Shown here: positions 1-64,000 of the stretch, in pieces
How positions within the stretch are numbered: position 1 is the stretch's first letter
Layout of the letters: each line of letters starts with the position of its first letter
Origin: a virus
Taxonomy: Duplodnaviria; Heunggongvirae; Uroviricota; Caudoviricetes
DNA length: 64,000 bases
IMG/VR virus record: IMGVR_UViG_3300021255_002910
Coordinates: 16,088 to 80,087 of that record
Strand: one strand, 5' to 3'
Made by a program: the position numbers and the translations under genes
The notes under the pieces: model-generated
Databases searched by the model: none
The model's input: only the letters and a program-made list of their open reading frames with translations
What the model was told of the DNA's origin: nothing

Positions 1-720
1 CTTGGTCAGCTCCTCCACCAGCAACTTGTCGTCGCCAGCGTTGGCAATGTCACGAATCTCCTTGTTCTTCTCGAAAGATTCGGGGTCGTAGATTTCGTGA
101 TAGGTGGTCTCGTCGTACTGGTTGTGAGCACCGTCGGCGATGGTGTAGAAAGCGGCCATCACGCCGATGCAGCCAATCTGGTCTTTTGGGTGCATGTAGT
201 AACGCTCGTCGCAGAGGGCAGCGAGATACATGCCTGCTGAGCAGCACATGCCATCGACAAAGGCATAGACCTTCTGACCGCGCTCGTGGGCATAGTCGAT
301 AGCCTGCTGATAGTCGTTCTTAGCCCATGCCGAGCCGCCGGGCGTATTGATGTAGAAGATATGACCGATGCAGAGAGGATTGTCTGCTGCCTCCATCATC
401 ATGTCTCGGTGCTCCACCGAGCCGTAAGTACATTCGCCGCCGTTGCGGGTTACGGGACCGTCAACGTAGAGAATGCTGATGAAGGGGTCGTTAGCGTTCT
501 CGCGCCACGAATAGATGGTCGAGCCATCCTTGGCGCTCACTTTGCGCTCGTCAATGTCGAAGCCTGTGCTGGCATAAGCGCGGGCAGCAATGCGCTTGTC
601 CTTCAGCGTGAGAGCCACGTGGCCGTTCAGATTGTTCTGAATCATCGGGCGCACGGCTTTCAGGAAGTCGGGGTGCAACATCCACTGCTTGTTCGTGAGA
701 ATTTCTAAAAGTCCGTTCAT
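1..720 (-). CDS. ClpP/S49-family serine peptidase (likely prohead protease), N-terminal 240 aa; gene continues past window start
   Basis: Minus-strand frame is open from ATG (720-718) to position 1. Translation MNGLLEILTNKQWMLHPDFLKAV...TPGGSAWAK...VDGMCCSAGMYLAA carries a ClpP/SppA-like Ser motif. Not in the ORF track because no stop falls inside the window. Confidence 0.7.
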   Translation of the reverse strand, partial: MNGLLEILTNKQWMLHPDFLKAVRPMIQNNLNGHVALTLKDKRIAARAYASTGFDIDERKVSAKDGSTIYSWRENANDPFISILYVDGPVTRNGGECTYGSVEHRDMMMEAADNPLCIGHIFYINTPGGSAWAKNDYQQAIDYAHERGQKVYAFVDGMCCSAGMYLAALCDERYYMHPKDQIGCIGVMAAFYTIADGAHNQYDETTYHEIYDPESFEKNKEIRDIANAGDDKLLVEELTK

Positions 721-992
721 GTGGGATTACTATTTTCGTTTTTTCAACTGTTCGCAAAGGTCGGAAAACGAAAATGGCGGGGAGGGTCAAAAAATGCCCG
801 AATTTTATAAAAAATGGGCAAAAGCTACCCTCACAGGCGGCTTTTGCCCAGCATTTGTTCTTACAAGTATATGATTTATTCAAAAGAAAGCCTTTCGCCC
901 GTCGCGGGTTACTGATGGCTTAGAAAGCATTTGTATTGTTATAACATTATATTATATATAGGGGCTGCAATGATCTTGCATCTTACGGGGCG

Positions 993-1505
993 TTACTCCG
1001 TGGTGGTGGGCTTGGTGAGCGCCACCAGGCCGGAGTAACTCTGCGCCTCGTATTTCAGTGTGCCAGTGTGCGACTCACCACGGTTGTCTTCGTAGGTCAG
1101 TTGGCCTGTATTGGGGAAGCGGTGGACGGTCATCTTCGTGCCGTCGTAGGCCGTGAGCACCACCACTGTTTCCTCGCTATCCATCTGATACATAGCCGTT
1201 TTCGCCTTTTCAAACCCCAGCGTGACAGGTATCTGCAGCGTGTGAGTATAGGTATTGCCAATGGCCTCGCGCTTCGGCGCGGCCTTGTGCGACGGCGTGT
1301 CCATCAGCACGTCAAGGTCGCTTTCCGAATAACCCACCGACAGCAGCGGTTCGCCCGCTCCTGTGGCCAGGTTCGTACTGCCCTGCGTCACGGTCATCTC
1401 CGCCACGCCCGGCACACCGAAGGGCACGCTCGTGGTTATCGTACTTGCAAGGTAGAAGTCGGCCCGCACAATGTCGTCAAGAAGAATCTCAGTACAATCG
1501 TTCAT
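993..1505 (-). CDS. hypothetical protein (170 aa)
   Basis: Complete ORF with coding-like composition, in the same orientation as its neighbours. Confidence 0.5.
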   Translation of the reverse strand: MNDCTEILLDDIVRADFYLASTITTSVPFGVPGVAEMTVTQGSTNLATGAGEPLLSVGYSESDLDVLMDTPSHKAAPKREAIGNTYTHTLQIPVTLGFEKAKTAMYQMDSEETVVVLTAYDGTKMTVHRFPNTGQLTYEDNRGESHTGTLKYEAQSYSGLVALTKPTTTE

Positions 1506-1664
1506 ATCGCATCTGTTTTTAGTTCGTTTTCAGTACTAATTTTGGTGCTTTCACTGCCACTTTTTGACATTTTTGAGAGTAGTGACACCCAGCGTGACAG
1601 CCGTTCGCGTTTATTTTCTTTATCTTTTAATATCTTTTCACTTTTGTTTTTGCATTTGTTTGCA

Positions 1665-2372
1665 CTATTGAGCGGTAAGCGGAGTATAGTCGAAGTATTC
1701 ACCTTGCAGTTCCGTGCGTCGGTTTTTGGCCTCCTTACCCCGACTGAAGAGTCGCTTAGCCTGCACGTTCATCGTGTTACGGCTCATGCCGCCCCGAGCC
1801 ATCGGGATTTCATACTGCGCATAGAAGCGCTCCATCATTGCCGCTCGCGTCATTGGGATGTTGCGCTGCCGGAACATGCGTTCCTCCTGCGTCACCCACT
1901 CATAGAAGAAGTGGTAATACTCTTCGCGCAGCGTGTCGATGAGCTGCTTGGCCCCTGCGCTGTTCAGGTAGTAGCGGGCATCGACCTTCACCACCGACGA
2001 GCCAATCCACGTCTCGCGTGGCAGTGCGATACAAAGGTAGTCAAAAATCTCTTCGTTGTGTTTCAGCGCACGACCCTCAAGCGCACACACTTCCTTTGGC
2101 GAGGGCCACGTCTTCGGGTCGCGTGTAAGAATAGTCTTGCCGCCGATAGCCATCTTGCCGTGCAGGATGTTGTTCCATGCCTGCTGCGAGTAGCACAGCG
2201 GTGTGATGCTCTGTATGCTCCCACTGTTGGTCAGACAGGTGCGTATCATTCGCATCTCGTAGTCATGTTCCGAGAACACGACCGGCTGAAACTGCGTAAG
2301 CCGATTCTGTTCATCCCTGTTTCGATAGAACGCCGCGATATAGGGCGACACTTTCAGATAGATGTTAGCCAT
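1665..2372 (-). CDS. hypothetical protein (235 aa)
   Basis: Complete ORF; no recognisable motif. Confidence 0.5.
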   Translation of the reverse strand: MANIYLKVSPYIAAFYRNRDEQNRLTQFQPVVFSEHDYEMRMIRTCLTNSGSIQSITPLCYSQQAWNNILHGKMAIGGKTILTRDPKTWPSPKEVCALEGRALKHNEEIFDYLCIALPRETWIGSSVVKVDARYYLNSAGAKQLIDTLREEYYHFFYEWVTQEERMFRQRNIPMTRAAMMERFYAQYEIPMARGGMSRNTMNVQAKRLFSRGKEAKNRRTELQGEYFDYTPLTAQ

Positions 2373-2512
2373 AGTTCAAAATTAGTTAGTTGATTTCTTA
2401 TTTATCATAATGTATGTTATATCAAAAAAAATGTAAGTATAAGAAATGTGAAAAAGATTGCACTGATAATTTCAGGATCCTTTCTATATCCGTTTACCCT
2501 GTCTAATACGTT

Positions 2513-2750
2513 GTCTGCTCCGCTATCAGCGCATCAATCTGGGTGCTCGTCGGGCGGTGGCTGACGGTGGCGTAGATGTACTGCTGCTAGCCGTCCTCGT
2601 TCTTCTGGAGGAACGATGTAACCGATTCAGGTTTCAGATACAAGGCGGGCGATGCGTCGGGCTTCAGTACGTCGGCGATGCACTGGGTCAACGGGGAAGG
2701 GGCGCGGAAACTCGTACTGAGTGCCACGGAGCAGGTCTTTCCTGATGCTC
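2513..2750 (-). pseudogene. degenerate copy (about 88% identity) of the 3-prime end of the C5-methyltransferase gene (matches 5337-5576)
   Basis: Direct nucleotide alignment of 2513-2750 with 5337-5576. Track ORFs 2627..2812(-) and 2557..2745(+) are translations of this fragment, e.g. IRKDLLRGTQYEFPRPFP. Confidence 0.7.
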
Positions 2751-2814
2751 ACGTTTGAGCCCCTTTTACGCAAAGGGGCGGCGTAAGCGGGGATTGCGGC
2801 AGTCGTATTCATGC

Positions 2815-2955
2815 TTATCCTATTTTCCTTTGTCTATAATCTTTCAGCATACGCTTTACCGTGTCTAACAGATAGACCAATACGTCGGTCTGTTCGTCGG
2901 ACTCTCTTATTTCTTCCACGATGGCCGACAATGTTTCGTATTCTTGCTTGTTCAT
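2815..2955 (-). CDS. small hypothetical protein (46 aa), translationally coupled
   Basis: The ATG at 2955-2953 overlaps the upstream TGA at 2954-2952 (ATGA). Translation is MNKQEYETLSAIVEEIRESDEQTDVLVYLLDTVKRMLKDYRQRKIG. Confidence 0.35.
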   Translation of the reverse strand: MNKQEYETLSAIVEEIRESDEQTDVLVYLLDTVKRMLKDYRQRKIG

Positions 2956-3158
2956 AATCCTGTCTGGTAAGGTTGGTTGCTGTTCTTTCGTTCCCGCATA
3001 ATCCTGTCGAGATAGATGTAAGCTGACTTCGTGATGATGATGTAAATACCTGTATCGGTCTCTATCACCTCTCGCTTCATGCTCTTTTTCAGCAAGGCGA
3101 GGATTTCTGCGGCATCCTCCTTTGTCTTGCAACGCCATGTCACTCTTTCGTCTTTCAT
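2952..3158 (-). CDS. small hypothetical protein (68 aa), ATGA-coupled to the 627-aa gene
   Basis: An internal ATG at 3158-3156 overlaps the stop of 3155..5038. The longer track ORF 2952..3263 would overlap the upstream gene by 108 nt. Confidence 0.4.
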   Translation of the reverse strand: MKDERVTWRCKTKEDAAEILALLKKSMKREVIETDTGIYIIITKSAYIYLDRIMRERKNSNQPYQTGL

Positions 3159-5038
3159 ACGTCGCTCTGCTTGAAATACTTCTTCTTGAATGCCACCGAG
3201 AACAGGGTTCGGCGCACCAGCGTATAGGTCTCGCGCTCTTTCGACGATATGGGGCGCTTCCATTTCAGCCGGTTCTTCACAGTCTGCAGGGCTGCGTCGG
3301 CTATCTGCTCACGGGTGAAGCCGTCCTTCGGCTCCAGTCCGCAGAAGATAATCTCGGCGCACATCATCTTGGCAAACTCGCGTTCCTGTGCCAGTTCGCG
3401 TTCTATCAGCGTCCGGGCCGTCTTGAGCCGCCGCACGTAACGGAAGTATTGCGAGCGGTAGATACGGCTGTTCAGGTAGTAGTCAAGATCCTCCAGGTTC
3501 AGCGAGTCGTAGCGCAGGATGTCGTCGCTCGTCTCGCTGAAGGCAATGCTCACTTTCAGCTTGCGGTCGTGCGGCCCTTCGGTCCACGAATAGGCATCGC
3601 TCTTCGGCATATAGGAGATGCAGAAGCGACGGCGATGGTTGTAATAGTTTTTATCGGGGTCGTATTGCGGATTCTTCTTCACCGTATAAACTCCAGTCTC
3701 GGGATAGTCGGGCGTTGACCAGTCGGAAGCATAGTATCGCAGGAAGTCGTGGCGGTCGAAGTCGCCCTGACCTATCAGCAGTATGCGACTGCCCTCGGCG
3801 ATACCCTCGTTGGTCTGTTTTATCCAGTCCATCACCGACGGGCGACCGTCCATCAGCAGATGCGAGGTGTCGAGTTCGTATTCCATGCGCACCGATTCGT
3901 CCAGTCCCTCCATCTTCAGGAAGCTACACTTCACGTGGTGTGGCGAAAACACGTCGCTGCGGTCGAGCAGACCTTGCAGCAGGAAGGCAATCTTGGTGAA
4001 GCGCCGACGCATCATGTCGGAGCGTTTGTCGTCGCTGTTCCACTGATGGCGGCTTTCCTCTTCCAATACTTTCTGGTACTCGTCGAGGTTGGGGAACATA
4101 CGGTCTTCCAGTCCGATGTGCCCACTCTCCAGTCTGTAGAGGTTGTCGCCATTGCGAATGAGAAACAGCGTGACATGGTTCGGCTGGTTCATAATGCGGT
4201 TGTACCATTCATCGTTTTCAGCATACTGCTTGTCCTTCCTGCGCGGCTTGATGGCCACAATGCTCTTGGCGTCAGGCAACAGGATCTTGAAGTTGCCGTT
4301 TTCCACCAGCCATTTATCAAACGACTCCATCTTCCGCCAGTCGAAATCGTCGTCAATCAGTGCAAACTCCTCGTCCATGAAGAGCACGGCCTGGCGGATG
4401 ACTATCGGCTCCGTCTCTGCCGCAGGCTCACCCGATTGCAGCGTCAGCACCTCCTCCTTGATGCCCGCATAGGTCTCGATGGTCTGAATGACGTAGGTCA
4501 GCCGTCTTATTTCGCTGCCCATCTTGCTCACCACGTCGCGGATGGCATCCATTTTTTTCTCGATTTCGCGGCGCATCTGTGTCTGCATCAGGCGGCAGTA
4601 GTTCTTCACCAGCGCCACCGACCGCTGCGTCTGCTCTATCTGGCTGCGCAGGGCTATAAGCGACTGCTTGTTGCCCAGCGTCATCAGTGCCGTCTCGTTG
4701 CTCTCTGCATAGTCCTCGATGCTTGCCCCCTCATTAAGTATGCGGTGGCACATGTCTCGCAGCTTCGTAGGGTCGCCGTCCAGCACGATATAATACTCCT
4801 TCAGTTGCGACTCCGAAATGTCCCTGTCTTCACCGTCGCGCTGCAGGGTGACGGGGTTCACGCCCATGCAGTTGTAGAACGTGACGGAATGTTTGTCATC
4901 GAACGTTCTCTCCTCTATCCCGTCGATCACATAGAACGATTCATAACGCTTGTCGGTGATGTAGTCACCCACTCTGAAACCCTCGTGCCCGTTGTTTGTG
5001 GCCAGCACGATGTCGGTGTGCTTGATAATGTTGCTCAT
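3155..5038 (-). CDS. large hypothetical protein (627 aa) with a central coiled coil; function unknown
   Basis: Long complete ORF with no Walker, HEXXH or other recognisable catalytic motif. It lies between the duplicated methyltransferase 3-prime ends. Confidence 0.6.
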   Translation of the reverse strand: MSNIIKHTDIVLATNNGHEGFRVGDYITDKRYESFYVIDGIEERTFDDKHSVTFYNCMGVNPVTLQRDGEDRDISESQLKEYYIVLDGDPTKLRDMCHRILNEGASIEDYAESNETALMTLGNKQSLIALRSQIEQTQRSVALVKNYCRLMQTQMRREIEKKMDAIRDVVSKMGSEIRRLTYVIQTIETYAGIKEEVLTLQSGEPAAETEPIVIRQAVLFMDEEFALIDDDFDWRKMESFDKWLVENGNFKILLPDAKSIVAIKPRRKDKQYAENDEWYNRIMNQPNHVTLFLIRNGDNLYRLESGHIGLEDRMFPNLDEYQKVLEEESRHQWNSDDKRSDMMRRRFTKIAFLLQGLLDRSDVFSPHHVKCSFLKMEGLDESVRMEYELDTSHLLMDGRPSVMDWIKQTNEGIAEGSRILLIGQGDFDRHDFLRYYASDWSTPDYPETGVYTVKKNPQYDPDKNYYNHRRRFCISYMPKSDAYSWTEGPHDRKLKVSIAFSETSDDILRYDSLNLEDLDYYLNSRIYRSQYFRYVRRLKTARTLIERELAQEREFAKMMCAEIIFCGLEPKDGFTREQIADAALQTVKNRLKWKRPISSKERETYTLVRRTLFSVAFKKKYFKQSDV

Positions 5039-5041
5039 ACG

Positions 5042-5311
5042 CTAACTTGATTTGACATTTGACAATAAAAGAACGGCGGCACTACGCGCTGTCAGGTTCA
5101 AATTAGCTGAGACCTTGGGGTGTTTCCACTGCCCAACGCGGTTGCCGCCGAGACGATATTCTGCCCCCTTGGAGGCATCATAGTTCTCTATCCACGAAGA
5201 TGTTTGCCCACAAAAAACGCTGCCTTCCAAGAGCAGCGACTTGCGGTCGCTAATTTGATTTGACGCTGCAAAGATAAGCAGAATTATTGATATTGCCAAA
5301 TATTTCTTCAT
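5042..5311 (-). CDS. small secreted protein (89 aa, N-terminal signal peptide)
   Basis: MKKYLAISIILLIFAASNQ hydrophobic leader with no lipobox Cys. GC is lower than the surroundings. Confidence 0.5.
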   Translation of the reverse strand: MKKYLAISIILLIFAASNQISDRKSLLLEGSVFCGQTSSWIENYDASKGAEYRLGGNRVGQWKHPKVSANLNLTARSAAVLLLSNVKSS

Positions 5312-5329
5312 AATTCGTTTCCAATTCTT

Positions 5330-6949
5330 TTAGTCCATTGTCTGCTCCGCTATCAGCGCGTCAATCTGGGTGCTCGTCGGGCGGTGGCTGACGGTGGCGT
5401 AGATGTACTGCTGCTGGCCGTCCTCGTTTTTCTGCAAAAAGCTGGTGACGCTTTCGGGTTTCAGGTAGAGGGCGGGCGAGGCGTCGGGCTCCAGCACGTC
5501 GGCGATGCACTGGGTGAGGGGGAAGGGACGCGGGAACTCGTACTGAGTGCCCCGGAGCAGGTCTTTCCTGATGCTCACGAGAAACATGCGGTCGCGGTTC
5601 TGGGGTATGCCGTAGTCGCGGGCATTGAGGATGGAGGCGGTGGTGCGCTCGCCGCCGGGGAGGGTGAAGCTGGGGGCGAGGAAGTTCTCGTAGCCGAGGT
5701 CGCTGACGGTCTGCATCCACTGGCGGAAGTGCCGGATGTTCTGCTGGTTGATGATGGCACGGACGTTCTCCTGCAGCAGCATCTTGGGGCGCAGGGCCTC
5801 GATGGCGTCGGCGGTGCTCCAGAGCACGCTTGAACGGGTGCCGCTGCCCTTGGCCATGCCCTCGCGCTTGCCGGCCTGGGAAATGGATTGGCAGGGGGTG
5901 CTGTAAGTCAGGAGGTCGATGGAGCCTACTTGTATTCTATCAGGACTCCCATTTCCCTGAAGCCCTGTCTCGGATGCGTGATGTTGCCCGCATAGTGGTG
6001 AGCCGTTGTCAGCGTCACTGCACATCCTTGCTTGTCCGTGTTCAGTGCCGTTAGCACCTTGTCCGTTAGCACGAGCATCACTTTCTCCTTCTGTTCGTTC
6101 TCTTTCATCATCATAATACTTTTGTGGGTTTTGCATGAAGTCTTGCCAGTCGATGCGGGTCATGTCGCCGAGGTTGGGGCCTGCGTTGGGGAAGCAGAGG
6201 CGGTGGGCGACGACGGCGGGCTGCTGGTCGAGGGGACGCGAGGATTCGGGGTCGAACTCGCTCCAGGCGGTGAGCGTCCAGCGGAAGTCGGGGTGCTGCC
6301 GGGCCAGCATGTCGAGGGCGATGGCCTGCGAGTCGTAGCCGGAGCAAAGAGAAATCAGTCGGAAGGGCTCGCGCTGCCAGTCGCGCTCCAGTCGGAACTG
6401 GGGCAGGTCGAAGAGCGAGGGCTGCTCGGTGGGCAGCCGTCGGCCCGTGGGATAGAGGGCTTCCTCGTAGATGTGCAGCAGCACGTTGGCGCAGATGCTG
6501 TTGCCTGCCAGCTTGTAGATCGCCGAGTTGGCGAGGACGGGCACGGGGGCGGTCTTCTCCACCCGTGGGGCGGTGAGCAGGCGGTCGCGGGCTTGCTCGA
6601 TGCGGGCGATGCTCGCGCTGTCGATGCCGTCGGCGGTTTCCGACGGAGAACCGTCGGTCACGGTGGCTTCCTCTTCAAGGTCATCGTCTCCGTCCGTCTC
6701 TTTGAGGTTCATTATGGCTTGCTCGGCGGCTTCGCGAATGTCGCGTGGCGTGGCGCTGTCGGCGAGGTCGAGCAGCCGTAGTTCTTCTTCACAGCCGCTG
6801 ATGGCGCTGTAGGTGCGCTCGGTGGTCTGCATCATGCGGTCGATGTAGTGCTCCGGCACGGCCATAAGTCTTAGGCACTCACGGGGCGAGAGCTTGCGAA
6901 TGTCGAACAGGCGGCACTCGCGGGTCTTCGTGTTAATCTGTGCAATCAT
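5330..6949 (-). CDS. DNA (cytosine-5)-methyltransferase, circularly permuted motif order (X-like, I, IV, VI, VIII). Carries an insert of about 70 aa between motifs III and IV
   Basis: Motifs seen are LISLCSGYDS (I), TYSTPCQSIS (IV), ENVRAII (VI) and GIPQNRDRMF (VIII). N-terminal LSPRECLRLMAVPE/AGNSI resemble motifs IX/X. The track ORF starts at a TTG (7024); the first ATG is at 6949. Confidence 0.75.
   Translation of the reverse strand: MIAQINTKTRECRLFDIRKLSPRECLRLMAVPEHYIDRMMQTTERTYSAISGCEEELRLLDLADSATPRDIREAAEQAIMNLKETDGDDDLEEEATVTDGSPSETADGIDSASIARIEQARDRLLTAPRVEKTAPVPVLANSAIYKLAGNSICANVLLHIYEEALYPTGRRLPTEQPSLFDLPQFRLERDWQREPFRLISLCSGYDSQAIALDMLARQHPDFRWTLTAWSEFDPESSRPLDQQPAVVAHRLCFPNAGPNLGDMTRIDWQDFMQNPQKYYDDERERTEGESDARANGQGANGTEHGQARMCSDADNGSPLCGQHHASETGLQGNGSPDRIQVGSIDLLTYSTPCQSISQAGKREGMAKGSGTRSSVLWSTADAIEALRPKMLLQENVRAIINQQNIRHFRQWMQTVSDLGYENFLAPSFTLPGGERTTASILNARDYGIPQNRDRMFLVSIRKDLLRGTQYEFPRPFPLTQCIADVLEPDASPALYLKPESVTSFLQKNEDGQQQYIYATVSHRPTSTQIDALIAEQTMD
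5926..6114 (-). CDS. small ORF nested out of frame inside the methyltransferase insert; member of the ILIEY C-terminal paralog family
   Basis: Ends ...HHYAGNITHPRQGFREMGVLIEYK, sharing the motif with 7168..7353 and 7761..7949. It sits exactly in the low-complexity insertion of the methyltransferase. Confidence 0.35.
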   Translation of the reverse strand: MMMKENEQKEKVMLVLTDKVLTALNTDKQGCAVTLTTAHHYAGNITHPRQGFREMGVLIEYK

Positions 6950-7167
6950 AATGTTATCGTTTGTTTGATGTTTATTGTCAGGGTCGTGGGGGGGTAGAAA
7001 TGAACCAGCAGGCTCCTGCGTCAATGCGGGTGGTGATGGTTCCTGCCTCGTTGGTGCGAGTCAGTTGGTTGTATGCGTCTATCCAGAGGTAGGGTCGGCA
7101 GATTTTGCCGTCCATTATCATGCGTCTGAGCCTCACTCCTCCTGTTACCATAATCCGTTTAATCTGT

Positions 7168-7353
7168 TTAATCCGTTGTTTCGTTCTGTTCGTATTCTAT
7201 GAGTATCTTCGGGCAGTTGCCGTGTCCTGCGGTGTGGCAGGGGGCGATGCCGTGGGGGCTGACCACGATGCCGTCTTGCGAGGTGGAGAGCCGTCCGGCG
7301 TAGATGACGCGCCGTGACCGCTTGTGGGGGGTAGGAATTATCGTTCTATTCAT
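7168..7353 (-). CDS. small protein, ILIEY-family paralog (61 aa)
   Basis: C-terminus ...PCHTAGHGNCPKILIEYEQNETTD. Its ATG overlaps the upstream stop (CAATGAATAG). Confidence 0.4.
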   Translation of the reverse strand: MNRTIIPTPHKRSRRVIYAGRLSTSQDGIVVSPHGIAPCHTAGHGNCPKILIEYEQNETTD

Positions 7354-7547
7354 TGTATTCTATGAGTATTGCGGTCGATGGGAAGTGGCCGAGTGAGTAG
7401 TAGTTCGTCCATCCGTCCTTCCACATGCGGGACGTAAGGCAGGATGCGGTGTCGGCAGCGCACACGTTGACCGGCCAGAGCGATTTCTGCCCCCCCCCGT
7501 AGCGGCTGGTCGGCTATGGTGGTGATGGCGAGGCGGGGCTGTTTCAT
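7350..7547 (-). CDS. small protein, ILIEY-family paralog interrupted by a frameshift at a G9 tract
   Basis: A C9 run lies at 7491-7499 on the plus strand. With G8 the reading continues ...YYSLGHFPSTAILIEYNE*, matching the paralogs. Confidence 0.35.
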   Translation of the reverse strand: MKQPRLAITTIADQPLRGGAEIALAGQRVRCRHRILPYVPHVEGRMDELLLTRPLPIDRNTHRIQ

Positions 7548-7768
7548 TTTACTTCTATCCATACGAGGGTATCTTTCTGAACGGTGGTGATGGTGCCGCA
7601 CAGCTGACTGCGCAACTCCAGGAACTGCCGTCCGCGTCCGTGCAGGGCACGGCGCGAGCGGGGTGCCTCGGGGTCGCGGCTGACGAGGGCGCAGTATCGG
7701 GCGCTGACCGTGGGGTCGGCTGCCAGGCGCGGGTAGCTGTCGATGATGGGTAGCGGCGATTTATTCAT
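7544..7768 (-). CDS. small hypothetical protein (74 aa), coupled
   Basis: ATG embedded in the upstream GAATATGAATAA. C-terminus ...TLVWIEVK. Confidence 0.35.
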   Translation of the reverse strand: MNKSPLPIIDSYPRLAADPTVSARYCALVSRDPEAPRSRRALHGRGRQFLELRSQLCGTITTVQKDTLVWIEVK

Positions 7769-7949
7769 ATTCTATCATCAAATAGTTGTCCTTATCAAAC
7801 GTGGTCACTGCGTTGCTGATGCCGTCGGGCCGTGGGGCGAGCTTGTGCTCCGAAAAGTGCAGATGCCCACCCCGGTCGCCGTAGATGCGGCGCTTGGCCT
7901 TCAGTGCTTCGGTGCGCTCGCGGCGCAGAATGGCGTAGTGGTTAGTCAT
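7761..7949 (-). CDS. small protein, ILIEY-family paralog (62 aa)
   Basis: Internal ATG just after the stop of 7955..8206. Ends ...HFSEHKLAPRPDGISNAVTTFDKDNYLMIEYE. Confidence 0.4.
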   Translation of the reverse strand: MTNHYAILRRERTEALKAKRRIYGDRGGHLHFSEHKLAPRPDGISNAVTTFDKDNYLMIEYE

Positions 7950-7954
7950 TTCGT

Positions 7955-8206
7955 TCAGTTCATCGTCTCCTCCCTCGGTGTCTCGCCGATGCGCTGGTGC
8001 ATGGCCTGACGCAGGGTGTCGGCGAGGCTGTCGGCCAGTTGGCGGAGTTTGGGCTGGGGTGTGTCGCGGCGGTCGGCTATCTGTCCGATGGCCGACACCA
8101 TGAGGCGCTGGGCGCACACCATGAGGTCTATCACTTCTGGGCTGTGGAGGTCGAGCGCCTGACGCACATCGTCCATCATCAGCATCATTTCGAGGTCATT
8201 TTTCAT
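7955..8206 (-). CDS. hypothetical small helical protein (83 aa)
   Basis: Complete ORF with coding-like composition. Confidence 0.5.
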   Translation of the reverse strand: MKNDLEMMLMMDDVRQALDLHSPEVIDLMVCAQRLMVSAIGQIADRRDTPQPKLRQLADSLADTLRQAMHQRIGETPREETMN

Positions 8207-8362
8207 TCGTTCGTTTCTTTAATATTGTTTTTGCCCTTTTGGCTTAGGCCGCTTTCCCGTTTGGCGGGAAACGCTCAAACATCAGCTGGAGTTCGAGGTC
8301 GGATTTCATTGCTTGTTTCGCTTTGTTCTGCATGAGAAATTACATGAGGAATGACGTGGCGG

Positions 8363-8932
8363 TCAGAGCAGCCGCAGGAAGTGGACGATGCCATAGACGG
8401 CGGCGGCGGTGAGGGCGCACAGCTTCAGGGCGTAGAGCACCCATGCCGTGCCGCCCACCCACGAGGGATAGTCCGTGAGGCACTGGCCACGGCTGATGCG
8501 CTGCTTGACTATCCAGATGGCCAGGCCCTGCCATGCGCTCTGCAGCGTGTGGAGCAGCAGGTAGGCCAGTGCGCCTGCGGCCATGACGTAGAGCTCGCTG
8601 TACTTGCTGCCGCCTATGAGCTGGGCGGCGAGCAGGACGACGATGGCCCATGCCAGCTGGTCGGCGCGGTCGCCGCTCTTGACGGTGCGCTCCTGGTAGT
8701 CGTCGTAGGCTTGGCGCTCGGTCAGGAGGTCGGTGACGTCCTCCAGCCGCTTGCCGATGCAGTTGCCTTCGCCAAAGAGGTCTTCGCAGATGCAGGAGTC
8801 TTCGTTGTTGCACTTGTCATGCAGCGGGCAGCGGTCGCACTCGGTGCCGTCGCCGCCCTCGTCGGTCACGAGGCGGTAGCGGCGGCCTTCGTATTCGCGG
8901 GTGTCGGGGGTGTTGTTGATGTTCTGTTCCAT
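8363..8932 (-). CDS. Cys-rich N-terminal domain plus C-terminal membrane protein (189 aa)
   Basis: N-terminal CDRCPLHDKC...CICEDLFGEGNC followed by hydrophobic helices. Confidence 0.55.
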   Translation of the reverse strand: MEQNINNTPDTREYEGRRYRLVTDEGGDGTECDRCPLHDKCNNEDSCICEDLFGEGNCIGKRLEDVTDLLTERQAYDDYQERTVKSGDRADQLAWAIVVLLAAQLIGGSKYSELYVMAAGALAYLLLHTLQSAWQGLAIWIVKQRISRGQCLTDYPSWVGGTAWVLYALKLCALTAAAVYGIVHFLRLL

Positions 8933-9083
8933 AATTGTTTTGTTTTTTTGGGGGTGGCCTGTCGGCCAGAAATTTTACTTAAAATTATAGCAGCCTGTCG
9001 GCTGGTAATCGAGTTCTACTCGCTTCGCTCGTCGAAGAAATTTTATTTAGAATGGGTATTTAGAATTTTATTTAGAATGGGTG

Positions 9084-10088
9084 TCATTCGATGCCATACT
9101 GCCGCAGGTATTCCTCGCAGACGAAGCCCTTGCGCGGAGAGAATCGGCGGAACTCCGAAATCTGGAATATCTGGTGCTTGTTGCACCATTGCGCCATGTC
9201 TTTCTGCCACTGCGGTATCGGGCGGTGCGGATTGTCGGGGTCGCGGTAGGGCTGCGAGTAGGGGTAGATGTTGGGCAGATGCTTCTCGCGGCACTCGTGG
9301 TTGCGCAGCCACCAGTAGTGCGTCCGTTCATACGACTCGCGGAAGTCCGACTTGCCGCCTATCATTGTGTAGAGGAAGTATTCGCCCCGGTAGCCGTGCG
9401 AATTGATCATCGAGATGGCCCGCTCGCAGTCGGCTATCTGTCCGTGGGTGTCGCAGCCGAAGCGGATTCGGTTCTGCAACCACTTGACCTGGGCGAGCAG
9501 CCGCGCAAAGCGGTCGTTGACGAGCCGTGCGTCGAGCGCCTGGTTGAAGTCCACCCGATAGCCACGGCTGATGATTTTCTCCAACTGACTGACGGCATAA
9601 TCGCCAGCGGCCAGTATGTTGTTGTCCATTAGGACGAGCTTCGTTCGCCCCTCGATGGCTATCTCGTCGCAGTCCATATAGGGTCGTATCTTGCCCTCCT
9701 TGCGCGGCACGACGCACCACGGGCATCGGTTCGGACAGCCACGGGTAAGGAATCCGTAGGCCGTGTCGCTCGGCACGTTGGGGTATATCGAGTAGTCGGG
9801 CTGCAGGCGGTCTATCTCATCGGGCAGTCGGCTGGCGATGTCGTAGCCCGTGCCGCCGCGTATGATTTCGTCGGCATCGTAGCACGTCAGGTCGTCGGGC
9901 GTGAAGTTGAACACCTTCGACACGTACACCCTATCGTAGTGCATCATCGGCAGTGCCCACTCCACCGTGTCGCCCTGCTCCCGATGATAGCGTGCTATCT
10001 TCGTCAGCGCAAGGTTCGGGTAGATGGTCGCGCCCCATTTCTTCTTCTTGGCGTGTCCGTCGATGTCAACAAGTCCTATTCGTTTCAT
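9084..10088 (-). CDS. radical SAM protein
   Basis: LTRGCPNRCPWCVVP matches CxxxCxxC. Start chosen at MKRIGLVDIDGH. Confidence 0.7.
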   Translation of the reverse strand: MKRIGLVDIDGHAKKKKWGATIYPNLALTKIARYHREQGDTVEWALPMMHYDRVYVSKVFNFTPDDLTCYDADEIIRGGTGYDIASRLPDEIDRLQPDYSIYPNVPSDTAYGFLTRGCPNRCPWCVVPRKEGKIRPYMDCDEIAIEGRTKLVLMDNNILAAGDYAVSQLEKIISRGYRVDFNQALDARLVNDRFARLLAQVKWLQNRIRFGCDTHGQIADCERAISMINSHGYRGEYFLYTMIGGKSDFRESYERTHYWWLRNHECREKHLPNIYPYSQPYRDPDNPHRPIPQWQKDMAQWCNKHQIFQISEFRRFSPRKGFVCEEYLRQYGIE

Positions 10089-10192
10089 TCGTGTAATTCG
10101 TGTTCGTTTCAATTCGTCTCTCTGTGAGAGAAGGGTGCGCGGCGGCTGTGCGTGTCCGCCACGCTCCCTTTTCGGGTCATGCACGGGGGGCT

Positions 10193-10747
10193 TTACGGCT
10201 CCATCTCCGAGCCGCCGCCCTGAGTGCCGCCGCCCTGAGTAGAGCCGCCCTGAGTAGAGCCGCCGTCAGCCGTGGGGTCGGCGGGCGTCTGCGAGGCGTT
10301 GTAGTCGACGCGCTCGGCCTGCTTCTGCAGTGCGAACTGCTTGGAGATGTTGCGCCCTACGGAGGCTGCGAGTGCCCACGTGATCATGTCGGCGGTGAGC
10401 ATGTCGGCGGTGGCCACGGTCTTGCCGGGGTACTTGTCGGGGTGCTGCTGCACGTCCTTGTCGCTGACGCTGCCCGTTGCCGTGGGGTAGAAGCTGACGA
10501 GCACGCCGCCGTCGGCTTCGAGCTGCACGCGGTTGTTCTCCCTGACCTCCTCGATGATGATGTTGGCGGCTTCTTCGAGGATGCTCTTGATTTCGGCTGC
10601 ACGGCTGATGCCGCGTGCCTCAATCTTCTTGGCCAGCTCCTTGTTGGTGATGACGTTATCGACTACGGCCTGTGCATAGACCGAATGGCTGCCCTGCTGG
10701 TTGGCAGTAGGGGTGAACTCCATGACGCGAAATTTGTTTTTCGCCAT
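10193..10747 (-). CDS. HU-family DNA-binding protein (Bacteroidetes HU-like domain) with Gly/Gln-rich C-terminal repeats
   Basis: VYAQAVVDNVITNKELAKKIEARGISRAAEIKSILEEAANIIIEEVRENNRVQL matches the Bacteroidales HU-like fold pattern. C-terminus GGSTQGGSTQGGGTQGGGS. Confidence 0.7.
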   Translation of the reverse strand: MAKNKFRVMEFTPTANQQGSHSVYAQAVVDNVITNKELAKKIEARGISRAAEIKSILEEAANIIIEEVRENNRVQLEADGGVLVSFYPTATGSVSDKDVQQHPDKYPGKTVATADMLTADMITWALAASVGRNISKQFALQKQAERVDYNASQTPADPTADGGSTQGGSTQGGGTQGGGSEMEP

Positions 10748-10836
10748 AATGTTTGTACGATTGACCTTATACCATCGCGAGGTTTCTTGTTGTTTATACG
10801 GTCTGCCTGTCGGGAGACAGATTTTCCTTTTTCCGG

Positions 10837-10921
10837 CGGGGGTACTACTTGAAGGTTTGTTTAAGTTAACTTAAAGCCGGGTTAAAGTTAACTTTAACGA
10901 AGGTTCAAGTAGTCCCCCCTG
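10837..10921. promoter_or_regulatory. nested palindromic locus: outer 17-bp inverted repeat flanking two perfect AT-rich palindromes
   Basis: TTAAGTTAACTTAA (10861-10874) and TTAAAGTTAACTTTAA (10882-10897) are flanked by GGGGGTACTACTTGAA ... TTCAAGTAGTCCCCCC. Confidence 0.5.
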
Positions 10922-11048
10922 TTTTTTCCCGTCGGCAAAGGTAGCCAAAGGCGCCGTGGCGTGGCTGACACCGATTTGCTCCCTGCGACAGCAGCAAAGG
11001 TAATACTTTTATTTTTGGGAGTGGGACAGCCTGCGGGATGGGTGAGGG

Positions 11049-11462
11049 CTATCGGTGGTCGCCTGAGCCGTCGATGACGTGGCGCTGCTGGCGGTCGGCG
11101 AGCTTCGTGAGGTTCTGGCGCGCGATGTCCTCCAGCTGCCAGCCCATGACGGAGCACAGGCCGCTGAGCTGCCAAAGTATGTCGCCGGCTTCGGCCTGCA
11201 TGTCGAGTTCGCGCTGGCGGTCGGCCTCGGGGCCGCTGTCGTGGTAGGAGAGGATGTCGCCGTCGGTGGTGAACGATACCTGCCCCTTGCGTATCATCTT
11301 GGCCACCTTGGAGGCCAGCTCGCCCACCTCGCCGACGAGGTTGAGCATCATATACGAGAAGTTTTCCGACTCGGGCAGACAGGTGGTCATGGCCTGCTGC
11401 TGGTACTGGGCGAGGGTCATCGGTGCGCCCTCGGCCTGTGGGTTGTTGTTGTCTTTGCTCAT
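11049..11462 (-). CDS. mazG: MazG-like nucleotide pyrophosphohydrolase
   Basis: LNLVGEVGELASKV and EAGDILWQLSGLC MazG EExxE/D motifs; 137 aa. Confidence 0.8.
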   Translation of the reverse strand: MSKDNNNPQAEGAPMTLAQYQQQAMTTCLPESENFSYMMLNLVGEVGELASKVAKMIRKGQVSFTTDGDILSYHDSGPEADRQRELDMQAEAGDILWQLSGLCSVMGWQLEDIARQNLTKLADRQQRHVIDGSGDHR

Positions 11463-11527
11463 TGCTTTGTTGATGTTTTAGTCGGCTTGCGCCGAGAAAT
11501 TATTCAAAAATTAAGTTCAAAAATTAT

Positions 11528-12687
11528 TCATTCTTCATTTCCCGAAAAGTCGGGCAGGCTGACCTTGAAGCGCTGCTGGAGCCACTCGCGGTAGTCGCGG
11601 ATGCCGAAGAGGTCGGCGTCGTTGCTGGCCAGCCACTGCTCCCACTTCTTCTGCCGCTCAAAGAACACCTCGCGGAAGAACCACTGATATACGTCGCGGT
11701 ACTTGCCGACGGTCTCCACGTCGGGGTGTGTCTCGCGGAAGGTCTGTGCCGCACGGCAGTAGGCGCGTACCATCTTCGGGTATTGCTCGAACTGGCGGAT
11801 GCGCTTCTTGTAGTAGGCCAGCGGACAACACATACAACCGAGCCGCCGCTTCGCGTCCACACTGCCGTCGCGACGGTAGTAGAGCGGATGCACCTGCAAC
11901 GAGTGGCGGTCGATATAGTTGAGCACGTCCTCGTCGGTCCACGTCAGTATCGGGTAGATGGCTTCCACGTGGTTTTCCTCCGTCTTGGCACCGTAGTAGC
12001 GGCACTCCGTAGGCTCGTCGTAACGCTTGTCGCGCTTGGTCGATTCGGCCTTGCGTATGCCCATCACGGCCTTGTCGAGGGTCTTGTGCTCCTTCAGATA
12101 GCGGCAGCAGTGGCGCTGGAATCGGTTGGGCATACCCATCTCGGCTATCAGCTGGAAGAACGACTTTTCGGGGCGCACCGTTTCTACCCCCCCACTTGGC
12201 GGATGTGGCCTGCCGTGCCCGGCGGGTCGATGGTGGTCGAGTGGTAGATGGCACGGTAGCGGATGCCGCTGCGCCGCGTGAGGTCGAGGATGACGTCGCT
12301 GTCCTTGCCGCCGCTGTAGCCCACTTCTATCTCGCCCCGGTAGCCACGGGCCACGCTCTGCAGCAGCTGTATGGCCTGCTGCTCCTTGTGCGAGAGGCGG
12401 TCGGCATCGGTGACGGCGAAGGTGTCAGCCGGCTCGTAGTCCTTGCCCGGTCGGCAGGCTTCCACCGTCATGCCGTCGGTGGAGAGCATACGGTGCTTGC
12501 GGTGGCCGCTGATGCGGAAGCGCAGGACGTCGAAGCACTGCGAGGTGCCCGTGCGTCCGTACTTGTCGCAGTGGATGAGCCACGTCTGTCCCCGTCGGGG
12601 CACTATCATGTGCTCACGGTGCAGCTCCAGCCGGTACTGCTCGCCCCTGTAGCCGATGGTGATGTCTATCTGTTGCTGAAAGTACAT
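11528..12687 (-). CDS. PAPS-reductase/PP-loop ATP pyrophosphatase family protein (DndC/CysH-like), split by a frameshift at a G7 tract
   Basis: N-terminal part (12184..12687) has GYSGGKDSDV. C-terminal part (11528..12178) has GIRKAESTKR and ILTWTDEDVLNYIDRHSLQVHPLY...CMCCP. The junction coincides with a C7 run at 12187-12193. Confidence 0.6.
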
Positions 12688-13016
12688 TGCTTTTGTTCTT
12701 TGTTTTGTTTTTTTTAATTTCCGGCTCGCAGAGCCTTTTAATTTTCAGGATAATTTTTGTTTAATTTCTGCGCGAAGCGCATCCCAAATATCGGGACTTA
12801 CTGTTCTCTTGGGGTCGCCTGCGGCTCAAAATCTGACGGAAAATCTTTCTTGAAAATCTTTGGCCTGTCGGCCTGAAATCATTGGCACCAGCCTGCGGCA
12901 TGGATTGCCTTGTCAGATTTTGAAATAGATTTCTTGTCAGATTTTTCGTTAGATTTCTTCGACGAGCGAAGCGAGTTGAACTCGATTGCTGCCCGCAGCG
13001 CATCCCGAAACACACG

Positions 13017-13220
13017 TTATTCGTAGTAGTCGATGATGCAGGGCTGGCGCGTCTCGGCCACTGCTGCATAGGCGATGCCTACGGCGTGGTCGTAGCTGCG
13101 CGAGGCCCCAATCAATCGCCATCGGTGCAACAGCCACAGACGGGTGTACCGCTGCCGTACCTCGTAGGTGCCGTCGTTCTGCCGCACGATGCGAAACCTG
13201 CCACAGGGCTTGTATCTCAT
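13017..13220 (-). CDS. hypothetical small protein (67 aa)
   Basis: Complete ORF. Confidence 0.4.
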   Translation of the reverse strand: MRYKPCGRFRIVRQNDGTYEVRQRYTRLWLLHRWRLIGASRSYDHAVGIAYAAVAETRQPCIIDYYE

Positions 13221-13552
13221 TGGCCTGCGTCCTCTTCAATATGTCCGATAACCTGGCAACCCTCGAAGCATGATGGCGTCTGTGTGCTGAACATGTTGTA
13301 GGGCTCGCCGTTCTTCTTGATTTTGCGCACGCTGATCCAGCTGCCGTAGCGCGAGTCGATGCCGCAGACCATCAGGTCGCCATAGTCGGTGGTGCGCACC
13401 ACGTCGCCCCGGCGGACACCGTACTTCTCGCAGAAGTCGGCAAACCGCCGCTCGTCGCGCTCGGTCCTCAGAGTCGTGCGCTGTGTGTTCAACTCGGAAA
13501 TCCGTCTGTCGATTTCCCGGATGTCACTCTCGATTTCAGATAGTTGTCTCAT
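13217..13552 (-). CDS. hypothetical protein with N-terminal coiled coil (111 aa)
   Basis: Complete ORF. Stop overlaps the next start. Confidence 0.5.
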   Translation of the reverse strand: MRQLSEIESDIREIDRRISELNTQRTTLRTERDERRFADFCEKYGVRRGDVVRTTDYGDLMVCGIDSRYGSWISVRKIKKNGEPYNMFSTQTPSCFEGCQVIGHIEEDAGQ

Positions 13553-13629
13553 TGTCTTCTTTGTTTTTTGGATGGCCTGTCGGCCAGAAATTATTCAAAA
13601 ATTATTCAAAAATTACTCCTTACCGATGG

Positions 13630-14190
13630 TCACTCGCCCCACTCCTTGCGGTCGAAGTCGCTGAGGAAACGGAAGTCGTAGCGGATAATGTTGTTGGCAA
13701 GCTGCTGCAGCGTATCGTCCTGACCGACGGCGACGGGAAAGACTCTGTGGCTGCGCATGTCGTGCACCGTCTTGGCGAGGATGCGCCCGTCGGCACTGGC
13801 TTCGGTGACGTGCCACGCCCTCCAGGGCTGTCGGCTGGTGCAGTACCACTCGCCCGCCATTCCGTCGTGGGGCGTGAGGCGGTGCAGCACCTCGGCATGG
13901 GTGTAAGGCTCTTGGGCGAAGTCGCGCTCCTCGGGCTGCTTCTCGGGTGCAGGCGGACATGGAATATCGGGCGGCATGACCTTGCAGCCCATGCGGTGTG
14001 TCACTCGGTCTATCTCGTCCTGACTGTAGCCACAGGAGCGCATGGCCTGCTGCATACGGCTGATAAGCGAGGCCGAAAGCCAGTCGTAGATGTGGCGGTG
14101 CTGCCCGAGGCCCCACAGCGAGCCGACGACTGCGCCGAGGGCGATGCCCAAAAGCAGGATGATGAGGGCGGGGATGGTAGTGGCGGTCAT
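13630..14190 (-). CDS. hypothetical membrane-anchored protein (186 aa)
   Basis: N-terminal TM helix TIPALIILLLGIALGAVVG. Confidence 0.5.
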   Translation of the reverse strand: MTATTIPALIILLLGIALGAVVGSLWGLGQHRHIYDWLSASLISRMQQAMRSCGYSQDEIDRVTHRMGCKVMPPDIPCPPAPEKQPEERDFAQEPYTHAEVLHRLTPHDGMAGEWYCTSRQPWRAWHVTEASADGRILAKTVHDMRSHRVFPVAVGQDDTLQQLANNIIRYDFRFLSDFDRKEWGE

Positions 14191-14624
14191 CGGGCTGCGT
14201 CCTCCTGGCCGCTTTCATCGTTCAATCCCAGCCGTTCTTTCTCCTTGCGGACAAAAGCCTCCTGCAGGGCGTCGATGATGATTTGTGCGATAGTACAGTG
14301 CTTGCCATCGGCTATAGCCTTCACGTCCCACCCGAAAGTCTGCTTCATCTTGCGATAGTCACTCTCCCGTCCGCCACGGTTGATGGCGTTGATAGCTGCG
14401 TTCCAGCAGAAGATGCTTTTTGGGAAAGTCTCGTCGATGGCTTTCCATCCCTTTTCCTTCGACGCCTCGCGGCACGCGCACTGCCATCGGCTCAGTATGG
14501 CCTTGACACCGAGCACGGAATTTTCCTCCTTTGTCTGGTTGAAAAACTCAAAGTAGAGCGACATCGGGTCTTTGGCCTCCAGTCTCTCAATGACGAATTG
14601 CTTGATTTCATTGCTTGTCTTCAT
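14187..14624 (-). CDS. hypothetical protein (145 aa)
   Basis: Complete ORF with a 4-nt overlap with the downstream gene. Confidence 0.5.
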   Translation of the reverse strand: MKTSNEIKQFVIERLEAKDPMSLYFEFFNQTKEENSVLGVKAILSRWQCACREASKEKGWKAIDETFPKSIFCWNAAINAINRGGRESDYRKMKQTFGWDVKAIADGKHCTIAQIIIDALQEAFVRKEKERLGLNDESGQEDAAR

Positions 14625-14655
14625 AATGTTTCCTTTTAAGTTATTTATTCCTGCG

Positions 14656-14826
14656 GCGTGAATTAGTCTAAAAATATATTCGATGTTTACATAATGGGCA
14701 AGTGATGTATCTTGGTGCGCTATTCCAATATTCAGGCATTACACAATCTACCTCAATATCATTGGAATTGTATTCGAGATTTGCACCACAATGTTTGCAA
14801 GAAACCCTTCCAGATAATACCCTCAT
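14656..14826 (-). CDS. small zinc-ribbon protein (56 aa), not in the ORF track
   Basis: MRVLSGRVSCKHCGANL...CPLCKHRIYF has two CxxC pairs. Low-GC segment. Confidence 0.4.
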
Positions 14827-14838
14827 TGGTCAGTTCTC

Positions 14839-15105
14839 CTATAATTTTTCAAAATTAGTTCTCTTTTCTGCTAACCTTTCCTTGATTTCTTCTATACGTT
14901 CCTGAATGAGCGGCAAAACCTTTTTCCCGTTCAAAATACAAATACTCTTTGTTCTTCGACCAGTTTTTTCTTTTGAGCTTAACCACACCATCTCGTCATC
15001 CTCCTTGATGATTTTTTGCCATTCTTCAAGCTCTCGCAACTCATTCTCTGCATCTATTATTTGCTTTACTAATGAGTTGCCTTCATTTAATTCTTCAAGT
15101 GTCAT
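14839..15105 (-). CDS. hypothetical protein (88 aa), low GC
   Basis: Complete ORF. Confidence 0.45.
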   Translation of the reverse strand: MTLEELNEGNSLVKQIIDAENELRELEEWQKIIKEDDEMVWLSSKEKTGRRTKSICILNGKKVLPLIQERIEEIKERLAEKRTNFEKL

Positions 15106-15154
15106 AGTTTCTTTTGTTAATTCGTGTAAATTTGTGAAATTAGTGGTTTTCTTT

Positions 15155-15616
15155 TTATTCCGTTACTTTATACTCTATCGGCAACACATTTCCATGCGTG
15201 AAGTCATAGAAGAAATGCTGCACGTCGCTGATGGCGTCGTGGGGGAGCGACGGATATTCACCGTAGCCGCGAGTGACGACCTTGTAGCGGCGGCATCCGT
15301 CCTCCTCCTCCAGCCACGATAGTGCAAAGGGACTGCCCTCGTCGAAGGAGAGGCCCTCGGCGGTGAACTCCCAGGCGTTGTCGTCGTCCAGAAAACCGTC
15401 CAGCTGCTCCTTTCTGACGAACCCGAAGGCCCGCAGCGTCTCCGGCGTGATGGGGATGTACTCCAGCCGGTCCAGCCGTGCCCACGCCAGCTTGTCGCGG
15501 CGCAGGTGGTAGCCTATCTTCCGCTGGTGAACCGCTGCCACCCGCACCACCCTGCCCTCAGCCATCAGCCAGTCACCAATCATAATGTCCTGTGGTCTAA
15601 GCATTGTTCTGTTCAT
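15155..15616 (-). CDS. hypothetical protein (153 aa)
   Basis: Complete ORF. Confidence 0.5.
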   Translation of the reverse strand: MNRTMLRPQDIMIGDWLMAEGRVVRVAAVHQRKIGYHLRRDKLAWARLDRLEYIPITPETLRAFGFVRKEQLDGFLDDDNAWEFTAEGLSFDEGSPFALSWLEEEDGCRRYKVVTRGYGEYPSLPHDAISDVQHFFYDFTHGNVLPIEYKVTE

Positions 15617-15621
15617 GTCTG

Positions 15622-15891
15622 TTAATCATTACTCTTTCTGTTTTCCCACGCATCGGCTCGGCGGTGGTATTCGATGATGTCGGCCTGTAGCGTCTCGTTG
15701 AAAAACTCGCTGACGTGATTGTCGTTGTACTGGCAGTCGGCCTGCGTCTGAATGATGTAGTGTCGTGCCAGCACGTCCTTTACAGCGGAAATAGCCTTCA
15801 TGTCCTCGTCGCTCAGGTTGGGTTCTTTCAGGACCTCCTTTAATTCGTCCAGAATGCAGTAAGCTCTCAATAAATAGTCTTTGTCTGTCAT
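15622..15891 (-). CDS. hypothetical protein (89 aa)
   Basis: Complete ORF. Confidence 0.5.
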   Translation of the reverse strand: MTDKDYLLRAYCILDELKEVLKEPNLSDEDMKAISAVKDVLARHYIIQTQADCQYNDNHVSEFFNETLQADIIEYHRRADAWENRKSND

Positions 15892-15974
15892 AATTCCTTT
15901 CTTTGTCAGATTTTGAAATAGATTTTGTTTGATTTTGAGCCGTGAGGCGACCCCGAAAGGTCGTCAGTCGAAAG

Positions 15975-16418
15975 CTACACTTCCAGCCCGACTATCAGAC
16001 GGCCTTTCATCGGTATGACCTCGGTCGGGAAGTCGGTGCCGTCGGTGAAGTTCTCGATAGTCCACGACTTATACTCCCGTCCATCCTTGCCGACAAATGA
16101 GTACGACGTTATCGGGCGATTCTCGTTGTCGCGCAGCCAGTCGGAAATGTCGCCGATGACCTTTTTCATCATCTCCTGTTTCTGCTGCATCGTCTCTGCA
16201 CACGACTGCATATATAATCTTGTTATGTATTCCTCGCTGATGCTGACAATGTACTTCTTCTTGTGTGTCCTGGCGAGGCGCTCCAGGTAGTAGGCCACGT
16301 CCTGGCACAAGTCAGTTACACGGACTGCCCCCGTGTCGGTCTGTCTGTTCTCGTTCTCCTTGGCGCACTGGCGAAGCGCTGCTATCGCCTGGTGCAAGTT
16401 GTCGTTTGTGATTACCAT
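15975..16418 (-). CDS. hypothetical protein (147 aa)
   Basis: Complete ORF. Confidence 0.5.
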   Translation of the reverse strand: MVITNDNLHQAIAALRQCAKENENRQTDTGAVRVTDLCQDVAYYLERLARTHKKKYIVSISEEYITRLYMQSCAETMQQKQEMMKKVIGDISDWLRDNENRPITSYSFVGKDGREYKSWTIENFTDGTDFPTEVIPMKGRLIVGLEV

Positions 16419-16493
16419 AATTTCTTTTTTGTTAAATTTTGAAATAGATTTTGTTTGATTTTAAGGAGCGTAGCGACGACCCCGAAAGAGAGG

Positions 16494-16781
16494 CTATACC
16501 GCTGTGACTATGGGCTCCAGGGCTTGTCGCAGAGCGTCGGGGTCGTGCAGCGTCGGCACACCGAGCAGGTCGCACAGCGTCCGTTTTAGCGTGTAGTTGT
16601 CCATTGCCTGCAAAGTCTCCATCAGCAGGAAGTTCTCACGTTGCTGCTCCTCGCGCTCCTCCTGTCGCTGTTCCTTGTCGCTCAGGCATTCGCCGTCTTC
16701 GATGAGTGCCTTGTAGAGTTCTTTTTTCTCCCATTTGCTACATGAGCAGAGGATGTCGTCAATGTCAATGTCGATTTCCAT
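16494..16781 (-). CDS. hypothetical acidic protein (95 aa)
   Basis: Complete ORF, preceded by the conserved 51-nt leader element. Confidence 0.5.
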   Translation of the reverse strand: MEIDIDIDDILCSCSKWEKKELYKALIEDGECLSDKEQRQEEREEQQRENFLLMETLQAMDNYTLKRTLCDLLGVPTLHDPDALRQALEPIVTAV

Positions 16782-16857
16782 AAATTCGTTTAATTCGTTA
16801 AATTCTTGCGTCCCTGCGGTAGCAAGCGTCTCCTTGCGTCGCCGAGCGCGTAGTCGT

Positions 16858-17223
16858 CTAAATCTCCTGCATCCTGCCCTGACCGCCGAAGACGATGAGC
16901 AGTTTCTTCGTCATATAGTCGTGCGCCAGTCCGAGGCTAATGCCGAAGTCGTAGAAGTCATCCTGCCAGCCGTTGCAGTTGCGCACGTCGTAGCAGTCCA
17001 CGCGCTCGGTGTCGGCGAGGATGATGTTATCCACCAGCTCGCAACCTGCGACGATGAGCGGACGTGCGCCGTACTGCGTCTGCGGCATCAGTCCGAAGAG
17101 CATGACGGTCTCGCGCTGCCCCCTCATGCCCGTGGCCACTTCAAACTGTTGCATCTGTTCGGCTGGCACACGGCTTTTCTCGGCCAGCCGCTTGATAACG
17201 TCGTTGAGTGTTTGGTAGGTCAT
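16858..17223 (-). CDS. hypothetical protein (121 aa)
   Basis: Complete ORF. Confidence 0.5.
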   Translation of the reverse strand: MTYQTLNDVIKRLAEKSRVPAEQMQQFEVATGMRGQRETVMLFGLMPQTQYGARPLIVAGCELVDNIILADTERVDCYDVRNCNGWQDDFYDFGISLGLAHDYMTKKLLIVFGGQGRMQEI

Positions 17224-17243
17224 AATTCAATGTTGTTTTGTTG

Positions 17244-17924
17244 TCACTTGTTTGTTTCCTGTTCCTTGAACCCATCGGCATGTTGCAGGTCCATTGTGTA
17301 GGCCACTACCCACGGATTGTCCTGCCAGGTGCCGCGTCCGTTGATGCGGTCGATGAGGGCAGCGAAGGCTTCGCGGGGAGTGTCGAACACCCGGTTGTTC
17401 CTGCCGCTGCGCTCCATCAGGCCGCTGACGATGTAGCCGTCCAGCCAGCGTTCCACACCCTCACGCAGACAGTCCTCGTCGCTGATGTCCTGCATGTGCT
17501 CAAACCAGAGGTCGGTCATCTGCACCTGCCACGGCATCATCGTGGGGTAGGTGAACATTTTGTTTCGCCAACCAGGAAGCTGACTGATGGGCAGATTGCC
17601 CACCTGTCTTACACCGTTCTTCACGAAATGGGCCTCCAGCAGCGTGTCTGGTTTCCATCCAGCCCGCTCGTAGGTCTGCCCCACGGCCACCACCTCGCCC
17701 ACCTCGTAGGGCAGCGGCAGTTGACCGAGTTCTCGTCCGTCACCGTTCGTCACCACGCAGTCGAAGTAGAAGTCTGCCCCCGGTCGCTTGCGGAACTCCA
17801 GCTCCACATCGCTCACGCCCCGAAACGTCTTCGGGCACCTCACAATGCGCCGCGTCATCGTCTTGCGCCGCTCTATCACCGCCGTCTCCAGTCCGTAGCG
17901 GCTGTTGAATAGTATTTTCTTCAT
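17244..17924 (-). CDS. hypothetical protein (226 aa)
   Basis: Complete ORF. Confidence 0.5.
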   Translation of the reverse strand: MKKILFNSRYGLETAVIERRKTMTRRIVRCPKTFRGVSDVELEFRKRPGADFYFDCVVTNGDGRELGQLPLPYEVGEVVAVGQTYERAGWKPDTLLEAHFVKNGVRQVGNLPISQLPGWRNKMFTYPTMMPWQVQMTDLWFEHMQDISDEDCLREGVERWLDGYIVSGLMERSGRNNRVFDTPREAFAALIDRINGRGTWQDNPWVVAYTMDLQHADGFKEQETNK

Positions 17925-17951
17925 ACGTTCAATTCGTTTAATTTGTAGTCG

Positions 17952-18443
17952 TTACTCCCCTGCGGCCTTCTGCTTGCCGTCGGTGTCGCTGTCGGCCTTG
18001 TCGTACTCAAACACGTCGATAATCTTCGTGTCGTCCACGGCGCAGGCTTCATAGTCAATCATCGTGCCCGACATCACCTCGTCCACGTTCTTCATGGCGC
18101 GGTGCAGGTCGCTGGCCTGTACGAGGTAGGTCACGCGGCTGCGCTTCTCCTTCTCGGTGCGCTCGTCGATGGTGATAAACTCCAGCTTGGCCTTGTAGTA
18201 GCGGTCGGCCTGGGGGTCCTGGTCGTCGAAGAAGATTTCCTTGTAGGGTGCCTTCTTCAAGTCCTTCACCTCATATTCACCGCTGATGTAGGCCGACATC
18301 TCTTCGATGATGCGGTTCTCTGCCTCGGCATAACTGAGGGCATCCACCACATACTGCTCGACAACCTTCTTCTGCAGGCCGTCTTCCTGCGTCTTCTCAT
18401 ACTGAATCTTGGCTTCAAACCAAGTTGCTGTTCTTGATCTCAT
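17952..18443 (-). CDS. hypothetical protein
   Basis: Start chosen at MRSRTATWFEAKIQ. Confidence 0.45.
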   Translation of the reverse strand: MRSRTATWFEAKIQYEKTQEDGLQKKVVEQYVVDALSYAEAENRIIEEMSAYISGEYEVKDLKKAPYKEIFFDDQDPQADRYYKAKLEFITIDERTEKEKRSRVTYLVQASDLHRAMKNVDEVMSGTMIDYEACAVDDTKIIDVFEYDKADSDTDGKQKAAGE

Positions 18444-18573
18444 AATAGTTCCTTTCTTTTTTAGCCCTCCCTTGCGGTCGGGGAAATTACACAAAAATTA
18501 AATTCAAAAATTATATAAAAATTACTTTCTGTCGCTGTCGCTTGATGAAAGCACTGAAGCGAGTCTTCGGGAA

Positions 18574-19041
18574 TTACTTGCCGCTCAGTTCGGCTATCCG
18601 CTGCTGTATGGCGTCGGTGGCCTGTTGAAGATTGATGTCCCAGCAGATGTCGGCATAGACCTTGCCTGCGTCGATGATGCCCACGACGAGCAACAGCGTC
18701 ATGGCGTCGGCGACGGGTTTGGGGTAGCCACTGACTATCTGCTCGGCGGTATAGCCCGTCACCTTGCGGACGCGGCGCAGCATGGTCTTTGTGTCGCGCT
18801 CGCCATGACGGCGGGAGTGCTGGGGATGCTGTCGGTAGTCGTCGATATAGAACAGGTTTTTCTCCAAGTCCTCAATCTCCTTGTCGCGGTCGCTGATGCC
18901 CTGTTCGGGCTTCAGTCCTGCCCGCCACAGGTACTTGATAGCGTTGGCGATGTCGCAGGTGTAGTGACGGATGATGTCGATACACTCTATTCCTGCGGGG
19001 TGGGCATTGTAATGTTGCGGATGCTGTACGTTGTTGTTCAT
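18574..19041 (-). CDS. DUF3310-family phage protein
   Basis: VQHPQHYNAHPAGIECIDIIRHY...NAIKYLWRAGLK matches the DUF3310 signature. Confidence 0.7.
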   Translation of the reverse strand: MNNNVQHPQHYNAHPAGIECIDIIRHYTCDIANAIKYLWRAGLKPEQGISDRDKEIEDLEKNLFYIDDYRQHPQHSRRHGERDTKTMLRRVRKVTGYTAEQIVSGYPKPVADAMTLLLVVGIIDAGKVYADICWDINLQQATDAIQQRIAELSGK

Positions 19042-19553
19042 TGCTTGTCGGGATTTGGTTTGTTCGGGGTTCCGACGGGAGAAGCCGTCGGCACGGGGGC
19101 TTGAGGGCGGCGGTGCTTGCGCTTCTTGCCGGAGAGGACGTGGGTGGGTGTTGGCAGGTTGGCGGGAGTGCCGTTGCGCTGCGTGAGTTTCTTCTCCTTG
19201 GGGTCGTAGCAGTAAGTCTTGGGGATGCCGACGCGGAAGGCGAAGTTTTCCTCGATGCGGGCGCCACGGCTCTCTTGCCAGCCGTCGATAAGACAGATGG
19301 CATCGCTGCGGGATAGCAGGGCGAGGTCGTAGCAGAGCACGAGGCGGTAGGCGAGGTCGGAGCCGAGGACGCGCTGCATGAACCTGTAGAGAAAGGGGAA
19401 GCGGCAGGGCCAGGAGCGGGCAGGGTTGACGGGACGCAGGCCGCTCTTCTCCAGCAGCATGGCGCAGTCGTGGAAACGGCTGACGTTCTCGCGGAAGTCG
19501 GCGGCGGTCTGGGCAGTCATGGGGCCTGAAATATAAATCCTTTTTCTTTTCAT
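19038..19553 (-). CDS. DUF4406 (nucleoside 2-deoxyribosyltransferase-like) protein
   Basis: KRIYISGPMT motif; internal ATG chosen at 19553. Confidence 0.6.
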   Translation of the reverse strand: MKRKRIYISGPMTAQTAADFRENVSRFHDCAMLLEKSGLRPVNPARSWPCRFPFLYRFMQRVLGSDLAYRLVLCYDLALLSRSDAICLIDGWQESRGARIEENFAFRVGIPKTYCYDPKEKKLTQRNGTPANLPTPTHVLSGKKRKHRRPQAPVPTASPVGTPNKPNPDKQ

Positions 19554-19799
19554 TGTTCTTTGTTGTTTTTGGGATGGCCTGCGGCCAGTAATTGAGTCCA
19601 ACTCGCTTCGCTCGTCGAAGAAATTATACAAAAATTATGTTCAAAAATTATATAAAAATTATTCTTTTCTATTTGGGTCGCTAACGCTCAAAATCATTCA
19701 AAATCTTATCCAAAATCTTTCAATTTCTGCCCGTCAGGGCTTTTTAATTTTTGAATATAATTTTTGTATAATTTCTGGCCGACAGGCCATCCCTAAAAA

Positions 19800-21077
19800 T
19801 CATTTCTCAGCGTTAATCAACATCGGCATCTGTAGCAGCAGGAGGCCGGCCTTGTCGTCGTCGGGCGAGAGGAGGAAGGCACGGCTGGGGTCGGCGAGGC
19901 GCAGGCGCACGTCATCGGTGGTGATGGCCGAGAGGAGGGTGAGCATGGTCGAGATCTTGCAGCCGAAACGCAGGTTCTCGGGGAAGGTGGTGTCGCCGTC
20001 GTTGACGATGGCCACCTGCTCGTCGGCCTGACGCGAGAAGTCGTAGTCACTGGCCGAGAGGTGGAGCTGCGAGCCGTCGCGGTAGAAGACGACCATGTTG
20101 CTCGACTCGTTGGCAAACACCTGCACGCGGCGCAGGGCCGACGACAGCTCGGCACGCCCGATGACGAGCAGGTGGGGGTTGTTCTGCGGGATGACCGAGT
20201 TGTAGTTGGGATAGCGGCTGTCGATGGTGCGCGAGACGAGCCGTATGCCGTCGGTGGCGAACTCGATGCGCTGAGTGTCGGCAGTCATTGTCACGCTCTT
20301 GGCACCGGCGAAGGCGTTCTTCAGCGGCGTGAGCACTTGTGGCACGATGAGCACCGTGGCGCTCTGGTCGGCAGCGAACTTGCCATAGTCGAGGTAGCCC
20401 ACGCCCGGCTCGATATGGCGGCGGTAGAGGGAATGTCCGTCGCTGCTGACAAACACGGCCTTGTCGTGGAACAGGTCGGCGCAGACGCAGCCCATCTGGG
20501 GGCGCAGCTCGTCGCTGGCTACGCAGATGCTCGCACGGATGATGTGCTGCACCAGCTCGTCGCCCTGCATCGTGAGGCGGACGAGGGGCGTGGCACCCGA
20601 CGGAGAAGCGCCGGCACCCTCGGCGGCATTTTCGGCGGGTACGGCCACGGCTGGCAGAGCGGGATATTCGTCGGCACTCTCTACGGGCAGTGAGAACTCG
20701 CCCTTCTGGTAGTTCACCTTCAGCAGGTTCTTCTCCGTGTCGATGGTGGCGGTGACGGGCATGGCGGGCAGCGTGGCGATGGCCTCGCGCAGGGTGCTGT
20801 GACTGATGGCCACCTGCGTGAAGGGGTCGCGGCGGTCGGGGTCAATCATAATCATCCACGGCTGACGGTTGCCGTCCTTGTCGGTGGTGGCGCAGTCGAT
20901 AGAGAGGAACTGCTCGCTGTTGCCCGACAGGAGCGTGAAGAGGTTCTGCTCCTTGTTGTAACGCAGGACTATATCGCCCAAAATTGGCAACGAATTTTTG
21001 CTGTTGATTACTGTGCCCGCCATAGCCAGGGCTTTCTTCATCTCTGAGGTCTCAATTCTTACTAAGATTTTGCTCAT
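19800..21077 (-). CDS. dnaN: DNA polymerase III beta (sliding clamp)-like protein
   Basis: N-terminal LPILGDIVL and C-terminal ...LLLLQMPMLINAEK clamp signatures; 425 aa. Confidence 0.75.
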   Translation of the reverse strand: MSKILVRIETSEMKKALAMAGTVINSKNSLPILGDIVLRYNKEQNLFTLLSGNSEQFLSIDCATTDKDGNRQPWMIMIDPDRRDPFTQVAISHSTLREAIATLPAMPVTATIDTEKNLLKVNYQKGEFSLPVESADEYPALPAVAVPAENAAEGAGASPSGATPLVRLTMQGDELVQHIIRASICVASDELRPQMGCVCADLFHDKAVFVSSDGHSLYRRHIEPGVGYLDYGKFAADQSATVLIVPQVLTPLKNAFAGAKSVTMTADTQRIEFATDGIRLVSRTIDSRYPNYNSVIPQNNPHLLVIGRAELSSALRRVQVFANESSNMVVFYRDGSQLHLSASDYDFSRQADEQVAIVNDGDTTFPENLRFGCKISTMLTLLSAITTDDVRLRLADPSRAFLLSPDDDKAGLLLLQMPMLINAEK

Positions 21078-21266
21078 TGTTGTTTTGTTATGAAATGGTT
21101 ATTATGATGTTTCTTTGTGGTCGGGCTGTCGCCCTCAAAATGTTATTTATAATTTTTATTTATAATTTTATTTAGAATGTGGCTTGCGCCGTCCGTGATG
21201 ATAATTTTAAATCAAATTTTAAATATCAATTTTAAATCAAATTTCAAGGCGAAGCCGCCCAGATAG

Positions 21267-21884
21267 TCAGAACGGCAGGTCGTCGGGCTCTTCCTGTCCG
21301 TAGGGCATACCCGTGGCGGGGTCGGTCTGCGGCGGTGTCCATGTCTGTGCGGTCTGCACGGCGGGGCCTTGCGGCTGCGACGGGTTCTGATACGACTGCC
21401 CCGAGAGGTGGCGGTCTTCTACCAGGTAGGCATCGCCCATGTCGAAGGGCGTCAGGCGGCTGATAGCCTTCGAGAGCTCGGTGCCGCGCTCGTCGGTCTG
21501 TCCCGCGAGTTCGGGCTGTTCGCGGAGCACCAACTTCTGCAGGGCCTGACGGATGCGAGTGCGAATCTCTTCCTTCAGCGAGAAACACACCGTATATGCC
21601 GGAATGTTGTAAGCCGTCTGTGCCTCGCCCTTGCGCAGCAGTCCGTCGCGCACCGACTGGATATAGATGCCGTTGGGGTCGCGGAACACGAAGTTGGCGA
21701 AGCAGCGCAGGCCGGAGCGGTTACGCTTCTGCTCGGCGCGGCTGTCCTGCGTGACTTGCAGCCCGTTGATGGCCGCTGGAATGAAGATACCTGGCACGTC
21801 GGTCACACCGTCGTCGCCTTTCACTACTACTGCCTTAGCTCCGAAAAACTTGCCAAGGTCGATTGAAAATCTGTACTTTGCCAT
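21267..21884 (-). CDS. putative ssDNA-binding protein with an SSB-type acidic tail
   Basis: C-terminus QEEPDDLPF, as in the DDDIPF SSB tail, preceded by a Gln/Pro-rich linker. Start at MAKYRFSIDLG (21884). Confidence 0.5.
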   Translation of the reverse strand: MAKYRFSIDLGKFFGAKAVVVKGDDGVTDVPGIFIPAAINGLQVTQDSRAEQKRNRSGLRCFANFVFRDPNGIYIQSVRDGLLRKGEAQTAYNIPAYTVCFSLKEEIRTRIRQALQKLVLREQPELAGQTDERGTELSKAISRLTPFDMGDAYLVEDRHLSGQSYQNPSQPQGPAVQTAQTWTPPQTDPATGMPYGQEEPDDLPF

Positions 21885-21886
21885 AA

Positions 21887-22075
21887 TTATTGTTTTGATG
21901 GTTTTGCTGTGAGTTGCTCCTTGTACTCGTCCTCGATGTAGGCTTTCAGGCCGTAGAAGGTGCGGCGCTGGAGCAGGGTCGTGGAGTTGATGAGTTCGTA
22001 AATCTCCTTCACTTCGTCGAGCGACACGATGATGTTCAGGTCGCCAGTCTGGGGTTCTTTTCCGTAGTGTATCAT
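21887..22075 (-). CDS. hypothetical small protein (62 aa)
   Basis: Ends 3 nt before the downstream start. Confidence 0.4.
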   Translation of the reverse strand: MIHYGKEPQTGDLNIIVSLDEVKEIYELINSTTLLQRRTFYGLKAYIEDEYKEQLTAKPSKQ

Positions 22076-22137
22076 AATTCTTTTGTTTTTTAGGATGGCC
22101 TTTCGGCCAAAAATTAACCAAAAATTTAATTCAAAAA

Positions 22138-22923
22138 TTATTCTGTAAAGTCCAACTGTGGCTGCTGACGTTCAAGGGCGATGCGCCGCTGGGCGATGTC
22201 GAAATACTCCTTGTTCAGCTCAAAGCCGAGGAAGTGGCGATGCTCCTTGATGGCCGCAATAGCCGTCGTGCCACTGCCCATGCAGGAGTCCAGGACGAGG
22301 TTATCGGTTTCGGTGTAAGTGCGTATGAGGTAGCGCAGCAAATCAACTGGCTTTTGGGTGGGGTGGACTTCGTGTTTTATTCCCTTCCGCTTGGAGAAAG
22401 AAATGATTGACCGAGGATATTTCTCATTAGTTATGTCAAAATCCAAATGAAGTTCAAAATTCCCATAACAGTTATTTGTATTTGATGCGCCTTTGCCGCG
22501 AGGATGCGTTTTTGCCCAATCAGGTACGGAATACTTCTGTGGGTTGAATATCGGTTGCTGACGATAGAATACGCAAATATCTTCATGCTGTCTTAGAAAA
22601 GCACGATTACAATTCAGAAAACCCGTGGCTCGCATCTTATCCCACACGAGATTATACCGCCATATCTTCGGCTGACTCATCATCAGCTGTGCCGTGAACA
22701 TGCCCTGCGCAAAGAGCACAATGGCGGCATTGGGCTTACTGATGCGGAGATATTCAGCCCATAGCGGCTCCAGCGGAATCTGCCTGTCCCACTGCGCGTT
22801 TGGGTTGCCGTCGTTCAGCACCTCATACGGCAAATCCGTAATGATGCAGTCCACGCTGGCATCGTCTATCCGCTTCATGCCTTCGAGGCAGTCCTCGTTG
22901 TAAATCTTGTCAATCTCAATCAT
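22138..22923 (-). CDS. DNA methyltransferase (N6-adenine or N4-cytosine, beta class)
   Basis: ITDLPYE (DPPY-like), HPTQKP and C-terminal SCMGSGTT (SAM site). Confidence 0.8.
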   Translation of the reverse strand: MIEIDKIYNEDCLEGMKRIDDASVDCIITDLPYEVLNDGNPNAQWDRQIPLEPLWAEYLRISKPNAAIVLFAQGMFTAQLMMSQPKIWRYNLVWDKMRATGFLNCNRAFLRQHEDICVFYRQQPIFNPQKYSVPDWAKTHPRGKGASNTNNCYGNFELHLDFDITNEKYPRSIISFSKRKGIKHEVHPTQKPVDLLRYLIRTYTETDNLVLDSCMGSGTTAIAAIKEHRHFLGFELNKEYFDIAQRRIALERQQPQLDFTE

Positions 22924-23060
22924 ATATTGTTTTCTTCTTTTTATTCATATATCGGTGTGCCGTTTTAAGCCGTTTTAAGCGCGTTTTTCGCTTTCTGGCG
23001 ATAAACTGTCCGTCTTTGGGCTGAAAATGCCGTGACGGGCTTTTCTGTGGCTCCTGCGGG

Positions 23061-23723
23061 CTATTTCTTACCCCCTGGAGGATGCGCCGGTTCTGTTGAC
23101 GATGCCTCCGGGGTGTAGCCGCGCCGAAGTACCAAGGTGCCGAAGTCGGGCGGGAAGTAGTGGGCAGCTATCTGTTCCCACACCTGCCACTGCTGCGGGG
23201 CGGTGATGTAACGCTCGGCCTCGCTGTTGCCGATGCTGACCAGCAGACGATGGCTGTGCGGCTCGGTGGTGAAGATGTAGATGTCGGTGCCCACCTGCAA
23301 GCGAGGCAGCCGCTCGGCCACTGCCTTTAGCACCTGCTCCCAGCGGCTGCGGGCCTCTGTGTCCCACTTTGCCGCCGCTTCGTCGGCGCAGCGGTCGCGC
23401 AGTTCGTCACGCTCCCGAAGGAAGTCCTGCAAGGCCGTCGTGACGACCATCGGGTCAACGGCTCCGTAGAAGCGTCCGTAGCGGCCCGTCTTGAAGCGGT
23501 AGAAGAAGAGCATCAACTCCGTCACCTTCAACGAGCGGCACTCCACGGCCAGTATGTCGGCCAGCTGCTCCTGCTGCTTCTCTGTCAGGTTGCGTGCGCC
23601 GGTGAAGGCCGACATGTCGTAAATCTGCGGCACCAGCCATGCCGACGCAAACTGCTCGCCGTAGCAGTCGCGCAGCTCGTCGAGCGTAGGGAAGTCGCCC
23701 GTCACGGCCACCTCCGGCTTCAT
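23061..23723 (-). CDS. hypothetical protein
   Basis: Internal ATG chosen to avoid overlap with 23785..24849. Confidence 0.45.
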   Translation of the reverse strand: MKPEVAVTGDFPTLDELRDCYGEQFASAWLVPQIYDMSAFTGARNLTEKQQEQLADILAVECRSLKVTELMLFFYRFKTGRYGRFYGAVDPMVVTTALQDFLRERDELRDRCADEAAAKWDTEARSRWEQVLKAVAERLPRLQVGTDIYIFTTEPHSHRLLVSIGNSEAERYITAPQQWQVWEQIAAHYFPPDFGTLVLRRGYTPEASSTEPAHPPGGKK

Positions 23724-23784
23724 GGCGAAGTATGCCTGCGTGTCGGGGTTCACCTTCTGGAGGAACTGCTCGCGCTGGCCGTAC

Positions 23785-24849
23785 CTACGCTGAATCGCCG
23801 TCGTCCTTGCGGAGTTTGCGCTCAATGATGCGCATCGACTGCTCGCGGAGTTCGTCGTCGGTAGGGTGCTGGCCGTCGCCGGTCGCAGCGCGTCGCGCTG
23901 TTGCTGTAGTGCCTGCCGTATGTCTTGTGGTTGCTTCTGCATTGTTATTATTGCTGTGTGATCTAAATTCTCCGTTGTTCTCGCGCTGCTGCCACGTCAC
24001 GCAGCACGCTTGCCATTTCCTGATGGGCTTGTTCCTGCCCTGCACCCAGCCGTTAGCCTCGTAGTGGTTCCAGAACTGGATGGGGTCGAAGGTGTAGCCC
24101 TTCTCCTGGCAGTAGGCCGTCACCTCTTCCTGCGTAGGCGGGGTGAAGCGTGACGGTTTCTGCGCCGCCGTTTTTTCGCCCTCGCGCAAATTTTCCCCCA
24201 CACCCCCTTTACTACTACCTATACTATTATTATTATTCTCTATCTCTATCTCTTTGCGCGACGCGCCCGCGTGAGAAACTGGTGCTTTTTCGTGTACTTT
24301 TTCAGTACCTTTTTCGGTACTTATTTCTGCACTTTTTTGTACCTGTTTTTGCACCCCCTTTTTACCCCTTAATTCACTACCCTCCACCACGGCCATCGAA
24401 CCGCTGGCCTGGTCGTCGGCGATGGTGCCTTCAGGGTCGCCGTCGCGGTCGAGATCGGGCAGCGTGAAACCGTTGTCCTTATACATACGCGGCTGCACCA
24501 GCATGTCGCCCTCGACCACTATGATACCATACTTATACAGCTCCTGCAGACCCGCCAGAATATTCTTCTGCCGCCACGGCAAATCGTTCTTCGCCAGCAT
24601 GGCCGCGAAATACGGCAAACGCTCGTATTTATCGGCAGTTGCGAGGCATTGCTGGGTCTTGCTTCTGCGCCAGTTGGGGTGCAGTTCCCAGTCTGATATT
24701 CGGTAGGCTCCTGGCTGTGGTGGCTCATTGAGTCGGCATAGCAAAAAGAAGTACACGCCGGCGGCCTGCTCGGAGAGAGCGCGGCACCTGGGCGACGACA
24801 AAATGTCGCGGGTAAAGACAGGTAGAACAGGGTTACGTTTGCGTCCCAT
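23785..24849 (-). CDS. putative replication-initiation/replisome-organiser protein
   Basis: Winged-helix-like N-terminus, low-complexity linker, C-terminal EEVTAYCQEKGYTFDPIQFWNHYEANGWVQG...KWQACCVTW. Adjacent to the GTGCAT repeats. Confidence 0.4.
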   Translation of the reverse strand: MGRKRNPVLPVFTRDILSSPRCRALSEQAAGVYFFLLCRLNEPPQPGAYRISDWELHPNWRRSKTQQCLATADKYERLPYFAAMLAKNDLPWRQKNILAGLQELYKYGIIVVEGDMLVQPRMYKDNGFTLPDLDRDGDPEGTIADDQASGSMAVVEGSELRGKKGVQKQVQKSAEISTEKGTEKVHEKAPVSHAGASRKEIEIENNNNSIGSSKGGVGENLREGEKTAAQKPSRFTPPTQEEVTAYCQEKGYTFDPIQFWNHYEANGWVQGRNKPIRKWQACCVTWQQRENNGEFRSHSNNNNAEATTRHTAGTTATARRAATGDGQHPTDDELREQSMRIIERKLRKDDGDSA

Positions 24850-24984
24850 AATATAGTGAAGAGTTAAGAGTGAAGAGTGAAGAATTTGCTTCCGCTGAGT
24901 GGCAGAACTTGTGGCAAAACCAGTGCAGAATGTCGTGCAAAAACTGCGATAGTAAACGCGATAGGTTGATACATAGTTTGCATC

Positions 24985-25085
24985 ATTCTATGTGCATTAC
25001 TACGTGCGTTACTATGCACGCTTTTTTGCGCAAAAGTCGTGCATAATTGCGTGCATTTTCGTGCATAGTTTGCGCAGAAATACGT
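24985..25085. repeat. cluster of CGTGCAT/ATGCACG repeats (iteron-like) in a 300-nt noncoding gap
   Basis: gtgcattactacgtgcgttactatgcacgc ... cgtgcataattgcgtgcattttcgtgcatag. Confidence 0.45.
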
Positions 25086-25161
25086 TAATTTCTGCACGGG
25101 ATTTAGCATTGAGGGTAATATCGTCGTTGTCATACGTCTGTGTGTATATATTAAAAGGTGG

Positions 25162-26487
25162 CTACTTGGCCAGCATGGCCTTGCGTTCCTCGGCCATCTG
25201 CTGTGCAAGGTCTTCCACGGCCTTGTTGCGCATGTCGGCCAGCTCGCGCATGGCCTTCTTGGCGTGGCCGGGCGTGCTGAAGATGTCATCGGAAAAATCC
25301 TCCACGGCCTTTATGGTGCTGTCGAAGGGCAGGTCGGGCGAGATCCACAGCTCCATGAGTTGCTGCACACCCATTTCTATATTCCTCTCCTCCAGGGAGT
25401 CGAGCGAGTAGGTGCTCACCTCGGGGGCCATGAGCGAGAGGGCCTGCCGCCACTTCAGGCTGACGCGGTGCAGGGAGAAAGGTTGGTAGAGCTGTTCTAC
25501 ATAGTCCATCGTCAGCAGGCCCTCAAACGCTTCGTGCGCCGACTTCATGGCCCGCTGCCATACGACCACGGCCAGCTCCAGCACGTTGGCCCCGACGAGT
25601 CCCCACGCCACCAGCTCGGCATTTGGCACGCCGTGGTGCTCCAATGAGAGGCGAAACTTGTTCCACAGTGAGCCGATGAGCGGCTGGCTCTTCTGATAGG
25701 CCAGTGCGCCCGTGCCCTCCCAGAACTCGAAGTAAGTCTTGTCGTTTATCACGCCGTATTTCCTGCGTGCTTCATCGGGCATGTCGCTGACGCGGAAGAA
25801 GCGGACGCCGTGCTCGCCGGGGTACATCAGCCGGCGGCGATAGTGGTCTTTCTCCTGTAGTGCCTGGTTGAAGAGCTGTTTTACACGCTGCTTATAGTGG
25901 GGGTGCGGGTGCCACGGCTCTTCGGCGTAGCTCTCCTTAGAGCGCACGTCGGCAATCTTGTTCAGGCAGTGGAGCATGATGGCAAGCGCGGCATTGTTGG
26001 CCACGCCCGTCATCATCTTGACGAAGCCCGCCACTTGTGCCACCGTCTGCTCCAGTTGCTGCATGGTGATGCCCTTGGGATTTGCGGCTTGGGCGACAAG
26101 GGGCTTTCCCGCAGGAGAAGCTGTGGTCACGGCGGCGGCTGCTGCTGCGGATGGCGCGTCGGTGTCCTCGCCAAACTCGGTGCGGAGGGCGGTGGCAAGG
26201 TCGGGTTCCTCGCCCGTCTTGGCACTCAGCACCAATGCGTTGATGAAAGCCTTGCGTAATGACCGTCGCTCTTCGTCGGTCAGGTGTTCGTCGGCGGCAA
26301 TGTTGTCGGCCAGTGCGTAAATCTCCTTTCCCGATTTCTCGATAATCATCTTACGGAAGATGTCATCGCTTATCTGTTCTGCCTTGTCGATGATATTCTT
26401 CGGCAGTCGTTTCAGTAGCCGTTTCCGCATGGCGAGGAATGGCGCACTTTTCGGGATGTCCGTTGTTTGCTGTGAGAGGTTGTCCAT
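25162..26487 (-). CDS. hypothetical protein (441 aa)
   Basis: Long complete ORF with no Walker motif. Confidence 0.55.
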   Translation of the reverse strand: MDNLSQQTTDIPKSAPFLAMRKRLLKRLPKNIIDKAEQISDDIFRKMIIEKSGKEIYALADNIAADEHLTDEERRSLRKAFINALVLSAKTGEEPDLATALRTEFGEDTDAPSAAAAAAVTTASPAGKPLVAQAANPKGITMQQLEQTVAQVAGFVKMMTGVANNAALAIMLHCLNKIADVRSKESYAEEPWHPHPHYKQRVKQLFNQALQEKDHYRRRLMYPGEHGVRFFRVSDMPDEARRKYGVINDKTYFEFWEGTGALAYQKSQPLIGSLWNKFRLSLEHHGVPNAELVAWGLVGANVLELAVVVWQRAMKSAHEAFEGLLTMDYVEQLYQPFSLHRVSLKWRQALSLMAPEVSTYSLDSLEERNIEMGVQQLMELWISPDLPFDSTIKAVEDFSDDIFSTPGHAKKAMRELADMRNKAVEDLAQQMAEERKAMLAK

Positions 26488-26546
26488 TGTAGATGTCGTT
26501 TCGTTTCAATTCGTTGCTGTAAAGTTATAAAATCCTTCTGAGAACT

Positions 26547-26693
26547 TAGTGACTGACTTCGCGGTCGAAGGGCAACACGAGGGCTGCCCGGTCGGCCATA
26601 GCGGCCACGGCATGATACTCGTCGGGACGTGCAGGACGCTCACCGCACAAGGCGGCAAGAGTCCGGGTGATGTATTGCGTTCGGGTCATAGTT
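26547..26693 (-). CDS. small hypothetical protein (48 aa), not in the ORF track
   Basis: MTRTQYITRTLAALCGERPARPDEYHAVAAMADRAALVLPFDREVSH. Confidence 0.3.
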
Positions 26694-26732
26694 ATTTTCG
26701 ATTTTTGAATTTTCGATTTACGATTTCTGTGT

Positions 26733-27092
26733 TCAGCCGTGCAACTTCATGCCGTATCTCTCCTTCATCAGGCGGTGCGCCCATTCGGGGATGCTGCTCT
26801 CGTCGTGCAGATGCTCGTGCATATAGTCCTCCAGCTCGCGGACGTACCCTTGCAGCAGACTGGCGAACTCGGCTTCCGGAACGCAGCCGCCTTGTATTCC
26901 GAATCGGCGCTGAATATACTTCACGTCGTTGGTGAACTTGCGGTTGAGCACCATTTCCTCCTCGCCGCCGCCATGCACATAGACGATGGCGAAGATGCGG
27001 GCCGCCGTGTCACGGCTGATGTACGGCAGGCCCACGCTCTCGAAAGCGGCGATGGTCTGCTCCTGCAGGGTAGTGGCTTGTTCTCTGTTCAT
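26733..27092 (-). CDS. hypothetical protein (119 aa)
   Basis: Complete ORF. Confidence 0.5.
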   Translation of the reverse strand: MNREQATTLQEQTIAAFESVGLPYISRDTAARIFAIVYVHGGGEEEMVLNRKFTNDVKYIQRRFGIQGGCVPEAEFASLLQGYVRELEDYMHEHLHDESSIPEWAHRLMKERYGMKLHG

Positions 27093-27102
27093 AATGTCTT
27101 TG

Positions 27103-27999
27103 CTATTTTATTTTGTTCCATACTTCTATCTCATGTTTAAAATATCTCTTGTAGAACTGCATCGAGCGGCAGATGCTGCTGCTGACCGTCCCAAGGCTCA
27201 CGCCACACTCGCGGGCTATCTCCGTCGGCGTGTTGCCCTCTATCCACATTCGCAGATACCGCTGCCGCTTGTCGCCGGGCTGCACGCGGAACCAGTCGAA
27301 CTCATAGCCGCCGCGCATATAGTGGGAGGGCTGCTCGTCGATGGTGCCGTACTCCTGGCGGTCGCTCACATGCTTCAGTCGGTCGATGGCGCGGAAGCGT
27401 GCCACGCGCTTCCACAGGCCGATGAACTTGTCGGTCTCGCGCTGGTGGCCCATATAGCCCTCGCAGCAGAGGTAGATGAAGGCATCCTGCGCCGCGTCCT
27501 TGCAGTCGTCGAGCGACTGACCCGTGACGTAGTTCACCGACCATGCCACGTCGAGGAAGTGAGCCTGATACATCTCCTTGCGCCGCTCCATCGTCTCGGC
27601 CCACTGCGGGGGTATCACCGGCTGCTGCTCGCGCAGGTTCGAGGGGCGCACGTCGTAGGGGTTGCCGTTGATGAACTCCAGCCGGACGTCGGGCGTCCAC
27701 CGGCAGGCGACGAAGGTGCTCCACGTCAGCACCTGCAACTTGTGCTGCACCTGGTGGTGCGGTCGGTCGGAGAAGCGTGCCGTCCATCCGCTGGCCCAGC
27801 GCAGGTGCTTGCTCTGTCGGGTGAGCGGTCGGCCCTGTATGAGCTGCTGGCCGTAGAGGTCGCCCGTGTAGCCCACGAAGTAGCTGATGTTGCCTATCGT
27901 GGGGTAAGGCAGCGGGCGCACCTCGCACTGGCTGCGCTCCGTCATCTCGCGGAGTGCCGCCTCGCGGCTGTCGCTGAAGAATCCGTTACCGATAACCAT
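27103..27999 (-). CDS. fusion protein: N-terminal NUMOD4/HNH_3-like endonuclease module plus C-terminal sigma-70 (ECF-like) regions 2 and 4
   Basis: EFINGNPYDVRPSNLRE (HNH_3-like), and RYLRMWIEGNTPTEIARECGVSLGTVSSSICRSMQFYKRY (sigma region-4 HTH). Confidence 0.55.
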   Translation of the reverse strand: MVIGNGFFSDSREAALREMTERSQCEVRPLPYPTIGNISYFVGYTGDLYGQQLIQGRPLTRQSKHLRWASGWTARFSDRPHHQVQHKLQVLTWSTFVACRWTPDVRLEFINGNPYDVRPSNLREQQPVIPPQWAETMERRKEMYQAHFLDVAWSVNYVTGQSLDDCKDAAQDAFIYLCCEGYMGHQRETDKFIGLWKRVARFRAIDRLKHVSDRQEYGTIDEQPSHYMRGGYEFDWFRVQPGDKRQRYLRMWIEGNTPTEIARECGVSLGTVSSSICRSMQFYKRYFKHEIEVWNKIK

Positions 28000-28007
28000 A
28001 GCTTGCG

Positions 28008-28340
28008 TCAGTCCTTGTCCTTACTGAGTTCGGCGATGATACCTTCCGCGAATCGCTCCACCTGCTCCAGGCTGCGGGCATGGATCACGTCGCCCCCACG
28101 GTTGAAGATGATGTCCACCCTGCCTTCATCGCAGTCTTGCAGCCGGAACGTGCTCGTCATGCGCAGCGATGCCTGGCTGTAGAGGTCGAGTGCAAACTGC
28201 TCCAGCGTCTTCTCGTTGGCGAAATTCTTTCTCACGTCGCCCACCCGTAGTTCCAGCATCCCGCTCTCATAGCGGGTGATGGTGAAGGGAGCCTTTGCGC
28301 CATTCGCCGTAGTCTTATTGTTGCTGTTCTGTTCGTTCAT
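28008..28340 (-). CDS. hypothetical protein (110 aa)
   Basis: Complete ORF. Confidence 0.5.
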   Translation of the reverse strand: MNEQNSNNKTTANGAKAPFTITRYESGMLELRVGDVRKNFANEKTLEQFALDLYSQASLRMTSTFRLQDCDEGRVDIIFNRGGDVIHARSLEQVERFAEGIIAELSKDKD

Positions 28341-28519
28341 TGTCGTTACTTACTCCTTTTTATAGTTTATCGCCGTGCTCCGACGGGCAGACGTGCGTAG
28401 ATTCATACTGCCGTAGGCTCGTTTCGTTGTCTGCGTGGGGTCGTTGAGCCTGACTAACCTTATTAGCCCTCCTCGCGGTGTGGAGCCGTCTGCCGGTCGT
28501 GAGCGCGTCGATGTGTCGT

Positions 28520-28680
28520 TTCCGTAAACCTTACCTTTTTCTCGGAAAACCTAACCTTTTTTCTGAAAAACCTAACCTTTGCGTTTTCGGGCCTCCCTCG
28601 GTTGATGTTCAATATCAACCCTCGGTCGATGTCACATATCAACCCTCGGTCGATTTTTCGGGGGCTTTCAGCCTTGTTTG
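28520..28680. repeat. direct repeats AAACCTAACCTTTT (x3) and ATATCAACCCTCGGTCGAT (x3, with one inverted copy) in a 350-nt noncoding gap
   Basis: Read directly at 28526-28575 and 28596-28660. Confidence 0.5.
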
Positions 28681-28698
28681 CCCTGCGCGTGGCATAGG

Positions 28699-29112
28699 TC
28701 ATTCGCTGAACAGGTCGCCTACCACCTCCCAGTTTTTTAGGTCGAGCAAGGCCAGCGGTTCGTCGCCGCCGTTGGTGCGCTGGGCGAAAAAGGCCGAGCG
28801 GTCGTTGTTCCAATACACATCGCGGAAAATCTCCTTGTCCTTCATCTTCAGGATGTCGTGCTCAAAGATGTGGCGACCGTTTCTGTCTGTCTTGCCTGTG
28901 TACTGGCACAGCGTCTTCTCGTCCACCGTGCGCCAGTAGCCGCCGTTGCTGCGGTTGCCGGGATCGTCGTTGAAGATACTGTGGCTTTCTCCGTAGCCGA
29001 CCACCTTTCCGTGGTCGCCCTCTATGGCCGGATGCAGCAAGGCATAGTAGCCCTCCACCCATTCGCCAGTCTTGAGGTCTTTGCCTCTAAATCTTATTTT
29101 TCTCATAGTCAT
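28699..29112 (-). CDS. YopX-family phage protein
   Basis: MRKIRFRGKDLKTGEWVEGYY, typical YopX N-terminus. Confidence 0.7.
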   Translation of the reverse strand: MTMRKIRFRGKDLKTGEWVEGYYALLHPAIEGDHGKVVGYGESHSIFNDDPGNRSNGGYWRTVDEKTLCQYTGKTDRNGRHIFEHDILKMKDKEIFRDVYWNNDRSAFFAQRTNGGDEPLALLDLKNWEVVGDLFSE

Positions 29113-29925
29113 TCAATCCTTTACATTCTGTTCCTCCCCGAATATCATCTGCCTTGCCCTCACGATGTCGGGCCGCTGGCTCTCCATGAAGCGGCGGTAG
29201 CCGGCACACTGGCCGCAGGGGCGGAAGCGGCGCATACGGCTCCAGATGTCGGCAAACGGGTCGGCGGTGACGTTGCCCACCGAGGGGCACAGGCGGCTCT
29301 CCGACAGGTGTACGCCCCCTGCGGCATCCACCGACGGCTTGCACAGCTGACCGTGCATTTGCAGCGCAACGCCATAGCCTTGCGGCATGGGCAGTTGGCG
29401 TGCGGCGAGCGTGGCATTCAGGCACGACATAAATTGCGGGTTGCGCTCCACCTCGCGCTGTGCATCGGGGTTGGTCCTCGCCCGTCCGAGGTCTTGCATG
29501 TAGATGGTCGAGTCGATGTCAACGACGACTTTGCGGTACTGCTCGTAGTCGCTGCGGTGGCTCACCACGTAGTCGTAGTCCTTGTACCACTGCCGGTGCG
29601 TATATACCTGCATACCGAGATAGGAGTGCATTCGGGTTATCCAGTCCACGCGCTGCCGTTTCATCTCGTCCTTCAGCCATGCGCCGTTGGAGACGATGGT
29701 GAAGGTGCAGCTCGTAGCCATGTCGAGCCACTCGCACATTTCCGTGATGTGCTCGTTTTCCGTCGGCTCGCCGCCCGACAGCACGAAGTGGCTGCAGCCG
29801 ATGTATGTGCCGAACTTGACGGCCTGCCTGAATGTGTCGAGCGTCATCACCAGCCCCGTTGACTGTGCGTCCTCCATGCAGTGCGGACACTGCATCTGGC
29901 ATTGTGTAGTCAGTTTGATAAGCAT
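29113..29925 (-). CDS. radical SAM protein
   Basis: TTQCQMQCPHCME (CxxxCxxC) and VLSGGEPT. Confidence 0.7.
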   Translation of the reverse strand: MLIKLTTQCQMQCPHCMEDAQSTGLVMTLDTFRQAVKFGTYIGCSHFVLSGGEPTENEHITEMCEWLDMATSCTFTIVSNGAWLKDEMKRQRVDWITRMHSYLGMQVYTHRQWYKDYDYVVSHRSDYEQYRKVVVDIDSTIYMQDLGRARTNPDAQREVERNPQFMSCLNATLAARQLPMPQGYGVALQMHGQLCKPSVDAAGGVHLSESRLCPSVGNVTADPFADIWSRMRRFRPCGQCAGYRRFMESQRPDIVRARQMIFGEEQNVKD

Positions 29926-29982
29926 AATTCGTTTCCTTTGTTTTTAGCCGCCTGACGGCGGGAAATTATATAAAAATTACAT

Positions 29983-30129
29983 TCAAAAATTATTCACTTC
30001 TCTTTGTCCATCTACTTCTATCAGGTCTTTGCAATACTCTTTCCTGCCGGCCATGACGTGACACGACTTGGTGACGTATCGCCCCGTCTTTCGGCAGATA
30101 TAATCCTTGAGTGGTTTCTTGCGTTCCAT
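29983..30129 (-). CDS. small Cys-rich ORF (48 aa) started from the GGAGGACTGAGCG-ATG coupling motif
   Basis: MERKKPLKDYICRKTGRYVTKSCHVMAGRKEYCKDLIEVDGQREVNNF; not in the ORF track. Confidence 0.35.
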   Translation of the reverse strand: MERKKPLKDYICRKTGRYVTKSCHVMAGRKEYCKDLIEVDGQREVNNF

Positions 30130-30132
30130 CGC

Positions 30133-30720
30133 TCAGTCCTCCTTATCCTTTTTCTCAAACAGTTCACGCAACACACGCTCGATGTTGTTGATGCTTCCGG
30201 CAAAGAAGCCGAGGGCGAGCGATAGGGCGATGAGTTCGCGGGTGGTGTACTGCCAGCCTGCCAAGCCGAAGAGCAGACAGAACAGCAGGGAGTAGATAAT
30301 CCACGAGGACATGCGGTCGGCCATCCTTGTCAGCGCTTTCGGTGCAGGAGCCTTGCGCTTGTGGCCGTTGGGGGCGGGCATCACGGGTATATCGTGTTCT
30401 ACGTCGTCACCAGATATGTGTGGTTCAGGTACGTCGGTTGTTATCTCTGTGTCGTTGCCCAGTGCGTCGAGTTCTTCCTGAAGCCGGTTCTTCTCCTGAT
30501 ACAGCACAGCCATCAGCTTTGGGTTCATCCATTTTGGCAAGTGTACGCAGTCGTAATCTTTGCCGCTGTAGTTCTTACAGAAGTCGAAGTGGAACGAGCC
30601 GGGGCGGTCGTTGATGTTCCAATGGCTCCAGCGCTGCATCCTGTAATAGTCGGTTGCATTGGTTATCAGTCGGATGTCCTCCTCCAGCTGTTTTGCCTTT
30701 GTTAATGTCTCTTTGTCCAT
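30133..30720 (-). CDS. hypothetical membrane protein (195 aa), ends ...KKDKED
   Basis: C-terminal TM segments. Stop sits inside AAGGAGGACTGA. Confidence 0.5.
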   Translation of the reverse strand: MDKETLTKAKQLEEDIRLITNATDYYRMQRWSHWNINDRPGSFHFDFCKNYSGKDYDCVHLPKWMNPKLMAVLYQEKNRLQEELDALGNDTEITTDVPEPHISGDDVEHDIPVMPAPNGHKRKAPAPKALTRMADRMSSWIIYSLLFCLLFGLAGWQYTTRELIALSLALGFFAGSINNIERVLRELFEKKDKED

Positions 30721-30793
30721 AGTTTGTTTCCTTTTGTTCTTAGCCTGCTGTCGCAGGGAAATTATATAAAAATTACATTCAAAAATTATTCAG

Positions 30794-31396
30794 TTACGCC
30801 TCGCGCATATCGCTATTGTACCGCTTGCGAGCCTCCTTGCGGCACCAGCTGGAGCGGAACGTCACGCTGCGGGCAAAACGACGGTGCAGCCGCTTCATCT
30901 CGGGATAGTTGTCACCGCTGATTTCTGGCCAGATGTCGAACCACGCATAGTCGAAATGCTCCGTCGGACGGTACTGGAAGATGTCTTCGCAGACAATCTC
31001 CACTCGCGGGTCCTGATAGCACGGTGCCACAAGGTTGATTACGTCTTGCGACTTCTCTACCACTACGATGCGCCGGCACTGCCCACGGTCAAGCAATGCC
31101 TGCACCACCATGCCCAGCCCCAGTCCAGCTATGAGCACGCTGCCAGATGCCTTTCCGATAAAGTCGGCATGGTCGCGCACCTCGGCTGGCGTGTTCGACA
31201 TATACAGCCCGCCGCCCTCTGTCAGCATCCAGTAGTCGCCAGCTTCAAGCGCCCGCTCGCTGCACCCATTGATGACGCAGCGCACTTTAGACCATTTCGC
31301 GTCCTGTTCGCTGACAGTGAACGGCCTGACCTCCCACGATCCGCTCTTGCCCGCCTTTAGGTGCAAGTCAATCCTTTGTATGAAGTTTCTCGCCAT
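30794..31396 (-). CDS. class I SAM-dependent methyltransferase
   Basis: VLIAGLGLGMVVQALL (GxGxG motif I), IVVVEKS (motif II). Confidence 0.6.
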   Translation of the reverse strand: MARNFIQRIDLHLKAGKSGSWEVRPFTVSEQDAKWSKVRCVINGCSERALEAGDYWMLTEGGGLYMSNTPAEVRDHADFIGKASGSVLIAGLGLGMVVQALLDRGQCRRIVVVEKSQDVINLVAPCYQDPRVEIVCEDIFQYRPTEHFDYAWFDIWPEISGDNYPEMKRLHRRFARSVTFRSSWCRKEARKRYNSDMREA

Positions 31397-31400
31397 TGTG

Positions 31401-32117
31401 TCAGTCTTCCTTATCGTTATTCCGTATTTTCACCAGCATCAGTTGGCCGTCCTTGCCAATACCCAAGTCGTAGCCCTCGCTGCGCATCTTATCGAACAGA
31501 ATCTCGCGCTGCTGCTCGTTGGCGGGGGTGATGCCGAGGTCGTCGGCACGTCCAAAATACTCGTCCTCGTCGTAGAACTGGAAGGCTCCTGGCTGGTCGG
31601 GTGCCTCGGTGTTGCAGCTACAGAAGAGCTTTAGCTTGCGGTCGTCGCCCTCGATGCCCTTGAAGATGAAGGCCATCCGCGTAGGGTGATAGAAGAGGAT
31701 GTGGCCGGGGCGTGCGTCGTTGATGTTCCAGCGGCGGTAGTCCTCCTCGTGGCACTTCGGGAATCCGCTGCTCTCACAGATGTAATAGCCGTTACTGTAT
31801 CTCTTAACCAGGTCGTAGCGCCCGGTGCTGATTTCGGTTATCCAGTCGCCCAGCGAGAATTTCGGTGCTTCCTCGCGCCGTGCTATCACTTCGCGCATCA
31901 CGGCCCAGTAGGTCTGCTGCTCGCTCCTGGTGGCGGGCACGGCGCGACCGTCGGCACGCTTCACGGCACAGCGCCGCACGATGTCTATACCGTTGAACGA
32001 GAATATTTGCCGGTTGTCCTTCGGGTTCAGTCCGAGCGACATGAACACGGCATTGCTGCCCGCCACGCGGAACAGCGTGCCTGGGCGGTAGATGCGCTTG
32101 TAGTTTCTTTTCTTCAT
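31401..32117 (-). CDS. hypothetical protein (238 aa)
   Basis: Complete ORF. Confidence 0.5.
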   Translation of the reverse strand: MKKRNYKRIYRPGTLFRVAGSNAVFMSLGLNPKDNRQIFSFNGIDIVRRCAVKRADGRAVPATRSEQQTYWAVMREVIARREEAPKFSLGDWITEISTGRYDLVKRYSNGYYICESSGFPKCHEEDYRRWNINDARPGHILFYHPTRMAFIFKGIEGDDRKLKLFCSCNTEAPDQPGAFQFYDEDEYFGRADDLGITPANEQQREILFDKMRSEGYDLGIGKDGQLMLVKIRNNDKED

Positions 32118-32142
32118 TGTAGTTGTCTGTTAATAATGTTAT

Positions 32143-32670
32143 TTAATCCTCCTTTCCTTTCACGCACATCCTGACGATGGTCTCGGTCAGCACGTTGCCG
32201 TTGGCGCGGGCCATCTGGTCGAGTTTCTCCACGTCGAACTCCTCGGCAGAGAACTTGAACTGAATCCAGTTCGGTTCAAAATCGCGGTAGTCGAGGTATG
32301 TCTTCGGCTCGTCGGTGTCGAGCACGTAGCGCACCATGCGCAGCAGGCGCAGTCCTGCGGCACGGCTCGATACAAAACCGCTCACATCGAAACTTGAAGC
32401 GCCACGGCTCTTCCAGTATTCGCCGCCGCCTTCGGGGCGCTCGTCCTTGGGGTCATAGCGCACGATGTCGCTATTGAAGTATTCAATGGACACCGTTACG
32501 CCACGGCTACCGAAACTGATTCTGTCCGAGAATGGCCGGTATTCGCGTCTGTCGTTCTCAATAAGGAAAGGCACGTCACTGGGGTCCACGTTATTCTTGT
32601 GACAGGTTGTCACCCAATCATCCACCCAATTCTTCAGGTGGCTCAGTGTGATAATTTTTTGCTCGTCCAT
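32143..32670 (-). CDS. hypothetical protein (175 aa)
   Basis: Complete ORF, preceded by the conserved 51-nt leader element. Confidence 0.5.
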   Translation of the reverse strand: MDEQKIITLSHLKNWVDDWVTTCHKNNVDPSDVPFLIENDRREYRPFSDRISFGSRGVTVSIEYFNSDIVRYDPKDERPEGGGEYWKSRGASSFDVSGFVSSRAAGLRLLRMVRYVLDTDEPKTYLDYRDFEPNWIQFKFSAEEFDVEKLDQMARANGNVLTETIVRMCVKGKED

Positions 32671-32745
32671 AATTCGTATAATCCGTTTTAATTCTTGCGT
32701 CCCTGCGGTAGCAAGCGTCTCCTTGCGTCGCCGAGCGCGTTGTTT

Positions 32746-33174
32746 TTATTCTTTCGTCTTATCGTCGCTCATGCCAGGAACTCCGAGCATCTGACTACGA
32801 CATATCGGATAGTCGCGTTTCATCTGCTCGATTAGTACACGTGAAGGGTAGATGACATTGTTGTGTATGCGGTCTTGCCACGCCTTGACGACTGAGTAGG
32901 GAGAGGGTTCCCACCGCACGGGCTTCGGGCGCAATAAGTCGGCCTTGGCGGCAACGAGGCGACCATCGCCCATGATTTCGGCCTGCAGTCCGCTGACCTC
33001 TACAAACTCGGTGACGACGTAGCCCATCTGCGACATCTTCACCAGCGCCTTCTCGCGGTCCTCCTTGCGGGCATACACCACAACCTCGGTGCCTCGCGGC
33101 CAGTCGGGATGTTCGAATGCCTTGCGCACCGCTTCCTCGTCGAAGAGCCTTGCTGTTTCGTCATGGTCGGTCAT
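32746..33174 (-). CDS. hypothetical protein (142 aa)
   Basis: Start 8 nt after TAAGGAGGACTGA. Confidence 0.5.
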   Translation of the reverse strand: MTDHDETARLFDEEAVRKAFEHPDWPRGTEVVVYARKEDREKALVKMSQMGYVVTEFVEVSGLQAEIMGDGRLVAAKADLLRPKPVRWEPSPYSVVKAWQDRIHNNVIYPSRVLIEQMKRDYPICRSQMLGVPGMSDDKTKE

Positions 33175-33187
33175 CGTTCAGTCCTCC

Positions 33188-33415
33188 TTATTCTTCTATT
33201 GTCACTTCGTAGGTTCTGATATTCACGCCGCCGATTTCCGTATTGACTTGCGTCACGTCACAGTAGAGCGGTTTGACCCATTCGAGCGGTTGGTGCGGCT
33301 CGTCGGGGAACAATGGTGTCCTGATTTGTCCGATGGGTGCGTCGCCGTGTTCGCGCAGTATCTGTCCGATGCGTCCGTAGAGGTTGCTGAGCATCATGTA
33401 GTGTTTGCTTGCCAT
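33188..33415 (-). CDS. hypothetical small protein (75 aa)
   Basis: Complete ORF. Confidence 0.45.
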   Translation of the reverse strand: MASKHYMMLSNLYGRIGQILREHGDAPIGQIRTPLFPDEPHQPLEWVKPLYCDVTQVNTEIGGVNIRTYEVTIEE

Positions 33416-33635
33416 AATCCTATACCTTCTAATGTTACCATCCCAAATCGTCTTTCATCAGTCTGCGGTATTCCTTCCACTCCTTTGTGCCTGGTCTGGC
33501 ATAGCGCAGACGCGGGTCGTATAACGGGTCATATAAGTCTTCTTTGTCTCCCATAATTCTTATTGTTTTGTTGATGGCCTGTCGGCCAGAAATTATACAA
33601 AATTATATTCAAAAATTATTCATCGCATAATGATT

Positions 33636-33935
33636 TTAGTTCCCATTCCCGGAGTTCTGCTCTATCAGGTGATCCATCTTCACGTCGCGGACTTTGCTGC
33701 CGTACTGGGCATTCAGGTCGTCGCAGCGCGAGGCACACTGCTTGATGATGTCGCGGATGACGGGATAGCGCATCATCGCAAAGAGTATCTGCGCCGAAAT
33801 CTCGTTGGTCTTGCCGCCAATCACAAAATGGTTTCCCTGATGGCCGATGAACATAAACGAGGCATCGCTGCCCTGAAGGGTGTCGAGCCGCTGCTGCACG
33901 TCGTCGAACACTTGCTTGATTTCTTTCTCTTTCAT
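33636..33935 (-). CDS. hypothetical protein (99 aa)
   Basis: Complete ORF. Confidence 0.5.
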   Translation of the reverse strand: MKEKEIKQVFDDVQQRLDTLQGSDASFMFIGHQGNHFVIGGKTNEISAQILFAMMRYPVIRDIIKQCASRCDDLNAQYGSKVRDVKMDHLIEQNSGNGN

Positions 33936-33962
33936 AATTCGTCTGTTTTCGTTTGCTGTTGC

Positions 33963-34205
33963 TTACTTCACGTATCGCTCCACCATGTCGCAGATGTCGC
34001 CGACGGTCTTCGCCTGATAGGCATCTGCATCGCTGACGTGGATATTAAACTCGTGCTCGATCTCCATCAGCACCTCTATGCAGTCGAGGGAGTCGCCGCC
34101 GAGGTCGTCCTCAAAATTCGCGTTGTTCTTCACTTCTTCGGGCTCTACGCCCAGTTTGTCCACCAGTATGTCGGTGACTTTCTTCTCAATGTCTTGTCTT
34201 GTCAT
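33963..34205 (-). CDS. acyl carrier protein
   Basis: DDLGGDSLDCIEVLMEIEHEF matches the ACP phosphopantetheine-Ser (DSLD) motif; 80 aa, acidic. Confidence 0.75.
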   Translation of the reverse strand: MTRQDIEKKVTDILVDKLGVEPEEVKNNANFEDDLGGDSLDCIEVLMEIEHEFNIHVSDADAYQAKTVGDICDMVERYVK

Positions 34206-34310
34206 ATCACTGTTTATATAGTTTAATTCTCTCTTCTAAAGTCAGCTGCCAGTGCGGACACTCATCGCATTGAACGATTGAAGCTATCCTGCACCATTGC
34301 GGCTTTTTCC

Positions 34311-34757
34311 TTAATCCACATTCCATGTCCTCATGGTTTGTTTAATTATACTGTTAGCATTTTTTCTATATGACATAGCCAGCCGCATAGTTTGTTGCAA
34401 CTGATGTAAGAACTCAATCATGCTCCAATGTGATGCGAGAGGCGAGTCAATGCGAACCATCCAGTCTTCCTTTGGATTGTCATTTAGCTCACGACACCAT
34501 AGCGATACGCTTGTCAGAGTGTCAAGCCGCCACGTCCACTGGTGTTGTCCCTCTATGCCGCGGAAGTTAAACTTCTCGGATCCGTTCTGTTCAAATATCT
34601 CCTTTACCAATGGTATTGGCTCTATGGTGTCTTCGTGAAACTGTCCGTCTTCGCCTTCTGCTCTGATGTACGGCGGTACTATTGCAGAGACTTTCAGAAT
34701 CAGTCCGCCGTGTTTCTGCTTAACGATGTCGCCAACCATTAACTCTTTTGCTTCCAT
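34311..34757 (-). CDS. hypothetical protein (148 aa)
   Basis: Complete ORF. Confidence 0.5.
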   Translation of the reverse strand: MEAKELMVGDIVKQKHGGLILKVSAIVPPYIRAEGEDGQFHEDTIEPIPLVKEIFEQNGSEKFNFRGIEGQHQWTWRLDTLTSVSLWCRELNDNPKEDWMVRIDSPLASHWSMIEFLHQLQQTMRLAMSYRKNANSIIKQTMRTWNVD

Positions 34758-34763
34758 ATCCTC

Positions 34764-34940
34764 TTATTTTAATGCTTTTAGTAATTTCTCTGCGCTCTCC
34801 GGGTTGTCGAAACCCTTGATGTCAACCCACTTGTCGGTGAAGAATCCCTCCTGCAGCACCTGCACGAAGTAGCCGTCATAGGGGATGCAGCCGCCACCGG
34901 GGTAGCAAGGGTATCGGTGTTCTATCCTGTATCTGGGCAT
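34764..34940 (-). CDS. small Cys-rich protein (58 aa), paralog copy 1
   Basis: MPRYRIEHRYPCYPGGGCIPYDGYFVQVLQEGFFTDKWVDIKGFDNPESAEKLLKALK; start 5 nt after GGAGGACTGA. Confidence 0.5.
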   Translation of the reverse strand: MPRYRIEHRYPCYPGGGCIPYDGYFVQVLQEGFFTDKWVDIKGFDNPESAEKLLKALK

Positions 34941-34945
34941 AGTAC

Positions 34946-35152
34946 TCAGTCCTCCTTTCCTTTGTTCATCTTCATCCCTACGAAGTTGCCCAGTAGCAGT
35001 AGCAGGATGGCGCCGGCATTTCTCAGCACAAAGCCCAGATGCCACTGCCACGACGGGAATTTCGTATAACTATTCATGTCGAAGCCGATGTCGAGCAGCA
35101 GCCAGGCAAGCATAAAACCTGTGGTAAAGCATATCCAATCACGTTTCTTCAT
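34946..35152 (-). CDS. small membrane protein (68 aa, 2 TM), ends ...NKGKED
   Basis: Hydrophobic segments FMLAWLLLDIGF and AGAILLLLLGNFVG. Confidence 0.5.
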   Translation of the reverse strand: MKKRDWICFTTGFMLAWLLLDIGFDMNSYTKFPSWQWHLGFVLRNAGAILLLLLGNFVGMKMNKGKED

Positions 35153-35170
35153 ATCGCTCTTGATGTTTAA

Positions 35171-35362
35171 TTACACTTCAGGTCTTTCGGGAATGTCATA
35201 GACGGGGCGCTTGAATATATAGCACTCTAAGGTGCCGATGGTTGAATATCCTGTAAGTTCCCAGCCGTCTTGTCCTATCTCCGTCAGCGCCTCCATCGTC
35301 AGGTTTGTCTCTTTCCGATACTCCCACTTGGGCGTAAGCGTGATTACGTTTGCTTCCATCAT
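35171..35362 (-). CDS. hypothetical small protein (63 aa)
   Basis: Start 4 nt after GGAGGACTGA. Confidence 0.45.
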   Translation of the reverse strand: MMEANVITLTPKWEYRKETNLTMEALTEIGQDGWELTGYSTIGTLECYIFKRPVYDIPERPEV

Positions 35363-35363
35363 A

Positions 35364-35720
35364 TCAGTCCTCCTTTCCTGCTCTCACCAGTTTCACCTCC
35401 CGCGTGCCGTCGTCGTAGAGGGCTGTGCGGCTGCCGTCCACATAGGGTGTGAGCCGTCGCGTGAGGCGCCGCCCGGTGTAGGTGACGTAATACTGATAGG
35501 TCCTGCCGTAGTCAGACTTGCAGCCCTTCATGCCGTCGATGCGGATGATGCTGCCTCGGCTCTCGATGATGTCGCCTGTCTTGAATCGGCTGTGGGCCGC
35601 TGCCCAGCGGTTCAGCGCCTGCTGGCGGTCGCGCTGGTAGTCCTCCTTCAGCTTCCGTGCCGTCTGGTTGTAACCTGCGTCCAGGCGGCTGAGTTCCATT
35701 GTCAGTTGCTCGTTGGTCAT
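35364..35720 (-). CDS. hypothetical protein (118 aa), ends ...AGKED
   Basis: Complete ORF. Confidence 0.5.
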   Translation of the reverse strand: MTNEQLTMELSRLDAGYNQTARKLKEDYQRDRQQALNRWAAAHSRFKTGDIIESRGSIIRIDGMKGCKSDYGRTYQYYVTYTGRRLTRRLTPYVDGSRTALYDDGTREVKLVRAGKED

Positions 35721-35727
35721 ATCGCTC

Positions 35728-35904
35728 TTATTCTAATGCTTTTAACAATCTCTCTGCGCTCTCCCTGTCACCGAAGCCTTTGACGTCAACCCACTTGTCG
35801 GTGAAGAATCCCTCCTGTAGCACCTGCACGAAGTAGCCGTCGTAGGGGATGCAGCCACCACCGGGGTAGCAAGGGTATCGGTGTTCAATCCGGTATCGGG
35901 GCAT
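35728..35904 (-). CDS. small Cys-rich protein (58 aa), paralog copy 2 (about 90% identical at the nucleotide level to 34764..34940); not in the ORF track
   Basis: MPRYRIEHRYPCYPGGGCIPYDGYFVQVLQEGFFTDKWVDVKGFGDRESAERLLKALE. Confidence 0.5.
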   Translation of the reverse strand: MPRYRIEHRYPCYPGGGCIPYDGYFVQVLQEGFFTDKWVDVKGFGDRESAERLLKALE

Positions 35905-35907
35905 CGC

Positions 35908-36333
35908 TCAGTCCACTCCTTTATTCCACAGTCTGTCCCACCAGTTGCGCTTCATCAGCCGGTCGATGCGTCCGAGCGAACTGTCAAGATGCTGCTGGCT
36001 GCGTTTTAACTGCTCTTTCAATTCAGAGATTTCCTGCCGCTCCTGGCTCTGGATGCGGTTAGCCATGTCCTTATAGAACTGGCTCTTGGCCTCCTGTTCA
36101 ATATCGTCGAAGTTCAGGAACTCGTACTTCTCTGTGCATGAGTCCAATGCGTGTTCGTTAATCGCCTTCCACGGATTGCGCGTTATTGTCACCGTCTTCT
36201 TGATAACCCTCAGACGACCATCCTTTGCATTGTCCTCGATGGCCTCCGAAAGGTTCTTGTTCTCATGCTCCAGTTGTTTTACTCTGTCTCTGAGCGCATC
36301 ATAGTCACTCAGTTCGATGTTTAATATTGGCAT
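35908..36333 (-). CDS. coiled-coil protein (141 aa)
   Basis: Complete ORF, ends ...WNKGVD next to a GGAGTGGACTGA variant. Confidence 0.5.
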   Translation of the reverse strand: MPILNIELSDYDALRDRVKQLEHENKNLSEAIEDNAKDGRLRVIKKTVTITRNPWKAINEHALDSCTEKYEFLNFDDIEQEAKSQFYKDMANRIQSQERQEISELKEQLKRSQQHLDSSLGRIDRLMKRNWWDRLWNKGVD

Positions 36334-36336
36334 AAT

Positions 36337-36867
36337 TCAGTCCTCCTTGATTTCCATTGTCTTCAATATCTTCAGCAGCCGTGCCAGTTCGTAGTTTCGG
36401 TAGGCCGTCATGGCGTAGGTGTGGGGTCGCGAGTGGTTGTAGCCGTAACGGCGGATATACTCCAGGCAGGCCCGCTTGGTGAGGAAGGCGCCGGTCTCTT
36501 CGCTCACGCGGCTGTGCTCTTCCACCCATACCACGCTGGCAGAGCTGATGCCCATCTCGTCGTGGATGAACTCAAACACGGTGTCGAGGTCGTCATGGTC
36601 GAGTGTGTCCCAGAGATGTATTAGATCTTTGTCCTCTATGTTTTCGTTCACCCACTCCACGGCTTCATCGAGCGTCATCACCGAGCAGTCGCCGTCGCAG
36701 TTGTAGATACGGGCCTCGCCGCAATCCTCCGGCGCAGGTTCTTCTCGTGTCTCTATCACCCCCCAGAACACGGGATCGGCATTTCCGTCGTTCGGTTGCG
36801 TGAGAAGTTCGTGTTGCAGGTCGCGCAGGAATTGTGCGTCGTCCTGCGATAGTCTGATTTGTGCCAT
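36337..36867 (-). CDS. hypothetical acidic protein (176 aa), ends ...EIKED
   Basis: Complete ORF. Confidence 0.5.
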   Translation of the reverse strand: MAQIRLSQDDAQFLRDLQHELLTQPNDGNADPVFWGVIETREEPAPEDCGEARIYNCDGDCSVMTLDEAVEWVNENIEDKDLIHLWDTLDHDDLDTVFEFIHDEMGISSASVVWVEEHSRVSEETGAFLTKRACLEYIRRYGYNHSRPHTYAMTAYRNYELARLLKILKTMEIKED

Positions 36868-36885
36868 AGTTCAATCCTCCTTTCC

Positions 36886-37398
36886 TTAATACTCCACCTC
36901 AAACTGGTCCTTGGCCAGCTTCTTCTTGTTAAAGCCCTTGGGGATGCTGTCGGAGCAGATGAGCAGATAGCGGTCGGTGTCTTTGTCGTGCGCCGGCTGA
37001 CAGTAGTACGACACGCCGTTCTTATCATCCATTGCGTGAATACCAAACTCGTGCAGCGGTTCCTCGCCAATCTCGTGCTCACGGGCATACTCGTCGAAGG
37101 CGGCGGCCAGGGCAGCACCCTCCTTGTAGCGTGCGGCAGGCACCCATACGTCCTTCTCGCCCTTCTTCTTCCGCAGTACGTGCGGGTTGATCTTCGGCTC
37201 GTCCTCCTTGCTGATGACGAAATCCGTCGTCAGTAGCGAGATGATGCCCCAGTGGAACAGGTGGTAGATAGTGGTCGGCCTGACACCAGCCGCCTGTTCC
37301 ACCAAGTCTTGCGCCCCGTTCATTGCACTGGCCATGCGGTCGTACATGTCCTTAATCGTCTGCTCCAGTGCGGAGCCCTTCTTTGCGATAATCTTCAT
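36886..37398 (-). CDS. hypothetical protein (170 aa)
   Basis: Complete ORF. Confidence 0.5.
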   Translation of the reverse strand: MKIIAKKGSALEQTIKDMYDRMASAMNGAQDLVEQAAGVRPTTIYHLFHWGIISLLTTDFVISKEDEPKINPHVLRKKKGEKDVWVPAARYKEGAALAAAFDEYAREHEIGEEPLHEFGIHAMDDKNGVSYYCQPAHDKDTDRYLLICSDSIPKGFNKKKLAKDQFEVEY

Positions 37399-37418
37399 AA
37401 TTCGTTCAATTTGTAGTC

Positions 37419-38060
37419 TTATTCATCATCGTCGTCATCGTTCATCCTGCGTCGCAGCATGTCGAAGAAAGTCTTGGCGGCTGTCTCTGCCCGCTCCTTA
37501 TCCTCGCTGTGGCGCTCGGCCTGGATGCGGGCTATCTGACGGCGGCGGTCGAGGATGTCGCGGACGATAAGCATGGTGAGAAAAGCCATCAGAAGCACGC
37601 TGGCGATGGTCGTTGGTAAGTGAAAGGCAGGGCTAAGCGCGGTGAGCACTGTGAGTAGGATGCTGTAGCCTATCGGCAGGGCCAGAAAGGCATAGTCGCG
37701 GTTCAGGCGGCGACGGTTGCGGCGCAGAAGTTCGCCGGTGACTCCCTCGTCGCCTCCGGCCATGATGCGTGCCTTGCGAAAAAGGTCTTGGCCCCACTTG
37801 TTGTCGTGCATCATGTCGGCGATGTCGGCGGCAATGCGCATACGGCTGCCCATCGTGCAGCGCAGGTGGGAGGTCTTCTCCGCGCCGGTGGCATCGAGGG
37901 CAATGAGCAGCATGGCGATGTCGCCGTCTGCGGGCTCTGCATATTCCTTGGCCATATAGCTGGCAAAGGCTTGCGCCTGCCGGATAAACTCGGAGTCGCA
38001 GCGGTCGATGTCCTGGGTGCCGGGCTGCGAGGGCTGGTGTTTAGGGCTCTCTTGTCTCAT
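37419..38060 (-). CDS. hypothetical membrane protein (213 aa) with acidic tail DDDDDE
   Basis: TM segments LALPIGYSILLTVLTAL and IASVLLMAFLTMLIV. Confidence 0.5.
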   Translation of the reverse strand: MRQESPKHQPSQPGTQDIDRCDSEFIRQAQAFASYMAKEYAEPADGDIAMLLIALDATGAEKTSHLRCTMGSRMRIAADIADMMHDNKWGQDLFRKARIMAGGDEGVTGELLRRNRRRLNRDYAFLALPIGYSILLTVLTALSPAFHLPTTIASVLLMAFLTMLIVRDILDRRRQIARIQAERHSEDKERAETAAKTFFDMLRRRMNDDDDDE

Positions 38061-38062
38061 AT

Positions 38063-38660
38063 CGTTGTTCTATTGTTCTGTTTTCTCTTTCTTTACTTTC
38101 CCCACGGTGAACGTGCGCCACGTGCCGCCGTCGAATGGCAGGCGCTGTGGCTGGCCGACGCTGATGGTGACGGTACCGCCGCAGAAGCGGGCACAGTCCT
38201 CGCAGATGTTCATCAGGCACTGCACGAGCACCTGTGGGGCGGTGGTGAAGCGCGATGGGTGTCTGACGTTCCAGAGGGTCATCTGTGGGGAGATGTAGAT
38301 GGCCTGATTGTCGATGATGAGCCAGCGCATCCGTCGTGGGGCGACGTAGCCCTCTTCCAGCAGGGCTTCCTCTTTGGCCTGCTGCGCTTGACTATAGAAG
38401 GCTACGAATATCGCTCCGTGTCCGTAACGCTCCCGGTATTGCTTCCGTGTCAGTCGGGCATTAAGCCGTAGCCAGAACTCGGTGAACTTGGGACTCTCGT
38501 AGTAGCCCTTGTCGCTCCAGTGGGCTATCTCGTCGCTGAAGCGGATGCTGATTTCATCGCGCTGACCACTTCGAGCGTCTTGCTCTCGGCCCGCTGCTTC
38601 AGCAGCTTCTTCATTTGGCGGAAGTTGAGCCCCGCCAGGCTTGTCTTTTCTCTTTTTGCC
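38063..38660 (-). CDS. hypothetical protein, apparently frameshifted (ATG at 38660 in one frame; bulk in another frame up to the MRWLIIDNQ... ORF 38070..38330)
   Basis: Two overlapping open frames with protein-like translation (...SDKGYYESPKFTEFWLRLNARLTRKQYRERYGHGAIFVAFYSQAQQAKEE...). No in-frame start for the long frame. Confidence 0.35.
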
Positions 38661-38756
38661 ATAGTTTTGTTTTATTAGGCTGCGCCGTGAGACTCGCGTA
38701 ATACGCTCGTCTACTGAACGGCGGCAGCAAATTCTTCACTCTTCATTCTTCATTCT

Positions 38757-38930
38757 TCATTTAGAAGGTATTATCGTCACTTCCCGCCCGTCGGTGCGGT
38801 AGAGGTCTGTGAGGCAATCGGCCAGACGTTTCATCTGGCGGTCGCTGTCGAGGGTGATGGTGGTCTGCAGGTCGCCCTCTGTCACGTAGAGGATGACGTG
38901 GTTCTGTTCGTAATGCTTTGTTACTTTCAT
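38757..38930 (-). CDS. small hypothetical protein (57 aa), not in the ORF track
   Basis: MKVTKHYEQNHVILYVTEGDLQTTITLDSDRQMKRLADCLTDLYRTDGREVTIIPSK. Confidence 0.35.
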   Translation of the reverse strand: MKVTKHYEQNHVILYVTEGDLQTTITLDSDRQMKRLADCLTDLYRTDGREVTIIPSK

Positions 38931-38940
38931 ATTGTTGTCT

Positions 38941-39252
38941 TTACAATTTACTGTTTTCTTTCTCGTCGGCTTTCATTTCGGGCTTCTCGAAGAGCCAGGA
39001 CTTTATCTGGAAGTCGCCCCAGGATTTGCCCGCTAACGGCATGACGACGAAGAGTACGATGGCAATGGTATTGACAACTGGTATGAAAGCCATTGCTATA
39101 AAACCGATATAGACTATCCTCGGCAGGATAATCCGTTTCGGCTCGCGCTTCTCCCAACTGTCGGGCACGTCATACAGGCAGTAGGCGAGCAGGTAGGTCG
39201 CATAGAGCGACGCTACCACACTCAGAATATATATGATAGTTGATGTTCCCAT
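38941..39252 (-). CDS. small membrane protein (103 aa, 3 TM)
   Basis: Hydrophobic helices. Confidence 0.5.
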   Translation of the reverse strand: MGTSTIIYILSVVASLYATYLLAYCLYDVPDSWEKREPKRIILPRIVYIGFIAMAFIPVVNTIAIVLFVVMPLAGKSWGDFQIKSWLFEKPEMKADEKENSKL

Positions 39253-39256
39253 AGCC

Positions 39257-40108
39257 TTACTTACCTATCACTTTACTTACGTCGAGCATCATACCGTTGC
39301 CGCCTACAATCTGCGGCATCTTACCATCCCACTTCTCAATCATGTCCTCCTGGATAATCATCGGGCTCAAAGAGGCGGCGATGGTTTTGTTATAGTACGC
39401 CTCGGCATCGGCCTTGATGCGCATAGCACGGGCGGCACCCTCGGCCTTGGCCACGTCGATCTTCGCGTTGGCTTCGGCTTCCTTTACCTGGTTCTCTGCC
39501 TTCAGGGCAGATTGAATTGCCGCGTTCTTAGCGTCTATCATACTCGTCAGTGAGGCTGGTGGTGTAATCTTCGACGTGAACTCCTCGACGAGGAAACCCT
39601 CTGCCATCATCGACTTCTCCAGCCGCGAGCGCACGTCGCGCTCGAAGTTGGCACGGTTCGACATCAGCGAGTCCGAGGTGTACTGGTTGGCGCAGGTGCG
39701 GTAAGCCTCGTAGATACAGGTGCGGATGTAGCCGTCCTCCAGCGACTTCACATCGATGCGGTACTTCACGAAGATGTCGCACGCCTTGGCCGGGTTGATG
39801 TGGTAGGCGATGGTGGGGTCCATCTCGAAGATGGAGGCATCCTTGGCGTTCACCTTAATAGTCTCGTACTGCTTGCGCTGCGTAAAAGTGGGATAGGTGA
39901 ACACGTCGGTGGTGATGGGGTTGTAGAACACCCAGCCCTTGCACGTTCCTTCCACGCCGCCGTAGTCTTGCTCCGAGGCTGACCACTTGTGGAACTTGAC
40001 ACCCACCTCGCCGCTATCGACCACCGTGCAGCAAGCGAAGAAAATGATTAACATGAGCAGCACCGAGGCTGCCACGGCACTGAGCCGCTTGATTGTTTTC
40101 TGATTCAT
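39257..40108 (-). CDS. SPFH/Band-7 (HflC/K-like) domain membrane protein
   Basis: N-terminal TM followed by VVDSGEVGVKF...; A/E-rich coiled-coil C-terminus. Confidence 0.65.
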   Translation of the reverse strand: MNQKTIKRLSAVAASVLLMLIIFFACCTVVDSGEVGVKFHKWSASEQDYGGVEGTCKGWVFYNPITTDVFTYPTFTQRKQYETIKVNAKDASIFEMDPTIAYHINPAKACDIFVKYRIDVKSLEDGYIRTCIYEAYRTCANQYTSDSLMSNRANFERDVRSRLEKSMMAEGFLVEEFTSKITPPASLTSMIDAKNAAIQSALKAENQVKEAEANAKIDVAKAEGAARAMRIKADAEAYYNKTIAASLSPMIIQEDMIEKWDGKMPQIVGGNGMMLDVSKVIGK

Positions 40109-40134
40109 AATCGTTTTTGTTTTAAATGTTAGAC

Positions 40135-40497
40135 TTAATCTCCCAATGTTTTCAGTTGTTGGATGATGCTATCAGCTTTCTCGACGACATTCTCTATGCT
40201 GCAGTCATCACGTTGCAGCAGTTTCTCCACAATTTCCACACGCTTGTCGCGCCAAAAAGTGTTCTGCTGACGCTCTAATACCTGTGCAAGCAAACGTTCC
40301 ATATCCGGCAGGTCGTGCTTAGGCGACGACAGTATGCCCGGCATCAGTCCTTCCGGCAGATCTTCGATAATCTCTATTTCGTCACGTTTGTACTCGACAC
40401 CATTGTGCGCGTCAAAATACATATCCTTGTTGTCTAATCGCTCCACGGCGATAATCTCTTCGCCTGTTCCCAGGACTTTTGCCTTTACAGCTTTCAT
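40135..40497 (-). CDS. hypothetical protein (120 aa)
   Basis: Complete ORF. Confidence 0.5.
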   Translation of the reverse strand: MKAVKAKVLGTGEEIIAVERLDNKDMYFDAHNGVEYKRDEIEIIEDLPEGLMPGILSSPKHDLPDMERLLAQVLERQQNTFWRDKRVEIVEKLLQRDDCSIENVVEKADSIIQQLKTLGD

Positions 40498-41293
40498 AGT
40501 CGTTTTTTTTTAATTGGTGAATAAAATTATTTTCTGTTGTCAGGTTCTACCTTATAGATTTCTTTGGTCTCTACACCGCTGAACGGTCTTGTCTCTCTCC
40601 GAAAGCCCCTGCAGATGAGTGGCCGCAGGGCGGGGTCTTTGTCTCCTGTCAAAGTATCGCCGAATCGCCGTTTGCACGGTGTAAGTACGAAAAATGTGGA
40701 AACATAACAGCATTAGCAGCTATTGTCAGAACGTCGTGCCCTTTGGATTTCCCTTGAGGTCTTTACCCGAATCAAGCTCCGAGATTTAGTGTCTGATGCC
40801 CTCGCAAGTGGGGTTTGCACCCACGAGGCCGCCTTTACGGCCTCTTTTTGATTCGTTGTTCAACAATGTTGTTAATTCACTCATACGGACTCGCTTTGCA
40901 GTTCGACCGCGCTGTTTCTCAGCCGCTGCTGATAGCGGTACGGGAGGGTAACGCTCCCTCGCTCATCCTTGGCATTTCGGCACACGCCCTGCTATGCGCG
41001 GACGGACTTTCTCTGTGTGTGCCTTATACTGCTTGCCTGTTGCTCTGTTTACAGGCTTTCCGTACCGTTGTTTAAAATCGGGGCGGGCGCTGGCAAGGAA
41101 TGGAAAAGACACCTTGGCCTCACGCTGGCCACGCCTCGCCCCGGCACGTGATTAGGTTATTTCTGCTGTCCGTTGCAGGTCATCATCGCCCGCCGCAGGG
41201 CTTCGAGGGTCTTATGTTCTTTCTGTTCCATATTCGTTTCGTTTTGATGTTTGATGTCTGATGTTCATTCCGTGATGCCGATATGCGGCCTGG

Positions 41294-41365
41294 AGGCTTT
41301 TACCTCGTGAAAGGTGGTGGCTTTTACCTCGTAAAAGGTAATGGCTTTTACCTCGTGAAAGGTTT
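41294..41365. repeat. three tandem 24-nt repeats GGCTTTTACCTCGTGAAAGGTGGT, each with internal dyad symmetry
   Basis: Read directly; they lie in a 950-nt ORF-free region. Confidence 0.6.
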
Positions 41366-41447
41366 TTCGGGCGTTTCGGGGCCGTTACACGTCTGCCTCA
41401 CTTCAGTATCAGCCGCAGGGCAAACAGGGCGTCGCCATTGGTCATTC

Positions 41448-41705
41448 CTACCCCCCCACTACGGCCTCGTAGGTGCGCTCCAGCTGCCGTGGGTTGATGT
41501 CGCGGATGCGGTTCAGCTCGGGGACGGTCAGCCGGTGGCCCGCCATCGTGGCTATGCGGAATAGCATGGCCGTGCGGCTTAACCCGTTGCCGAGGAAACC
41601 TCGGCGAGCCTGCTCACGCTCGGCAGAGCCGGTGCGAGCACCGCTCTGCTCTCGCTTACTCGCAGCCTTGTCCATGAATGGTGATTTTGTCTTTGTCTGT
41701 GCCAT
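41448..41705 (-). CDS. hypothetical protein (85 aa)
   Basis: Complete ORF flanked by noncoding regions on both sides. Confidence 0.45.
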   Translation of the reverse strand: MAQTKTKSPFMDKAASKREQSGARTGSAEREQARRGFLGNGLSRTAMLFRIATMAGHRLTVPELNRIRDINPRQLERTYEAVVGG

Positions 41706-42091
41706 AATTGATGTATGATGTATGATATTTGATATTGTCCGTTAAAGGGGGCTTTCGGCATCACTGCTGTACTCGCCCCATGATGCATTGTTACTGATCG
41801 CACTTCATAGCTCGTTGTCACAAGCAGAGGAATAGGCTTCCTCTCAGGTGAGTGCTGTCCTTACCTCTTGGTGCAGAACTTTGCCGTCAGCTGGCCTTGC
41901 GGCTGGCTTTGGCGTTAATCACTTGCATAATCTTGTTACGCTTCATACACTCTCGGTTTGTGTGGACTCTCACCACGGACCGTCCTTTACGGTCCTGTTG
42001 CTGTTAAACTTGTTATGATGTTACGATGCCTGCCGCTGCAGGACTTTTTATCTTTCTCTTGCCGTAGTCGCTTTTTCCCTCATGTTGCTTC

Positions 42092-42421
42092 TTATTCCGG
42101 CTCCAGTCCGTTCATCACCCTGCATTCGTGCAGCCTTCGCTCCATCTGCCGTCTGTATTCGGCCTGCTGCTCCTTGGTGCGCTGTCGGTCGCGCTCGGCT
42201 TGTTTTTCGCGCCGCTGCTGTTCGTGGCGCTCTTGCTGCAGACGGTCGAGGGTCTCGGCTACGTCGCGGTGCCGTTTCTCCTCGTTGGCCATGCGCTGCT
42301 GGTATTTGCGGATCAGTTCCTGGTTGTGTCTTACCTGAGCTTTCATGCGGTTTATCTTCTCTATGAGCTGCATGTTGGCATCTTCCAGCGCACGGATGCG
42401 GTCGGACAGTGGCGGTTTCAT
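42092..42421 (-). CDS. coiled-coil protein
   Basis: ATG at 42421 overlaps the upstream stop (ATGA). Confidence 0.45.
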   Translation of the reverse strand: MKPPLSDRIRALEDANMQLIEKINRMKAQVRHNQELIRKYQQRMANEEKRHRDVAETLDRLQQERHEQQRREKQAERDRQRTKEQQAEYRRQMERRLHECRVMNGLEPE

Positions 42422-42753
42422 TCCGTTGCCTCCTTTCTCGCCGTCGGCGGCACGGTCTGCGGGTTCAGCCGTATCAGCTCTTTCTTCAGTGCGTAGAAGA
42501 TGCCGCCTATGCTTCGGCACTCCTCGCGCAGTGTCTCTCGGCGGCGGTTGATGTTGCCCAGCTCGATGTTCAGTTCTGCCAACTGCCGCCCTATCTCATG
42601 TCGGCGGCGGTTTAGTGTCTCGCTCTCTTCCTTCACCGGCTGCAGAATATCGGCCTGCGCCCGGCGCAGCTGGTTCATACGGCGGTCAAACTCCTGCTGT
42701 GTCTGTACCTGTTGGGGGGGGTATTTCTCCCTCATTTCTTCAAATGTAATCAT
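42418..42753 (-). CDS. coiled-coil protein (111 aa); a G8 tract lies in codons 10-13
   Basis: Complete ORF. C8 run on the plus strand at 42714-42721. Confidence 0.45.
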   Translation of the reverse strand: MITFEEMREKYPPQQVQTQQEFDRRMNQLRRAQADILQPVKEESETLNRRRHEIGRQLAELNIELGNINRRRETLREECRSIGGIFYALKKELIRLNPQTVPPTARKEATE

Positions 42754-42802
42754 ACTTCTTCTTGTCCTTTAGTGGGTTCGTGAAATTAGTGTTCGTAAAA
42801 AA

Positions 42803-43486
42803 TCACATTTCCCCCATGTCTGGAATCTCCATCCGATACACCCTGACGGTGCGGTCGGGGTCGCAGCGCTTGTTCCAGTCGATGCGGTAGTCGCCACGCC
42901 ACTCGTAGGCGCGGACGGTGACGGTGCGGCTCTTGGGATTCCTCCAGCTGTAGTCCTCGTTGCGGGGAATGACGATGCCGCGCTGCCGGGCATCCTTATA
43001 CACACGGTCGGCCAGCTTGCGGCTGTCGGCACGGAGGGTGACGGCATACTGCGCGTCGGGGTCGAAGCGGGCGAGCACCTGCCGGAAGTACATCCAGGGC
43101 GTGAGGTCGGTGATGACCTGTCGCGGCTTCGCCTCTGGGTCGGTGCGGTCGATGGCGTAGCCCTGGTCGTCGGCCTTGAACTTCGTTCGAGCCTGCTCAC
43201 GCTCGGCATGACTGATGCAAGCATCGTCCTGCTCTCGCTTAATCGCAGCCTTCCAAAAGCCTTCGCCGCGCAGGTTGGGATCGTCGCCACGGAAGCCTTC
43301 GGGGCGCCACCAGTAGCCGAGGTCGCGGCGCATGATGAAGAAGATGCTCCTCCGCTCCTGCTCGGTGCATTGGGGCCAAACGCGGTTCACCATGTCCTCG
43401 TAGGCGCTCCAGCGGAGGTGGGAGCCGGACATGGCTCCTTGGAGAAACCAAAGTACTTCGTGCCAGTCTAATGTGAGGGTAATCAT
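42803..43486 (-). CDS. hypothetical protein
   Basis: Start chosen at MITLTLDWHEVLW. Confidence 0.5.
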   Translation of the reverse strand: MITLTLDWHEVLWFLQGAMSGSHLRWSAYEDMVNRVWPQCTEQERRSIFFIMRRDLGYWWRPEGFRGDDPNLRGEGFWKAAIKREQDDACISHAEREQARTKFKADDQGYAIDRTDPEAKPRQVITDLTPWMYFRQVLARFDPDAQYAVTLRADSRKLADRVYKDARQRGIVIPRNEDYSWRNPKSRTVTVRAYEWRGDYRIDWNKRCDPDRTVRVYRMEIPDMGEM

Positions 43487-43542
43487 TGTTGCTGTTCCTT
43501 TCTTTTTATATTTGGGCTGCAACAGTGTTGCAGCATACTGAA

Positions 43543-44442
43543 CTATTGTTCCTTGCCGTCTATGTTCACGATAGGGGCCAGGCGGTGGTAGCCGTGCTTG
43601 GCGTAGGGGTTGATGTAGATGAGCTTGCGGGTCCACTCGCCCTGCTCGTCCTTGCAGGGCTGCAGGCGGAAGTGTCCTGACACGAGGAAGCCCTCATCGC
43701 GGCAGATGGTAGTAAACCAGCGGGAGTCGAGCACCTGCACGTCGATACCCATGAAGTTGTTGACCTTCTCGCCTATCAGCTGGCTCTTGCGGGTAGTGCG
43801 ACGGGCGGGCAGCATTTCGAGGTCGATGTTGCCGTACTTCTTGAAGAAGAGGATGAACGACTGCTGGTAGAGTATCAGGTCGGGGGTCCAGATGTCCTCG
43901 TAGCCGCCGAAGTTGGCCACGGTCATCGTGTCCATGTCCTTATATTTGCTGATCGTCGCGCCGGGTGCATCATCGTTGATGGAGAAGTCGGAGATATGGC
44001 ACAGGCGGTCGTGGCGGAACTCCATGTAGCGGAAGTTATCGTCGGTGAGGTGCATGAACACCAGGGTGCGCTCGCCGATGATGAACACCGCGTCCTCATA
44101 GACTGAGCGCAGGGCACCGTCCTCGTCCATCACGGGGCGCAGCTTGTCGTAGCTCTTCCGCATGGCGTTGAAGAACGTGGGTGACACGAGGTAGATGCGA
44201 AACCTGCCGTCGGCATACTTGCCCATGCCGATGTCGGTATTGATACGGGCTGAGAGCAGGTTGATGCTGACCCATTTCTGCTTATCGTCCATCTGCTGCA
44301 CCTCGTCGCCCTTGTAGATGCGGAAGTCTGGATTGGCGGGATGGAAGTTGTTCCAAATGTTCGGCAGACACTTGGGGAATGTCTTGCAGACATCCTCGTC
44401 GAAGATTTGCAGCACGGGGTGTTTATAGTAGCTGAGATACAT
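43543..44442 (-). CDS. hypothetical protein (299 aa)
   Basis: Complete ORF. Confidence 0.55.
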   Translation of the reverse strand: MYLSYYKHPVLQIFDEDVCKTFPKCLPNIWNNFHPANPDFRIYKGDEVQQMDDKQKWVSINLLSARINTDIGMGKYADGRFRIYLVSPTFFNAMRKSYDKLRPVMDEDGALRSVYEDAVFIIGERTLVFMHLTDDNFRYMEFRHDRLCHISDFSINDDAPGATISKYKDMDTMTVANFGGYEDIWTPDLILYQQSFILFFKKYGNIDLEMLPARRTTRKSQLIGEKVNNFMGIDVQVLDSRWFTTICRDEGFLVSGHFRLQPCKDEQGEWTRKLIYINPYAKHGYHRLAPIVNIDGKEQ

Positions 44443-44470
44443 ATCGTTTGCCTCCTATACCTTTTATTTG

Positions 44471-45706
44471 TTATATGATATATGCCACCCAAGCAAGCAG
44501 CCGGAGCACGTCGCGGTCGCGGGCGAGCCAGTAGGTGGTGCCGTTGTTCGAGTCCTTGACGAGTGCCACGGTGTGCTCGCGCATCGAGCCGTCGCTGTAG
44601 GCCGAGCAGAGGGAGGGCAGCGTGTATTCGTAGTAGTCGCGGATGCTGCCGAAGCCGCCGTGGGCCACGTCGCTGCCCACGGCCTGCCGGAGCTGTCGCA
44701 GGATGGCGTTGGTCTGTGCGGGATAGGTGCTGCGTCGGTCGGTCATGTAGCCGTGGGCGAAGTCCACGGGGCTCTCCACCTCCAGCGCATAGCGGTAGGG
44801 CGAGGGCGCGACGGCGGGCAGGGCGTAGATGGTGCGGCAACCGTCGGGCAGCTCGTTGGCAAACACCTCCACGGGCTTGCGCTCCTGCTGGCGGGGCTTG
44901 ACGAAGAACAGGCCGTTGGCGTTGTCTGCCGTCCACTCATAGCCGCTGCGGGTCAGTGCGCCGAGGAAGCGGGCCACCTCGCTGCCCTTGGCTGGGCGCA
45001 ACTGGCCGTTGCCGAGCCAGAAAGAGGTGGTCTCAGCCATATCGCCGATAGCCTGATTCGTATAGCGTGGGTTGCCGAGCGTGTACCGATAGGTCAGGCG
45101 GTCGTGGTCCAACAGTCGGCTCACGAGGAACAGCTCCCCGCTGCCCTTGTGATACAACACCTGACCAGGCTTGTAGAGCGGGAGCCTCCCGCTGAAGCCT
45201 TGCGTGGCGGTGACAGGATCTGAAGATACAGGCCCCACCCCTGCACCTCCCCTTCTTGCGTCCCTATCGGTAGCAAGCGTCCCAGAGGGCCGAGCGGATG
45301 GGATGGGAGCGGCTGCGCCAGCATTGGAGGCAACCGTCGGTGCTGCGGGTTGCGCGGCTGGCTGCACGGGCTGCATCGGCTGCGTGATGGTGATCTGTAC
45401 GGTGCGGTCTGAGCCCTGCGAGATACGGCTGCCTGCCAGGATGCCCTCGTTTAGCGCACCGATGGTGTCGAGCAGCGTCTGCTTGGCCTCGGAGCGCCCG
45501 ATGGTGTCGCGCACCACGCGGGAGAGCTGCGGCGTCACCTGCCCAGGTTCCAGTCGGTCGAGCTTCATCTGGTAGAACTGGTCGCGCGTCAGGGACGTGC
45601 AGTGCCACTTCGCGGCCAACTGCGACATGCCCTTGGTGGAACGTGTGCGCTGGTAGAGCGTCACCATTTCTACGAGATAGCTGTGGAAAGCGTTATAGTC
45701 AATCAT
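44471..45706 (-). CDS. hypothetical protein (411 aa) with a Pro/Ala-rich linker
   Basis: Complete ORF. Confidence 0.55.
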   Translation of the reverse strand: MIDYNAFHSYLVEMVTLYQRTRSTKGMSQLAAKWHCTSLTRDQFYQMKLDRLEPGQVTPQLSRVVRDTIGRSEAKQTLLDTIGALNEGILAGSRISQGSDRTVQITITQPMQPVQPAAQPAAPTVASNAGAAAPIPSARPSGTLATDRDARRGGAGVGPVSSDPVTATQGFSGRLPLYKPGQVLYHKGSGELFLVSRLLDHDRLTYRYTLGNPRYTNQAIGDMAETTSFWLGNGQLRPAKGSEVARFLGALTRSGYEWTADNANGLFFVKPRQQERKPVEVFANELPDGCRTIYALPAVAPSPYRYALEVESPVDFAHGYMTDRRSTYPAQTNAILRQLRQAVGSDVAHGGFGSIRDYYEYTLPSLCSAYSDGSMREHTVALVKDSNNGTTYWLARDRDVLRLLAWVAYII

Positions 45707-45718
45707 CGCCGGTCCCCC

Positions 45719-46045
45719 TTATGCCTGATGGTTCTGCTGCTGGTCGGCATCCTGTCCGCAGTGGTGCTGCTGGTCGTCGTCATGTTCGTCATCGTGTTCC
45801 GGCTGGCTCTCGGCATCCTCAGAGGCGTAGAACTCGTCTTCGTCCTCGTCCTTGTCGAGTTCGGGAAGCACGGAGAACTTCACTTCGTGCATCTGCGGGT
45901 GCTTCTTCATAAACTCGGTGGCCATCACGCCTGCGTCCTTCGTAATCTCGGAGAACAGCTCGGGGTTGATCCATACCATTTCTTCCTTTGAGGTGATGTT
46001 CGAGACCTCAATCTTCTTGTTTCTGCTGCGAATAATGATTTTCAT
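45719..46045 (-). CDS. acidic hypothetical protein (108 aa)
   Basis: Complete ORF with an Asp/Glu/His-rich tail. Confidence 0.5.
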   Translation of the reverse strand: MKIIIRSRNKKIEVSNITSKEEMVWINPELFSEITKDAGVMATEFMKKHPQMHEVKFSVLPELDKDEDEDEFYASEDAESQPEHDDEHDDDQQHHCGQDADQQQNHQA

Positions 46046-46124
46046 TGTCTGTCGTAAGTTTTAATTCGTTATGATTTTGCTATTCCTTATTATTTATATT
46101 GCGGGGCGGTCGAGATACGACCGC

Positions 46125-47135
46125 TTACTGGACGGCGGGGCTGGGGGTGAAGATGCTCCAGTCCTTTGAGACGGAGTGTGGCCACTGCGAGAGATATTCG
46201 CGGGCGGTCATGCCGTGGACGGGCTGTGGGTCTTTCTCCGACTGCCCGAGGAAATCGGCTACAGACTGTTTCCAATAGACCGTGGCGCGGCCAGCGGTCA
46301 GCTCCATCACATAGTCCACGAATTGACAACACTCGGCAAGGTCGTAGGGCGCAAAGGTCTTGCCGTCAAGCGTAAAGCCCTTGCGGCATACCTTCGTGTT
46401 CTTCGTCATCAGACCGATTTTGAAGTGTTCGCAGCCTGCGTCGAGGGCCTGCTGGATCATGCGGAAGCTGGAGTCGAAGTCGATGACCGGCTCGATGGAG
46501 GCCCAGGTGAACCATCCTTCACCGTTCAGATACTCGATAGCCTTGATGCGTGCAAGATTAGGTGATGCGTTAGGCTCCAGTTCGTCGTGACCAGTGAGTG
46601 TAAAGCCGATAGCAAGCCGTTTCTTATGGGTATTCTCTAAGTCCATTACAATGTCTGTCAGCCACCTGTCAACCTGAAGTGCTTGTTCCTTGTCAAGAAG
46701 GAAAGGATGGTCGTTTCTACAGAAGTAGGCGTTCTTCGTCAGCAGAGTCACGGGTATCTCACTATTCATAGCGGCATTCGCTATACGGAACGTCAGTCCG
46801 CACGTCTCCGGCAGACACGGGTCGCTGGTAAAGGTGAAGAACAGCCCGCCGTCGCGGATAATCTGCTCACGGTTCTCCAGTATCTCGACCATTGCCAAGT
46901 GATAGGCGTGGTCTTCACTGACGATGCCTTTCTTCAGTACGGCCTGCGGCTGTCCGAGGCAGCCGCCGGAGGGGCTTGACTTCAAATAGCAGTACAAGCA
47001 GCCGTGCGGACATCCGATGTATGGATTCACGCTCCAGCGGCCATATTCTTCGGCATTGCCTTTGGGTTTGGATAGTATCTTCATTCGTTTCGTTCGTTTT
47101 AGGGAGTGGTCAATGTACGACCGCTTACTGGACAT
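46125..47135 (-). CDS. radical SAM protein of the SplB/DNA-photolyase-like family
   Basis: WSVNPYIGCPHGCLYCYLK matches the NPYxGCxxxCxYCY signature. Confidence 0.7.
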   Translation of the reverse strand: MSSKRSYIDHSLKRTKRMKILSKPKGNAEEYGRWSVNPYIGCPHGCLYCYLKSSPSGGCLGQPQAVLKKGIVSEDHAYHLAMVEILENREQIIRDGGLFFTFTSDPCLPETCGLTFRIANAAMNSEIPVTLLTKNAYFCRNDHPFLLDKEQALQVDRWLTDIVMDLENTHKKRLAIGFTLTGHDELEPNASPNLARIKAIEYLNGEGWFTWASIEPVIDFDSSFRMIQQALDAGCEHFKIGLMTKNTKVCRKGFTLDGKTFAPYDLAECCQFVDYVMELTAGRATVYWKQSVADFLGQSEKDPQPVHGMTAREYLSQWPHSVSKDWSIFTPSPAVQ

Positions 47136-47145
47136 TTGAGACTAC

Positions 47146-47298
47146 ATCAGGATGCCATTGTCTTTCAGGACTTGATGCACCACGTCGGGCTTGCATTGGG
47201 CTATCGAGGCGATGTTGGCTATTTGCCATCCTTCTTTGTGGAGCCGGAGGATTTGGCGTTGGAGGACTTTCTCGCAGTGGATGTGTGTAGATTTCTGC
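47146..47298 (-). CDS. small HTH protein (50 aa), not in the ORF track
   Basis: MQKSTHIHCEKVLQRQILRLHKEGWQIANIASIAQCKPDVVHQVLKDNGILM. Confidence 0.4.
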
Positions 47299-47357
47299 AT
47301 AGTTGTATTGTTTTTGGTGGCACTAATCGTAGCCGGTTGTTGATAGTAATAACCATA

Positions 47358-47600
47358 TTAAGATTCGTCGAATACGTCGAGGGATTTCTTGAACATCTGG
47401 CGCAGATGATGGGTGTCGTCGCCTGTGCCGCCGTTGGCACTGATGGTGCTGTTGATGATTTCGTTGAGAGCCAAGGCGAGCACCACCATGTCGCTTCGGA
47501 GCGGGAGATTGGCGGCGGCGAGGCGGTCAGTGATGGTGATGGCGAGGTCGTGGCCGAGTTGCTGTATGCGTAGAAGGGATTGTTCTTCTTGTTGTGTCAT
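47358..47600 (-). CDS. hypothetical small protein (80 aa)
   Basis: Start chosen at MTQQEEQSLL; the upstream part of the track ORF is Arg-rich and noncoding-like. Confidence 0.4.
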   Translation of the reverse strand: MTQQEEQSLLRIQQLGHDLAITITDRLAAANLPLRSDMVVLALALNEIINSTISANGGTGDDTHHLRQMFKKSLDVFDES

Positions 47601-47647
47601 AGTTGTGAGGGGGCTGCGGAAATACCGCAGCACACTGGACGAGGGGG

Positions 47648-48022
47648 TTAGAGATTGATAAACTTGTTGTAGTCTTTTACGAAGGTGACGTCGTGTCCTT
47701 GATCTTCGAGACGACTCTTGACGAGGAACACGAGGCTGTCGAGCGAGAGGAACTGCGGGTCGTAGCCTACGGGAGTGACGGTGTAGCGCCGGATGGCTTT
47801 TCCGTTGCGCAGCTTGCAGGGGTACTCGAACTGGAGACGATAGCCCCGCATGATGTAACCGCCACGGCAGATGATGTCGAAACAACCCTGCCTGAGTGCC
47901 ACCGATGTGGCCCCGATGAAGACGAAAGTCAGCACGTCGTCGCACAGCCCACGATAGTCTATTGAGAAGGCTATATTCAGGTGGCTGGCCCAGGTGTCGG
48001 AGGCGGACTTCTTGCGGGGCAT
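47648..48022 (-). CDS. hypothetical protein (124 aa)
   Basis: Start chosen at MPRKKSASDTW. Confidence 0.45.
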   Translation of the reverse strand: MPRKKSASDTWASHLNIAFSIDYRGLCDDVLTFVFIGATSVALRQGCFDIICRGGYIMRGYRLQFEYPCKLRNGKAIRRYTVTPVGYDPQFLSLDSLVFLVKSRLEDQGHDVTFVKDYNKFINL

Positions 48023-48029
48023 GGCGGTT

Positions 48030-48545
48030 TTATTCCTGCGGGGAAACCGCAGGACACTCTTGCTGCGGGGAAACGGCAGGACACTCTTGCTGCGGGGAAA
48101 CGGCAGGGTTGACTTCCTGCGGAAGAACCGCAGGACACAGTTGTTGCACGATGGCACGAATACCGATGCGCTCCCAGGGACGCCAGTCGTCGGCATCGAA
48201 GCGGCGGGCCACAGTAATGCGGTGCTCCATGCCGAGGATGGTCATCTGATTGACCAGTGCGGTCTTCAGTCCGGCGTTGGCAGTGAGGGCGGAGTAAAAA
48301 CCCTCGCCCGTGTTGCGCAGGTTGTTCAGGGCGTAGCGGTCACAGAACTCCCGCTTGATGTCGTCGATGCCGCGCAGTTCCCATTCGTCAAAGCCCTTGA
48401 CGAAAAGGCGGTTGTAGGCCGTTGCCTCGGTCAGCTCATAGCCGGCAAAGAGCGAGTAGAGTGCTCGTTTCTCGTCAGCCGTGAGGTCGGCAGGGGCGAG
48501 AATGCCCTTTGGATAGGTTATTTTAACAATACTTTCCTTTGTCAT
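48030..48545 (-). CDS. hypothetical protein with C-terminal tandem P-A-V-S-P-Q-Q-E-C repeats
   Basis: Three to four tandem 27-nt coding repeats at 48040-48130. This is the first gene of the minus-strand early operon and lies divergent to the repressor-like gene. Confidence 0.5.
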   Translation of the reverse strand: MTKESIVKITYPKGILAPADLTADEKRALYSLFAGYELTEATAYNRLFVKGFDEWELRGIDDIKREFCDRYALNNLRNTGEGFYSALTANAGLKTALVNQMTILGMEHRITVARRFDADDWRPWERIGIRAIVQQLCPAVLPQEVNPAVSPQQECPAVSPQQECPAVSPQE

Positions 48546-48663
48546 TTTAGCGATAATTATTAAATTTGTCTGCAAAATTAGCGATAAAATTAAAATAACG
48601 TATCAATTTAATCAGAAATATTTATTAAAATAACATTTATTAAACTTTCAAAATAATAACAGT

Positions 48664-49143
48664 ATGGGCATATTGAAGTATAAGTACGGTTTTTTGCGGG
48701 AGTGGATGGCCGAGACTGGCAAGTCGATGAAGGACGTGAAGGAAGCCGTTGGCAACAGCAGTAACAACAACATTCACGACTGGCTTGGCGACGGGCCGGC
48801 ACAGAGACGCCAACAGGAACGCGGCGAAGAAATAAGGCCGGTACCCATGAACGTGGAGAGCATCGTAAAAATCTGCAATGCGTTCAAGGTACCTTTGGAG
48901 GACTTTTTCGTGGAGGAAGGCAACTGGGAGCTGCTCGGCACAGTGCAGAAGCCTGCAAAAAGTGTTAATTTAATCACCGAGCAAGTACAGATGTTGAAGG
49001 AGCGGATTGCCGACAAAGACGAGGTAATCAGCAGCCTGCGCACGGCTGTCAATGCGCTGAAGTCAGAGAATGAGGCCCTTCGTCGTTCTCTTGTAATGGA
49101 AAAAAACGACGAATGGACGGGAGCAGGGTTCGCCAGGACGTGA
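48664..49143 (+). CDS. XRE-family HTH transcriptional regulator (phage repressor-like) with C-terminal coiled coil
   Basis: This is one of the few convincing plus-strand genes. It is divergent from the long minus-strand operon and has a helix-turn-helix in its first 90 aa. Confidence 0.6.
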   Translation: MGILKYKYGFLREWMAETGKSMKDVKEAVGNSSNNNIHDWLGDGPAQRRQQERGEEIRPVPMNVESIVKICNAFKVPLEDFFVEEGNWELLGTVQKPAKSVNLITEQVQMLKERIADKDEVISSLRTAVNALKSENEALRRSLVMEKNDEWTGAGFART

Positions 49144-49252
49144 TGCAGGGTGTAGTTACTCCTTTGAGAAACATGGCGCACCGCCGCTGGCTGATAGTAT
49201 GCAGCTCGGCGACGGTGTGCGTTGTCATTATATATAATATGGCTGAAGGGTG

Positions 49253-49429
49253 TTATGGGTCGTAGAGGAACACACGGCGCTGGCCGTACTCGTCGGGCAG
49301 GGTGATATACATATCGCACTCTATCTCGTCCTGCAAGGCCAACAGGTCGTCGAGTGTATTAAGAGCGGGCAGCGGGTTTGGCACGCGCTGCCAGGCATGG
49401 GTAGGGGTGGGTGTCAAAAGTAGGGACAT
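49253..49429 (-). CDS. small hypothetical protein (58 aa), not in the ORF track
   Basis: MSLLLTPTPTHAWQRVPNPLPALNTLDDLLALQDEIECDMYITLPDEYGQRRVFLYDP. Confidence 0.3.
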   Translation of the reverse strand: MSLLLTPTPTHAWQRVPNPLPALNTLDDLLALQDEIECDMYITLPDEYGQRRVFLYDP

Positions 49430-49442
49430 CGGAGAATTTTTA

Positions 49443-50048
49443 CTATTTACGGATTTGTAATTTGTGCAGCCACCAACGACGAGTAATCAATAACGCGACA
49501 CCGAGAATTGTCCCGGCAATGAACCATTGCAGACTGTCCCACAGGCGGCGATACCACGGCTGAGTAGCGGCAGGAGTGGAAATGTGCTGCTCGTTGGTGC
49601 TGTCACGCTGCTCCCAGTGGGTCTGCAATCGGCTCTCGGCGGCCTGCAGGAGAGAATCGTAGGCGGCTAACTGCCGCTGATAGGCCGCCTGCATCTGCTG
49701 CTGCCATTGTTCGCGGTCGCGCTGCTCCTGGCGCGAGAGTGTGCGGTCGGTCGTGCGCTGTTCGGTGCGTAGCTGTCGGCCAAGGCTGTCGATGGAGGTG
49801 GTGATAGTCTCGGTGATGGTCTCTCGGCTGTCCTCGTTAGTGGTGCTGCGCTCGTATTCGCGCTGCATAAAGGAAGTAAAGAGACTGTCGAGCCGCTCGG
49901 AAATAGCCGTTAGGTGGGCGTCGGTCTGTGCTTGTTGGGCCAGCGTGTCGGCCTCGATGTGATGGGAATGGTGCTCGTAAATCTCCTTTTTTGTGACGCA
50001 GGAGCATAGGCTGATAGCCGCCAATACGATGAATAAGTTCTGTTTCAT
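49443..50048 (-). CDS. lipoprotein with C-terminal TM anchor
   Basis: MKQNLFIVLAAISLCSC lipobox; Gln/Arg-rich coiled coil; C-terminal hydrophobic helix. Confidence 0.55.
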   Translation of the reverse strand: MKQNLFIVLAAISLCSCVTKKEIYEHHSHHIEADTLAQQAQTDAHLTAISERLDSLFTSFMQREYERSTTNEDSRETITETITTSIDSLGRQLRTEQRTTDRTLSRQEQRDREQWQQQMQAAYQRQLAAYDSLLQAAESRLQTHWEQRDSTNEQHISTPAATQPWYRRLWDSLQWFIAGTILGVALLITRRWWLHKLQIRK

Positions 50049-50162
50049 ATTCGTTTCATTTTTTCTTCGACACAAAGGTAGGGAAACGGGGAATACTGAT
50101 AGGTACTAAAAAACAGGTGCCGCAGAAATTTGCAGCACCTGTTATATATTGTCACCTAAACT

Positions 50163-51704
50163 CTATGTTGGTTGACCTTGCGGCTTCGGATTGTCAGCCT
50201 CCATCAACCTGTATTGCAACTTTACATCTTTGCCGAAATGCTTAGCGAGCGTGGGCGCAAGCACACTCTGCACCACCTCCGGTCGCTCTAAGAACTTATA
50301 TACATCGCTACTTTGTACTTGTATAATCAGCGTATGGGTGGTTTCGTTGAACGACTCAAAGGCCAGCTGCCCGACAATGGCACGGCTATGGTCGTTGGTA
50401 GTCTGACGCAGCAGGTCGGCGTGGCACTGCTGCCATGCTTGCAGCCATCGTTCATCGGGAAACAGCGACAACTCGACGCGCTGCGGTCGCTGTTCCGCAG
50501 GCTTCTTCGTCTTGGCGACCCACGAGCGGAACAGCTGCATCAGGTAGGCAGCCACATCGTCGGGCTGAGCCGTCTCGATGATACGCCGGGCATCGTGATA
50601 AGCATAGTCCTGGAAAGCCACCAGCTCGTCGCCGTCGATGTCGGCAACAAGCGATTTCAGTGTCTCTCGGTCGAGGTCGGGACAGTAGGCTGTGAGATTC
50701 TTCACCAGTTGATTCTCCACGGCTTCACGGTGGAGTATCACGTCGCGGTTCTTGCCAAGGTTCGACATGCGTATGCGAAACTCGATGTAGTCGGGGTCGC
50801 CACGTCGCCGCGAACCGTTGTAGATAGGCACATAGTCGAAGATGATGTCCGTCTGGTTGAGCTGTGCCATGCGCAGAAGGTCCTCACGTGCCTTGTCGAG
50901 CACCTCCTTGCAGAAGCGTGAGAACTTGGGATATTTGTCGCGGGTCTCTTCGTAGGGATTGTTATTCTCGTCGAGCAAGTGGATATGTTCTATCACGCCT
51001 AAATATTCCTTCACCTCCTGCACTGTCTTCAGTACGCGGTATTCCGTGCGTCCAGGTTTGCGGCGCATTTCCTCAGTAAACGGCTTGCGCAGGAAGAGGT
51101 AGATGCGCGGCGTGGCCTGACGGCGCGAGTAGGCCGCTATGAGCTTCATGTGGTTCACGTAGCCCTCAGTCATGTCGAACACGAATTTGGCCACCTTTGG
51201 ATTGATACTGAAGTCCATGTAGCCGCGTCGCTTATCGAAAGTGCCGACAACCATCTGCGTGGCCTTGTCGGTCTTCTGATAGCCGCCCTCTACGAAGGGG
51301 ATGCTCACCTCGTCGAACACCGGCATCCACTTCTTCACCTTCTGCCCCGTCTCGTCCACGTCGTCGGCCATGATGTCGAGCGACATGATTTCGTGGCGTA
51401 TCTGGTCGAGCCGCGAGTAGTGGTTGTCGTCGATGGTCAGTTCCGACATTTTTACACGTATCGTAGGCAGCGGCTCCGACGTAAATAGCGGCTTGGGTGT
51501 TTCCTTGTCCAGATAGCGCTTCTCGTCGAGAAACTGCTTCACGTAGGCTTGCAGACCGTCGCTCACCTTCAGCAGTATCTCTTGCTGCAGCAGCGAGAAG
51601 TTGGCTCCTAAGCGTGTGTAGGCAAATGGTGTGTTGATCCACCGTGAGTCCTGCAAATCGGCCTTCGGTACAGGCACGATGTCTGTCTTCTTTTCTCTTG
51701 CCAT
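50163..51704 (-). CDS. putative plasmid-type replication initiator (Rep)
   Basis: 513-aa ORF immediately adjacent to, and transcribed away from, the iteron arrays. No strong family motif seen by eye. Confidence 0.5.
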   Translation of the reverse strand: MAREKKTDIVPVPKADLQDSRWINTPFAYTRLGANFSLLQQEILLKVSDGLQAYVKQFLDEKRYLDKETPKPLFTSEPLPTIRVKMSELTIDDNHYSRLDQIRHEIMSLDIMADDVDETGQKVKKWMPVFDEVSIPFVEGGYQKTDKATQMVVGTFDKRRGYMDFSINPKVAKFVFDMTEGYVNHMKLIAAYSRRQATPRIYLFLRKPFTEEMRRKPGRTEYRVLKTVQEVKEYLGVIEHIHLLDENNNPYEETRDKYPKFSRFCKEVLDKAREDLLRMAQLNQTDIIFDYVPIYNGSRRRGDPDYIEFRIRMSNLGKNRDVILHREAVENQLVKNLTAYCPDLDRETLKSLVADIDGDELVAFQDYAYHDARRIIETAQPDDVAAYLMQLFRSWVAKTKKPAEQRPQRVELSLFPDERWLQAWQQCHADLLRQTTNDHSRAIVGQLAFESFNETTHTLIIQVQSSDVYKFLERPEVVQSVLAPTLAKHFGKDVKLQYRLMEADNPKPQGQPT

Positions 51705-51738
51705 ATTCCTTATTATTTATAGTCACCTTGGGAACATA

Positions 51739-52108
51739 TCTCCCATTTTTTGTACCAACTTTGCGTTTCTACCATTTTTTGTACTTTCAACTCCCATTTT
51801 TTGTCCGTTCTATCTCCCTTTTTTTGTACCAAAACCTCCCATTTTTTGTACCTCGATACCTCGAAAGCCCTTTGTTTATCGGCATTCCCGCTTTCGCTAA
51901 AATAAAAATACTCCTTATAATCAGATAAAAAGAAAAGTCGGATTTATAATATTATATTTATTTTAAGCAGATGGAAAACCCTTTGTTTATCGGCGTTTCC
52001 AGCGATTGAGGGACAAAAATAGGGAGTTATTGGGACAATAAATGGGAGTTATTGGGACAACTTTTGGGAGATAGTTGGGACAAAATTTGGGAGATAGTGT
52101 CCCAACTC
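51739..52108. other. iteron-type origin: five direct (C/T)CCCATTTTTTGTAC(C) iterons at 22-23 bp spacing, an AT-rich core, then four or five iterons in inverted orientation (GGGACAAAAATGGGAG)
   Basis: Direct set 51739-51852 and inverted set 52010-52108; CCCTTTGTTTATCGGC direct repeat on both sides of the AT-rich 51900-51965 core. Confidence 0.7.
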
Positions 52109-52162
52109 CGTGACTCCAGTGATTTCGCTGGTGGTTCATAAAGTGGTATGTTTCCGTAGCTA

Positions 52163-52546
52163 TCATATCTGCTGATCCTGCTCTGTCCTCTCCACATACT
52201 CCTTGATAGCCAGCACCACGAGGTCTTTCATGTTCTGCCGCGTCTTGGCCTTGATGATGGCCAGGCGCGAGTGCAGGCTGATGGGGATTGGCACATTGAT
52301 GTTCTGCGTCGGCTCGCCCTGGGCTATCATCGCCGTGGCGGGGATGGTCTGAGGGGTGTTTGCAAATTTTTCACTCTTCACTCTTTGCTCGGCTTTGCCG
52401 CTTTGCTCTGCAAAGAATTCTTCACTCTTTGCAGGCTCTCCCCCACCCTGCCCTATTTTCTGGTAGCCGTTTTTCACCTCCTGCTCCATGTCACTGATCA
52501 ATGAACCCTGCATCGCATCGGCGTTCCAATTATTCTTCTTTGCCAT
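52163..52546 (-). CDS. ribbon-helix-helix (ParG/CopG-like) partition/regulatory protein
   Basis: C-terminal NINVPIPISLHSRLAIIKAKTRQNMKDLVVLAIKEYVER; lies downstream of ParA. Confidence 0.5.
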   Translation of the reverse strand: MAKKNNWNADAMQGSLISDMEQEVKNGYQKIGQGGGEPAKSEEFFAEQSGKAEQRVKSEKFANTPQTIPATAMIAQGEPTQNINVPIPISLHSRLAIIKAKTRQNMKDLVVLAIKEYVERTEQDQQI

Positions 52547-52595
52547 AACGAAAAAATATTTTTATTAGTTTTATAAGTTAAATAGTAAAATAGTT

Positions 52596-53486
52596 TTAAG
52601 CGAACAGGTCTTTGGCCAGTCGCTCGTAGGCCATGCCGGCCCCGCTGTATGGTTGCCAGTCATAGATAGAGAGTTTCTTTGTCTGTGCCTCGTTCATCTT
52701 CGCCTCGTTGGGCACACCGCTGACGGGTGTCTTCTTGCTCTTGTTCCACTGATAGAGCAGCAGATGGTCGCCGAATTTCTCGCGCAGGTCATCCAGGATG
52801 CCACGTGCGATGTTGCTGCGCAGGTCGGTCTTTACGGGCAGTATGCCGGTCAGTTCCAGTTGCGGGTTCAGCTCCTGCTTTACGCGTCCCATCTCAACGA
52901 GAATAGGGCCAAGACCGCTCACCGACAGTCCCTCTAACGTGGTGGGGATAAGCAGGCCGTTGGCCACGGCCATTGCGTTATAGGTGGATTTCGAGAGTGC
53001 CGGAGGGCAGTCAATCAACACATAGTCGAACACCACGGGCACGATAGGCCCTGCTCCGTCATAGCGCATGCCGTCTATCAGGTCGGTGGTGGTCACTCCG
53101 TTGAAGAAGCACTTACGCAGCGCGAGCATCGGCTGCATCTGCCTTGTCAGGTCGGCATCCACGTCCTGCAACAACGGAGAGCCGGGACAGAGCCAGATGC
53201 CCTTGTCGCTGGTGATAGGCTGGTTCATGCCGTTCTTTTTTGTCGGCACTTGATAGACGGGTAGCCCTGTCTGCTCGCGCATGGCGTCGTACACCGTGCG
53301 TCCCCTACCCTGCTGCCAGCCCATCAGCCGTGACAGGTGCCACTGCGGGTCGAGGTCAATCACCAGTACCCGTGCATCCCTGTCCTGCCTTGTAATGGCC
53401 ACGGCCAAGCTCTGCACGGTTGTCGTCTTTGAAGTCCCGCCCTTATGGTTCATAACGGCCAGGACGTCTTTCAGTCTTGTTTCCAT
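52596..53486 (-). CDS. parA: ParA-family partition ATPase
   Basis: Deviant Walker A NHKGGTSKTT and DLDPQ motif. Confidence 0.8.
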   Translation of the reverse strand: METRLKDVLAVMNHKGGTSKTTTVQSLAVAITRQDRDARVLVIDLDPQWHLSRLMGWQQGRGRTVYDAMREQTGLPVYQVPTKKNGMNQPITSDKGIWLCPGSPLLQDVDADLTRQMQPMLALRKCFFNGVTTTDLIDGMRYDGAGPIVPVVFDYVLIDCPPALSKSTYNAMAVANGLLIPTTLEGLSVSGLGPILVEMGRVKQELNPQLELTGILPVKTDLRSNIARGILDDLREKFGDHLLLYQWNKSKKTPVSGVPNEAKMNEAQTKKLSIYDWQPYSGAGMAYERLAKDLFA

Positions 53487-53555
53487 GATTCTATACTACT
53501 TGTAATTAACAAAATGCTTTATAAAAACTACTTCTGCCCTACCCTATTGTGCAGG

Positions 53556-53630
53556 GGTTGCGGAAGGAGGACTCGAACCCCCGACCTCCTGGTTATGAGC
53601 CAGGTGAGCTACCAACTGCTCCACTCCGCG
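53556..53630 (-). tRNA. tRNA-Met: tRNA-Met (CAT), initiator-like
   Basis: Manual fold: acceptor CGCGGAG/TTCCGCA with a C1:A72 mismatch, D-arm GAGC-AGTTGGTA-GCTC with A11:T24, anticodon arm CCTGG-CTCATAA-CCAGG, T-arm GGGGG-TTCGAGT-CCTCC. The 3-prime CCA is not encoded (ACCC). Confidence 0.75.
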
Positions 53631-54141
53631 ATGTCTCTTCTTTTGATGATGCTTTCTAAGCGGCCTGAATTGCGGCCTTCGTGACTTGTAATTGAACTTC
53701 GTCTGCAAAATTAGCGATAATTCTTAAATTCACCAAATATTTCGCTAAGAAACTTATCTATCTACCTACATTTTTATATATTTACATAGCTATATTGCTA
53801 TATAACTAACTAAATAGTTACCAAACAATCTAACTACCTTTATATATAAATAACTATATAAATAAATAGTTTGCAAACTACTTAACAATATAAATACATA
53901 TATAACAAGATAGCTAAATAACTACTTAAATAACTATTTTACGAAAATAAATAAACTTATGAAGATTATAAAAGTAATACATATTATAAAACTATTAAAG
54001 TTACGAAAATAATAAAACTATTTTTATAAGTTTTCTGTCTGGCTGCTCGGTGATTCCGCCGGAGCAGTGATTTCGCAGCCCTTGTATAGTGGGGAGTGGG
54101 GTAGGCCAGTGATTTCGCAGGGGTTTTATAACGGGGCTATG

Positions 54142-54459
54142 TCACCGCTTGTTTTTCTCCTCATAATTCCGAATCGTCTGTTCCCAGTCTGGCAGCCAGC
54201 CTTTCAGCGTGAGGGCATCGTCGTGGTTGGTGATGATGGCCACCACCCACCACTCGCAGCCGCGCTCTTCCTCCGGGTTGTCAATCACCAGCATGATATG
54301 TGATGTTGCATCCTCCTGATACGAGAAGCACACCTCGCCGCCACAGCCCACGGCACTCTTTATCAGTTCGCACTCCATCAGTTCCTCGCGGCTGTTCACC
54401 TCGTAGAACTTGTCCTCAAAGCCCTCGAAAAACGCAGGGCGGTATTTCTTGATTCTCAT
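54142..54459 (-). CDS. hypothetical protein (105 aa)
   Basis: Start chosen at MRIKKYRPAFF. Confidence 0.45.
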   Translation of the reverse strand: MRIKKYRPAFFEGFEDKFYEVNSREELMECELIKSAVGCGGEVCFSYQEDATSHIMLVIDNPEEERGCEWWVVAIITNHDDALTLKGWLPDWEQTIRNYEEKNKR

Positions 54460-54463
54460 AGTT

Positions 54464-54636
54464 TCATCCGTTTTGCTCACACTTCTTGATGATCTCGTCA
54501 ATATACTCACTTTTGTTCGGGTGGCGGGCCATGATGTCGGCGGCCTCCTGGGTGATGCGCACATTCAGCGGCACCTTATAGGGCGTTACCTTGCGCCCTG
54601 CGTTCTGACGCGCTCCGCCGCGCTGTTTCTTCTGGT
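54464..54636 (-). CDS. small DNA-binding (RHH-like) protein (57 aa)
   Basis: MEDQKKQRGGARQNAGRKVTPYKVPLNVRITQEAADIM...; preceded by a duplicated 190-bp leader. Confidence 0.4.
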
Positions 54637-54830
54637 CTTCCATAATCTCTTTTTGCCCTTCCGGGACTTGTGGTTTAATTCGTTGTTTTGATTTATCTAC
54701 TGCAAAGATACGAAGAATTTTTGAAACTTGCAAGCGTTAATCAAATTATTTGCTTGCGACAATCAAACATTAACACCTTTTATGATTTGAAAGACGTTTG
54801 TGATAATCAAAGGCGGCAGCGTCCTCACGG
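54630..54830. repeat. about 190-bp duplicated promoter/leader region (copy 1) containing three (C/T)AATCAAA direct repeats
   Basis: Aligns with 57158-57345 from the start codon outwards. Confidence 0.6.
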
Positions 54831-54963
54831 ATTGCTGCAGCCCTGCCATTGTGCCGCCTACATACCACAAATAGATTATGGTCGCTTGTCGTTGAAATCA
54901 GTTAAACAATCGGCGGCACTGGTTTCAATCGTTCATTTCTGTTCCCGTCCGTGAGTGGCGGTC

Positions 54964-55299
54964 TTAGTACATGTCGTCTTCCTCCTCGGCCAGCTCGGAC
55001 TGTCGTTCTTCCTCTTCCTCCTCCAGAGCGAGGAAGTTCCACGCCTCGCGCAGTATCTCGTCCAGGTCTGCTTCCTCGCGCTCCGACGGGCTGAAGAAGT
55101 TCACTTCCACCAAGTCGCGCTTCCACTCGTCGAAGTCGGCCCAATAAGCCCGATCGTAGTCGCGCATCAGGATAAAGACCCTGGGGAAGTCCATGCGCAG
55201 CAGTCCGCACTGCCCCGCATGGTTCACTATATTGTCGCACAGCCACCAGTGGCGGCTCTTCTCTATCGCCTCTTGGCGCGTCTGTCGTCTTGTTGGCAT
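54964..55299 (-). CDS. hypothetical protein with acidic C-terminus
   Basis: Complete ORF. Confidence 0.45.
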   Translation of the reverse strand: MPTRRQTRQEAIEKSRHWWLCDNIVNHAGQCGLLRMDFPRVFILMRDYDRAYWADFDEWKRDLVEVNFFSPSEREEADLDEILREAWNFLALEEEEEERQSELAEEEDDMY

Positions 55300-55310
55300 A
55301 GTTGATAGAA

Positions 55311-56624
55311 TTATAAATTATACTTCGATTTCAGTTCGTTTTCGTATCTCTTCCAGATAGCATCTTCCAGTTTTCCAAGGGTTGAGCACTTCTTGCCGTC
55401 CCATTTACCATCGTAGTGTGGCCAGCCTGCGGCTTCGGGCTCGTTTGTGTGAAAACTGATCTGCTCGCAGCCAGGCAGCTCATAGTACACAACATAGCGG
55501 GCAGCGGGAGCCGTTGATGCCTGTATGCCAAACACGACCGACATCTGCTTGCACTTGTCAGAAAGCTGACGCAGACACGCCTCCTTCTTGTCGTAAAAAT
55601 GGTAGTCGGAGTGGTATTTCTTCAGAGTCTTCTTGGCATTCAGGTTTACGCTCTCGGCCTCCAGTGCCAGACGATACATCTGCGCCACTTCGTCGCCATT
55701 TTTGATGCAGGCATTGAGAAACAACTTTACCCTGCGCTGGCCGATGCCGTGACAGAATGTGTCCTTGCGTTGCTCGTAGTCCTCCACTCTGCGCTCGGTA
55801 TCGCGGTATGCCTGTTCCTTGGCCGGGCTGCGGTAGCCCTGCACAAACCGTTCCCACTCACGCTCCTGGCGCATCAGCCGATTGTCTATTCTTGCCGCGT
55901 CATCATACTCTCCTGTTGGTTGGTAGGCGTCCACATAGACGGCGTTGATACTCTTTTTGTTGCCGTTCACCCAAAAACCGCGATAGAGTGTCACCCGTCG
56001 CATCCTGTTGTCGGTATAGATAGGAGCCAGTCCGTAGCGGTCGTGAATCAAGGCCACGGCTGCCTCGCCGACATGTATCTGTGAGTCAAAGCAGAACACG
56101 CGAGTCCAGTCCTCCGACATGATACCAAGGTTTTTGAAGATTTCACGCATGGCCGTGGCCACTTTCTGCTCATTGTCGTTCTGGTATTTGGCTATGTGTA
56201 CTTGCGGGAATTTCAGCCACGCGCTTTCATAGTCGGCGGCGTACAGCATCATTTCGGCAATCTTCATCGCCTGTGCGTCGGTCAGCACCCCATTCATTTC
56301 CTCGCACTCTACGAATGGCTTTGGCTCCTTTGTGCGAATTTTCTCAGGAATAACAATCGGAACCAGTTCCTTCGGTGGCTCCAGTCCGTAGTCAACGGTA
56401 AGGATGTTCCAGGCATTATCAACGTCCGTATAGCCGTGTCTTAGTGCAGACTTGCGTCCGATGCGGAATGTCACCTCCGGCATACCAGCTGCGTCGGCCA
56501 TACACTCGAACATCACAACCTTTACGCCGCCCTTCCAATAGAACTTCGCCTCCAGCCCGTGTCCGATTTGCAGCATGGCAATTCCTTGCGCCAAATCGTC
56601 CTTTGTTATTCTCGCCTTTGCCAT
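55311..56624 (-). CDS. hypothetical protein (437 aa)
   Basis: Long complete ORF. Confidence 0.55.
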   Translation of the reverse strand: MAKARITKDDLAQGIAMLQIGHGLEAKFYWKGGVKVVMFECMADAAGMPEVTFRIGRKSALRHGYTDVDNAWNILTVDYGLEPPKELVPIVIPEKIRTKEPKPFVECEEMNGVLTDAQAMKIAEMMLYAADYESAWLKFPQVHIAKYQNDNEQKVATAMREIFKNLGIMSEDWTRVFCFDSQIHVGEAAVALIHDRYGLAPIYTDNRMRRVTLYRGFWVNGNKKSINAVYVDAYQPTGEYDDAARIDNRLMRQEREWERFVQGYRSPAKEQAYRDTERRVEDYEQRKDTFCHGIGQRRVKLFLNACIKNGDEVAQMYRLALEAESVNLNAKKTLKKYHSDYHFYDKKEACLRQLSDKCKQMSVVFGIQASTAPAARYVVYYELPGCEQISFHTNEPEAAGWPHYDGKWDGKKCSTLGKLEDAIWKRYENELKSKYNL

Positions 56625-56698
56625 ATCTCAACCTCCTATATCTTTATTTAATTCTGAATACAATTTTTGTTTAATTTCCAGCTGTTATGCTCATCAAA

Positions 56699-57160
56699 TC
56701 ACACAAACGGCCAGCAGAAGCACAATATGCTTGAGTGATGAAATTCGTAGTTGAACTTCGTCACCTTACCATTGCTTGTGTTGATGGTGAGCCAATACTG
56801 ATAGTTCCAACTCCCAAGTTCCTGACCGTTAGGGCGCATCCACTGCGTCTTTTCGTAGGCGTATAGCTGTTTTTTGCCAGTGGTGGCATTCTTCTTGATG
56901 AAAATGTAGTAGCGGTGCATGCGGCCCGAGTAGTCACGGCAGTCATAGTAGCTCCGCATGTCGTTGTCGCACATGAACGCTTTCTCGGCCTTGCTCAGCC
57001 CACGAAGATCATACTCGCTATATCTGATACTCTCAAAGGTACGAATCCTGTTTTGTGCCTTTAGGATGCGTCCTCGATTGCCAGGTTCTGCGTCACACTT
57101 CCAGATAGCATCAATCACTCTTGACTCAAAGTTCTTTAGTTTCAGAAAATTCTTTGCCAT
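56699..57160 (-). CDS. hypothetical protein (153 aa)
   Basis: Complete ORF with the duplicated leader upstream. Confidence 0.5.
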   Translation of the reverse strand: MAKNFLKLKNFESRVIDAIWKCDAEPGNRGRILKAQNRIRTFESIRYSEYDLRGLSKAEKAFMCDNDMRSYYDCRDYSGRMHRYYIFIKKNATTGKKQLYAYEKTQWMRPNGQELGSWNYQYWLTINTSNGKVTKFNYEFHHSSILCFCWPFV

Positions 57161-57345
57161 AATCTCTGTGCCCTTCCGGGTCTTGGGTTTTATTGTTTAA
57201 CTGATTTCTGCTGCAAAGTTAAGCATTATTTTTGAAACTTGCAAGCGTCAATCAATTTATTTTGCTATTGATAGCCGAATATTAACACCTTTTATGATTT
57301 GAAAGCCGTTTGCGACAATCAAAGGAACTTTCTGCGGCAAACAAG
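57158..57345. repeat. duplicated promoter/leader region (copy 2)
   Basis: tttttgaaacttgcaagcgtcaatcaa...attaacaccttttatgatttgaaagccgtttgcgacaatcaaagg. Confidence 0.6.
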
Positions 57346-57383
57346 GGCACAGCAGCCCCATCGCTGCCGCGCCCTGTGGTTGG

Positions 57384-58277
57384 TCAGAAGGTGTAGGTGA
57401 TGGTACCGTCCCATTCGGTGTCGAGGATGATGCTGATGCCGCCGGACGATGGTGTGCCACCCTCGGTGCCTGTGCCTGTGTCGGAGAAGAGAGCACCCTG
57501 CCAGGTGGTGATCTTGTTGCGCGTCACGGGTATGTTGTCCATGACCACCTCGCCCACCTCGGAGCCTGATGCGTCGAGGGCGGTGACGGTGAGCTTCAGC
57601 ACGTCCTGCTGCTCATGGGGCATGGTGTAGAGTTCATAGACTGTGACGGGCATGTCCTGGTCGTTGGTGGTGTAGCGGTACTCCGTCTGCTTCGAGTTCA
57701 CGCAACCGTAGCCCGTGGCGGGGCTGAAAGTCGATGACCCGCCGGTGTAGTAGAACTTCAGACGGGTGATGTTGTGGGGCAGCGGATCGGTGAGCGTGAG
57801 GCGTAGCATGGCCACGCAGCGGGTCATCTCCAGCGTTTCCTCAATGGGGTCGGTGCCGACGGTGAGGGTGCCATAATAATAAAAGGTGTCGGTGAGTTTG
57901 TTGTTGGCGAAGGTCACTTTCTCCAGGCTGGTGATGGTGGCGTTGCCCTCGGCGGAGCTGTGCGCGATGGCCACTATCTTATAGGTTCCGGCCTGGAGGG
58001 TGAGGGCAGCAGTGCCGAAGCCCGCGTCCGTCTGCTTCTGGGTGATGGCCTTGGCCTTGGTGCCGTCGGCGGTGAAGATAGCTACGGAGAGGCGGGTGCA
58101 GACATCGGCGACGGCGGCGCGGGTGAAGCTGATCTGCTCGTAGGGGGAGAAATGGAGGGTGACGTTGGGATGGGCATCAGCGACAGAACCGCTGGCCGCT
58201 CTTTCCTCGTCGAAGATAGGCTTCTCGCAGGAGGCTGCGAGGAGAGCCAGGATGGAAATTAAAACAAGTTTTTTCAT
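57384..58277 (-). CDS. fimbrillin-family (FimA/Mfa-like) lipoprotein
   Basis: MKKLVLISILALLAASCEK lipobox. Ser/Thr-rich beta-rich protein typical of Bacteroidales fimbrial subunits. Confidence 0.5.
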   Translation of the reverse strand: MKKLVLISILALLAASCEKPIFDEERAASGSVADAHPNVTLHFSPYEQISFTRAAVADVCTRLSVAIFTADGTKAKAITQKQTDAGFGTAALTLQAGTYKIVAIAHSSAEGNATITSLEKVTFANNKLTDTFYYYGTLTVGTDPIEETLEMTRCVAMLRLTLTDPLPHNITRLKFYYTGGSSTFSPATGYGCVNSKQTEYRYTTNDQDMPVTVYELYTMPHEQQDVLKLTVTALDASGSEVGEVVMDNIPVTRNKITTWQGALFSDTGTGTEGGTPSSGGISIILDTEWDGTITYTF

Positions 58278-58406
58278 TGTTGTTTGAGTTCGCTTGCGCG
58301 AAGAAATTAAAAGAAAATTTTTAAGAAAATTGAAAGCCGCTTCGCGTCAGAAATTGATAATGCCTTTTTCTCTTAATTCTCTTTTAATTCCTTCGCATGG
58401 TTGTAA

Positions 58407-58829
58407 TTATAATAACTTCACTTTTTCTATGATTCCGTCATGGTGACGTTCATACCATTCAGAGTAGAAACTTGATGCACCGAAATTCAGCAGCATTCCG
58501 TATGGCTGGTGCGTCAGGTGCATGTAGTTCCAAAGCTGTTTACGGTGCTCAAAACTGACGTGCGACATTGCTTTCAACTCGCATATCACATTGCCGTTCA
58601 CAACGAGATCCATTCTGTACGTCTGGTCGAGCTGCACGTCATCCCAATAGATTGGCAGATGCACTTGCCGCTCTACCTTGATGCCCCGCAGTTCCAGCAG
58701 ATATTTCAGAGCCGCTTCATACGCGCTTTCCAACAGTCCGGGTTTGAACTTGGCGTGAACGCGCATGGCTTCGCCCGTGATGTCGGCAAAGAACTGGTAC
58801 TTTCTGTTATGTTCCTCTATCAAGTTCAT
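58407..58829 (-). CDS. GxxExxY-family protein
   Basis: ITGEAMRVH...GLLESAYEAALKYLL signature. The N-terminal extension of the track ORF is a translation of an intergenic repeat. Confidence 0.6.
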   Translation of the reverse strand: MNLIEEHNRKYQFFADITGEAMRVHAKFKPGLLESAYEAALKYLLELRGIKVERQVHLPIYWDDVQLDQTYRMDLVVNGNVICELKAMSHVSFEHRKQLWNYMHLTHQPYGMLLNFGASSFYSEWYERHHDGIIEKVKLL

Positions 58830-58930
58830 ATCACATTTCTGGCTCGCAGAGCCTTTTAATTTTCTTAAAAATTTTCTTTTAATTTCTTCGACGAGCGAAG
58901 CGAGTTGAACTCGATTACTCGCGTAGCGAC

Positions 58931-59842
58931 TCACCACTCCCCGTTATACTCCTCGTCCCACGCGCCATCGAGGGCAAGCGTGAAGCCGCTGTCGATGTTG
59001 AAGAGGTTGCCCTTGTAGGCCGTCACGCGGTTGGCCTTGAAAGGCGCGTTGCGGATGACCGTCTGCCCCAGGATGTTGTCGTCGCCGTCGGTGGCCGTCA
59101 CGGTGATGTCGGCCTGCCACTCGTCGGCGCTGGAGAGGCCGAAGAACGACACGCTCTGGTTCTTCTGTCCGGCGCAGGACGATGGCACACTGATGGGCAC
59201 TGCCTGCTGCTGTGCGCCCGTGGGCGAGCCGTTGGTGTAGTCGATGGCGTAGAACCAATTCGAGGGTTCGAGCGAAATGGTGGCGATGTCGGTGGGCAGC
59301 GCGTCCTGAATGGTAATGGATAGCTTGGTGGTCACGCGGTGCAGGGTGACGGTCTGCGTGGCGGCGGTGTTTTCGTCAACGGTGAGCGTCACGGCTTGCC
59401 AGAAGGTGTCCGAGGGTGTGCCCCAGGTGATGGTGTGCTCGGTGGTGGAGAGCACCGGCTGCTTGCCACGAGAGGCCACGAAGTAGAGCGTGTGGCTGCC
59501 TTGTGGGAGAGAGAGCGATGGTGTGCCGAAGTCCGGGTCGGCGGTCTGCTGGTGCAGCTGCTGCTTCAGAGTTCCGTCCTGATAGTCGAGCAGCCAAAGG
59601 TCGGTCATATCCTTGCCGTCGGCGGAAAGAGAGGCGCGGGTTATCCCGCTGGGAGAACCAACGGGCACACTACCGCTGCGGGTAGTGGCGGCATCGGAAT
59701 GGAAGTCGCCGTTGACGGTGAAGGTGATGCGGGTGCGGTCGGTGCCGTCGTAGGTGGTCATGTCCTCGTCGGTGAGGATGGTCTTCTCACAGGCTGTGAG
59801 CACCACTGCGATGCCCATCAGCAGAAATAGGTTTTTCTTCAT
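58931..59842 (-). CDS. fimbrillin-family lipoprotein
   Basis: MKKNLFLLMGIAVVLTACEK lipobox and similar architecture. Confidence 0.5.
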   Translation of the reverse strand: MKKNLFLLMGIAVVLTACEKTILTDEDMTTYDGTDRTRITFTVNGDFHSDAATTRSGSVPVGSPSGITRASLSADGKDMTDLWLLDYQDGTLKQQLHQQTADPDFGTPSLSLPQGSHTLYFVASRGKQPVLSTTEHTITWGTPSDTFWQAVTLTVDENTAATQTVTLHRVTTKLSITIQDALPTDIATISLEPSNWFYAIDYTNGSPTGAQQQAVPISVPSSCAGQKNQSVSFFGLSSADEWQADITVTATDGDDNILGQTVIRNAPFKANRVTAYKGNLFNIDSGFTLALDGAWDEEYNGEW

Positions 59843-60091
59843 AGTTGTAATGTTTTTAGTTTGTTAATAATGTCGCCCTTGCGGGCGTTGTTTTTTTGTT
59901 TTGGAGTCGCTAACGCGAAAAATTATATAAAAATTAAGAAGAAAAATTATATAAAAATTCTTGGCTTATTGCAGATAATGAAAAACTTTTCTTGGCTTTT
60001 CAGCAGCTTTGCAAGTATTTTTTTTATTTTAGGCTCGAAGAGCCCTTTAATTTTTGAACATAATTTTTATATAATTTTTCGCGTTAGCGAC

Positions 60092-61003
60092 TCACTTCAC
60101 CATTCCGCTCGTGGCCAGTCCTATCAGTCCCATCGGGATAAGCAGGCCAGTCTCGTAGATGACCACACAAGCCACGACCGATGCGACGGCAACGGCCAGC
60201 GGCTTCAGCCAGCGGCGGCCTGTCGGTTTGCTCCTTGCTGTCGCAGGCTGTGCCGATTCGTCGGTACGGTGGTCTATGTCGGGGCGCTGCCCGTCGGAAA
60301 CACGACGGGGACGGCTGTGGTGCAGCTGGCGTTGTAATTCGCGCTCCGCTTGCAGTCGGGCGTTTTCCCGGCGCAGGGCTTCCAGCTCGGCCTGCATCTG
60401 GGCAAGGGGCGATGGGGTAGGGGCTTCTTCTTGCGGCTCTTGCGGTTCTTGCGACTCCTGCGGGAAAACCGCAGGGCACACTTCCGGCTGTTCCTGCTCG
60501 GCTGGCTCGGCTGGCTCGACGGCGGGGACAGCCACCTCGGTCTCAGGCTTTGCCGGCTGGTCTGCCTGCCGCTCCAGCAAGTGCATGTCCTTCGGGAAGA
60601 GGGCTATCCAACTCTCCTCAGTGCGAGTGATTTTGCAGGGCGGCACCACGGCGGGCAGCACGTCGTCCAGGCGCAAGCCACGGCGCCAGTAGTCGCCGGC
60701 CTTGTGCCACACCTCCATGAGAGCGGGATGTTTCTCGCCGCTCTTGTTTGGGTAGAGGGCGGCATTACCACGGGGGTTGCGCTCGCCGAGCGTAGCGTCC
60801 CATTGACGGCGCAGGGCCTCGCGGGTCTCGCGGAAGCCGACGGTCTCGCATGCCTGCCACTTCTGATAGACCTGCTCCAGATAGCCGTCCACGTCGAATG
60901 GATGCTGCAAGGCGTAGTCGCTCGTCATGCGATCCACGAAGAACACCTCGCCCGTCGTGGGCATCCGCTTCTCGATATTGGTGGTGAAATTGTATTGTGT
61001 CAT
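60092..61003 (-). CDS. hypothetical protein with Pro/Glu/Gln-rich linker and C-terminal TM
   Basis: ATG (MTQYNF) follows the AT-triplet plus GCCCGTAGGGC hairpin unit. Confidence 0.5.
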   Translation of the reverse strand: MTQYNFTTNIEKRMPTTGEVFFVDRMTSDYALQHPFDVDGYLEQVYQKWQACETVGFRETREALRRQWDATLGERNPRGNAALYPNKSGEKHPALMEVWHKAGDYWRRGLRLDDVLPAVVPPCKITRTEESWIALFPKDMHLLERQADQPAKPETEVAVPAVEPAEPAEQEQPEVCPAVFPQESQEPQEPQEEAPTPSPLAQMQAELEALRRENARLQAERELQRQLHHSRPRRVSDGQRPDIDHRTDESAQPATARSKPTGRRWLKPLAVAVASVVACVVIYETGLLIPMGLIGLATSGMVK

Positions 61004-61335
61004 TGTCTTGTATTTTTTTGAGTGCCCTACGGGCAAAAATTATATAAAAATTAGTTTCAAAAATTCTTGCTTAGGCAAGCGTCACCTTGACGGGATGCCG
61101 AGCGATTCAAAAATTCTTCTCGCTCTAAAATACGATGTCGAGGGCCTGCTGGCAGAAGTACACCGTCATGGGGTTGTACGTTGCTGCCACGATGCGCCAT
61201 TGTGCGCGGTTGATGTTGCGGCGGTGGCGGGCCGATGTGTTACGGCGGATATGTGTCATTGTCTGAATCTCCTATAATTTTTGAACTTAATTTTTGAATT
61301 TAATTTTTGATTAATTTTTCGGCGAAGCCGACTCC

Positions 61336-61593
61336 CTAATAATATAAGAAGATGTAGATGGCGAAGCCGACGGCCCAGCCGCCTATCCAGAGGTTTGTCA
61401 GCGCGGGGTGGCGGTCGATGAACTGTGCCATGCGGCGGTATGCCTTCAGTTGCTTGCGGTAAATCACTGGAGCTGTCAGGTGGCGGAAGCGGATGCTGAT
61501 GCCCTCCACTTCGTTGGCGAACTCGTTGCAGGTGCTCGTCGGCTGAATAGTCTCAACGTCCGAAGCATTGTAGATGATTGTTGTCTGTGCCAT
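61336..61593 (-). CDS. small membrane protein
   Basis: Start MAQTTIIY; C-terminal TM GGWAVGFAIYIFLYY. Confidence 0.45.
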   Translation of the reverse strand: MAQTTIIYNASDVETIQPTSTCNEFANEVEGISIRFRHLTAPVIYRKQLKAYRRMAQFIDRHPALTNLWIGGWAVGFAIYIFLYY

Positions 61594-61653
61594 AATCTTT
61601 AATGTTTTATTGTTTCTGAGTGCAAAGTTACGGAAAATAAGTGAAATAAGCAA

Positions 61654-61775
61654 GAAAATAAACGAAAAGTTTAGGAAAATAAGCGCATTTAACGATTATT
61701 AGCAGAAAATAGGCTTAAAAGTTACAGAAAATAGGTAATTTTGCACCCAAACTTAGAACGAAACGAACAGAAACG
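61654..61775. promoter_or_regulatory. divergent promoter region with six GAAAATAAG/GAAAATAGG repeats
   Basis: acggaaaataagtgaaataagcaagaaaataaacg...ggaaaataagcg...cagaaaataggc...cagaaaataggt. Confidence 0.5.
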
Positions 61776-62048
61776 ATGGAAGTATTTATCAAGCGCGAGA
61801 TGCAGCGTAAAGGCATCAACAACCGTCAGTTGGCCGCTGCCCTCGGTGTAGGCGACAGCTATGCCAGCGGCATCAGCCGGGGCGACAAGAATCTCTCCAT
61901 GAACACGCTGCAGCAGGTGGCCGACGTGTTGCAGGTGCCTGTATGGCGGTTGCTCGCCCCTGAAGAAGTGGCCGATGCACCATCTACCCACTCGTCGGCC
62001 ATTATCTGCCCGCAGTGCGGTCACGAAATCAAAATCAAGGTAGAGTAG
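61776..62048 (+). CDS. XRE-family HTH regulator with C-terminal zinc-ribbon-like CPQCGH
   Basis: LAAALGVGDSYASGISRG...LSMNTLQQVADVLQVPVWRLL. Confidence 0.65.
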   Translation: MEVFIKREMQRKGINNRQLAAALGVGDSYASGISRGDKNLSMNTLQQVADVLQVPVWRLLAPEEVADAPSTHSSAIICPQCGHEIKIKVE

Positions 62049-62220
62049 TTCTTAAACACGAATGGCCACGAATGCCCCACGAATTATCCATATAATTTTT
62101 CAGGCGTAGAATAATTACATGAGAAATTATATGGGCAATTACTGGTAATTACATGTAAAAAAAGGCGGCAACAGTCCTTGTGGGATTGCTGCCGCCTGAT
62201 GTCTTCTCCGCCCCCGGAGC

Positions 62221-62640
62221 TCACACCTCCACGAAGTCGATGCTCCTGCCGAGGGCGGTGGCTATCTGTGCCAGCGTGTCGAGCCCTACGCTGTATCGGC
62301 CTGTCTCGATGCGGGCGATATGCGCCTGGGCAATGCCGCACCGCTCGGCCAGCTGAGCCTGCGTCATGTTCTGCTCCTTGCGCAGAATGGTTATGCGGCG
62401 GCCTATGCGCTTGCGCTCCTCTATCTCGTCGAAGATACGGTTGGCTACCAGGTTGATCCACTCTCCGTTGTCGCTCACCAGGCAGTCAACAACGGTGTAC
62501 TGCTTGCCGTCAACCTCCACTTCCGCGTTGCCTACGTCGAAGTTGAAGCGCAGTAGCGGAAAGTTATGGGTGAAGGGCAGGGTGATGTAGTACACGTCAC
62601 CCTCCCGCTTGATTTTTGTGTAATTGTCAAGTAAAATCAT
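62221..62640 (-). CDS. XRE-family HTH regulator (HTH in the C-terminal half)
   Basis: MTQAQLAERCGIAQAHIARIETGRYSVGLDTLAQIATALG. Confidence 0.6.
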   Translation of the reverse strand: MILLDNYTKIKREGDVYYITLPFTHNFPLLRFNFDVGNAEVEVDGKQYTVVDCLVSDNGEWINLVANRIFDEIEERKRIGRRITILRKEQNMTQAQLAERCGIAQAHIARIETGRYSVGLDTLAQIATALGRSIDFVEV

Positions 62641-62653
62641 TTTGTATTATAAA

Positions 62654-63094
62654 TTAACTTAATCTAAAATTTTCAATAAGATAGTTCTGAAATTCGTCCT
62701 CGTCTTTACTTTCTTTCATCTTGTTGAATAACTCTTCGCTGTCTATTTCTTCCTCTACCTTATCCCAATCTATATCAATGGAATATTCATTGCAAACTTC
62801 TTCAAATTCAAAAAATTCAACTCGCGCATCAGCCCAAATCTCATAATGTGCTCTCATCCAAGAAATGGCGTCTCCATCTTCCGCATAGTTGAAAATACAA
62901 GAATCATCAAAAGGTTCGAATGTTAGATATGCGACGTTATCTTCATCTTCAAGTTCGTCAATAACCTGCCAGATACTCCCATCATCAGCAATAGCGTGCA
63001 TGCCGTCGAAGAAGATGATAAATTCACGCGAACTGGCAGGATCTGAAAGACCGTAATGCCCGTCTCTCGTCTTGTAAGCTGTAATCGTTTTCAT
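62654..63094 (-). CDS. highly acidic hypothetical protein (146 aa), low GC
   Basis: Complete ORF with D/E-rich composition; GC about 40% against about 58% in the window. Confidence 0.5.
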   Translation of the reverse strand: MKTITAYKTRDGHYGLSDPASSREFIIFFDGMHAIADDGSIWQVIDELEDEDNVAYLTFEPFDDSCIFNYAEDGDAISWMRAHYEIWADARVEFFEFEEVCNEYSIDIDWDKVEEEIDSEELFNKMKESKDEDEFQNYLIENFRLS

Positions 63095-63161
63095 AATTTT
63101 TTTCGCCGCTGTTTCCCGTTGCCGCCGGTGTTCTAAGTTTGATGATTAGGACAAAGGGAGT

Positions 63162-63845
63162 TTATTCCTTTGCTTTTTTGAAATATATATCCTCATAGTC
63201 AAAAGGTTCGCTGCCATGATAGTGAATCATAACGGTCGCACCGAACCATTTCGCAATCTCTTCTGCTGTCAGATGACAAGTATTTTTGTCGTAAACGTCT
63301 TGCGCGAAAGGACTGTCAAACTCGATAAGATTACCATTATCGACAGCGATTTGTTTATATCCTTCGCTCTCAAGTCTGCTCCTCGCGTCGTCTATCCTTG
63401 AGCTGATTAGTTCGCTGTCAGTGCAATGCGGAAATTCCTCACGCTCTGCATTTATCACCTCGTCATCAAGGCAGATGCGTTTTTCAAAATCGCACTCTTC
63501 AGCATAGTCGGAAATGTCGTCTTGAATGCTCTCTATATATTCGTCAATGGCGTTGCTTTTTGCGTCGTTAAAAGCCCGCTCGAAGTCTGCCCGTGTGCCA
63601 TCGTTCAGGACGAACTTATGACCGATGATGGTGTCGATGCCATCGCCTACTTTCACGTCCTCGTCGTTCCAAATTTCCATCCACTCCTGGAAATAGTCTT
63701 CCATCGTGCATGCTTCATACCAGTCATGGTAGTCGCTGTCATGCGGGTCAAGAGCCTTCATCGACTCATAGACCATTCTCTCCATATAGTCGCGGAGCTC
63801 TTGGAACTCTATCCCGTTAATGTTCTCGGTAATAATGTTTGCCAT
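63162..63845 (-). CDS. highly acidic hypothetical protein (227 aa), low GC
   Basis: Complete ORF. It shares a 45-nt upstream leader with the previous gene. Confidence 0.5.
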   Translation of the reverse strand: MANIITENINGIEFQELRDYMERMVYESMKALDPHDSDYHDWYEACTMEDYFQEWMEIWNDEDVKVGDGIDTIIGHKFVLNDGTRADFERAFNDAKSNAIDEYIESIQDDISDYAEECDFEKRICLDDEVINAEREEFPHCTDSELISSRIDDARSRLESEGYKQIAVDNGNLIEFDSPFAQDVYDKNTCHLTAEEIAKWFGATVMIHYHGSEPFDYEDIYFKKAKE

Positions 63846-64000
63846 AATTCTGTGCCGCTGTTTTCCGTTGCCGCCGGTGTTCTAAGTTTGACTTTAAGTT
63901 TGATGTTGCAAAGGTAAGCATTATTTTTGAATATACCAAATAAATCATTAAGAAATATATCAAATATATCATTATTTAACATTTCAAGGGCAGAAAAGGG

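Follow-up and report, generated by a model that had tools for sequence, protein, structure and literature searches.

The locus studied here raises the question of what a series of very small paralogous open reading frames (mini-ORFs) does around, and even inside, a phage DNA methyltransferase (MTase) gene. The window, i.e. the whole stretch of viral DNA that was analysed (64,000 nucleotides, IMGVR_UViG_3300021255_002910:16088-80087), carries six of them on its minus strand, A to F, flanking or within the gene of a circularly permuted C5 DNA methyltransferase (5330-6949). A preliminary description had listed four (A, C, D and F); all four are real and lie on the minus strand where they had been placed, and F is indeed nested inside the MTase ORF in a different reading frame, but two more paralogues, B and E, had been overlooked. 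The genes are as follows, with the mini-ORFs assigned by sequence comparison to the target-recognition domains (TRDs) of C5 methyltransferases:

5330-6949, minus strand: circularly permuted C5 DNA methyltransferase, 539 aa, starting with MIAQ
7761-7949, minus strand: mini-ORF A, 62 aa (..RRIYGDRGG..GISNAVTTFDKDNYLMIEYE), free-standing putative TRD module
7544-7768, minus strand: mini-ORF B, 74 aa (..LCGTITTVQKDTLVWIEVK), putative TRD module
7346-7547, minus strand: mini-ORF C, putative C-type TRD, out of frame as sequenced; its G8 version reads MKQPRLAITTIADQPLRGGQKSLWPVNVC..GHFPSTAILIEYNE
7168-7353, minus strand: mini-ORF D, 61 aa (..RRVIYAGRLSTSQDGIVVSPHGIAPCHTAGHGNCPKILIEYEQNETTD), putative TRD module
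6978-7151, minus strand: mini-ORF E, 57 aa (..YLWIDAYNQLTRTNEAGTITTRIDAGACWFISTPPRP), putative TRD module immediately before motif IX, which is the canonical position
5926-6114, minus strand: mini-ORF F, 62 aa (MMMKENEQKEKV..GCAVTLTTAHHYAGNITHPRQGFREMGVLIEYK), putative TRD cassette in slot 1 (see below), in the +1 frame relative to the MTase and with its own triple ATG

The catalytic core is a single circularly permuted polypeptide with motifs IX-X followed by I-VIII. Sequence and alignment give the order IX (RKLSPRE), X (GNS), I (LCSGYDS), IV (PCQ), VI (ENV) and VIII (QNRDR), and motifs I, IV (with the catalytic Cys of PCQ), VI (ENV), VIII (QxRxR), IX and X are invariant in a 49-sequence alignment. 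The protein belongs to Pfam PF00145 (E=2.5e-38), and its AF2 model, which is confident (pLDDT 79.9, pTM 0.74) and shows the two-lobed MTase fold, has M.MpeI, M.HhaI and M.HaeIII as best Foldseek matches (best E=4e-10, probability 1.00). The same arrangement is found in M.BssHII-type enzymes, where motifs IX-X precede I-VIII within one polypeptide; to our knowledge, no detached array of TRD genes, nested cassettes or homopolymer tracts have been described for these.

In C5 methyltransferases the TRD normally lies between motifs VIII and IX. One relative, L034 (relatives are designated by L or P numbers), has a single-chain MTase of canonical order in which D-, B- and A-like modules form part of the reading frame at this place. 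Mini-ORF D shares 54% identity with its residues 287-327, between motifs VIII and IX, and A 36% identity with residues 418-470, directly before motif IX; a B-like module (..NNCLTTVHKDTLLLES) and SQ/RVY-like modules are also in frame in the same protein. In-frame fusions to the MTase also occur: P0030 has a C-type TRD at the N-terminus of the enzyme, E itself is fused in L043, L049, P0024, P0028 and P0034, and L030 has an E-type module in fusion. In P0030, L043, L049 and L030 the fused module lies immediately before motif IX. F is tied to TRDs via family resemblance (a T-L-T motif and the shared tail) and its membership of the array. Searched against the PDB (177,635 sequences), a profile of D-like modules gave a sole and weak match (E=0.37) to M.HhaI 237-256 (QGERIYSTRGIAITLSAYGG), aligning to Q237...T250-L251 of its recognition loops; a single-sequence query against the PDB gave no match, and the mini-ORFs have no match among Pfam and PHROG families. 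AF2 modelling of D alone is of low confidence (pLDDT 51.6), which fits a domain that needs a partner and proves nothing. These comparisons indicate that the mini-ORFs are homologues of the enzyme's own TRD, and not the Cys/His-containing MTase modulators that had first been suggested. The TRDs are 55-75-aa modules encoded in separate mini-genes, A-E in tandem upstream of the core and F overprinted out of frame within it.

The mini-proteins are short, all-beta and TRD-like, as would also be expected if they were TRD-derived DNA binders working without a methyltransferase (e.g. by occluding restriction sites), or regulators or inhibitors of host or phage methyltransferases. Such a different function might likewise accommodate L036, where mini-ORFs adjoin an MTase of canonical order that has a variable region of its own. 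We consider it very improbable, as mini-ORFs and in-frame TRDs can replace one another, and linkage of the mini-ORFs to the MTase gene is tight throughout, with none found away from it in the fetched loci; moreover, we know of no independent DNA-binding activity of a 50-aa TRD without a catalytic domain.

The C-terminus GH..P..ILIEY, proposed to be common to the four mini-ORFs first listed, holds in part: GH..P occurs only in C and D, but a hydrophobic-IEY tail is present in A, C, D and F. B, which ends in ..TITTVQKDTLVWIEVK, has WIEV, and E includes ..GTITTRIDAGACWFISTPPRP. At the DNA level, the 12-mer GTATTCTATSAG has exactly three copies in the 64 kb (5932, 7192 and 7355), all within this region, plus a copy with two mismatches at 7767; matches with up to two mismatches number 15, against a mean of 5.6 in shuffled sequence, and none of 100 shuffles reached 15. 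A repeat search recovers the same four-copy family. Read on the coding strand, the motif is CTC/CTG ATA GAA TAC, i.e. L-I-E-Y; the repeat consists of coding sequence together with a translational stop/restart junction.

More than 50 related phage loci carry such arrays, each with 5 to 14 mini-genes (six in the window, beside or inside one core gene), and the ORF structure, ATG starts included, is repeated from locus to locus at 40-99% identity. Purifying selection is strong (pN/pS 0.07-0.23; 0.066 for the A-like family); since this is selection at the protein level, the mini-ORFs are not a mere by-product of a non-coding element. Free-standing orthologues exist for all six ORFs: 32 for A in other phage loci, 14 for C, those of B in L031, L032, L033, L039 and L049, and those of F in the arrays of L038, L040, L041 and L042. 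D has 20 short homologues in a database of 5.8 billion proteins and 31 in the fetched loci.

A cassette array, as anticipated in the preliminary description, is an apt term insofar as copy number and content vary among relatives and bodies are swapped between flanks that include GTATTCTAT(G/C)AG (LIEY), but no integron-like feature was seen in it. There are no inverted-repeat recombination sites at the cassette ends and no attC-like imperfect inverted repeats at the cassette boundaries, the common repeat being a direct, coding 12-14-mer.

The mini-genes overlap by their stops and starts, with ATGA at B/C and two longer junctions:

7761-7769, minus strand: A/B junction TATGAATAA, an 8-nt stop/start overlap of the commonest type in the family
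7346-7355, minus strand: C/D junction CAATGAATAG, which combines the ATG of D, a TGA stopping the G9 frame of C and a TAG stopping its G8 (TRD) frame

The C/D type is general across loci: at these junctions (ATGA, ATGAATAA/G) two reading frames are terminated and the third is restarted. Among 367 junctions, 81% are ATGA, versus 31% in background genes, and in 62%, versus 7%, both other frames are stopped within 18 nt; the 8-nt overlap accounts for 131 of the 367, with ATGAATAA the commonest octamer. Owing to this design, downstream modules would go on being translated regardless of the frame in which the upstream one is read.

Three homopolymer tracts lie in the coding sequence of the window:

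7490-7498, minus strand: G9 tract in C (coding strand); G8 or a +1 slip gives the TRD frame, and G10 reads through into D
7326-7331, minus strand: poly-C tract in D, C6 on the coding strand in the window and in frame
6988-6994, minus strand: terminal C7 tract of E (coding strand); with C6, E would be fused to the MTase, and with C8 its stop would fall on the MTase ATG (ATGA)

C had been read after removal of one G, presumed to be in error. One G must indeed go (the coding-strand G9 is C9 on the plus strand) for the product to end in ..GHFPSTAILIEYNE, with its stop at 7346-7348, but an error is not obvious, as G9 is found in all four assemblies with a C leader (window, L045, L058 and L059, with no switching seen there) and such tracts are systematic in the arrays. 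Across 29 related loci, 86 coding-strand runs of at least seven Gs lie inside arrays and two outside (0.79 versus 0.008 per kb, a ~100-fold enrichment). Near-identical relatives differ in tract length: the E tract is C7 in the window, C8 in L057 and C6 in L043, where a 682-aa fusion results; the D tract is C6 in the window, breaks the frame as C8 in L045, and as C9 in L051 and P0001 keeps it, adding one Pro. At position ~7345 of L002, L003, L013, L022 and L026, runs of G7-G9 leave the ORF intact or truncated, for instance intact in L002 versus truncated in L003. Several modules carry G/C tracts that vary in length among close relatives and in doing so break or restore the frame, or fuse E to the core.

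Frameshifts at homopolymers in the assemblies (C in the window, and many in L030-L039), together with the lack of any Pfam or PHROG match, could also suggest that the mini-ORFs are debris of a former single-chain multispecific methyltransferase and the apparent switches assembly errors. This reading is largely refuted, and we give it next to no credence: debris would hardly keep the same ATG-initiated ORFs in over 50 loci at such varied identity, under strong purifying selection and with a non-random junction architecture. The tract calls are reproducible, since L058 and L059 are two independent sequencing runs with identical tracts, and an in-frame difference of 3 nt (C6 versus C9) is atypical of sequencing error.

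The same tracts might alternatively be sites of recoding, where programmed ribosomal frameshifting or transcriptional slippage at junctions and runs would produce one multi-TRD polypeptide, or TRD-core fusions, and hence a classical single-chain multispecific enzyme. The constancy of G9 in the four assemblies, where a +1 slip of tRNA-Gly gives exactly the TRD frame, would agree with this, as would the E-core fusion that hinges on one nucleotide of a C-run and the existence of single-chain fused relatives (L034 and L040). We nonetheless judge it improbable. The shift needed differs by junction (+1 for overlaps of 8, 11 and 14 nt, -1 for those of 4 and 19 nt), and since up to 14 junctions follow in series, full-length product would be negligible. 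Furthermore, the TRDs of the window precede IX-X-I-VIII, leaving only the last usefully fusable, and the nested cassettes terminate at a stop within the core gene.

Two sites within the core gene bear on how cassettes may be gained and replaced:

5936-6140, minus strand: slot 1 for nested cassettes, where 68 codons are inserted into the MTase after GDMTRIDWQD and before IDLLTYSTPCQ
6626-6691, minus strand: site of a second nested slot, empty in the window, in the acidic and disordered linker that joins motifs IX and X

Read in the MTase frame, both are predicted to be disordered (AF2 pLDDT <50 for residues 286-335 and 87-108, respectively). At the DNA level, no fewer than seven different TRD bodies are found in slot 1 (window, L043, L044, L045/L051, L056, L057 and L058) between identical flanks that include the LIEY-coding motif; further alleles are seen at the protein level, and the slot is empty in some relatives, the insertion being absent from L030, L031, L033, L039, L001, L048, L049, P0029, P0030 and P0034. 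Its cassettes have a triple ATG and are always out of frame with the MTase, whose own frame is always open. The second slot is occupied in L043 by a nested 78-aa TRD ORF (..GICPTLGARSGGNLMPMLLVEY), and P0026, P0029 and P0030 show the same insertion when read in the MTase frame. A chimeric cassette of L046 joins a D leader, a C-type body and a D tail. Recombination, which the preliminary description had proposed to look for at the motif sites, exchanges cassette bodies between conserved leaders and tails, the latter including the LIEY-coding motif. Homing-endonuclease-like ORFs and an intein are also present at the locus in relatives.

The reading we prefer, and hold to be probable, is of a modular and switchable multispecific DNA (cytosine-5) methyltransferase of the phage, its TRDs being separate polypeptides that presumably act in trans. 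Each free TRD protein would dock to the core by way of the conserved beta-strand at its C-terminus (..ILIEY), and docking of varied TRDs could give a pool of enzymes of different specificities by which phage DNA would be pre-methylated against many host restriction systems. Tracts and cassette exchange may then allow the phage population to vary its set of specificities. With such swappable recognition cassettes, the phage probably methylates many different sites and so evades many host restriction enzymes. Known split enzymes are divided otherwise, M.EcoHK31I by detaching motif IX and M.AquI inside the TRD, and we know of no C5 methyltransferase whose TRD is a wholly separate subunit. This counts against the preferred reading, as do the canonical MTase with its own variable region beside the mini-ORFs of L036 and the constant G9 of C.

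Fused forms (E or C on the core, and L034 entirely fused) also count against the preferred reading: given their existence, fusion in cis clearly works and could be the sole active state. The free and nested mini-ORFs would then be a reservoir of stored alternatives, which recombination at the conserved junctions would bring into the fused 'expression' position in the manner of antigenic-variation cassette systems, and only TRDs fused to the core would be active (at the N-terminal position, as E, or as C in P0030). The variety of types found at the core N-terminus (E-type in L043, L049, P0024, P0028 and P0034, C-type in P0030), the chimeric cassettes and body swaps between conserved flanks, and the homing-endonuclease-like ORFs and intein would all be in keeping with such a reservoir. 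Stored sequences, however, would have little use for an ATG of their own in every cassette, for junctions built to stop and restart translation, or for nested cassettes with a triple ATG that are never in the MTase frame; the tracts in each cassette make sense only if cassettes are expressed, and pN/pS falls to 0.07. We thus regard a reservoir as unlikely, noting that it and TRDs made as separate polypeptides are not mutually exclusive.

More tentatively, and with belief and doubt close to balanced but doubt somewhat ahead, the separate-polypeptide reading may be extended to a 'specificity library', where dozens of interchangeable 50-75-aa TRD proteins would join one permuted core non-covalently, each TRD gene being tract-switched and linked by three-frame junctions, with extra TRD genes overprinted in polymorphic slots in disordered loops of the core. 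Switching one TRD gene would not silence the rest, because three-frame stop/restart junctions chain the genes. If true, phage m5C methylation would have its own equivalent of the Type I HsdS principle. No description of such a system was found in the literature searched.

The closest known enzymes are the multispecific C5 methyltransferases of Bacillus phages (M.SPRI, M.phi3TI, M.rho11sI and M.H2I), described as having one core with tandem TRDs, or TRDs at separated locations in M.phiBssHII (refs 45 and 56-59 as cited in PMC8936443). Going by that account, ours is likewise a phage orphan C5 methyltransferase with several TRDs per core, presumably escaping several host restriction systems, and L034, whose modules are homologous to D, B and A of the window, has exactly the Bacillus-phage single-chain layout. 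All TRDs lie in one polypeptide between VIII and IX only in this relative, and not in the window; there and in most relatives, every TRD has a separate ORF with an ATG and a stop of its own. The separate ORFs, the permuted core, the overprinted TRD, the tracts and the three-frame junctions are differences, none of which the literature searched reports for the Bacillus phage enzymes.

The geometry of F, in the +1 frame inside the MTase ORF, recalls M.EcoHK31I, whose small subunit is encoded wholly in an alternative frame of the large-subunit gene, both being needed for activity (PMC2836561). Unlike F, this beta subunit carries motif IX instead of a TRD and is one fixed gene with no polymorphic slot. 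M.AquI, and artificial fragment complementation of M.SssI, M.HhaI and M.BspRI, show that splits in the variable region are tolerated with non-covalent reassembly (PMC3404938). An AquI-like pair of genes (I-VIII and IX-X) is present in L035, L037, L038, L040, L041 and L042, with the array exactly between the two. However, M.AquI consists of two pieces with a divided TRD, whereas we propose three parts here, the third being a whole, exchangeable TRD subunit of which each enzyme has many.

Variation of specificity within a population, by repeats or by recombination of TRD copies, is known from bacterial Type I hsdS shufflons and from Type I/III mod genes controlled by simple sequence repeats (SSRs; 'phasevarions') (PMC7383803; bioRxiv 10.1101/2020.06.18.137471). 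As there, specificity resides on a separate or swappable TRD unit; but those are cellular restriction-modification m6A enzymes with a dedicated S subunit or invertases, and ours is a phage m5C methyltransferase with direct-repeat tandem cassettes and no invertase seen. In phages, G7-G11 runs that generate frameshift subpopulations are reported in Fletchervirus (Campylobacter) phages and in T2/T4 contingency loci (Sorensen et al. 2021, as cited in PMC12823448 and in bioRxiv 10.1101/2025.10.21.683753). Those tracts, as far as these sources describe them, are located in receptor-binding genes among others, with a single tract per gene, whereas up to ~14 occur here in a single 3-4-kb methyltransferase locus, about one per TRD cassette. 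The window itself resembles an SSR contingency locus in its coding tracts in C, D and E, as do the 29 related loci in the enrichment of such runs within their arrays.

In this part of the window every gene is coded on the minus strand. The large ORF there, running from an ATG at 6949 to a stop at 5330, encodes a 539-aa C5 DNA methyltransferase (MTase; PF00145, E=2.5e-38), whose AF2 model (pLDDT 79.9, pTM 0.74) finds its closest structural matches in M.MpeI, M.HhaI and M.HaeIII. Its motifs are circularly permuted, in the order IX (RKLSPRE), X (GNS), I (LCSGYDS), IV (PCQ), VI (ENV) and VIII (QNRDR), and this core therefore starts just past the end of the canonical target-recognition domain (TRD) and stops shortly past motif VIII, where the TRD would start. 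Six mini-ORFs, A to F, accompany it:

A, 7761-7949, minus strand: reported in the preliminary description and present
B, 7544-7768, minus strand: tail ..TITTVQKDTLVWIEVK; additional, from a six-frame scan
C, 7350-7547, minus strand: needs one G fewer in a G9 run, and then ends at 7346
D, 7168-7353, minus strand: previously reported and present
E, 6978-7151, minus strand: ..GTITTRIDAGACWFISTPPRP; a sixth paralogue, recognised by similarity
F, 5926-6114, minus strand: previously reported and present, nested in the core gene

The four ORFs of the preliminary description (A, C, D and F) are thus all found, C only after correction of its G9 run, which lies on the coding strand (plus-strand position 7490-7498). 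When the six frames were scanned for a hydrophobic-IE-Y/V tail beside a stop codon, these four plus B were the only matches with a tail at most ~7 codons from the stop, and all five fall inside one 2-kb region. The DNA motif GTATTCTATSAG has three exact copies in the 64 kb, all at the array, plus a fourth degenerate one, a count that was never matched by shuffled sequence; read on the opposite strand it is CTS ATA GAA TAC, coding for L-I-E-Y. No Pfam family was found for any of the mini-ORFs at E<=10, and near and distant DNA searches of a GenBank phage collection gave no match.

Judged from sequence comparison, the mini-ORFs are TRD modules, as indicated by three independent lines of evidence. 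First, a related phage locus (L034; related loci and related database proteins are hereafter designated by L and P numbers) codes for a single-chain MTase of 530 aa with canonical motif order, which carries TRD-like modules in frame within its variable region, directly preceding motif IX (RIRKLTPRE):

D-like module: SSSQDGVIVSPTGVSPTHSAGHGNCPKILES
RVY/GG module
B-like module: ..NNCLTTVHKDTLLLES
A-like module: ..VYNTLTSVQKDNYLLEQ

Window D is 54% identical to residues 287-327 of this protein, and window A 36% identical to residues 418-470. Second, a profile of D-like modules searched against 177,635 PDB sequences had M.HhaI as its sole match, a weak one (E=0.37), aligned at Q237...G-I-A-I-T250-L251. 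This is the recognition-loop region, with a conserved T-L dipeptide and the Gln that takes the place vacated by the flipped cytosine. Third, the permuted core carries an E-type module as an in-frame N-terminal fusion in L043 (whose core is 99% identical), L049, P0024, P0028 and P0034, and likewise in L030, while P0030 has a C-type module in the same position (..TAILIEYETNDNIMIAQINTKTREC..); such fusions restore the canonical order, TRD then motif IX. Searching PDB sequences by phmmer with a single mini-ORF gave only a spurious match, and an AF2 model of D from a 15-sequence alignment, with four beta-strands and pLDDT 51.6, was too poor to use. The L034 gene (7143-8735), a fully fused canonical-order MTase with four TRD modules in one chain, lies on a low-GC (29%) phage contig and has a (KGY)5 repeat in its linker; it is a useful reference for an ancestral or alternative state.

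The array recurs in more than 50 related loci from IMG/VR and metagenome scans, many on contigs of ~50-130 kb, each with 5-14 mini-ORFs of 30-110 aa that flank a permuted core, either on one side or on both, and end in ..IEYE, ..LEYE, ..QYE, ..YET or ..VEL. Source metagenomes include SRR32995895, ERR12543444, SRR31968892, SRR34543258, DRR595531 and JGI samples (Ga0326512, Ga0326513, Ga0326514), and the core itself has roughly 1,100 homologues. In L035, L037, L038, L040, L041 and L042 the mini-ORFs are bracketed by two distinct genes, one for I-VIII and one for IX-X, an arrangement that exactly matches the variable region of a multispecific enzyme but gives each TRD its own gene. Blast hits give free-standing orthologues of every window ORF (A 32, B 4, C 14, D 31, E 3, F 5), and D has 20 short homologues in a collection of 5.8 billion proteins. 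Pairwise pN/pS inside six orthologue families is 0.07-0.23, indicating that the mini-ORFs are protein-coding genes under purifying selection, and neither debris nor a non-coding repeat. The concern that the ORFs might lack relatives, or that their shared tail might merely reflect a non-coding DNA element, is thus answered by their orthologues and by these ratios. The modules are TRD homologues, encoded by conserved genes that are under selection, have their own frames and accompany a permuted C5-MTase. Counting TRD families by single-linkage clustering was uninformative, A, C, D and F being merged in one cluster of 183 because of shared tails and chimeric ORFs.

Homopolymer tracts are concentrated at the array and variable in length. 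Among 29 related loci, 86 coding-strand runs of G>=7 lie in the array/MTase span (0.79/kb) versus 2 outside it (0.008/kb), C-runs being rare; L030, L031, L035 and L039 have 11-14 runs apiece within ~4 kb. The length of a run at one site differs among relatives and toggles the reading frame: G8 in L002 gives an intact 62-aa TRD, and G9 in L003 a truncated 38-aa product. Near-identical relatives of the window show the same for the E and D tracts:

E tract, C6 (L043): E fused to the core
E tract, C7 (window): E stop 29 nt ahead of the core ATG
E tract, C8 (L057): E stop overlaps the core ATG as ATGA
D tract, C6 (window): in frame
D tract, C8 (L045): frame broken
D tract, C9 (L051, P0001): in frame

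We take these lengths as real since the tracts agree between L058 and L059, which come from two different sequencing runs, and since a 3-nt difference is atypical of sequencing error. The C tract is G9, out of the TRD frame, in all four assemblies that share the leader of C. This module may be either off in this lineage or expressed via slippage, and +1 re-pairing of tRNA-Gly on the G9 run would yield exactly its TRD frame. Two other runs of the window, a G8 (42714-42721) and a C7 (41451-41457), are far from the MTase locus, the G8 sitting in an intact 111-aa minus-strand ORF (..EKYPPQQVQ..).

Junctions between mini-ORFs have stops in two frames and a new start in the third. Over 367 junctions, which pool related loci and are not independent events, the next ORF most often opens with an ATG 8 nt (131 cases) or 4 nt (60 cases) before the preceding ORF ends. 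Starts read ATGA, so that TGA stops the +1 frame, at 81% of these junctions versus 31% of ordinary genes in the same loci, and both other frames are stopped within 18 nt at 62% versus 7%. The most frequent junction octamers are ATGAATAA, ATGATTAA and ATGAATAG. The C/D junction of the window, CAATGAATAG, holds the ATG of D, a TGA at which the G9 version of C ends and a TAG at which its TRD (G8) version ends; a ribosome in the third frame (G10) passes on into D without interruption, a fused form that exists among database proteins, e.g. P0007. These junctions would act as frame-resetting termination-reinitiation sites, and the '..EY(E)' tail would be under a double constraint, from the terminal beta-strand of the protein, also found in the fused modules of L034, and from the embedded start and stops. 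Uniform recoding at junctions was rejected because no single frame shift would fit overlaps of 4, 8, 11, 14 and 19 nt. We also rejected the idea that cassettes generally avoid off-frame stops, letting out-of-frame ribosomes always reach the junction: mini-ORFs have 0.055 and 0.062 off-frame stops per codon versus 0.054 and 0.058 in control genes, and an always-open second frame is seen only in the nested slot.

This slot (slot 1) is a clean 68-codon insertion in the window core between GDMTRIDWQD and IDLLTYSTPCQ, roughly 5936-6140, as defined against L030, L031, L033, L039, L001, L048 and L049. F, which begins ATGATGATG, occupies its +1 frame; the slot, read in the MTase frame, encodes a hydrophilic segment with predicted disorder (pLDDT 33-49, residues 286-335). 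Relatives with 90-99% identical flanking MTase sequence share the leader ..AAGTATTATGATGATGAAAGAGAACGAACAGAAGGAGAAAG, and the 3' end CCTGATAGAATACAAGTAG, which contains the LIEY-coding motif of the preliminary description, is identical in six of seven alleles, the L043 cassette ending otherwise. The bodies in between differ:

Window: F-type
L044, P0023: ..AYNNSAPKDIPWIGAITTTYNRSENRNGWRILIEYK
L045, L051: C-type
L043: ..RRCDNIAGKWQPNGDIRFYQMNERKGGVPELV..
L056: ..LLRYPHGWFKGGITWDATICPTITVSDWANNNFLLIEYK
L057: ..AIGWVRNSFGRGDVKKYVVKDVCNCITTF..
L058: ..NAQKDGTCRCLKATYYKSSVANFLLQTSRGATAVLIEYK

Further alleles are visible in the MTase frame only (P0024, P0027, P0032), and the slot is empty in P0029, P0030 and P0034. 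In every case the MTase frame is open and the third frame full of stops. With the window's own off-frame stop rate of 0.026 per codon, we put the probability that ~200 such codons are free of stops far under 1%, a figure subject to ascertainment bias because the search for relatives selected full-length MTase ORFs. A second slot is present in relatives, in the acidic and disordered segment joining motifs IX and X (L043 609-845; P0026, P0029, P0030); it houses an out-of-frame nested TRD, and the homologous window site (6626-6691) is empty. A third, near the C-terminus, is a small variable insertion before ..QQYIYATV (P0026). Moreover, a tandem cassette in L046 is chimeric, joining a D leader to a C-type body and a D tail. 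Cassette bodies are thus exchanged between conserved flanks, by recombination in leaders and tails, in agreement with the cassette array suggested from the repeated motif. Integron-like attC structures were rejected, as the cassette ends have no inverted repeats.

In the main alternative, only fused TRDs would be active and the remainder would serve as a recombination reservoir, which may coexist with action in trans. However, a reservoir does not account well for mini-genes with their own start codons, junctions of stop/restart design, one homopolymer tract per cassette, and nested cassettes kept deliberately out of frame. We favour a system where free TRD proteins would dock on the core in trans and add specificities, the whole possibly representing a variable anti-restriction device. 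Action in trans is plausible because in classical multispecific phage MTases one core works with any of several tandem TRDs (work cited in PMC8936443), because M.AquI and M.EcoHK31I consist of separate pieces by nature, and because fragments of C5-MTases divided within the variable region come together again (PMC3404938, PMC2836561).

Every single ingredient of the locus has a precedent: multispecific phage MTases for several TRDs per enzyme, split and permuted C5-MTases for the core architecture, M.EcoHK31I for a subunit in an alternative reading frame, bacterial SSR-switched MTases for tract switching, and Fletchervirus phages for polyG tracts in phage. The literature that we searched describes neither arrays of free-standing TRD mini-genes nor polymorphic dual-coding TRD slots within an MTase gene, nor a comparable tract density in a phage MTase locus, and a paper on phage TET/C5-MTases (PMC8256090) does not mention this arrangement. 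If the mini-proteins act in trans, this would be, to our knowledge, the first C5-MTase with a detachable, exchangeable TRD subunit, and a natural proof that addition of a ~60-aa protein reprograms m5C specificity; large gut or rumen-type phages could then hold a broad, fast-varying anti-restriction repertoire in 2-4 kb. The locus joins rare devices, each directly testable (dual-coding cassette slots open in two frames over at least seven alleles, frame-resetting junctions, and dense contingency tracts in a virus), and offers a ready-made library of TRD modules with a tolerant core for building designer methyltransferases.

Concerning the neighbouring genes, an 83-aa ORF directly upstream of A (MKNDLEMMLMMDDVRQALDLH..; 7955-8206, minus strand), not TRD-like and with no Pfam match, is conserved in L046, L048, L049 and L057, where it borders the array on the left. 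A radical SAM protein (phrog_9298, E=9e-96; 9084-10184, minus strand) is coded ~1.1 kb upstream of the array, whose module A ends at 7949; in L035 a radical SAM gene (10633-11631) lies immediately beside the IX-X gene and is thus syntenic with the MTase locus, and the protein could have a part in further DNA modification. A PP-loop/PAPS-reductase-like gene, called from its motif only (..GYSGGKDSDVILDL..; 11528-12687, minus strand), has a homologue adjoining the MTase array in L042 (4858-5721). It seems split into ORFs 12184-12687 and 11528-12178, the break falling exactly at a coding-strand G7 run (12187-12193), possibly a further contingency tract, possibly an erroneous frameshift.

Finally, NUMOD4/HNH-type homing-endonuclease-like ORFs of 188-213 aa, recognised by eye from the motif W..V.G(F/Y)EG(R/K)YEVS..G.VR, are found in L045 (1223-1864), L051 (292-933) and L037 (10358-10924), in the first two in place of module E, between D and the core; these putative endonucleases could drive cassette turnover at the locus. 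An intein interrupts motif IV at the catalytic Cys (STP-C[intein]..N-CQSIS) in L041 (4928-6769), P0041 and P0110, the latter two proteins having Pfam intein, Hint and LAGLIDADG domains besides PF00145.

Follow-up and report, generated by a model that had tools for sequence, protein, structure and literature searches.

A plasmid-type replication and partition block in a candidate phage-plasmid of rumen Bacteroidales

Replication initiator and iteron origin

The block lies in a window of 64,000 nucleotides (the whole stretch of DNA that was analysed), part of a 133,762-bp contig from a rumen metagenome. Its genes and repeats are the following:

49443–50075, minus strand: conserved neighbour of rep (210 aa), a coiled-coil protein with a lipoprotein-like signal at its N-terminus and a hydrophobic helix at its C-terminus
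50112–50143, minus strand: terminator-like hairpin (a consensus match only), 13-bp stem and T tract, 20 nt past the rep stop codon
50163–51704, minus strand: Rep (513 aa), predicted Pi/RepE-type two-winged-helix iteron initiator, C-terminal domain resembling DnaA domain I
51740–51852, plus strand: proximal iteron array, five direct copies of CTCCCATTTTTTGTACC at 51740, 51769, 51791, 51814 and 51836
51863–51889, plus strand: left copy of a 27-nt direct repeat
51898–51966, no strand: AT-rich core, ~70 bp, ~80% A+T (sliding A+T), containing a 28-nt imperfect inverted repeat
51974–52000, plus strand: right copy of the 27-nt direct repeat, GAAAACCCTTTGTTTATCGGCGTTTCC, 89% identity between copies
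52010–52093, plus strand: distal iteron array, four copies inverted with respect to the proximal array, GGGACAwwwwwwGGGAG on the plus strand, spacing 22–23 bp
52163–52546, minus strand: RHH centromere-binding/adaptor protein (127 aa), in which a variable linker joins ~35 conserved residues at the N-terminus to the RHH domain at the C-terminus
52596–53486, minus strand: ParA partition ATPase (296 aa), lacking an N-terminal DNA-binding domain; its Walker A motif is deviant (KGGTSKTT)
53555–53631, minus strand: tRNA-Met (anticodon CAU; ARAGORN, Rfam tRNA 60.4 bits), between the repeat region and parA
53750–54030, minus strand: candidate centromere and par promoter region, 74% A+T, with six TAGTTA and three TAGTTT on the minus strand

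Rep, the RHH protein, ParA and the tRNA are thus co-oriented, as the initial annotation had stated, and nearly all predicted genes across the 64 kb lie on the same strand. That annotation had also placed Rep beside an iteron origin, with the same iteron inverted beyond an AT-rich core and a tRNA-Met after ParA, and the coordinates above bear this out.

Firstly, we assigned Rep to the Pi/RepE type by profile and structure model; by direct comparison, the match to Pfam Rep3_N (20.1 bits) falls under the cut-off of 22.4. The AlphaFold (AF2) model of Rep (pLDDT 82.6) retrieved from the PDB, using Foldseek, the Pi–iteron complex (2nra, E = 1e-9), RepE54 (1rep, 2e-5) and RctB (1e-2), while its C-terminus matched DnaA domain I (4tps, TM 0.8). 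A profile of the family likewise matched DnaA domain I (2.4e-5) and Pi (9.7e-5) in the PDB, and homologues of Rep carry PF01051, PF21205 and PF11638. By its modelled structure, Rep is a genuine iteron-type initiator. Five Segatella/Prevotella plasmids of 59–568 kb have annotated replication proteins with which Rep shares 21–35% identity. Full-length structural matches were also found in BFVD, in uncultivated 'Siphoviridae sp.' genomes, showing that the Rep family is phage-borne.

Secondly, we examined the repeats between rep and the adaptor gene. The 17-bp iteron motif has nine matches at three mismatches or fewer, against 0.06 expected from shuffles. The proximal array was first described as five direct iterons spaced by 22 bp; the five copies are present, but their spacing is not uniform (29, 22, 23 and 22 bp). 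Among the inverted copies, read on the minus strand, those at 52010, 52032 and 52077 are within three mismatches and that at 52054 has four. The AT-rich core between the two arrays is presumed to be the DNA-unwinding element. It is bracketed by the 27-nt direct repeats, which lie 111 bp apart, had been missed in the initial annotation and recur with identical spacing in a related locus, L011. A search of 51700–52165 for DnaA boxes with at most one mismatch found none. The origins of L011 and of another relative, L010, have the architecture seen here, with equivalent opposed iteron arrays. In L012, where Rep is 31–36% identical, the same gap holds different repeats, indicating that the repeats change with the initiator.

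Partition genes and candidate centromere

The ParA assignment holds by Pfam AAA_31 (E = 9.6e-29), CbiA (9e-11) and PHROG 164, a ParA-like partition protein (1.4e-37); matches to the NCBIfam ParA and RepA partition models are under their cut-offs. The protein annotated as RHH/ParG-like has no direct Pfam match itself, and its assignment comes from its family: 56B_RHH was found in 19 of 41 members, Omega_Repress in 9/41 and ParG in 2/41, and the family profile matched ORF56 (3.3e-4), CopG (2.8e-3) and, weakly, ParG (0.021) in the PDB. In the alignment, the N-terminal motif is kept even where the RHH sequence varies.

Upstream of the operon, TAGTTA occurs six times where 1.2 are expected, a number reached in 1 of 500 dinucleotide shuffles, and the motifs surround an imperfect palindrome with 46-nt arms centred at 53873/53874 (core TAGTTTGCAAACTA). 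In locus L011, where the adaptor shares this RHH strand, eight TAGTTA stand just upstream of parA (0/500 shuffles), whereas AACAA-type repeats take their place in L010 and L012, whose adaptors differ. The adaptor of L012 is unrelated, yet its A-rich repeats resemble those of L010, which weakens the argument from co-variation of repeat and adaptor. The region is accordingly named a candidate centromere, on the strength of motif enrichment in AT-rich DNA and two concordant elements, and the adaptor may bind there. The tRNA gene is complete, with element DNA on both flanks, and is missing at the equivalent position in L010–L013; it is therefore an insertion of cargo in the par leader rather than an attachment site.

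Linkage to phage genes and lifestyle of the element

A head-maturation protease (PHROG 53, E = 7e-29) and a major capsid protein of HK97 fold (357 PDB matches at E <= 1e-3) are encoded just past one end of the window and an amidase endolysin (PHROG 822, 2e-56) past the other; the window itself holds further phage-type genes (YopX, DUF3310, MazG). At 61776–62640 lies a divergent HTH pair of the type typical of a repressor switch, that is, of lysogeny-type regulation. By tblastn, the protease has matches in 126 phage records, mostly of Bacteroidota-host phages. The module (megablast) and the Rep and capsid proteins (tblastn) gave zero matches in 50,697 phage records.

The block is conserved. Of 21 related loci, 19 have a ParA homologue 0.5–2.5 kb upstream of Rep, and the ParA–adaptor–origin–Rep block is kept across the contig family, four members of which also have the capsid gene: a 101.6-kb ENA contig (capsid 75%, Rep 59–69% identity) and three IMG/VR viral contigs (capsid 31–45%, Rep 35–38%), with orientation the same in all. 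This co-occurrence over deeply diverged relatives indicates long-term linkage and no single capture event. In addition, a size of 99,930 bp is found in both the capsid and the Rep families, with 77% identity for the capsid against 35% for Rep, and a capsid far more conserved than Rep matches the pattern reported for phage-plasmids in the title of PMC7969092.

The initial annotation suggested looking for a circular replicon in the assembly and for an integrase outside the window. A second assembly (133,733 bp) has its start elsewhere and is identical to the 133,762-bp contig throughout the 11,750 bp compared; only wrap-around past both ends of that contig explains its length. The element thus assembles circularly, and neither assembly has a chromosomal flank. 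Circular assembly is equally expected from circularly permuted or terminally redundant virion DNA. The absence of an integrase from the window, noted earlier, was confirmed by Pfam and PHROG scans of its 84 ORFs, and no integrase family was detected in the 83 kb read of the ~133.7-kb contig (record positions 1–44226 and 127080–133762, ~51 kb, lie outside).

Between the two options left by the initial annotation, a phage-plasmid (as defined in PMC7969092) or a composite integrated element, the circular assembly, the virion genes, the initiator and the conserved block favour the first. We put at roughly 70% the probability that this segment serves for plasmid-type maintenance of a circularly assembling, ~133.7-kb HK97-capsid tailed phage living as a low-copy extrachromosomal prophage in rumen Bacteroidales, probably Prevotellaceae, the host probably being Prevotella-type bacteria. 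The element is a well-supported candidate phage-plasmid, and this lifestyle is barely documented in the host's bacterial phylum.

Iteron-binding initiators also run vegetative replication in some phages. Rep and its iterons could be such an origin, comparable to lambda O and ori-lambda, with the ParA pair serving another role or a transient carrier state and no stable plasmid prophage. The BFVD matches are in keeping with this, as is the gene content of the window, where a sliding clamp but neither a second initiator nor a DNA polymerase was found, so that Rep may be the only initiator of the element. We nevertheless consider it unlikely: a ParA-plus-adaptor cassette as tightly linked to Rep as here is a hallmark of low-copy plasmid maintenance and needless for lytic replication, homologous Reps replicate genuine Segatella/Prevotella plasmids, and repressor-type switch genes are present. 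Still less probably, the element is an integrated prophage of the conventional kind, or a composite island, with its integrase and att sites in the ~51 kb outside the read. Some elements do alternate between integrated and plasmid states (PMC7969092), and one capsid homologue is on a 246-kb contig that could be a chromosome; but two assemblies of near-equal size with different starts lack a host flank, contigs of the relatives cluster at 93–135 kb, the 83 kb read has phage-like genes on one strand with zero recombinase family matches, and the tRNA is complete, lies within element DNA and is absent from relatives. Finally, that a large Bacteroidales plasmid captured a prophage (possibly defective) or a phage gene set is very improbable: ordinary plasmids do carry this Rep family, and the window has much non-virion cargo (methyltransferases, radical-SAM enzymes, acyl carrier protein, Mfa2-like fimbrillins), but the capsid–Rep/ParA linkage and the relative conservation of the capsid speak against it, and no conjugation genes were found by Pfam/PHROG scans of the window ORFs.

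Known systems and proposed mechanism

Phage P1 combines RepA and oriR iterons with ParA–ParB–parS. The element favoured here, a phage-plasmid, would follow the same logic, being a large tailed phage with an iteron-controlled initiator, arrays on two sides, a ParA cassette and no need of an integrase. No sequence relationship to P1 was found (megablast/tblastn, 50,697 phage records); P1 partition belongs to type Ia and uses a large ParA and an HTH ParB, in contrast to the small ParA and RHH adaptor here; Rep here has a DnaA domain-I-like C-terminus, and the hosts are of different phyla. The partition genes resemble type Ib systems, ParF/ParG/parH of TP228 and delta/omega of pSM19035, in which a small deviant-Walker-A ParA precedes a small protein of RHH dimer type whose N-terminus is flexible, with short repeats upstream of the operon; profile matches include the ParG structure 1p94, Pfam ParG and Omega_Repress. 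These matches are weak (ParG E = 0.02), the best being to ORF56 and 56B-type RHH proteins, and the TAGTTA motif, the conserved N-terminal peptide and a tRNA gene between repeats and parA set the present system apart.

With Pi of R6K (gamma ori) and RepE of mini-F (ori2), Rep shares the predicted two-winged-helix fold, and the origins share iterons phased by ~22 bp beside an AT-rich region adjoining the rep gene. Identity is, however, 12–13%, and Rep, at roughly double their length, has an extra helical region besides the DnaA domain-I-like C-terminus. Classical Rep_3-type origins use host DnaA boxes, whereas this one has none under two mismatches. The Reps of Segatella/Prevotella plasmids such as NZ_CP137558.1 and NZ_CP085934.1 belong to the same family (34–35% identity over residues 1–319, E = 1e-43 to 1e-44), and their host family is shared too, but these are ordinary plasmids with metabolic genes; their Reps are shorter (411 aa in NZ_CP137558.1), and the match stops near residue 318, short of the C-terminal region. 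The only other Bacteroidota phage for which we found a phage-plasmid claim in the literature is crAssphage (Carjivirus communis; PMC10983915 and PMC7969092). In the part of PMC10983915 available, that claim rests on RepL-type genes, with iterons not mentioned and no partition system reported for crAssphage itself. The two also differ in that tblastn with the capsid protein of our element gave no match among the 50,697 phage records.

We propose that Rep monomers would bind the 17-bp iterons, phased at about two helical turns, and that the core between the opposed arrays (5 + 4 copies) would then melt. The C-terminal module of Rep probably recruits the host replicative helicase. As 36 bp separate the proximal array from the rep start codon, the array probably overlaps the rep promoter, which would give autorepression, and copy number would be kept down by handcuffing, in which arrays on separate copies pair. 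The adaptor would bind the TAGTTA repeats through its RHH domain and stimulate ParA through its N-terminal peptide, so that the pair would segregate copies in the manner of ParF/ParG and delta/omega. The module would thereby let the phage persist as a low-copy prophage.

The 210-aa neighbour of rep is probably outside this replication and partition machinery. It gave no credible family match in Pfam, PHROG or NCBIfam; its homologues lie directly downstream of Rep in L011–L014, L019, L027 and L029, and 6.5 kb downstream in L021.

Organization of the module and its replication initiator

The module at 49443-54030, whose genes all lie on the minus strand, is best read as a plasmid-prophage maintenance module of a phage, to which we assign a probability of about 0.7. 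In minus-strand reading order it comprises the following features:

from 54030 down, minus strand: AT-rich repeat region, upstream end of the module
53555-53631, minus strand: tRNA-Met(CAU)
52596-53486, minus strand: parA
52163-52546, minus strand: gene of the 127-aa adaptor
52010-52093: four inverted iterons
51974-52000: 27-nt direct repeat, right copy, between the inverted iterons and the AT-rich core
51898-51966: AT-rich core, ~70 bp, 80% A+T
51863-51889: 27-nt direct repeat, left copy, between the AT-rich core and the direct iterons
51740-51852: five direct iterons
50163-51704, minus strand: rep
between rep and the next gene, minus strand: hairpin and T-tract terminator
49443-50075, minus strand: lipoprotein-like gene of 210 aa

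Every element listed in the initial annotation was found, and its description needs correction in two details. The five direct iterons are present, but their spacing is not uniformly 22 bp, the first gap being 29 bp; the iteron does recur in inverted orientation, as an array of four copies. Searched at up to three mismatches, the iteron consensus CTCCCATTTTTTGTACC has 9 matches in the 64 kb against 0.06 expected, eight of which fall inside the two arrays. The directly repeated iterons adjoin both rep and the AT-rich region, the arrangement that characterizes the Rep_3 / Pi-RepE group. A search of the origin for DnaA boxes returned a single site with two mismatches and none with fewer. The 27-nt direct repeats bracket the AT-rich core at a spacing of 111 bp, and the pair is kept in L011, a locus around a Rep homologue on a related contig; the repeat is not an iteron and is at best a poor DnaA box (TTATCGGCA, 2 mismatches). 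A sigma-70 promoter scan, with a model unsuited to Bacteroidota promoters, gave 6 sites, no better than the 4.7 obtained in shuffles, and GC skew is uninformative because almost every gene of the window lies on the minus strand.

The initial annotation took Rep for a plasmid-type initiator and made failure of its family assignment one part of what would refute the phage-plasmid reading. On the one hand, Rep scores 20.1 bits against Pfam Rep3_N, below the cut-off of 22.4, so that the Rep3_N / Rep3_C gathering threshold is not reached, and scans of PHROGs and NCBIfam gave no match for it. On the other hand, profile and structure comparisons tie it to Pi and RepE. Firstly, searches recovered 63 homologues, some of which carry PF01051 or PF21205, and a family profile of 47 sequences (the query and 46 homologues) matched R6K Pi (9.7e-5) and DnaA domain I (2.4e-5) in the PDB. 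Secondly, the AlphaFold (AF2) model of Rep (pLDDT 82.6) contains the tandem winged-helix (WH1-WH2) fold of the Rep_3 / Pi-RepE group, and Foldseek aligned it with iteron-bound Pi (2nra, E = 9.7e-10, TM to target 0.66) and iteron-bound RepE54 (1rep, E = 1.9e-5, TM 0.70); DnaA domain I and DciA-type domains align with the C-terminal ~85 residues of Rep at a TM of 0.8. Thirdly, tblastn identified annotated replication proteins of five Segatella/Prevotella plasmids as Rep homologues. Because of the Pi profile match, the structural matches to Pi and RepE54 and the plasmid homologues, Rep is predicted to be a divergent initiator of the Pi/RepE type with an additional DnaA-domain-I-like module, and to bind the iterons. 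The plasmid-type assignment is upheld despite the sub-threshold Pfam score, with Rep placed on this evidence as a divergent relative of the Rep_3 / Pi-RepE group and not as a curated member.

The DnaA-domain-I-like C-terminus (window 50163-50440, Rep residues ~415-500) is present in the homologues of ~500 aa, with PF11638 assigned in the most distant ones. Since the homologues of ~420 aa and the Segatella plasmid Reps appear to be without it, the domain seems to have been gained or lost within the Rep family. In the mechanism that we propose, iteron-controlled initiation would be combined with type Ib-like partition; the DnaA-like C-terminus, together with an origin in which no DnaA box has fewer than two mismatches, suggests that Rep itself recruits the helicase through this domain.

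Partition genes, candidate centromere and tRNA

The initial annotation placed a ribbon-helix-helix (RHH), ParG-like protein and a ParA ATPase next to Rep, and family and profile matches support both. ParA (296 aa) matches Pfam AAA_31 (1e-28) and the PHROG ParA family (1e-37), and its translation reads a deviant Walker A motif, KGGTSKT, which fits KGGxxK[ST]; judged by these motifs and families, its identity is unambiguous. The AAA_31 match begins at residue 8 and there is no N-terminal HTH, so that this is a small ParA, as in type Ib systems. The adaptor gene starts 49 nt past the parA stop codon, an RHH gene immediately downstream being likewise typical of type Ib (ParF/ParG-like) cassettes. 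The adaptor itself has no direct family match, including in PHROGs and NCBIfam; its family of 41 members contains 56B_RHH in 19, Omega_Repress in 9 and ParG in 2, and the family profile matches the RHH structures ORF56, CopG and ParG. In the alignment a conserved peptide (MAKKNxWNADxMQGSLISDMEQEVKxGYQxIGQGGGE) stands at the N-terminus of the adaptor, followed by a linker that varies and by the RHH at the C-terminus; the peptide is kept even where the RHH sequence differs, as would be expected of an N-terminus in contact with ParA and an RHH that recognizes DNA.

Over the 430 bp that precede the tRNA, A+T amounts to 74% and TAGTTA occurs six times against 1.2 expected (six were reached in 1 of 500 shuffles), the copies being arranged around an imperfect palindrome centred at 53873/53874. 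In L011, whose adaptor shares the RHH strand of the window's adaptor (EPTQNINVPIPVSLH), eight TAGTTA copies at 8-nt spacing lie directly upstream of parA (0 of 500 shuffles). In L010, a further related locus, the RHH is different and AACAA-type repeats take the place of TAGTTA. The pattern fits a putative centromere or operator that co-varies with its binding protein, a hypothesis of limited support, for which only two elements are concordant. L012, another related locus, has an unrelated adaptor yet A-rich repeats resembling those of L010. Alternatively, the predicted site of the RHH protein may be the distal iteron array, which closely follows the adaptor gene.

Relatives have no tRNA at this position, and so it was inserted between the repeats and parA. 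We rejected it as an integration site: the gene is complete, the DNA on both sides belongs to the element and relatives are without it. Read by eye, this tRNA-Met(CAU) (window 53558-53630, minus strand) resembles an initiator tRNA. The acceptor stem (5'-CGCGGAG...TTCCGCA-ACC) shares the C1xA72 mismatch of E. coli tRNA-fMet, and two of the three hallmark G:C pairs are present at the base of the anticodon stem; CCA is not encoded, ACCC standing at the 3' end.

Physical form of the element and rival readings

An ENA metagenome contig of 133,762 bp (ERZ28612978 scaffold_132) encodes a protein identical to Rep, and the window covers its record positions 53235-117234. A second assembly, NODE_118 (ERZ12302814; 133,733 bp, 246x coverage), is identical over the 11,750 bp compared; its first base corresponds to position 118,145 of the first contig, from which it proceeds in the direction of position 1. 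A collinear linear contig from there could be at most 118,145 bp long, and the observed length requires a wrap round the other contig end (118,145 + 15,617 = 133,762). The equal lengths and permuted starts are explained only by such a wrap, which makes the assembled element circular, with no host flank. This answers in part the check for a circular replicon proposed in the initial annotation: the assembly is circular, and a plasmid circle and permuted virion DNA fit it alike.

Judged by its genes, the element is a tailed phage genome. Just beyond window position 1 lie a 533-aa head-maturation protease (PHROG 53, 7e-29), which by tblastn matches 126 phage records, mostly of phages of Bacteroidota hosts, and a 436-aa protein modelled as an HK97-fold major capsid protein (357 PDB matches at E <= 1e-3, T5-like and HK97 capsids leading); an amidase endolysin (PHROG 822, 2e-56) lies just beyond position 64000. 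Virion and lysis genes on the same contig as a plasmid replication initiator and a partition system are among the traits that define a phage-plasmid (PMC7969092). A divergent HTH gene pair at 61776-62640 resembles a repressor switch. The window also holds methyltransferases, radical-SAM proteins, a sliding clamp, MazG, YopX, DUF3310, an acyl carrier protein, HU-like proteins and HTH regulators.

The main rival gives Rep and its origin no role beyond vegetative replication of the phage; it would leave aside the ParA that in 19 of 21 loci lies 0.5-2.5 kb upstream of a Rep encoded by the same strand, down to ~32% Rep identity, and we consider it unlikely. Integration through an integrase elsewhere on the contig is very unlikely: the initial annotation's observation that the window has no integrase was confirmed, and none was found in the 83 of 134 kb of the contig read. 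Of the two options raised there, the circular assembly without host flank, the virion genes and Rep/ParA favour a phage-plasmid over a composite integrated element. Least probable of all is a plasmid that captured a prophage, which would suit the plasmid homologues of Rep; three IMG/VR viral contigs that carry both Rep and capsid genes speak against it. We also rejected the idea that a Bacteroides conjugative element starts here, with ParA and the small protein as its TraA/TraB, since there are no relaxase or type IV secretion families and virion genes are present; gene scans of the window found no conjugation genes.

Relatives, known phage-plasmids and accessory genes

The loci around Rep homologues (n = 21) were fetched from ENA, IMG/VR and GTDB MAGs. 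A scan of IMG/VR with the single Rep sequence found nothing; the IMG/VR relatives emerged only from an alignment-based scan, and those in MAGs from a contig scan with a 12-sequence Rep alignment. Two opposed iteron arrays of this kind flank an AT-rich core in L010 and L011 as well, whereas in L012 (Rep 31-36% identical) the corresponding gap contains different repeats. In L019 (IMGVR_UViG_3300028832_000185, 7693-10906) ParA is 88% but the adjacent Rep only 35% identical to that of the window, from which partition and Rep modules appear to be exchanged independently; this locus indicates a recent partition-module exchange between otherwise distant replicons. On NODE_283 (101,593 bp) Rep and capsid genes share contig and orientation. 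The capsid family occurs on 68 IMG/VR viral contigs of up to 129.5 kb, and contigs of the family cluster between 93 and 135 kb. One capsid homologue, P0097, lies on a contig of 246,228 bp, ~2x the usual genome size; a concatemer assembly, a larger relative and an integrated copy are all conceivable. The MAGs containing relatives were binned as Bacteroidales, Prevotellaceae, Prevotella, Bacteroidaceae and Paludibacteraceae; two of the placements are probably mis-binnings.

In its design, an iteron initiator with ParA and adaptor, the module follows P1-type phage-plasmids, but it has no DNA-level relative among deposited phages and plasmids: neither INPHARED phages nor PLSDB plasmids matched the module (49443-53630) by megablast, and tblastn of Rep and of the capsid protein against INPHARED phages was likewise negative. 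Among these searches only the protease matches deposited phages, distantly, and no relationship to known phage-plasmid groups was found. The survey that delimited such groups (PMC7969092) reports them in Firmicutes, Actinobacteria and Proteobacteria; it includes no Bacteroidota phage-plasmids except a crAssphage singleton, and regards Bacteroides and similar clades as probably under-detected. The crAssphage proposal, based on RepL genes (PMC10983915), is the sole Bacteroidota case that we found in the literature; Rep/ParA phage-plasmids from Prevotella or the rumen did not come up in our literature searches. Within the P1-type design, the predicted Rep-DnaA-domain-I fusion would be a variant feature.

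More tentatively, the family may be a first Bacteroidota lineage of P1-style phage-plasmids (iteron initiator with ParA/adaptor), namely widespread uncultivated rumen and gut phages of Prevotellaceae/Bacteroidales, 60-135 kb in size, that persist without integration and whose initiator has absorbed the helicase-recruiting domain of DnaA, so as to fire independently of host DnaA boxes. If so, large Prevotellaceae phages with an iteron origin and a partition cassette would extend the phage-plasmid lifestyle to a dominant gut and rumen phylum, and would help to explain the binning of phages into MAGs, as with the relatives in Bacteroidales, Prevotellaceae, Bacteroidaceae and Paludibacteraceae MAGs. 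The compact 4.5-kb replicon and stability cassette could serve as a vector backbone for Prevotella and Segatella, and the Rep-DnaA-domain-I fusion offers a direct way into how iteron initiators recruit the helicase.

Several other features were observed. A marginal match to the Rfam c4-2 RNA (RF02944; 41.2 bits, gathering score 41) at window 5072-5150 (minus strand) sits between a 627-aa ORF and a C5 methyltransferase; its clan comprises the c4 antisense RNAs of the P1/P7 immunity system, of interest in a candidate phage-plasmid. The 210-aa protein (49443-50075, minus strand) has a lipoprotein-type N-terminal signal (…LAAISLCSC), a long coiled coil and a C-terminal hydrophobic helix, a topology that recalls a unimolecular spanin, with no supporting family match; homologues lie directly downstream of Rep in seven related loci (L011-L014, L019, L027 and L029) and 6.5 kb downstream in L021. 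Two Mfa2-like fimbrillin/anchor proteins (57384-58277 and 58931-59842, minus strand; Pfam Mfa2, best E = 5e-15), also present in L012, could be host-surface morons or virion fibres. Family scans of the window detected no DNA polymerase. Unusual cargo at 9084-10184, 29113-29925 and 46125-47135 (minus strand), and at 11528-12178 and 19800-21077, includes three radical-SAM proteins, a PAPS-reductase-like protein, the acyl carrier protein, MazG, a nucleoside deoxyribosyltransferase-like protein and the DnaN-type sliding clamp, with a possible role in DNA modification or nucleotide remodelling.
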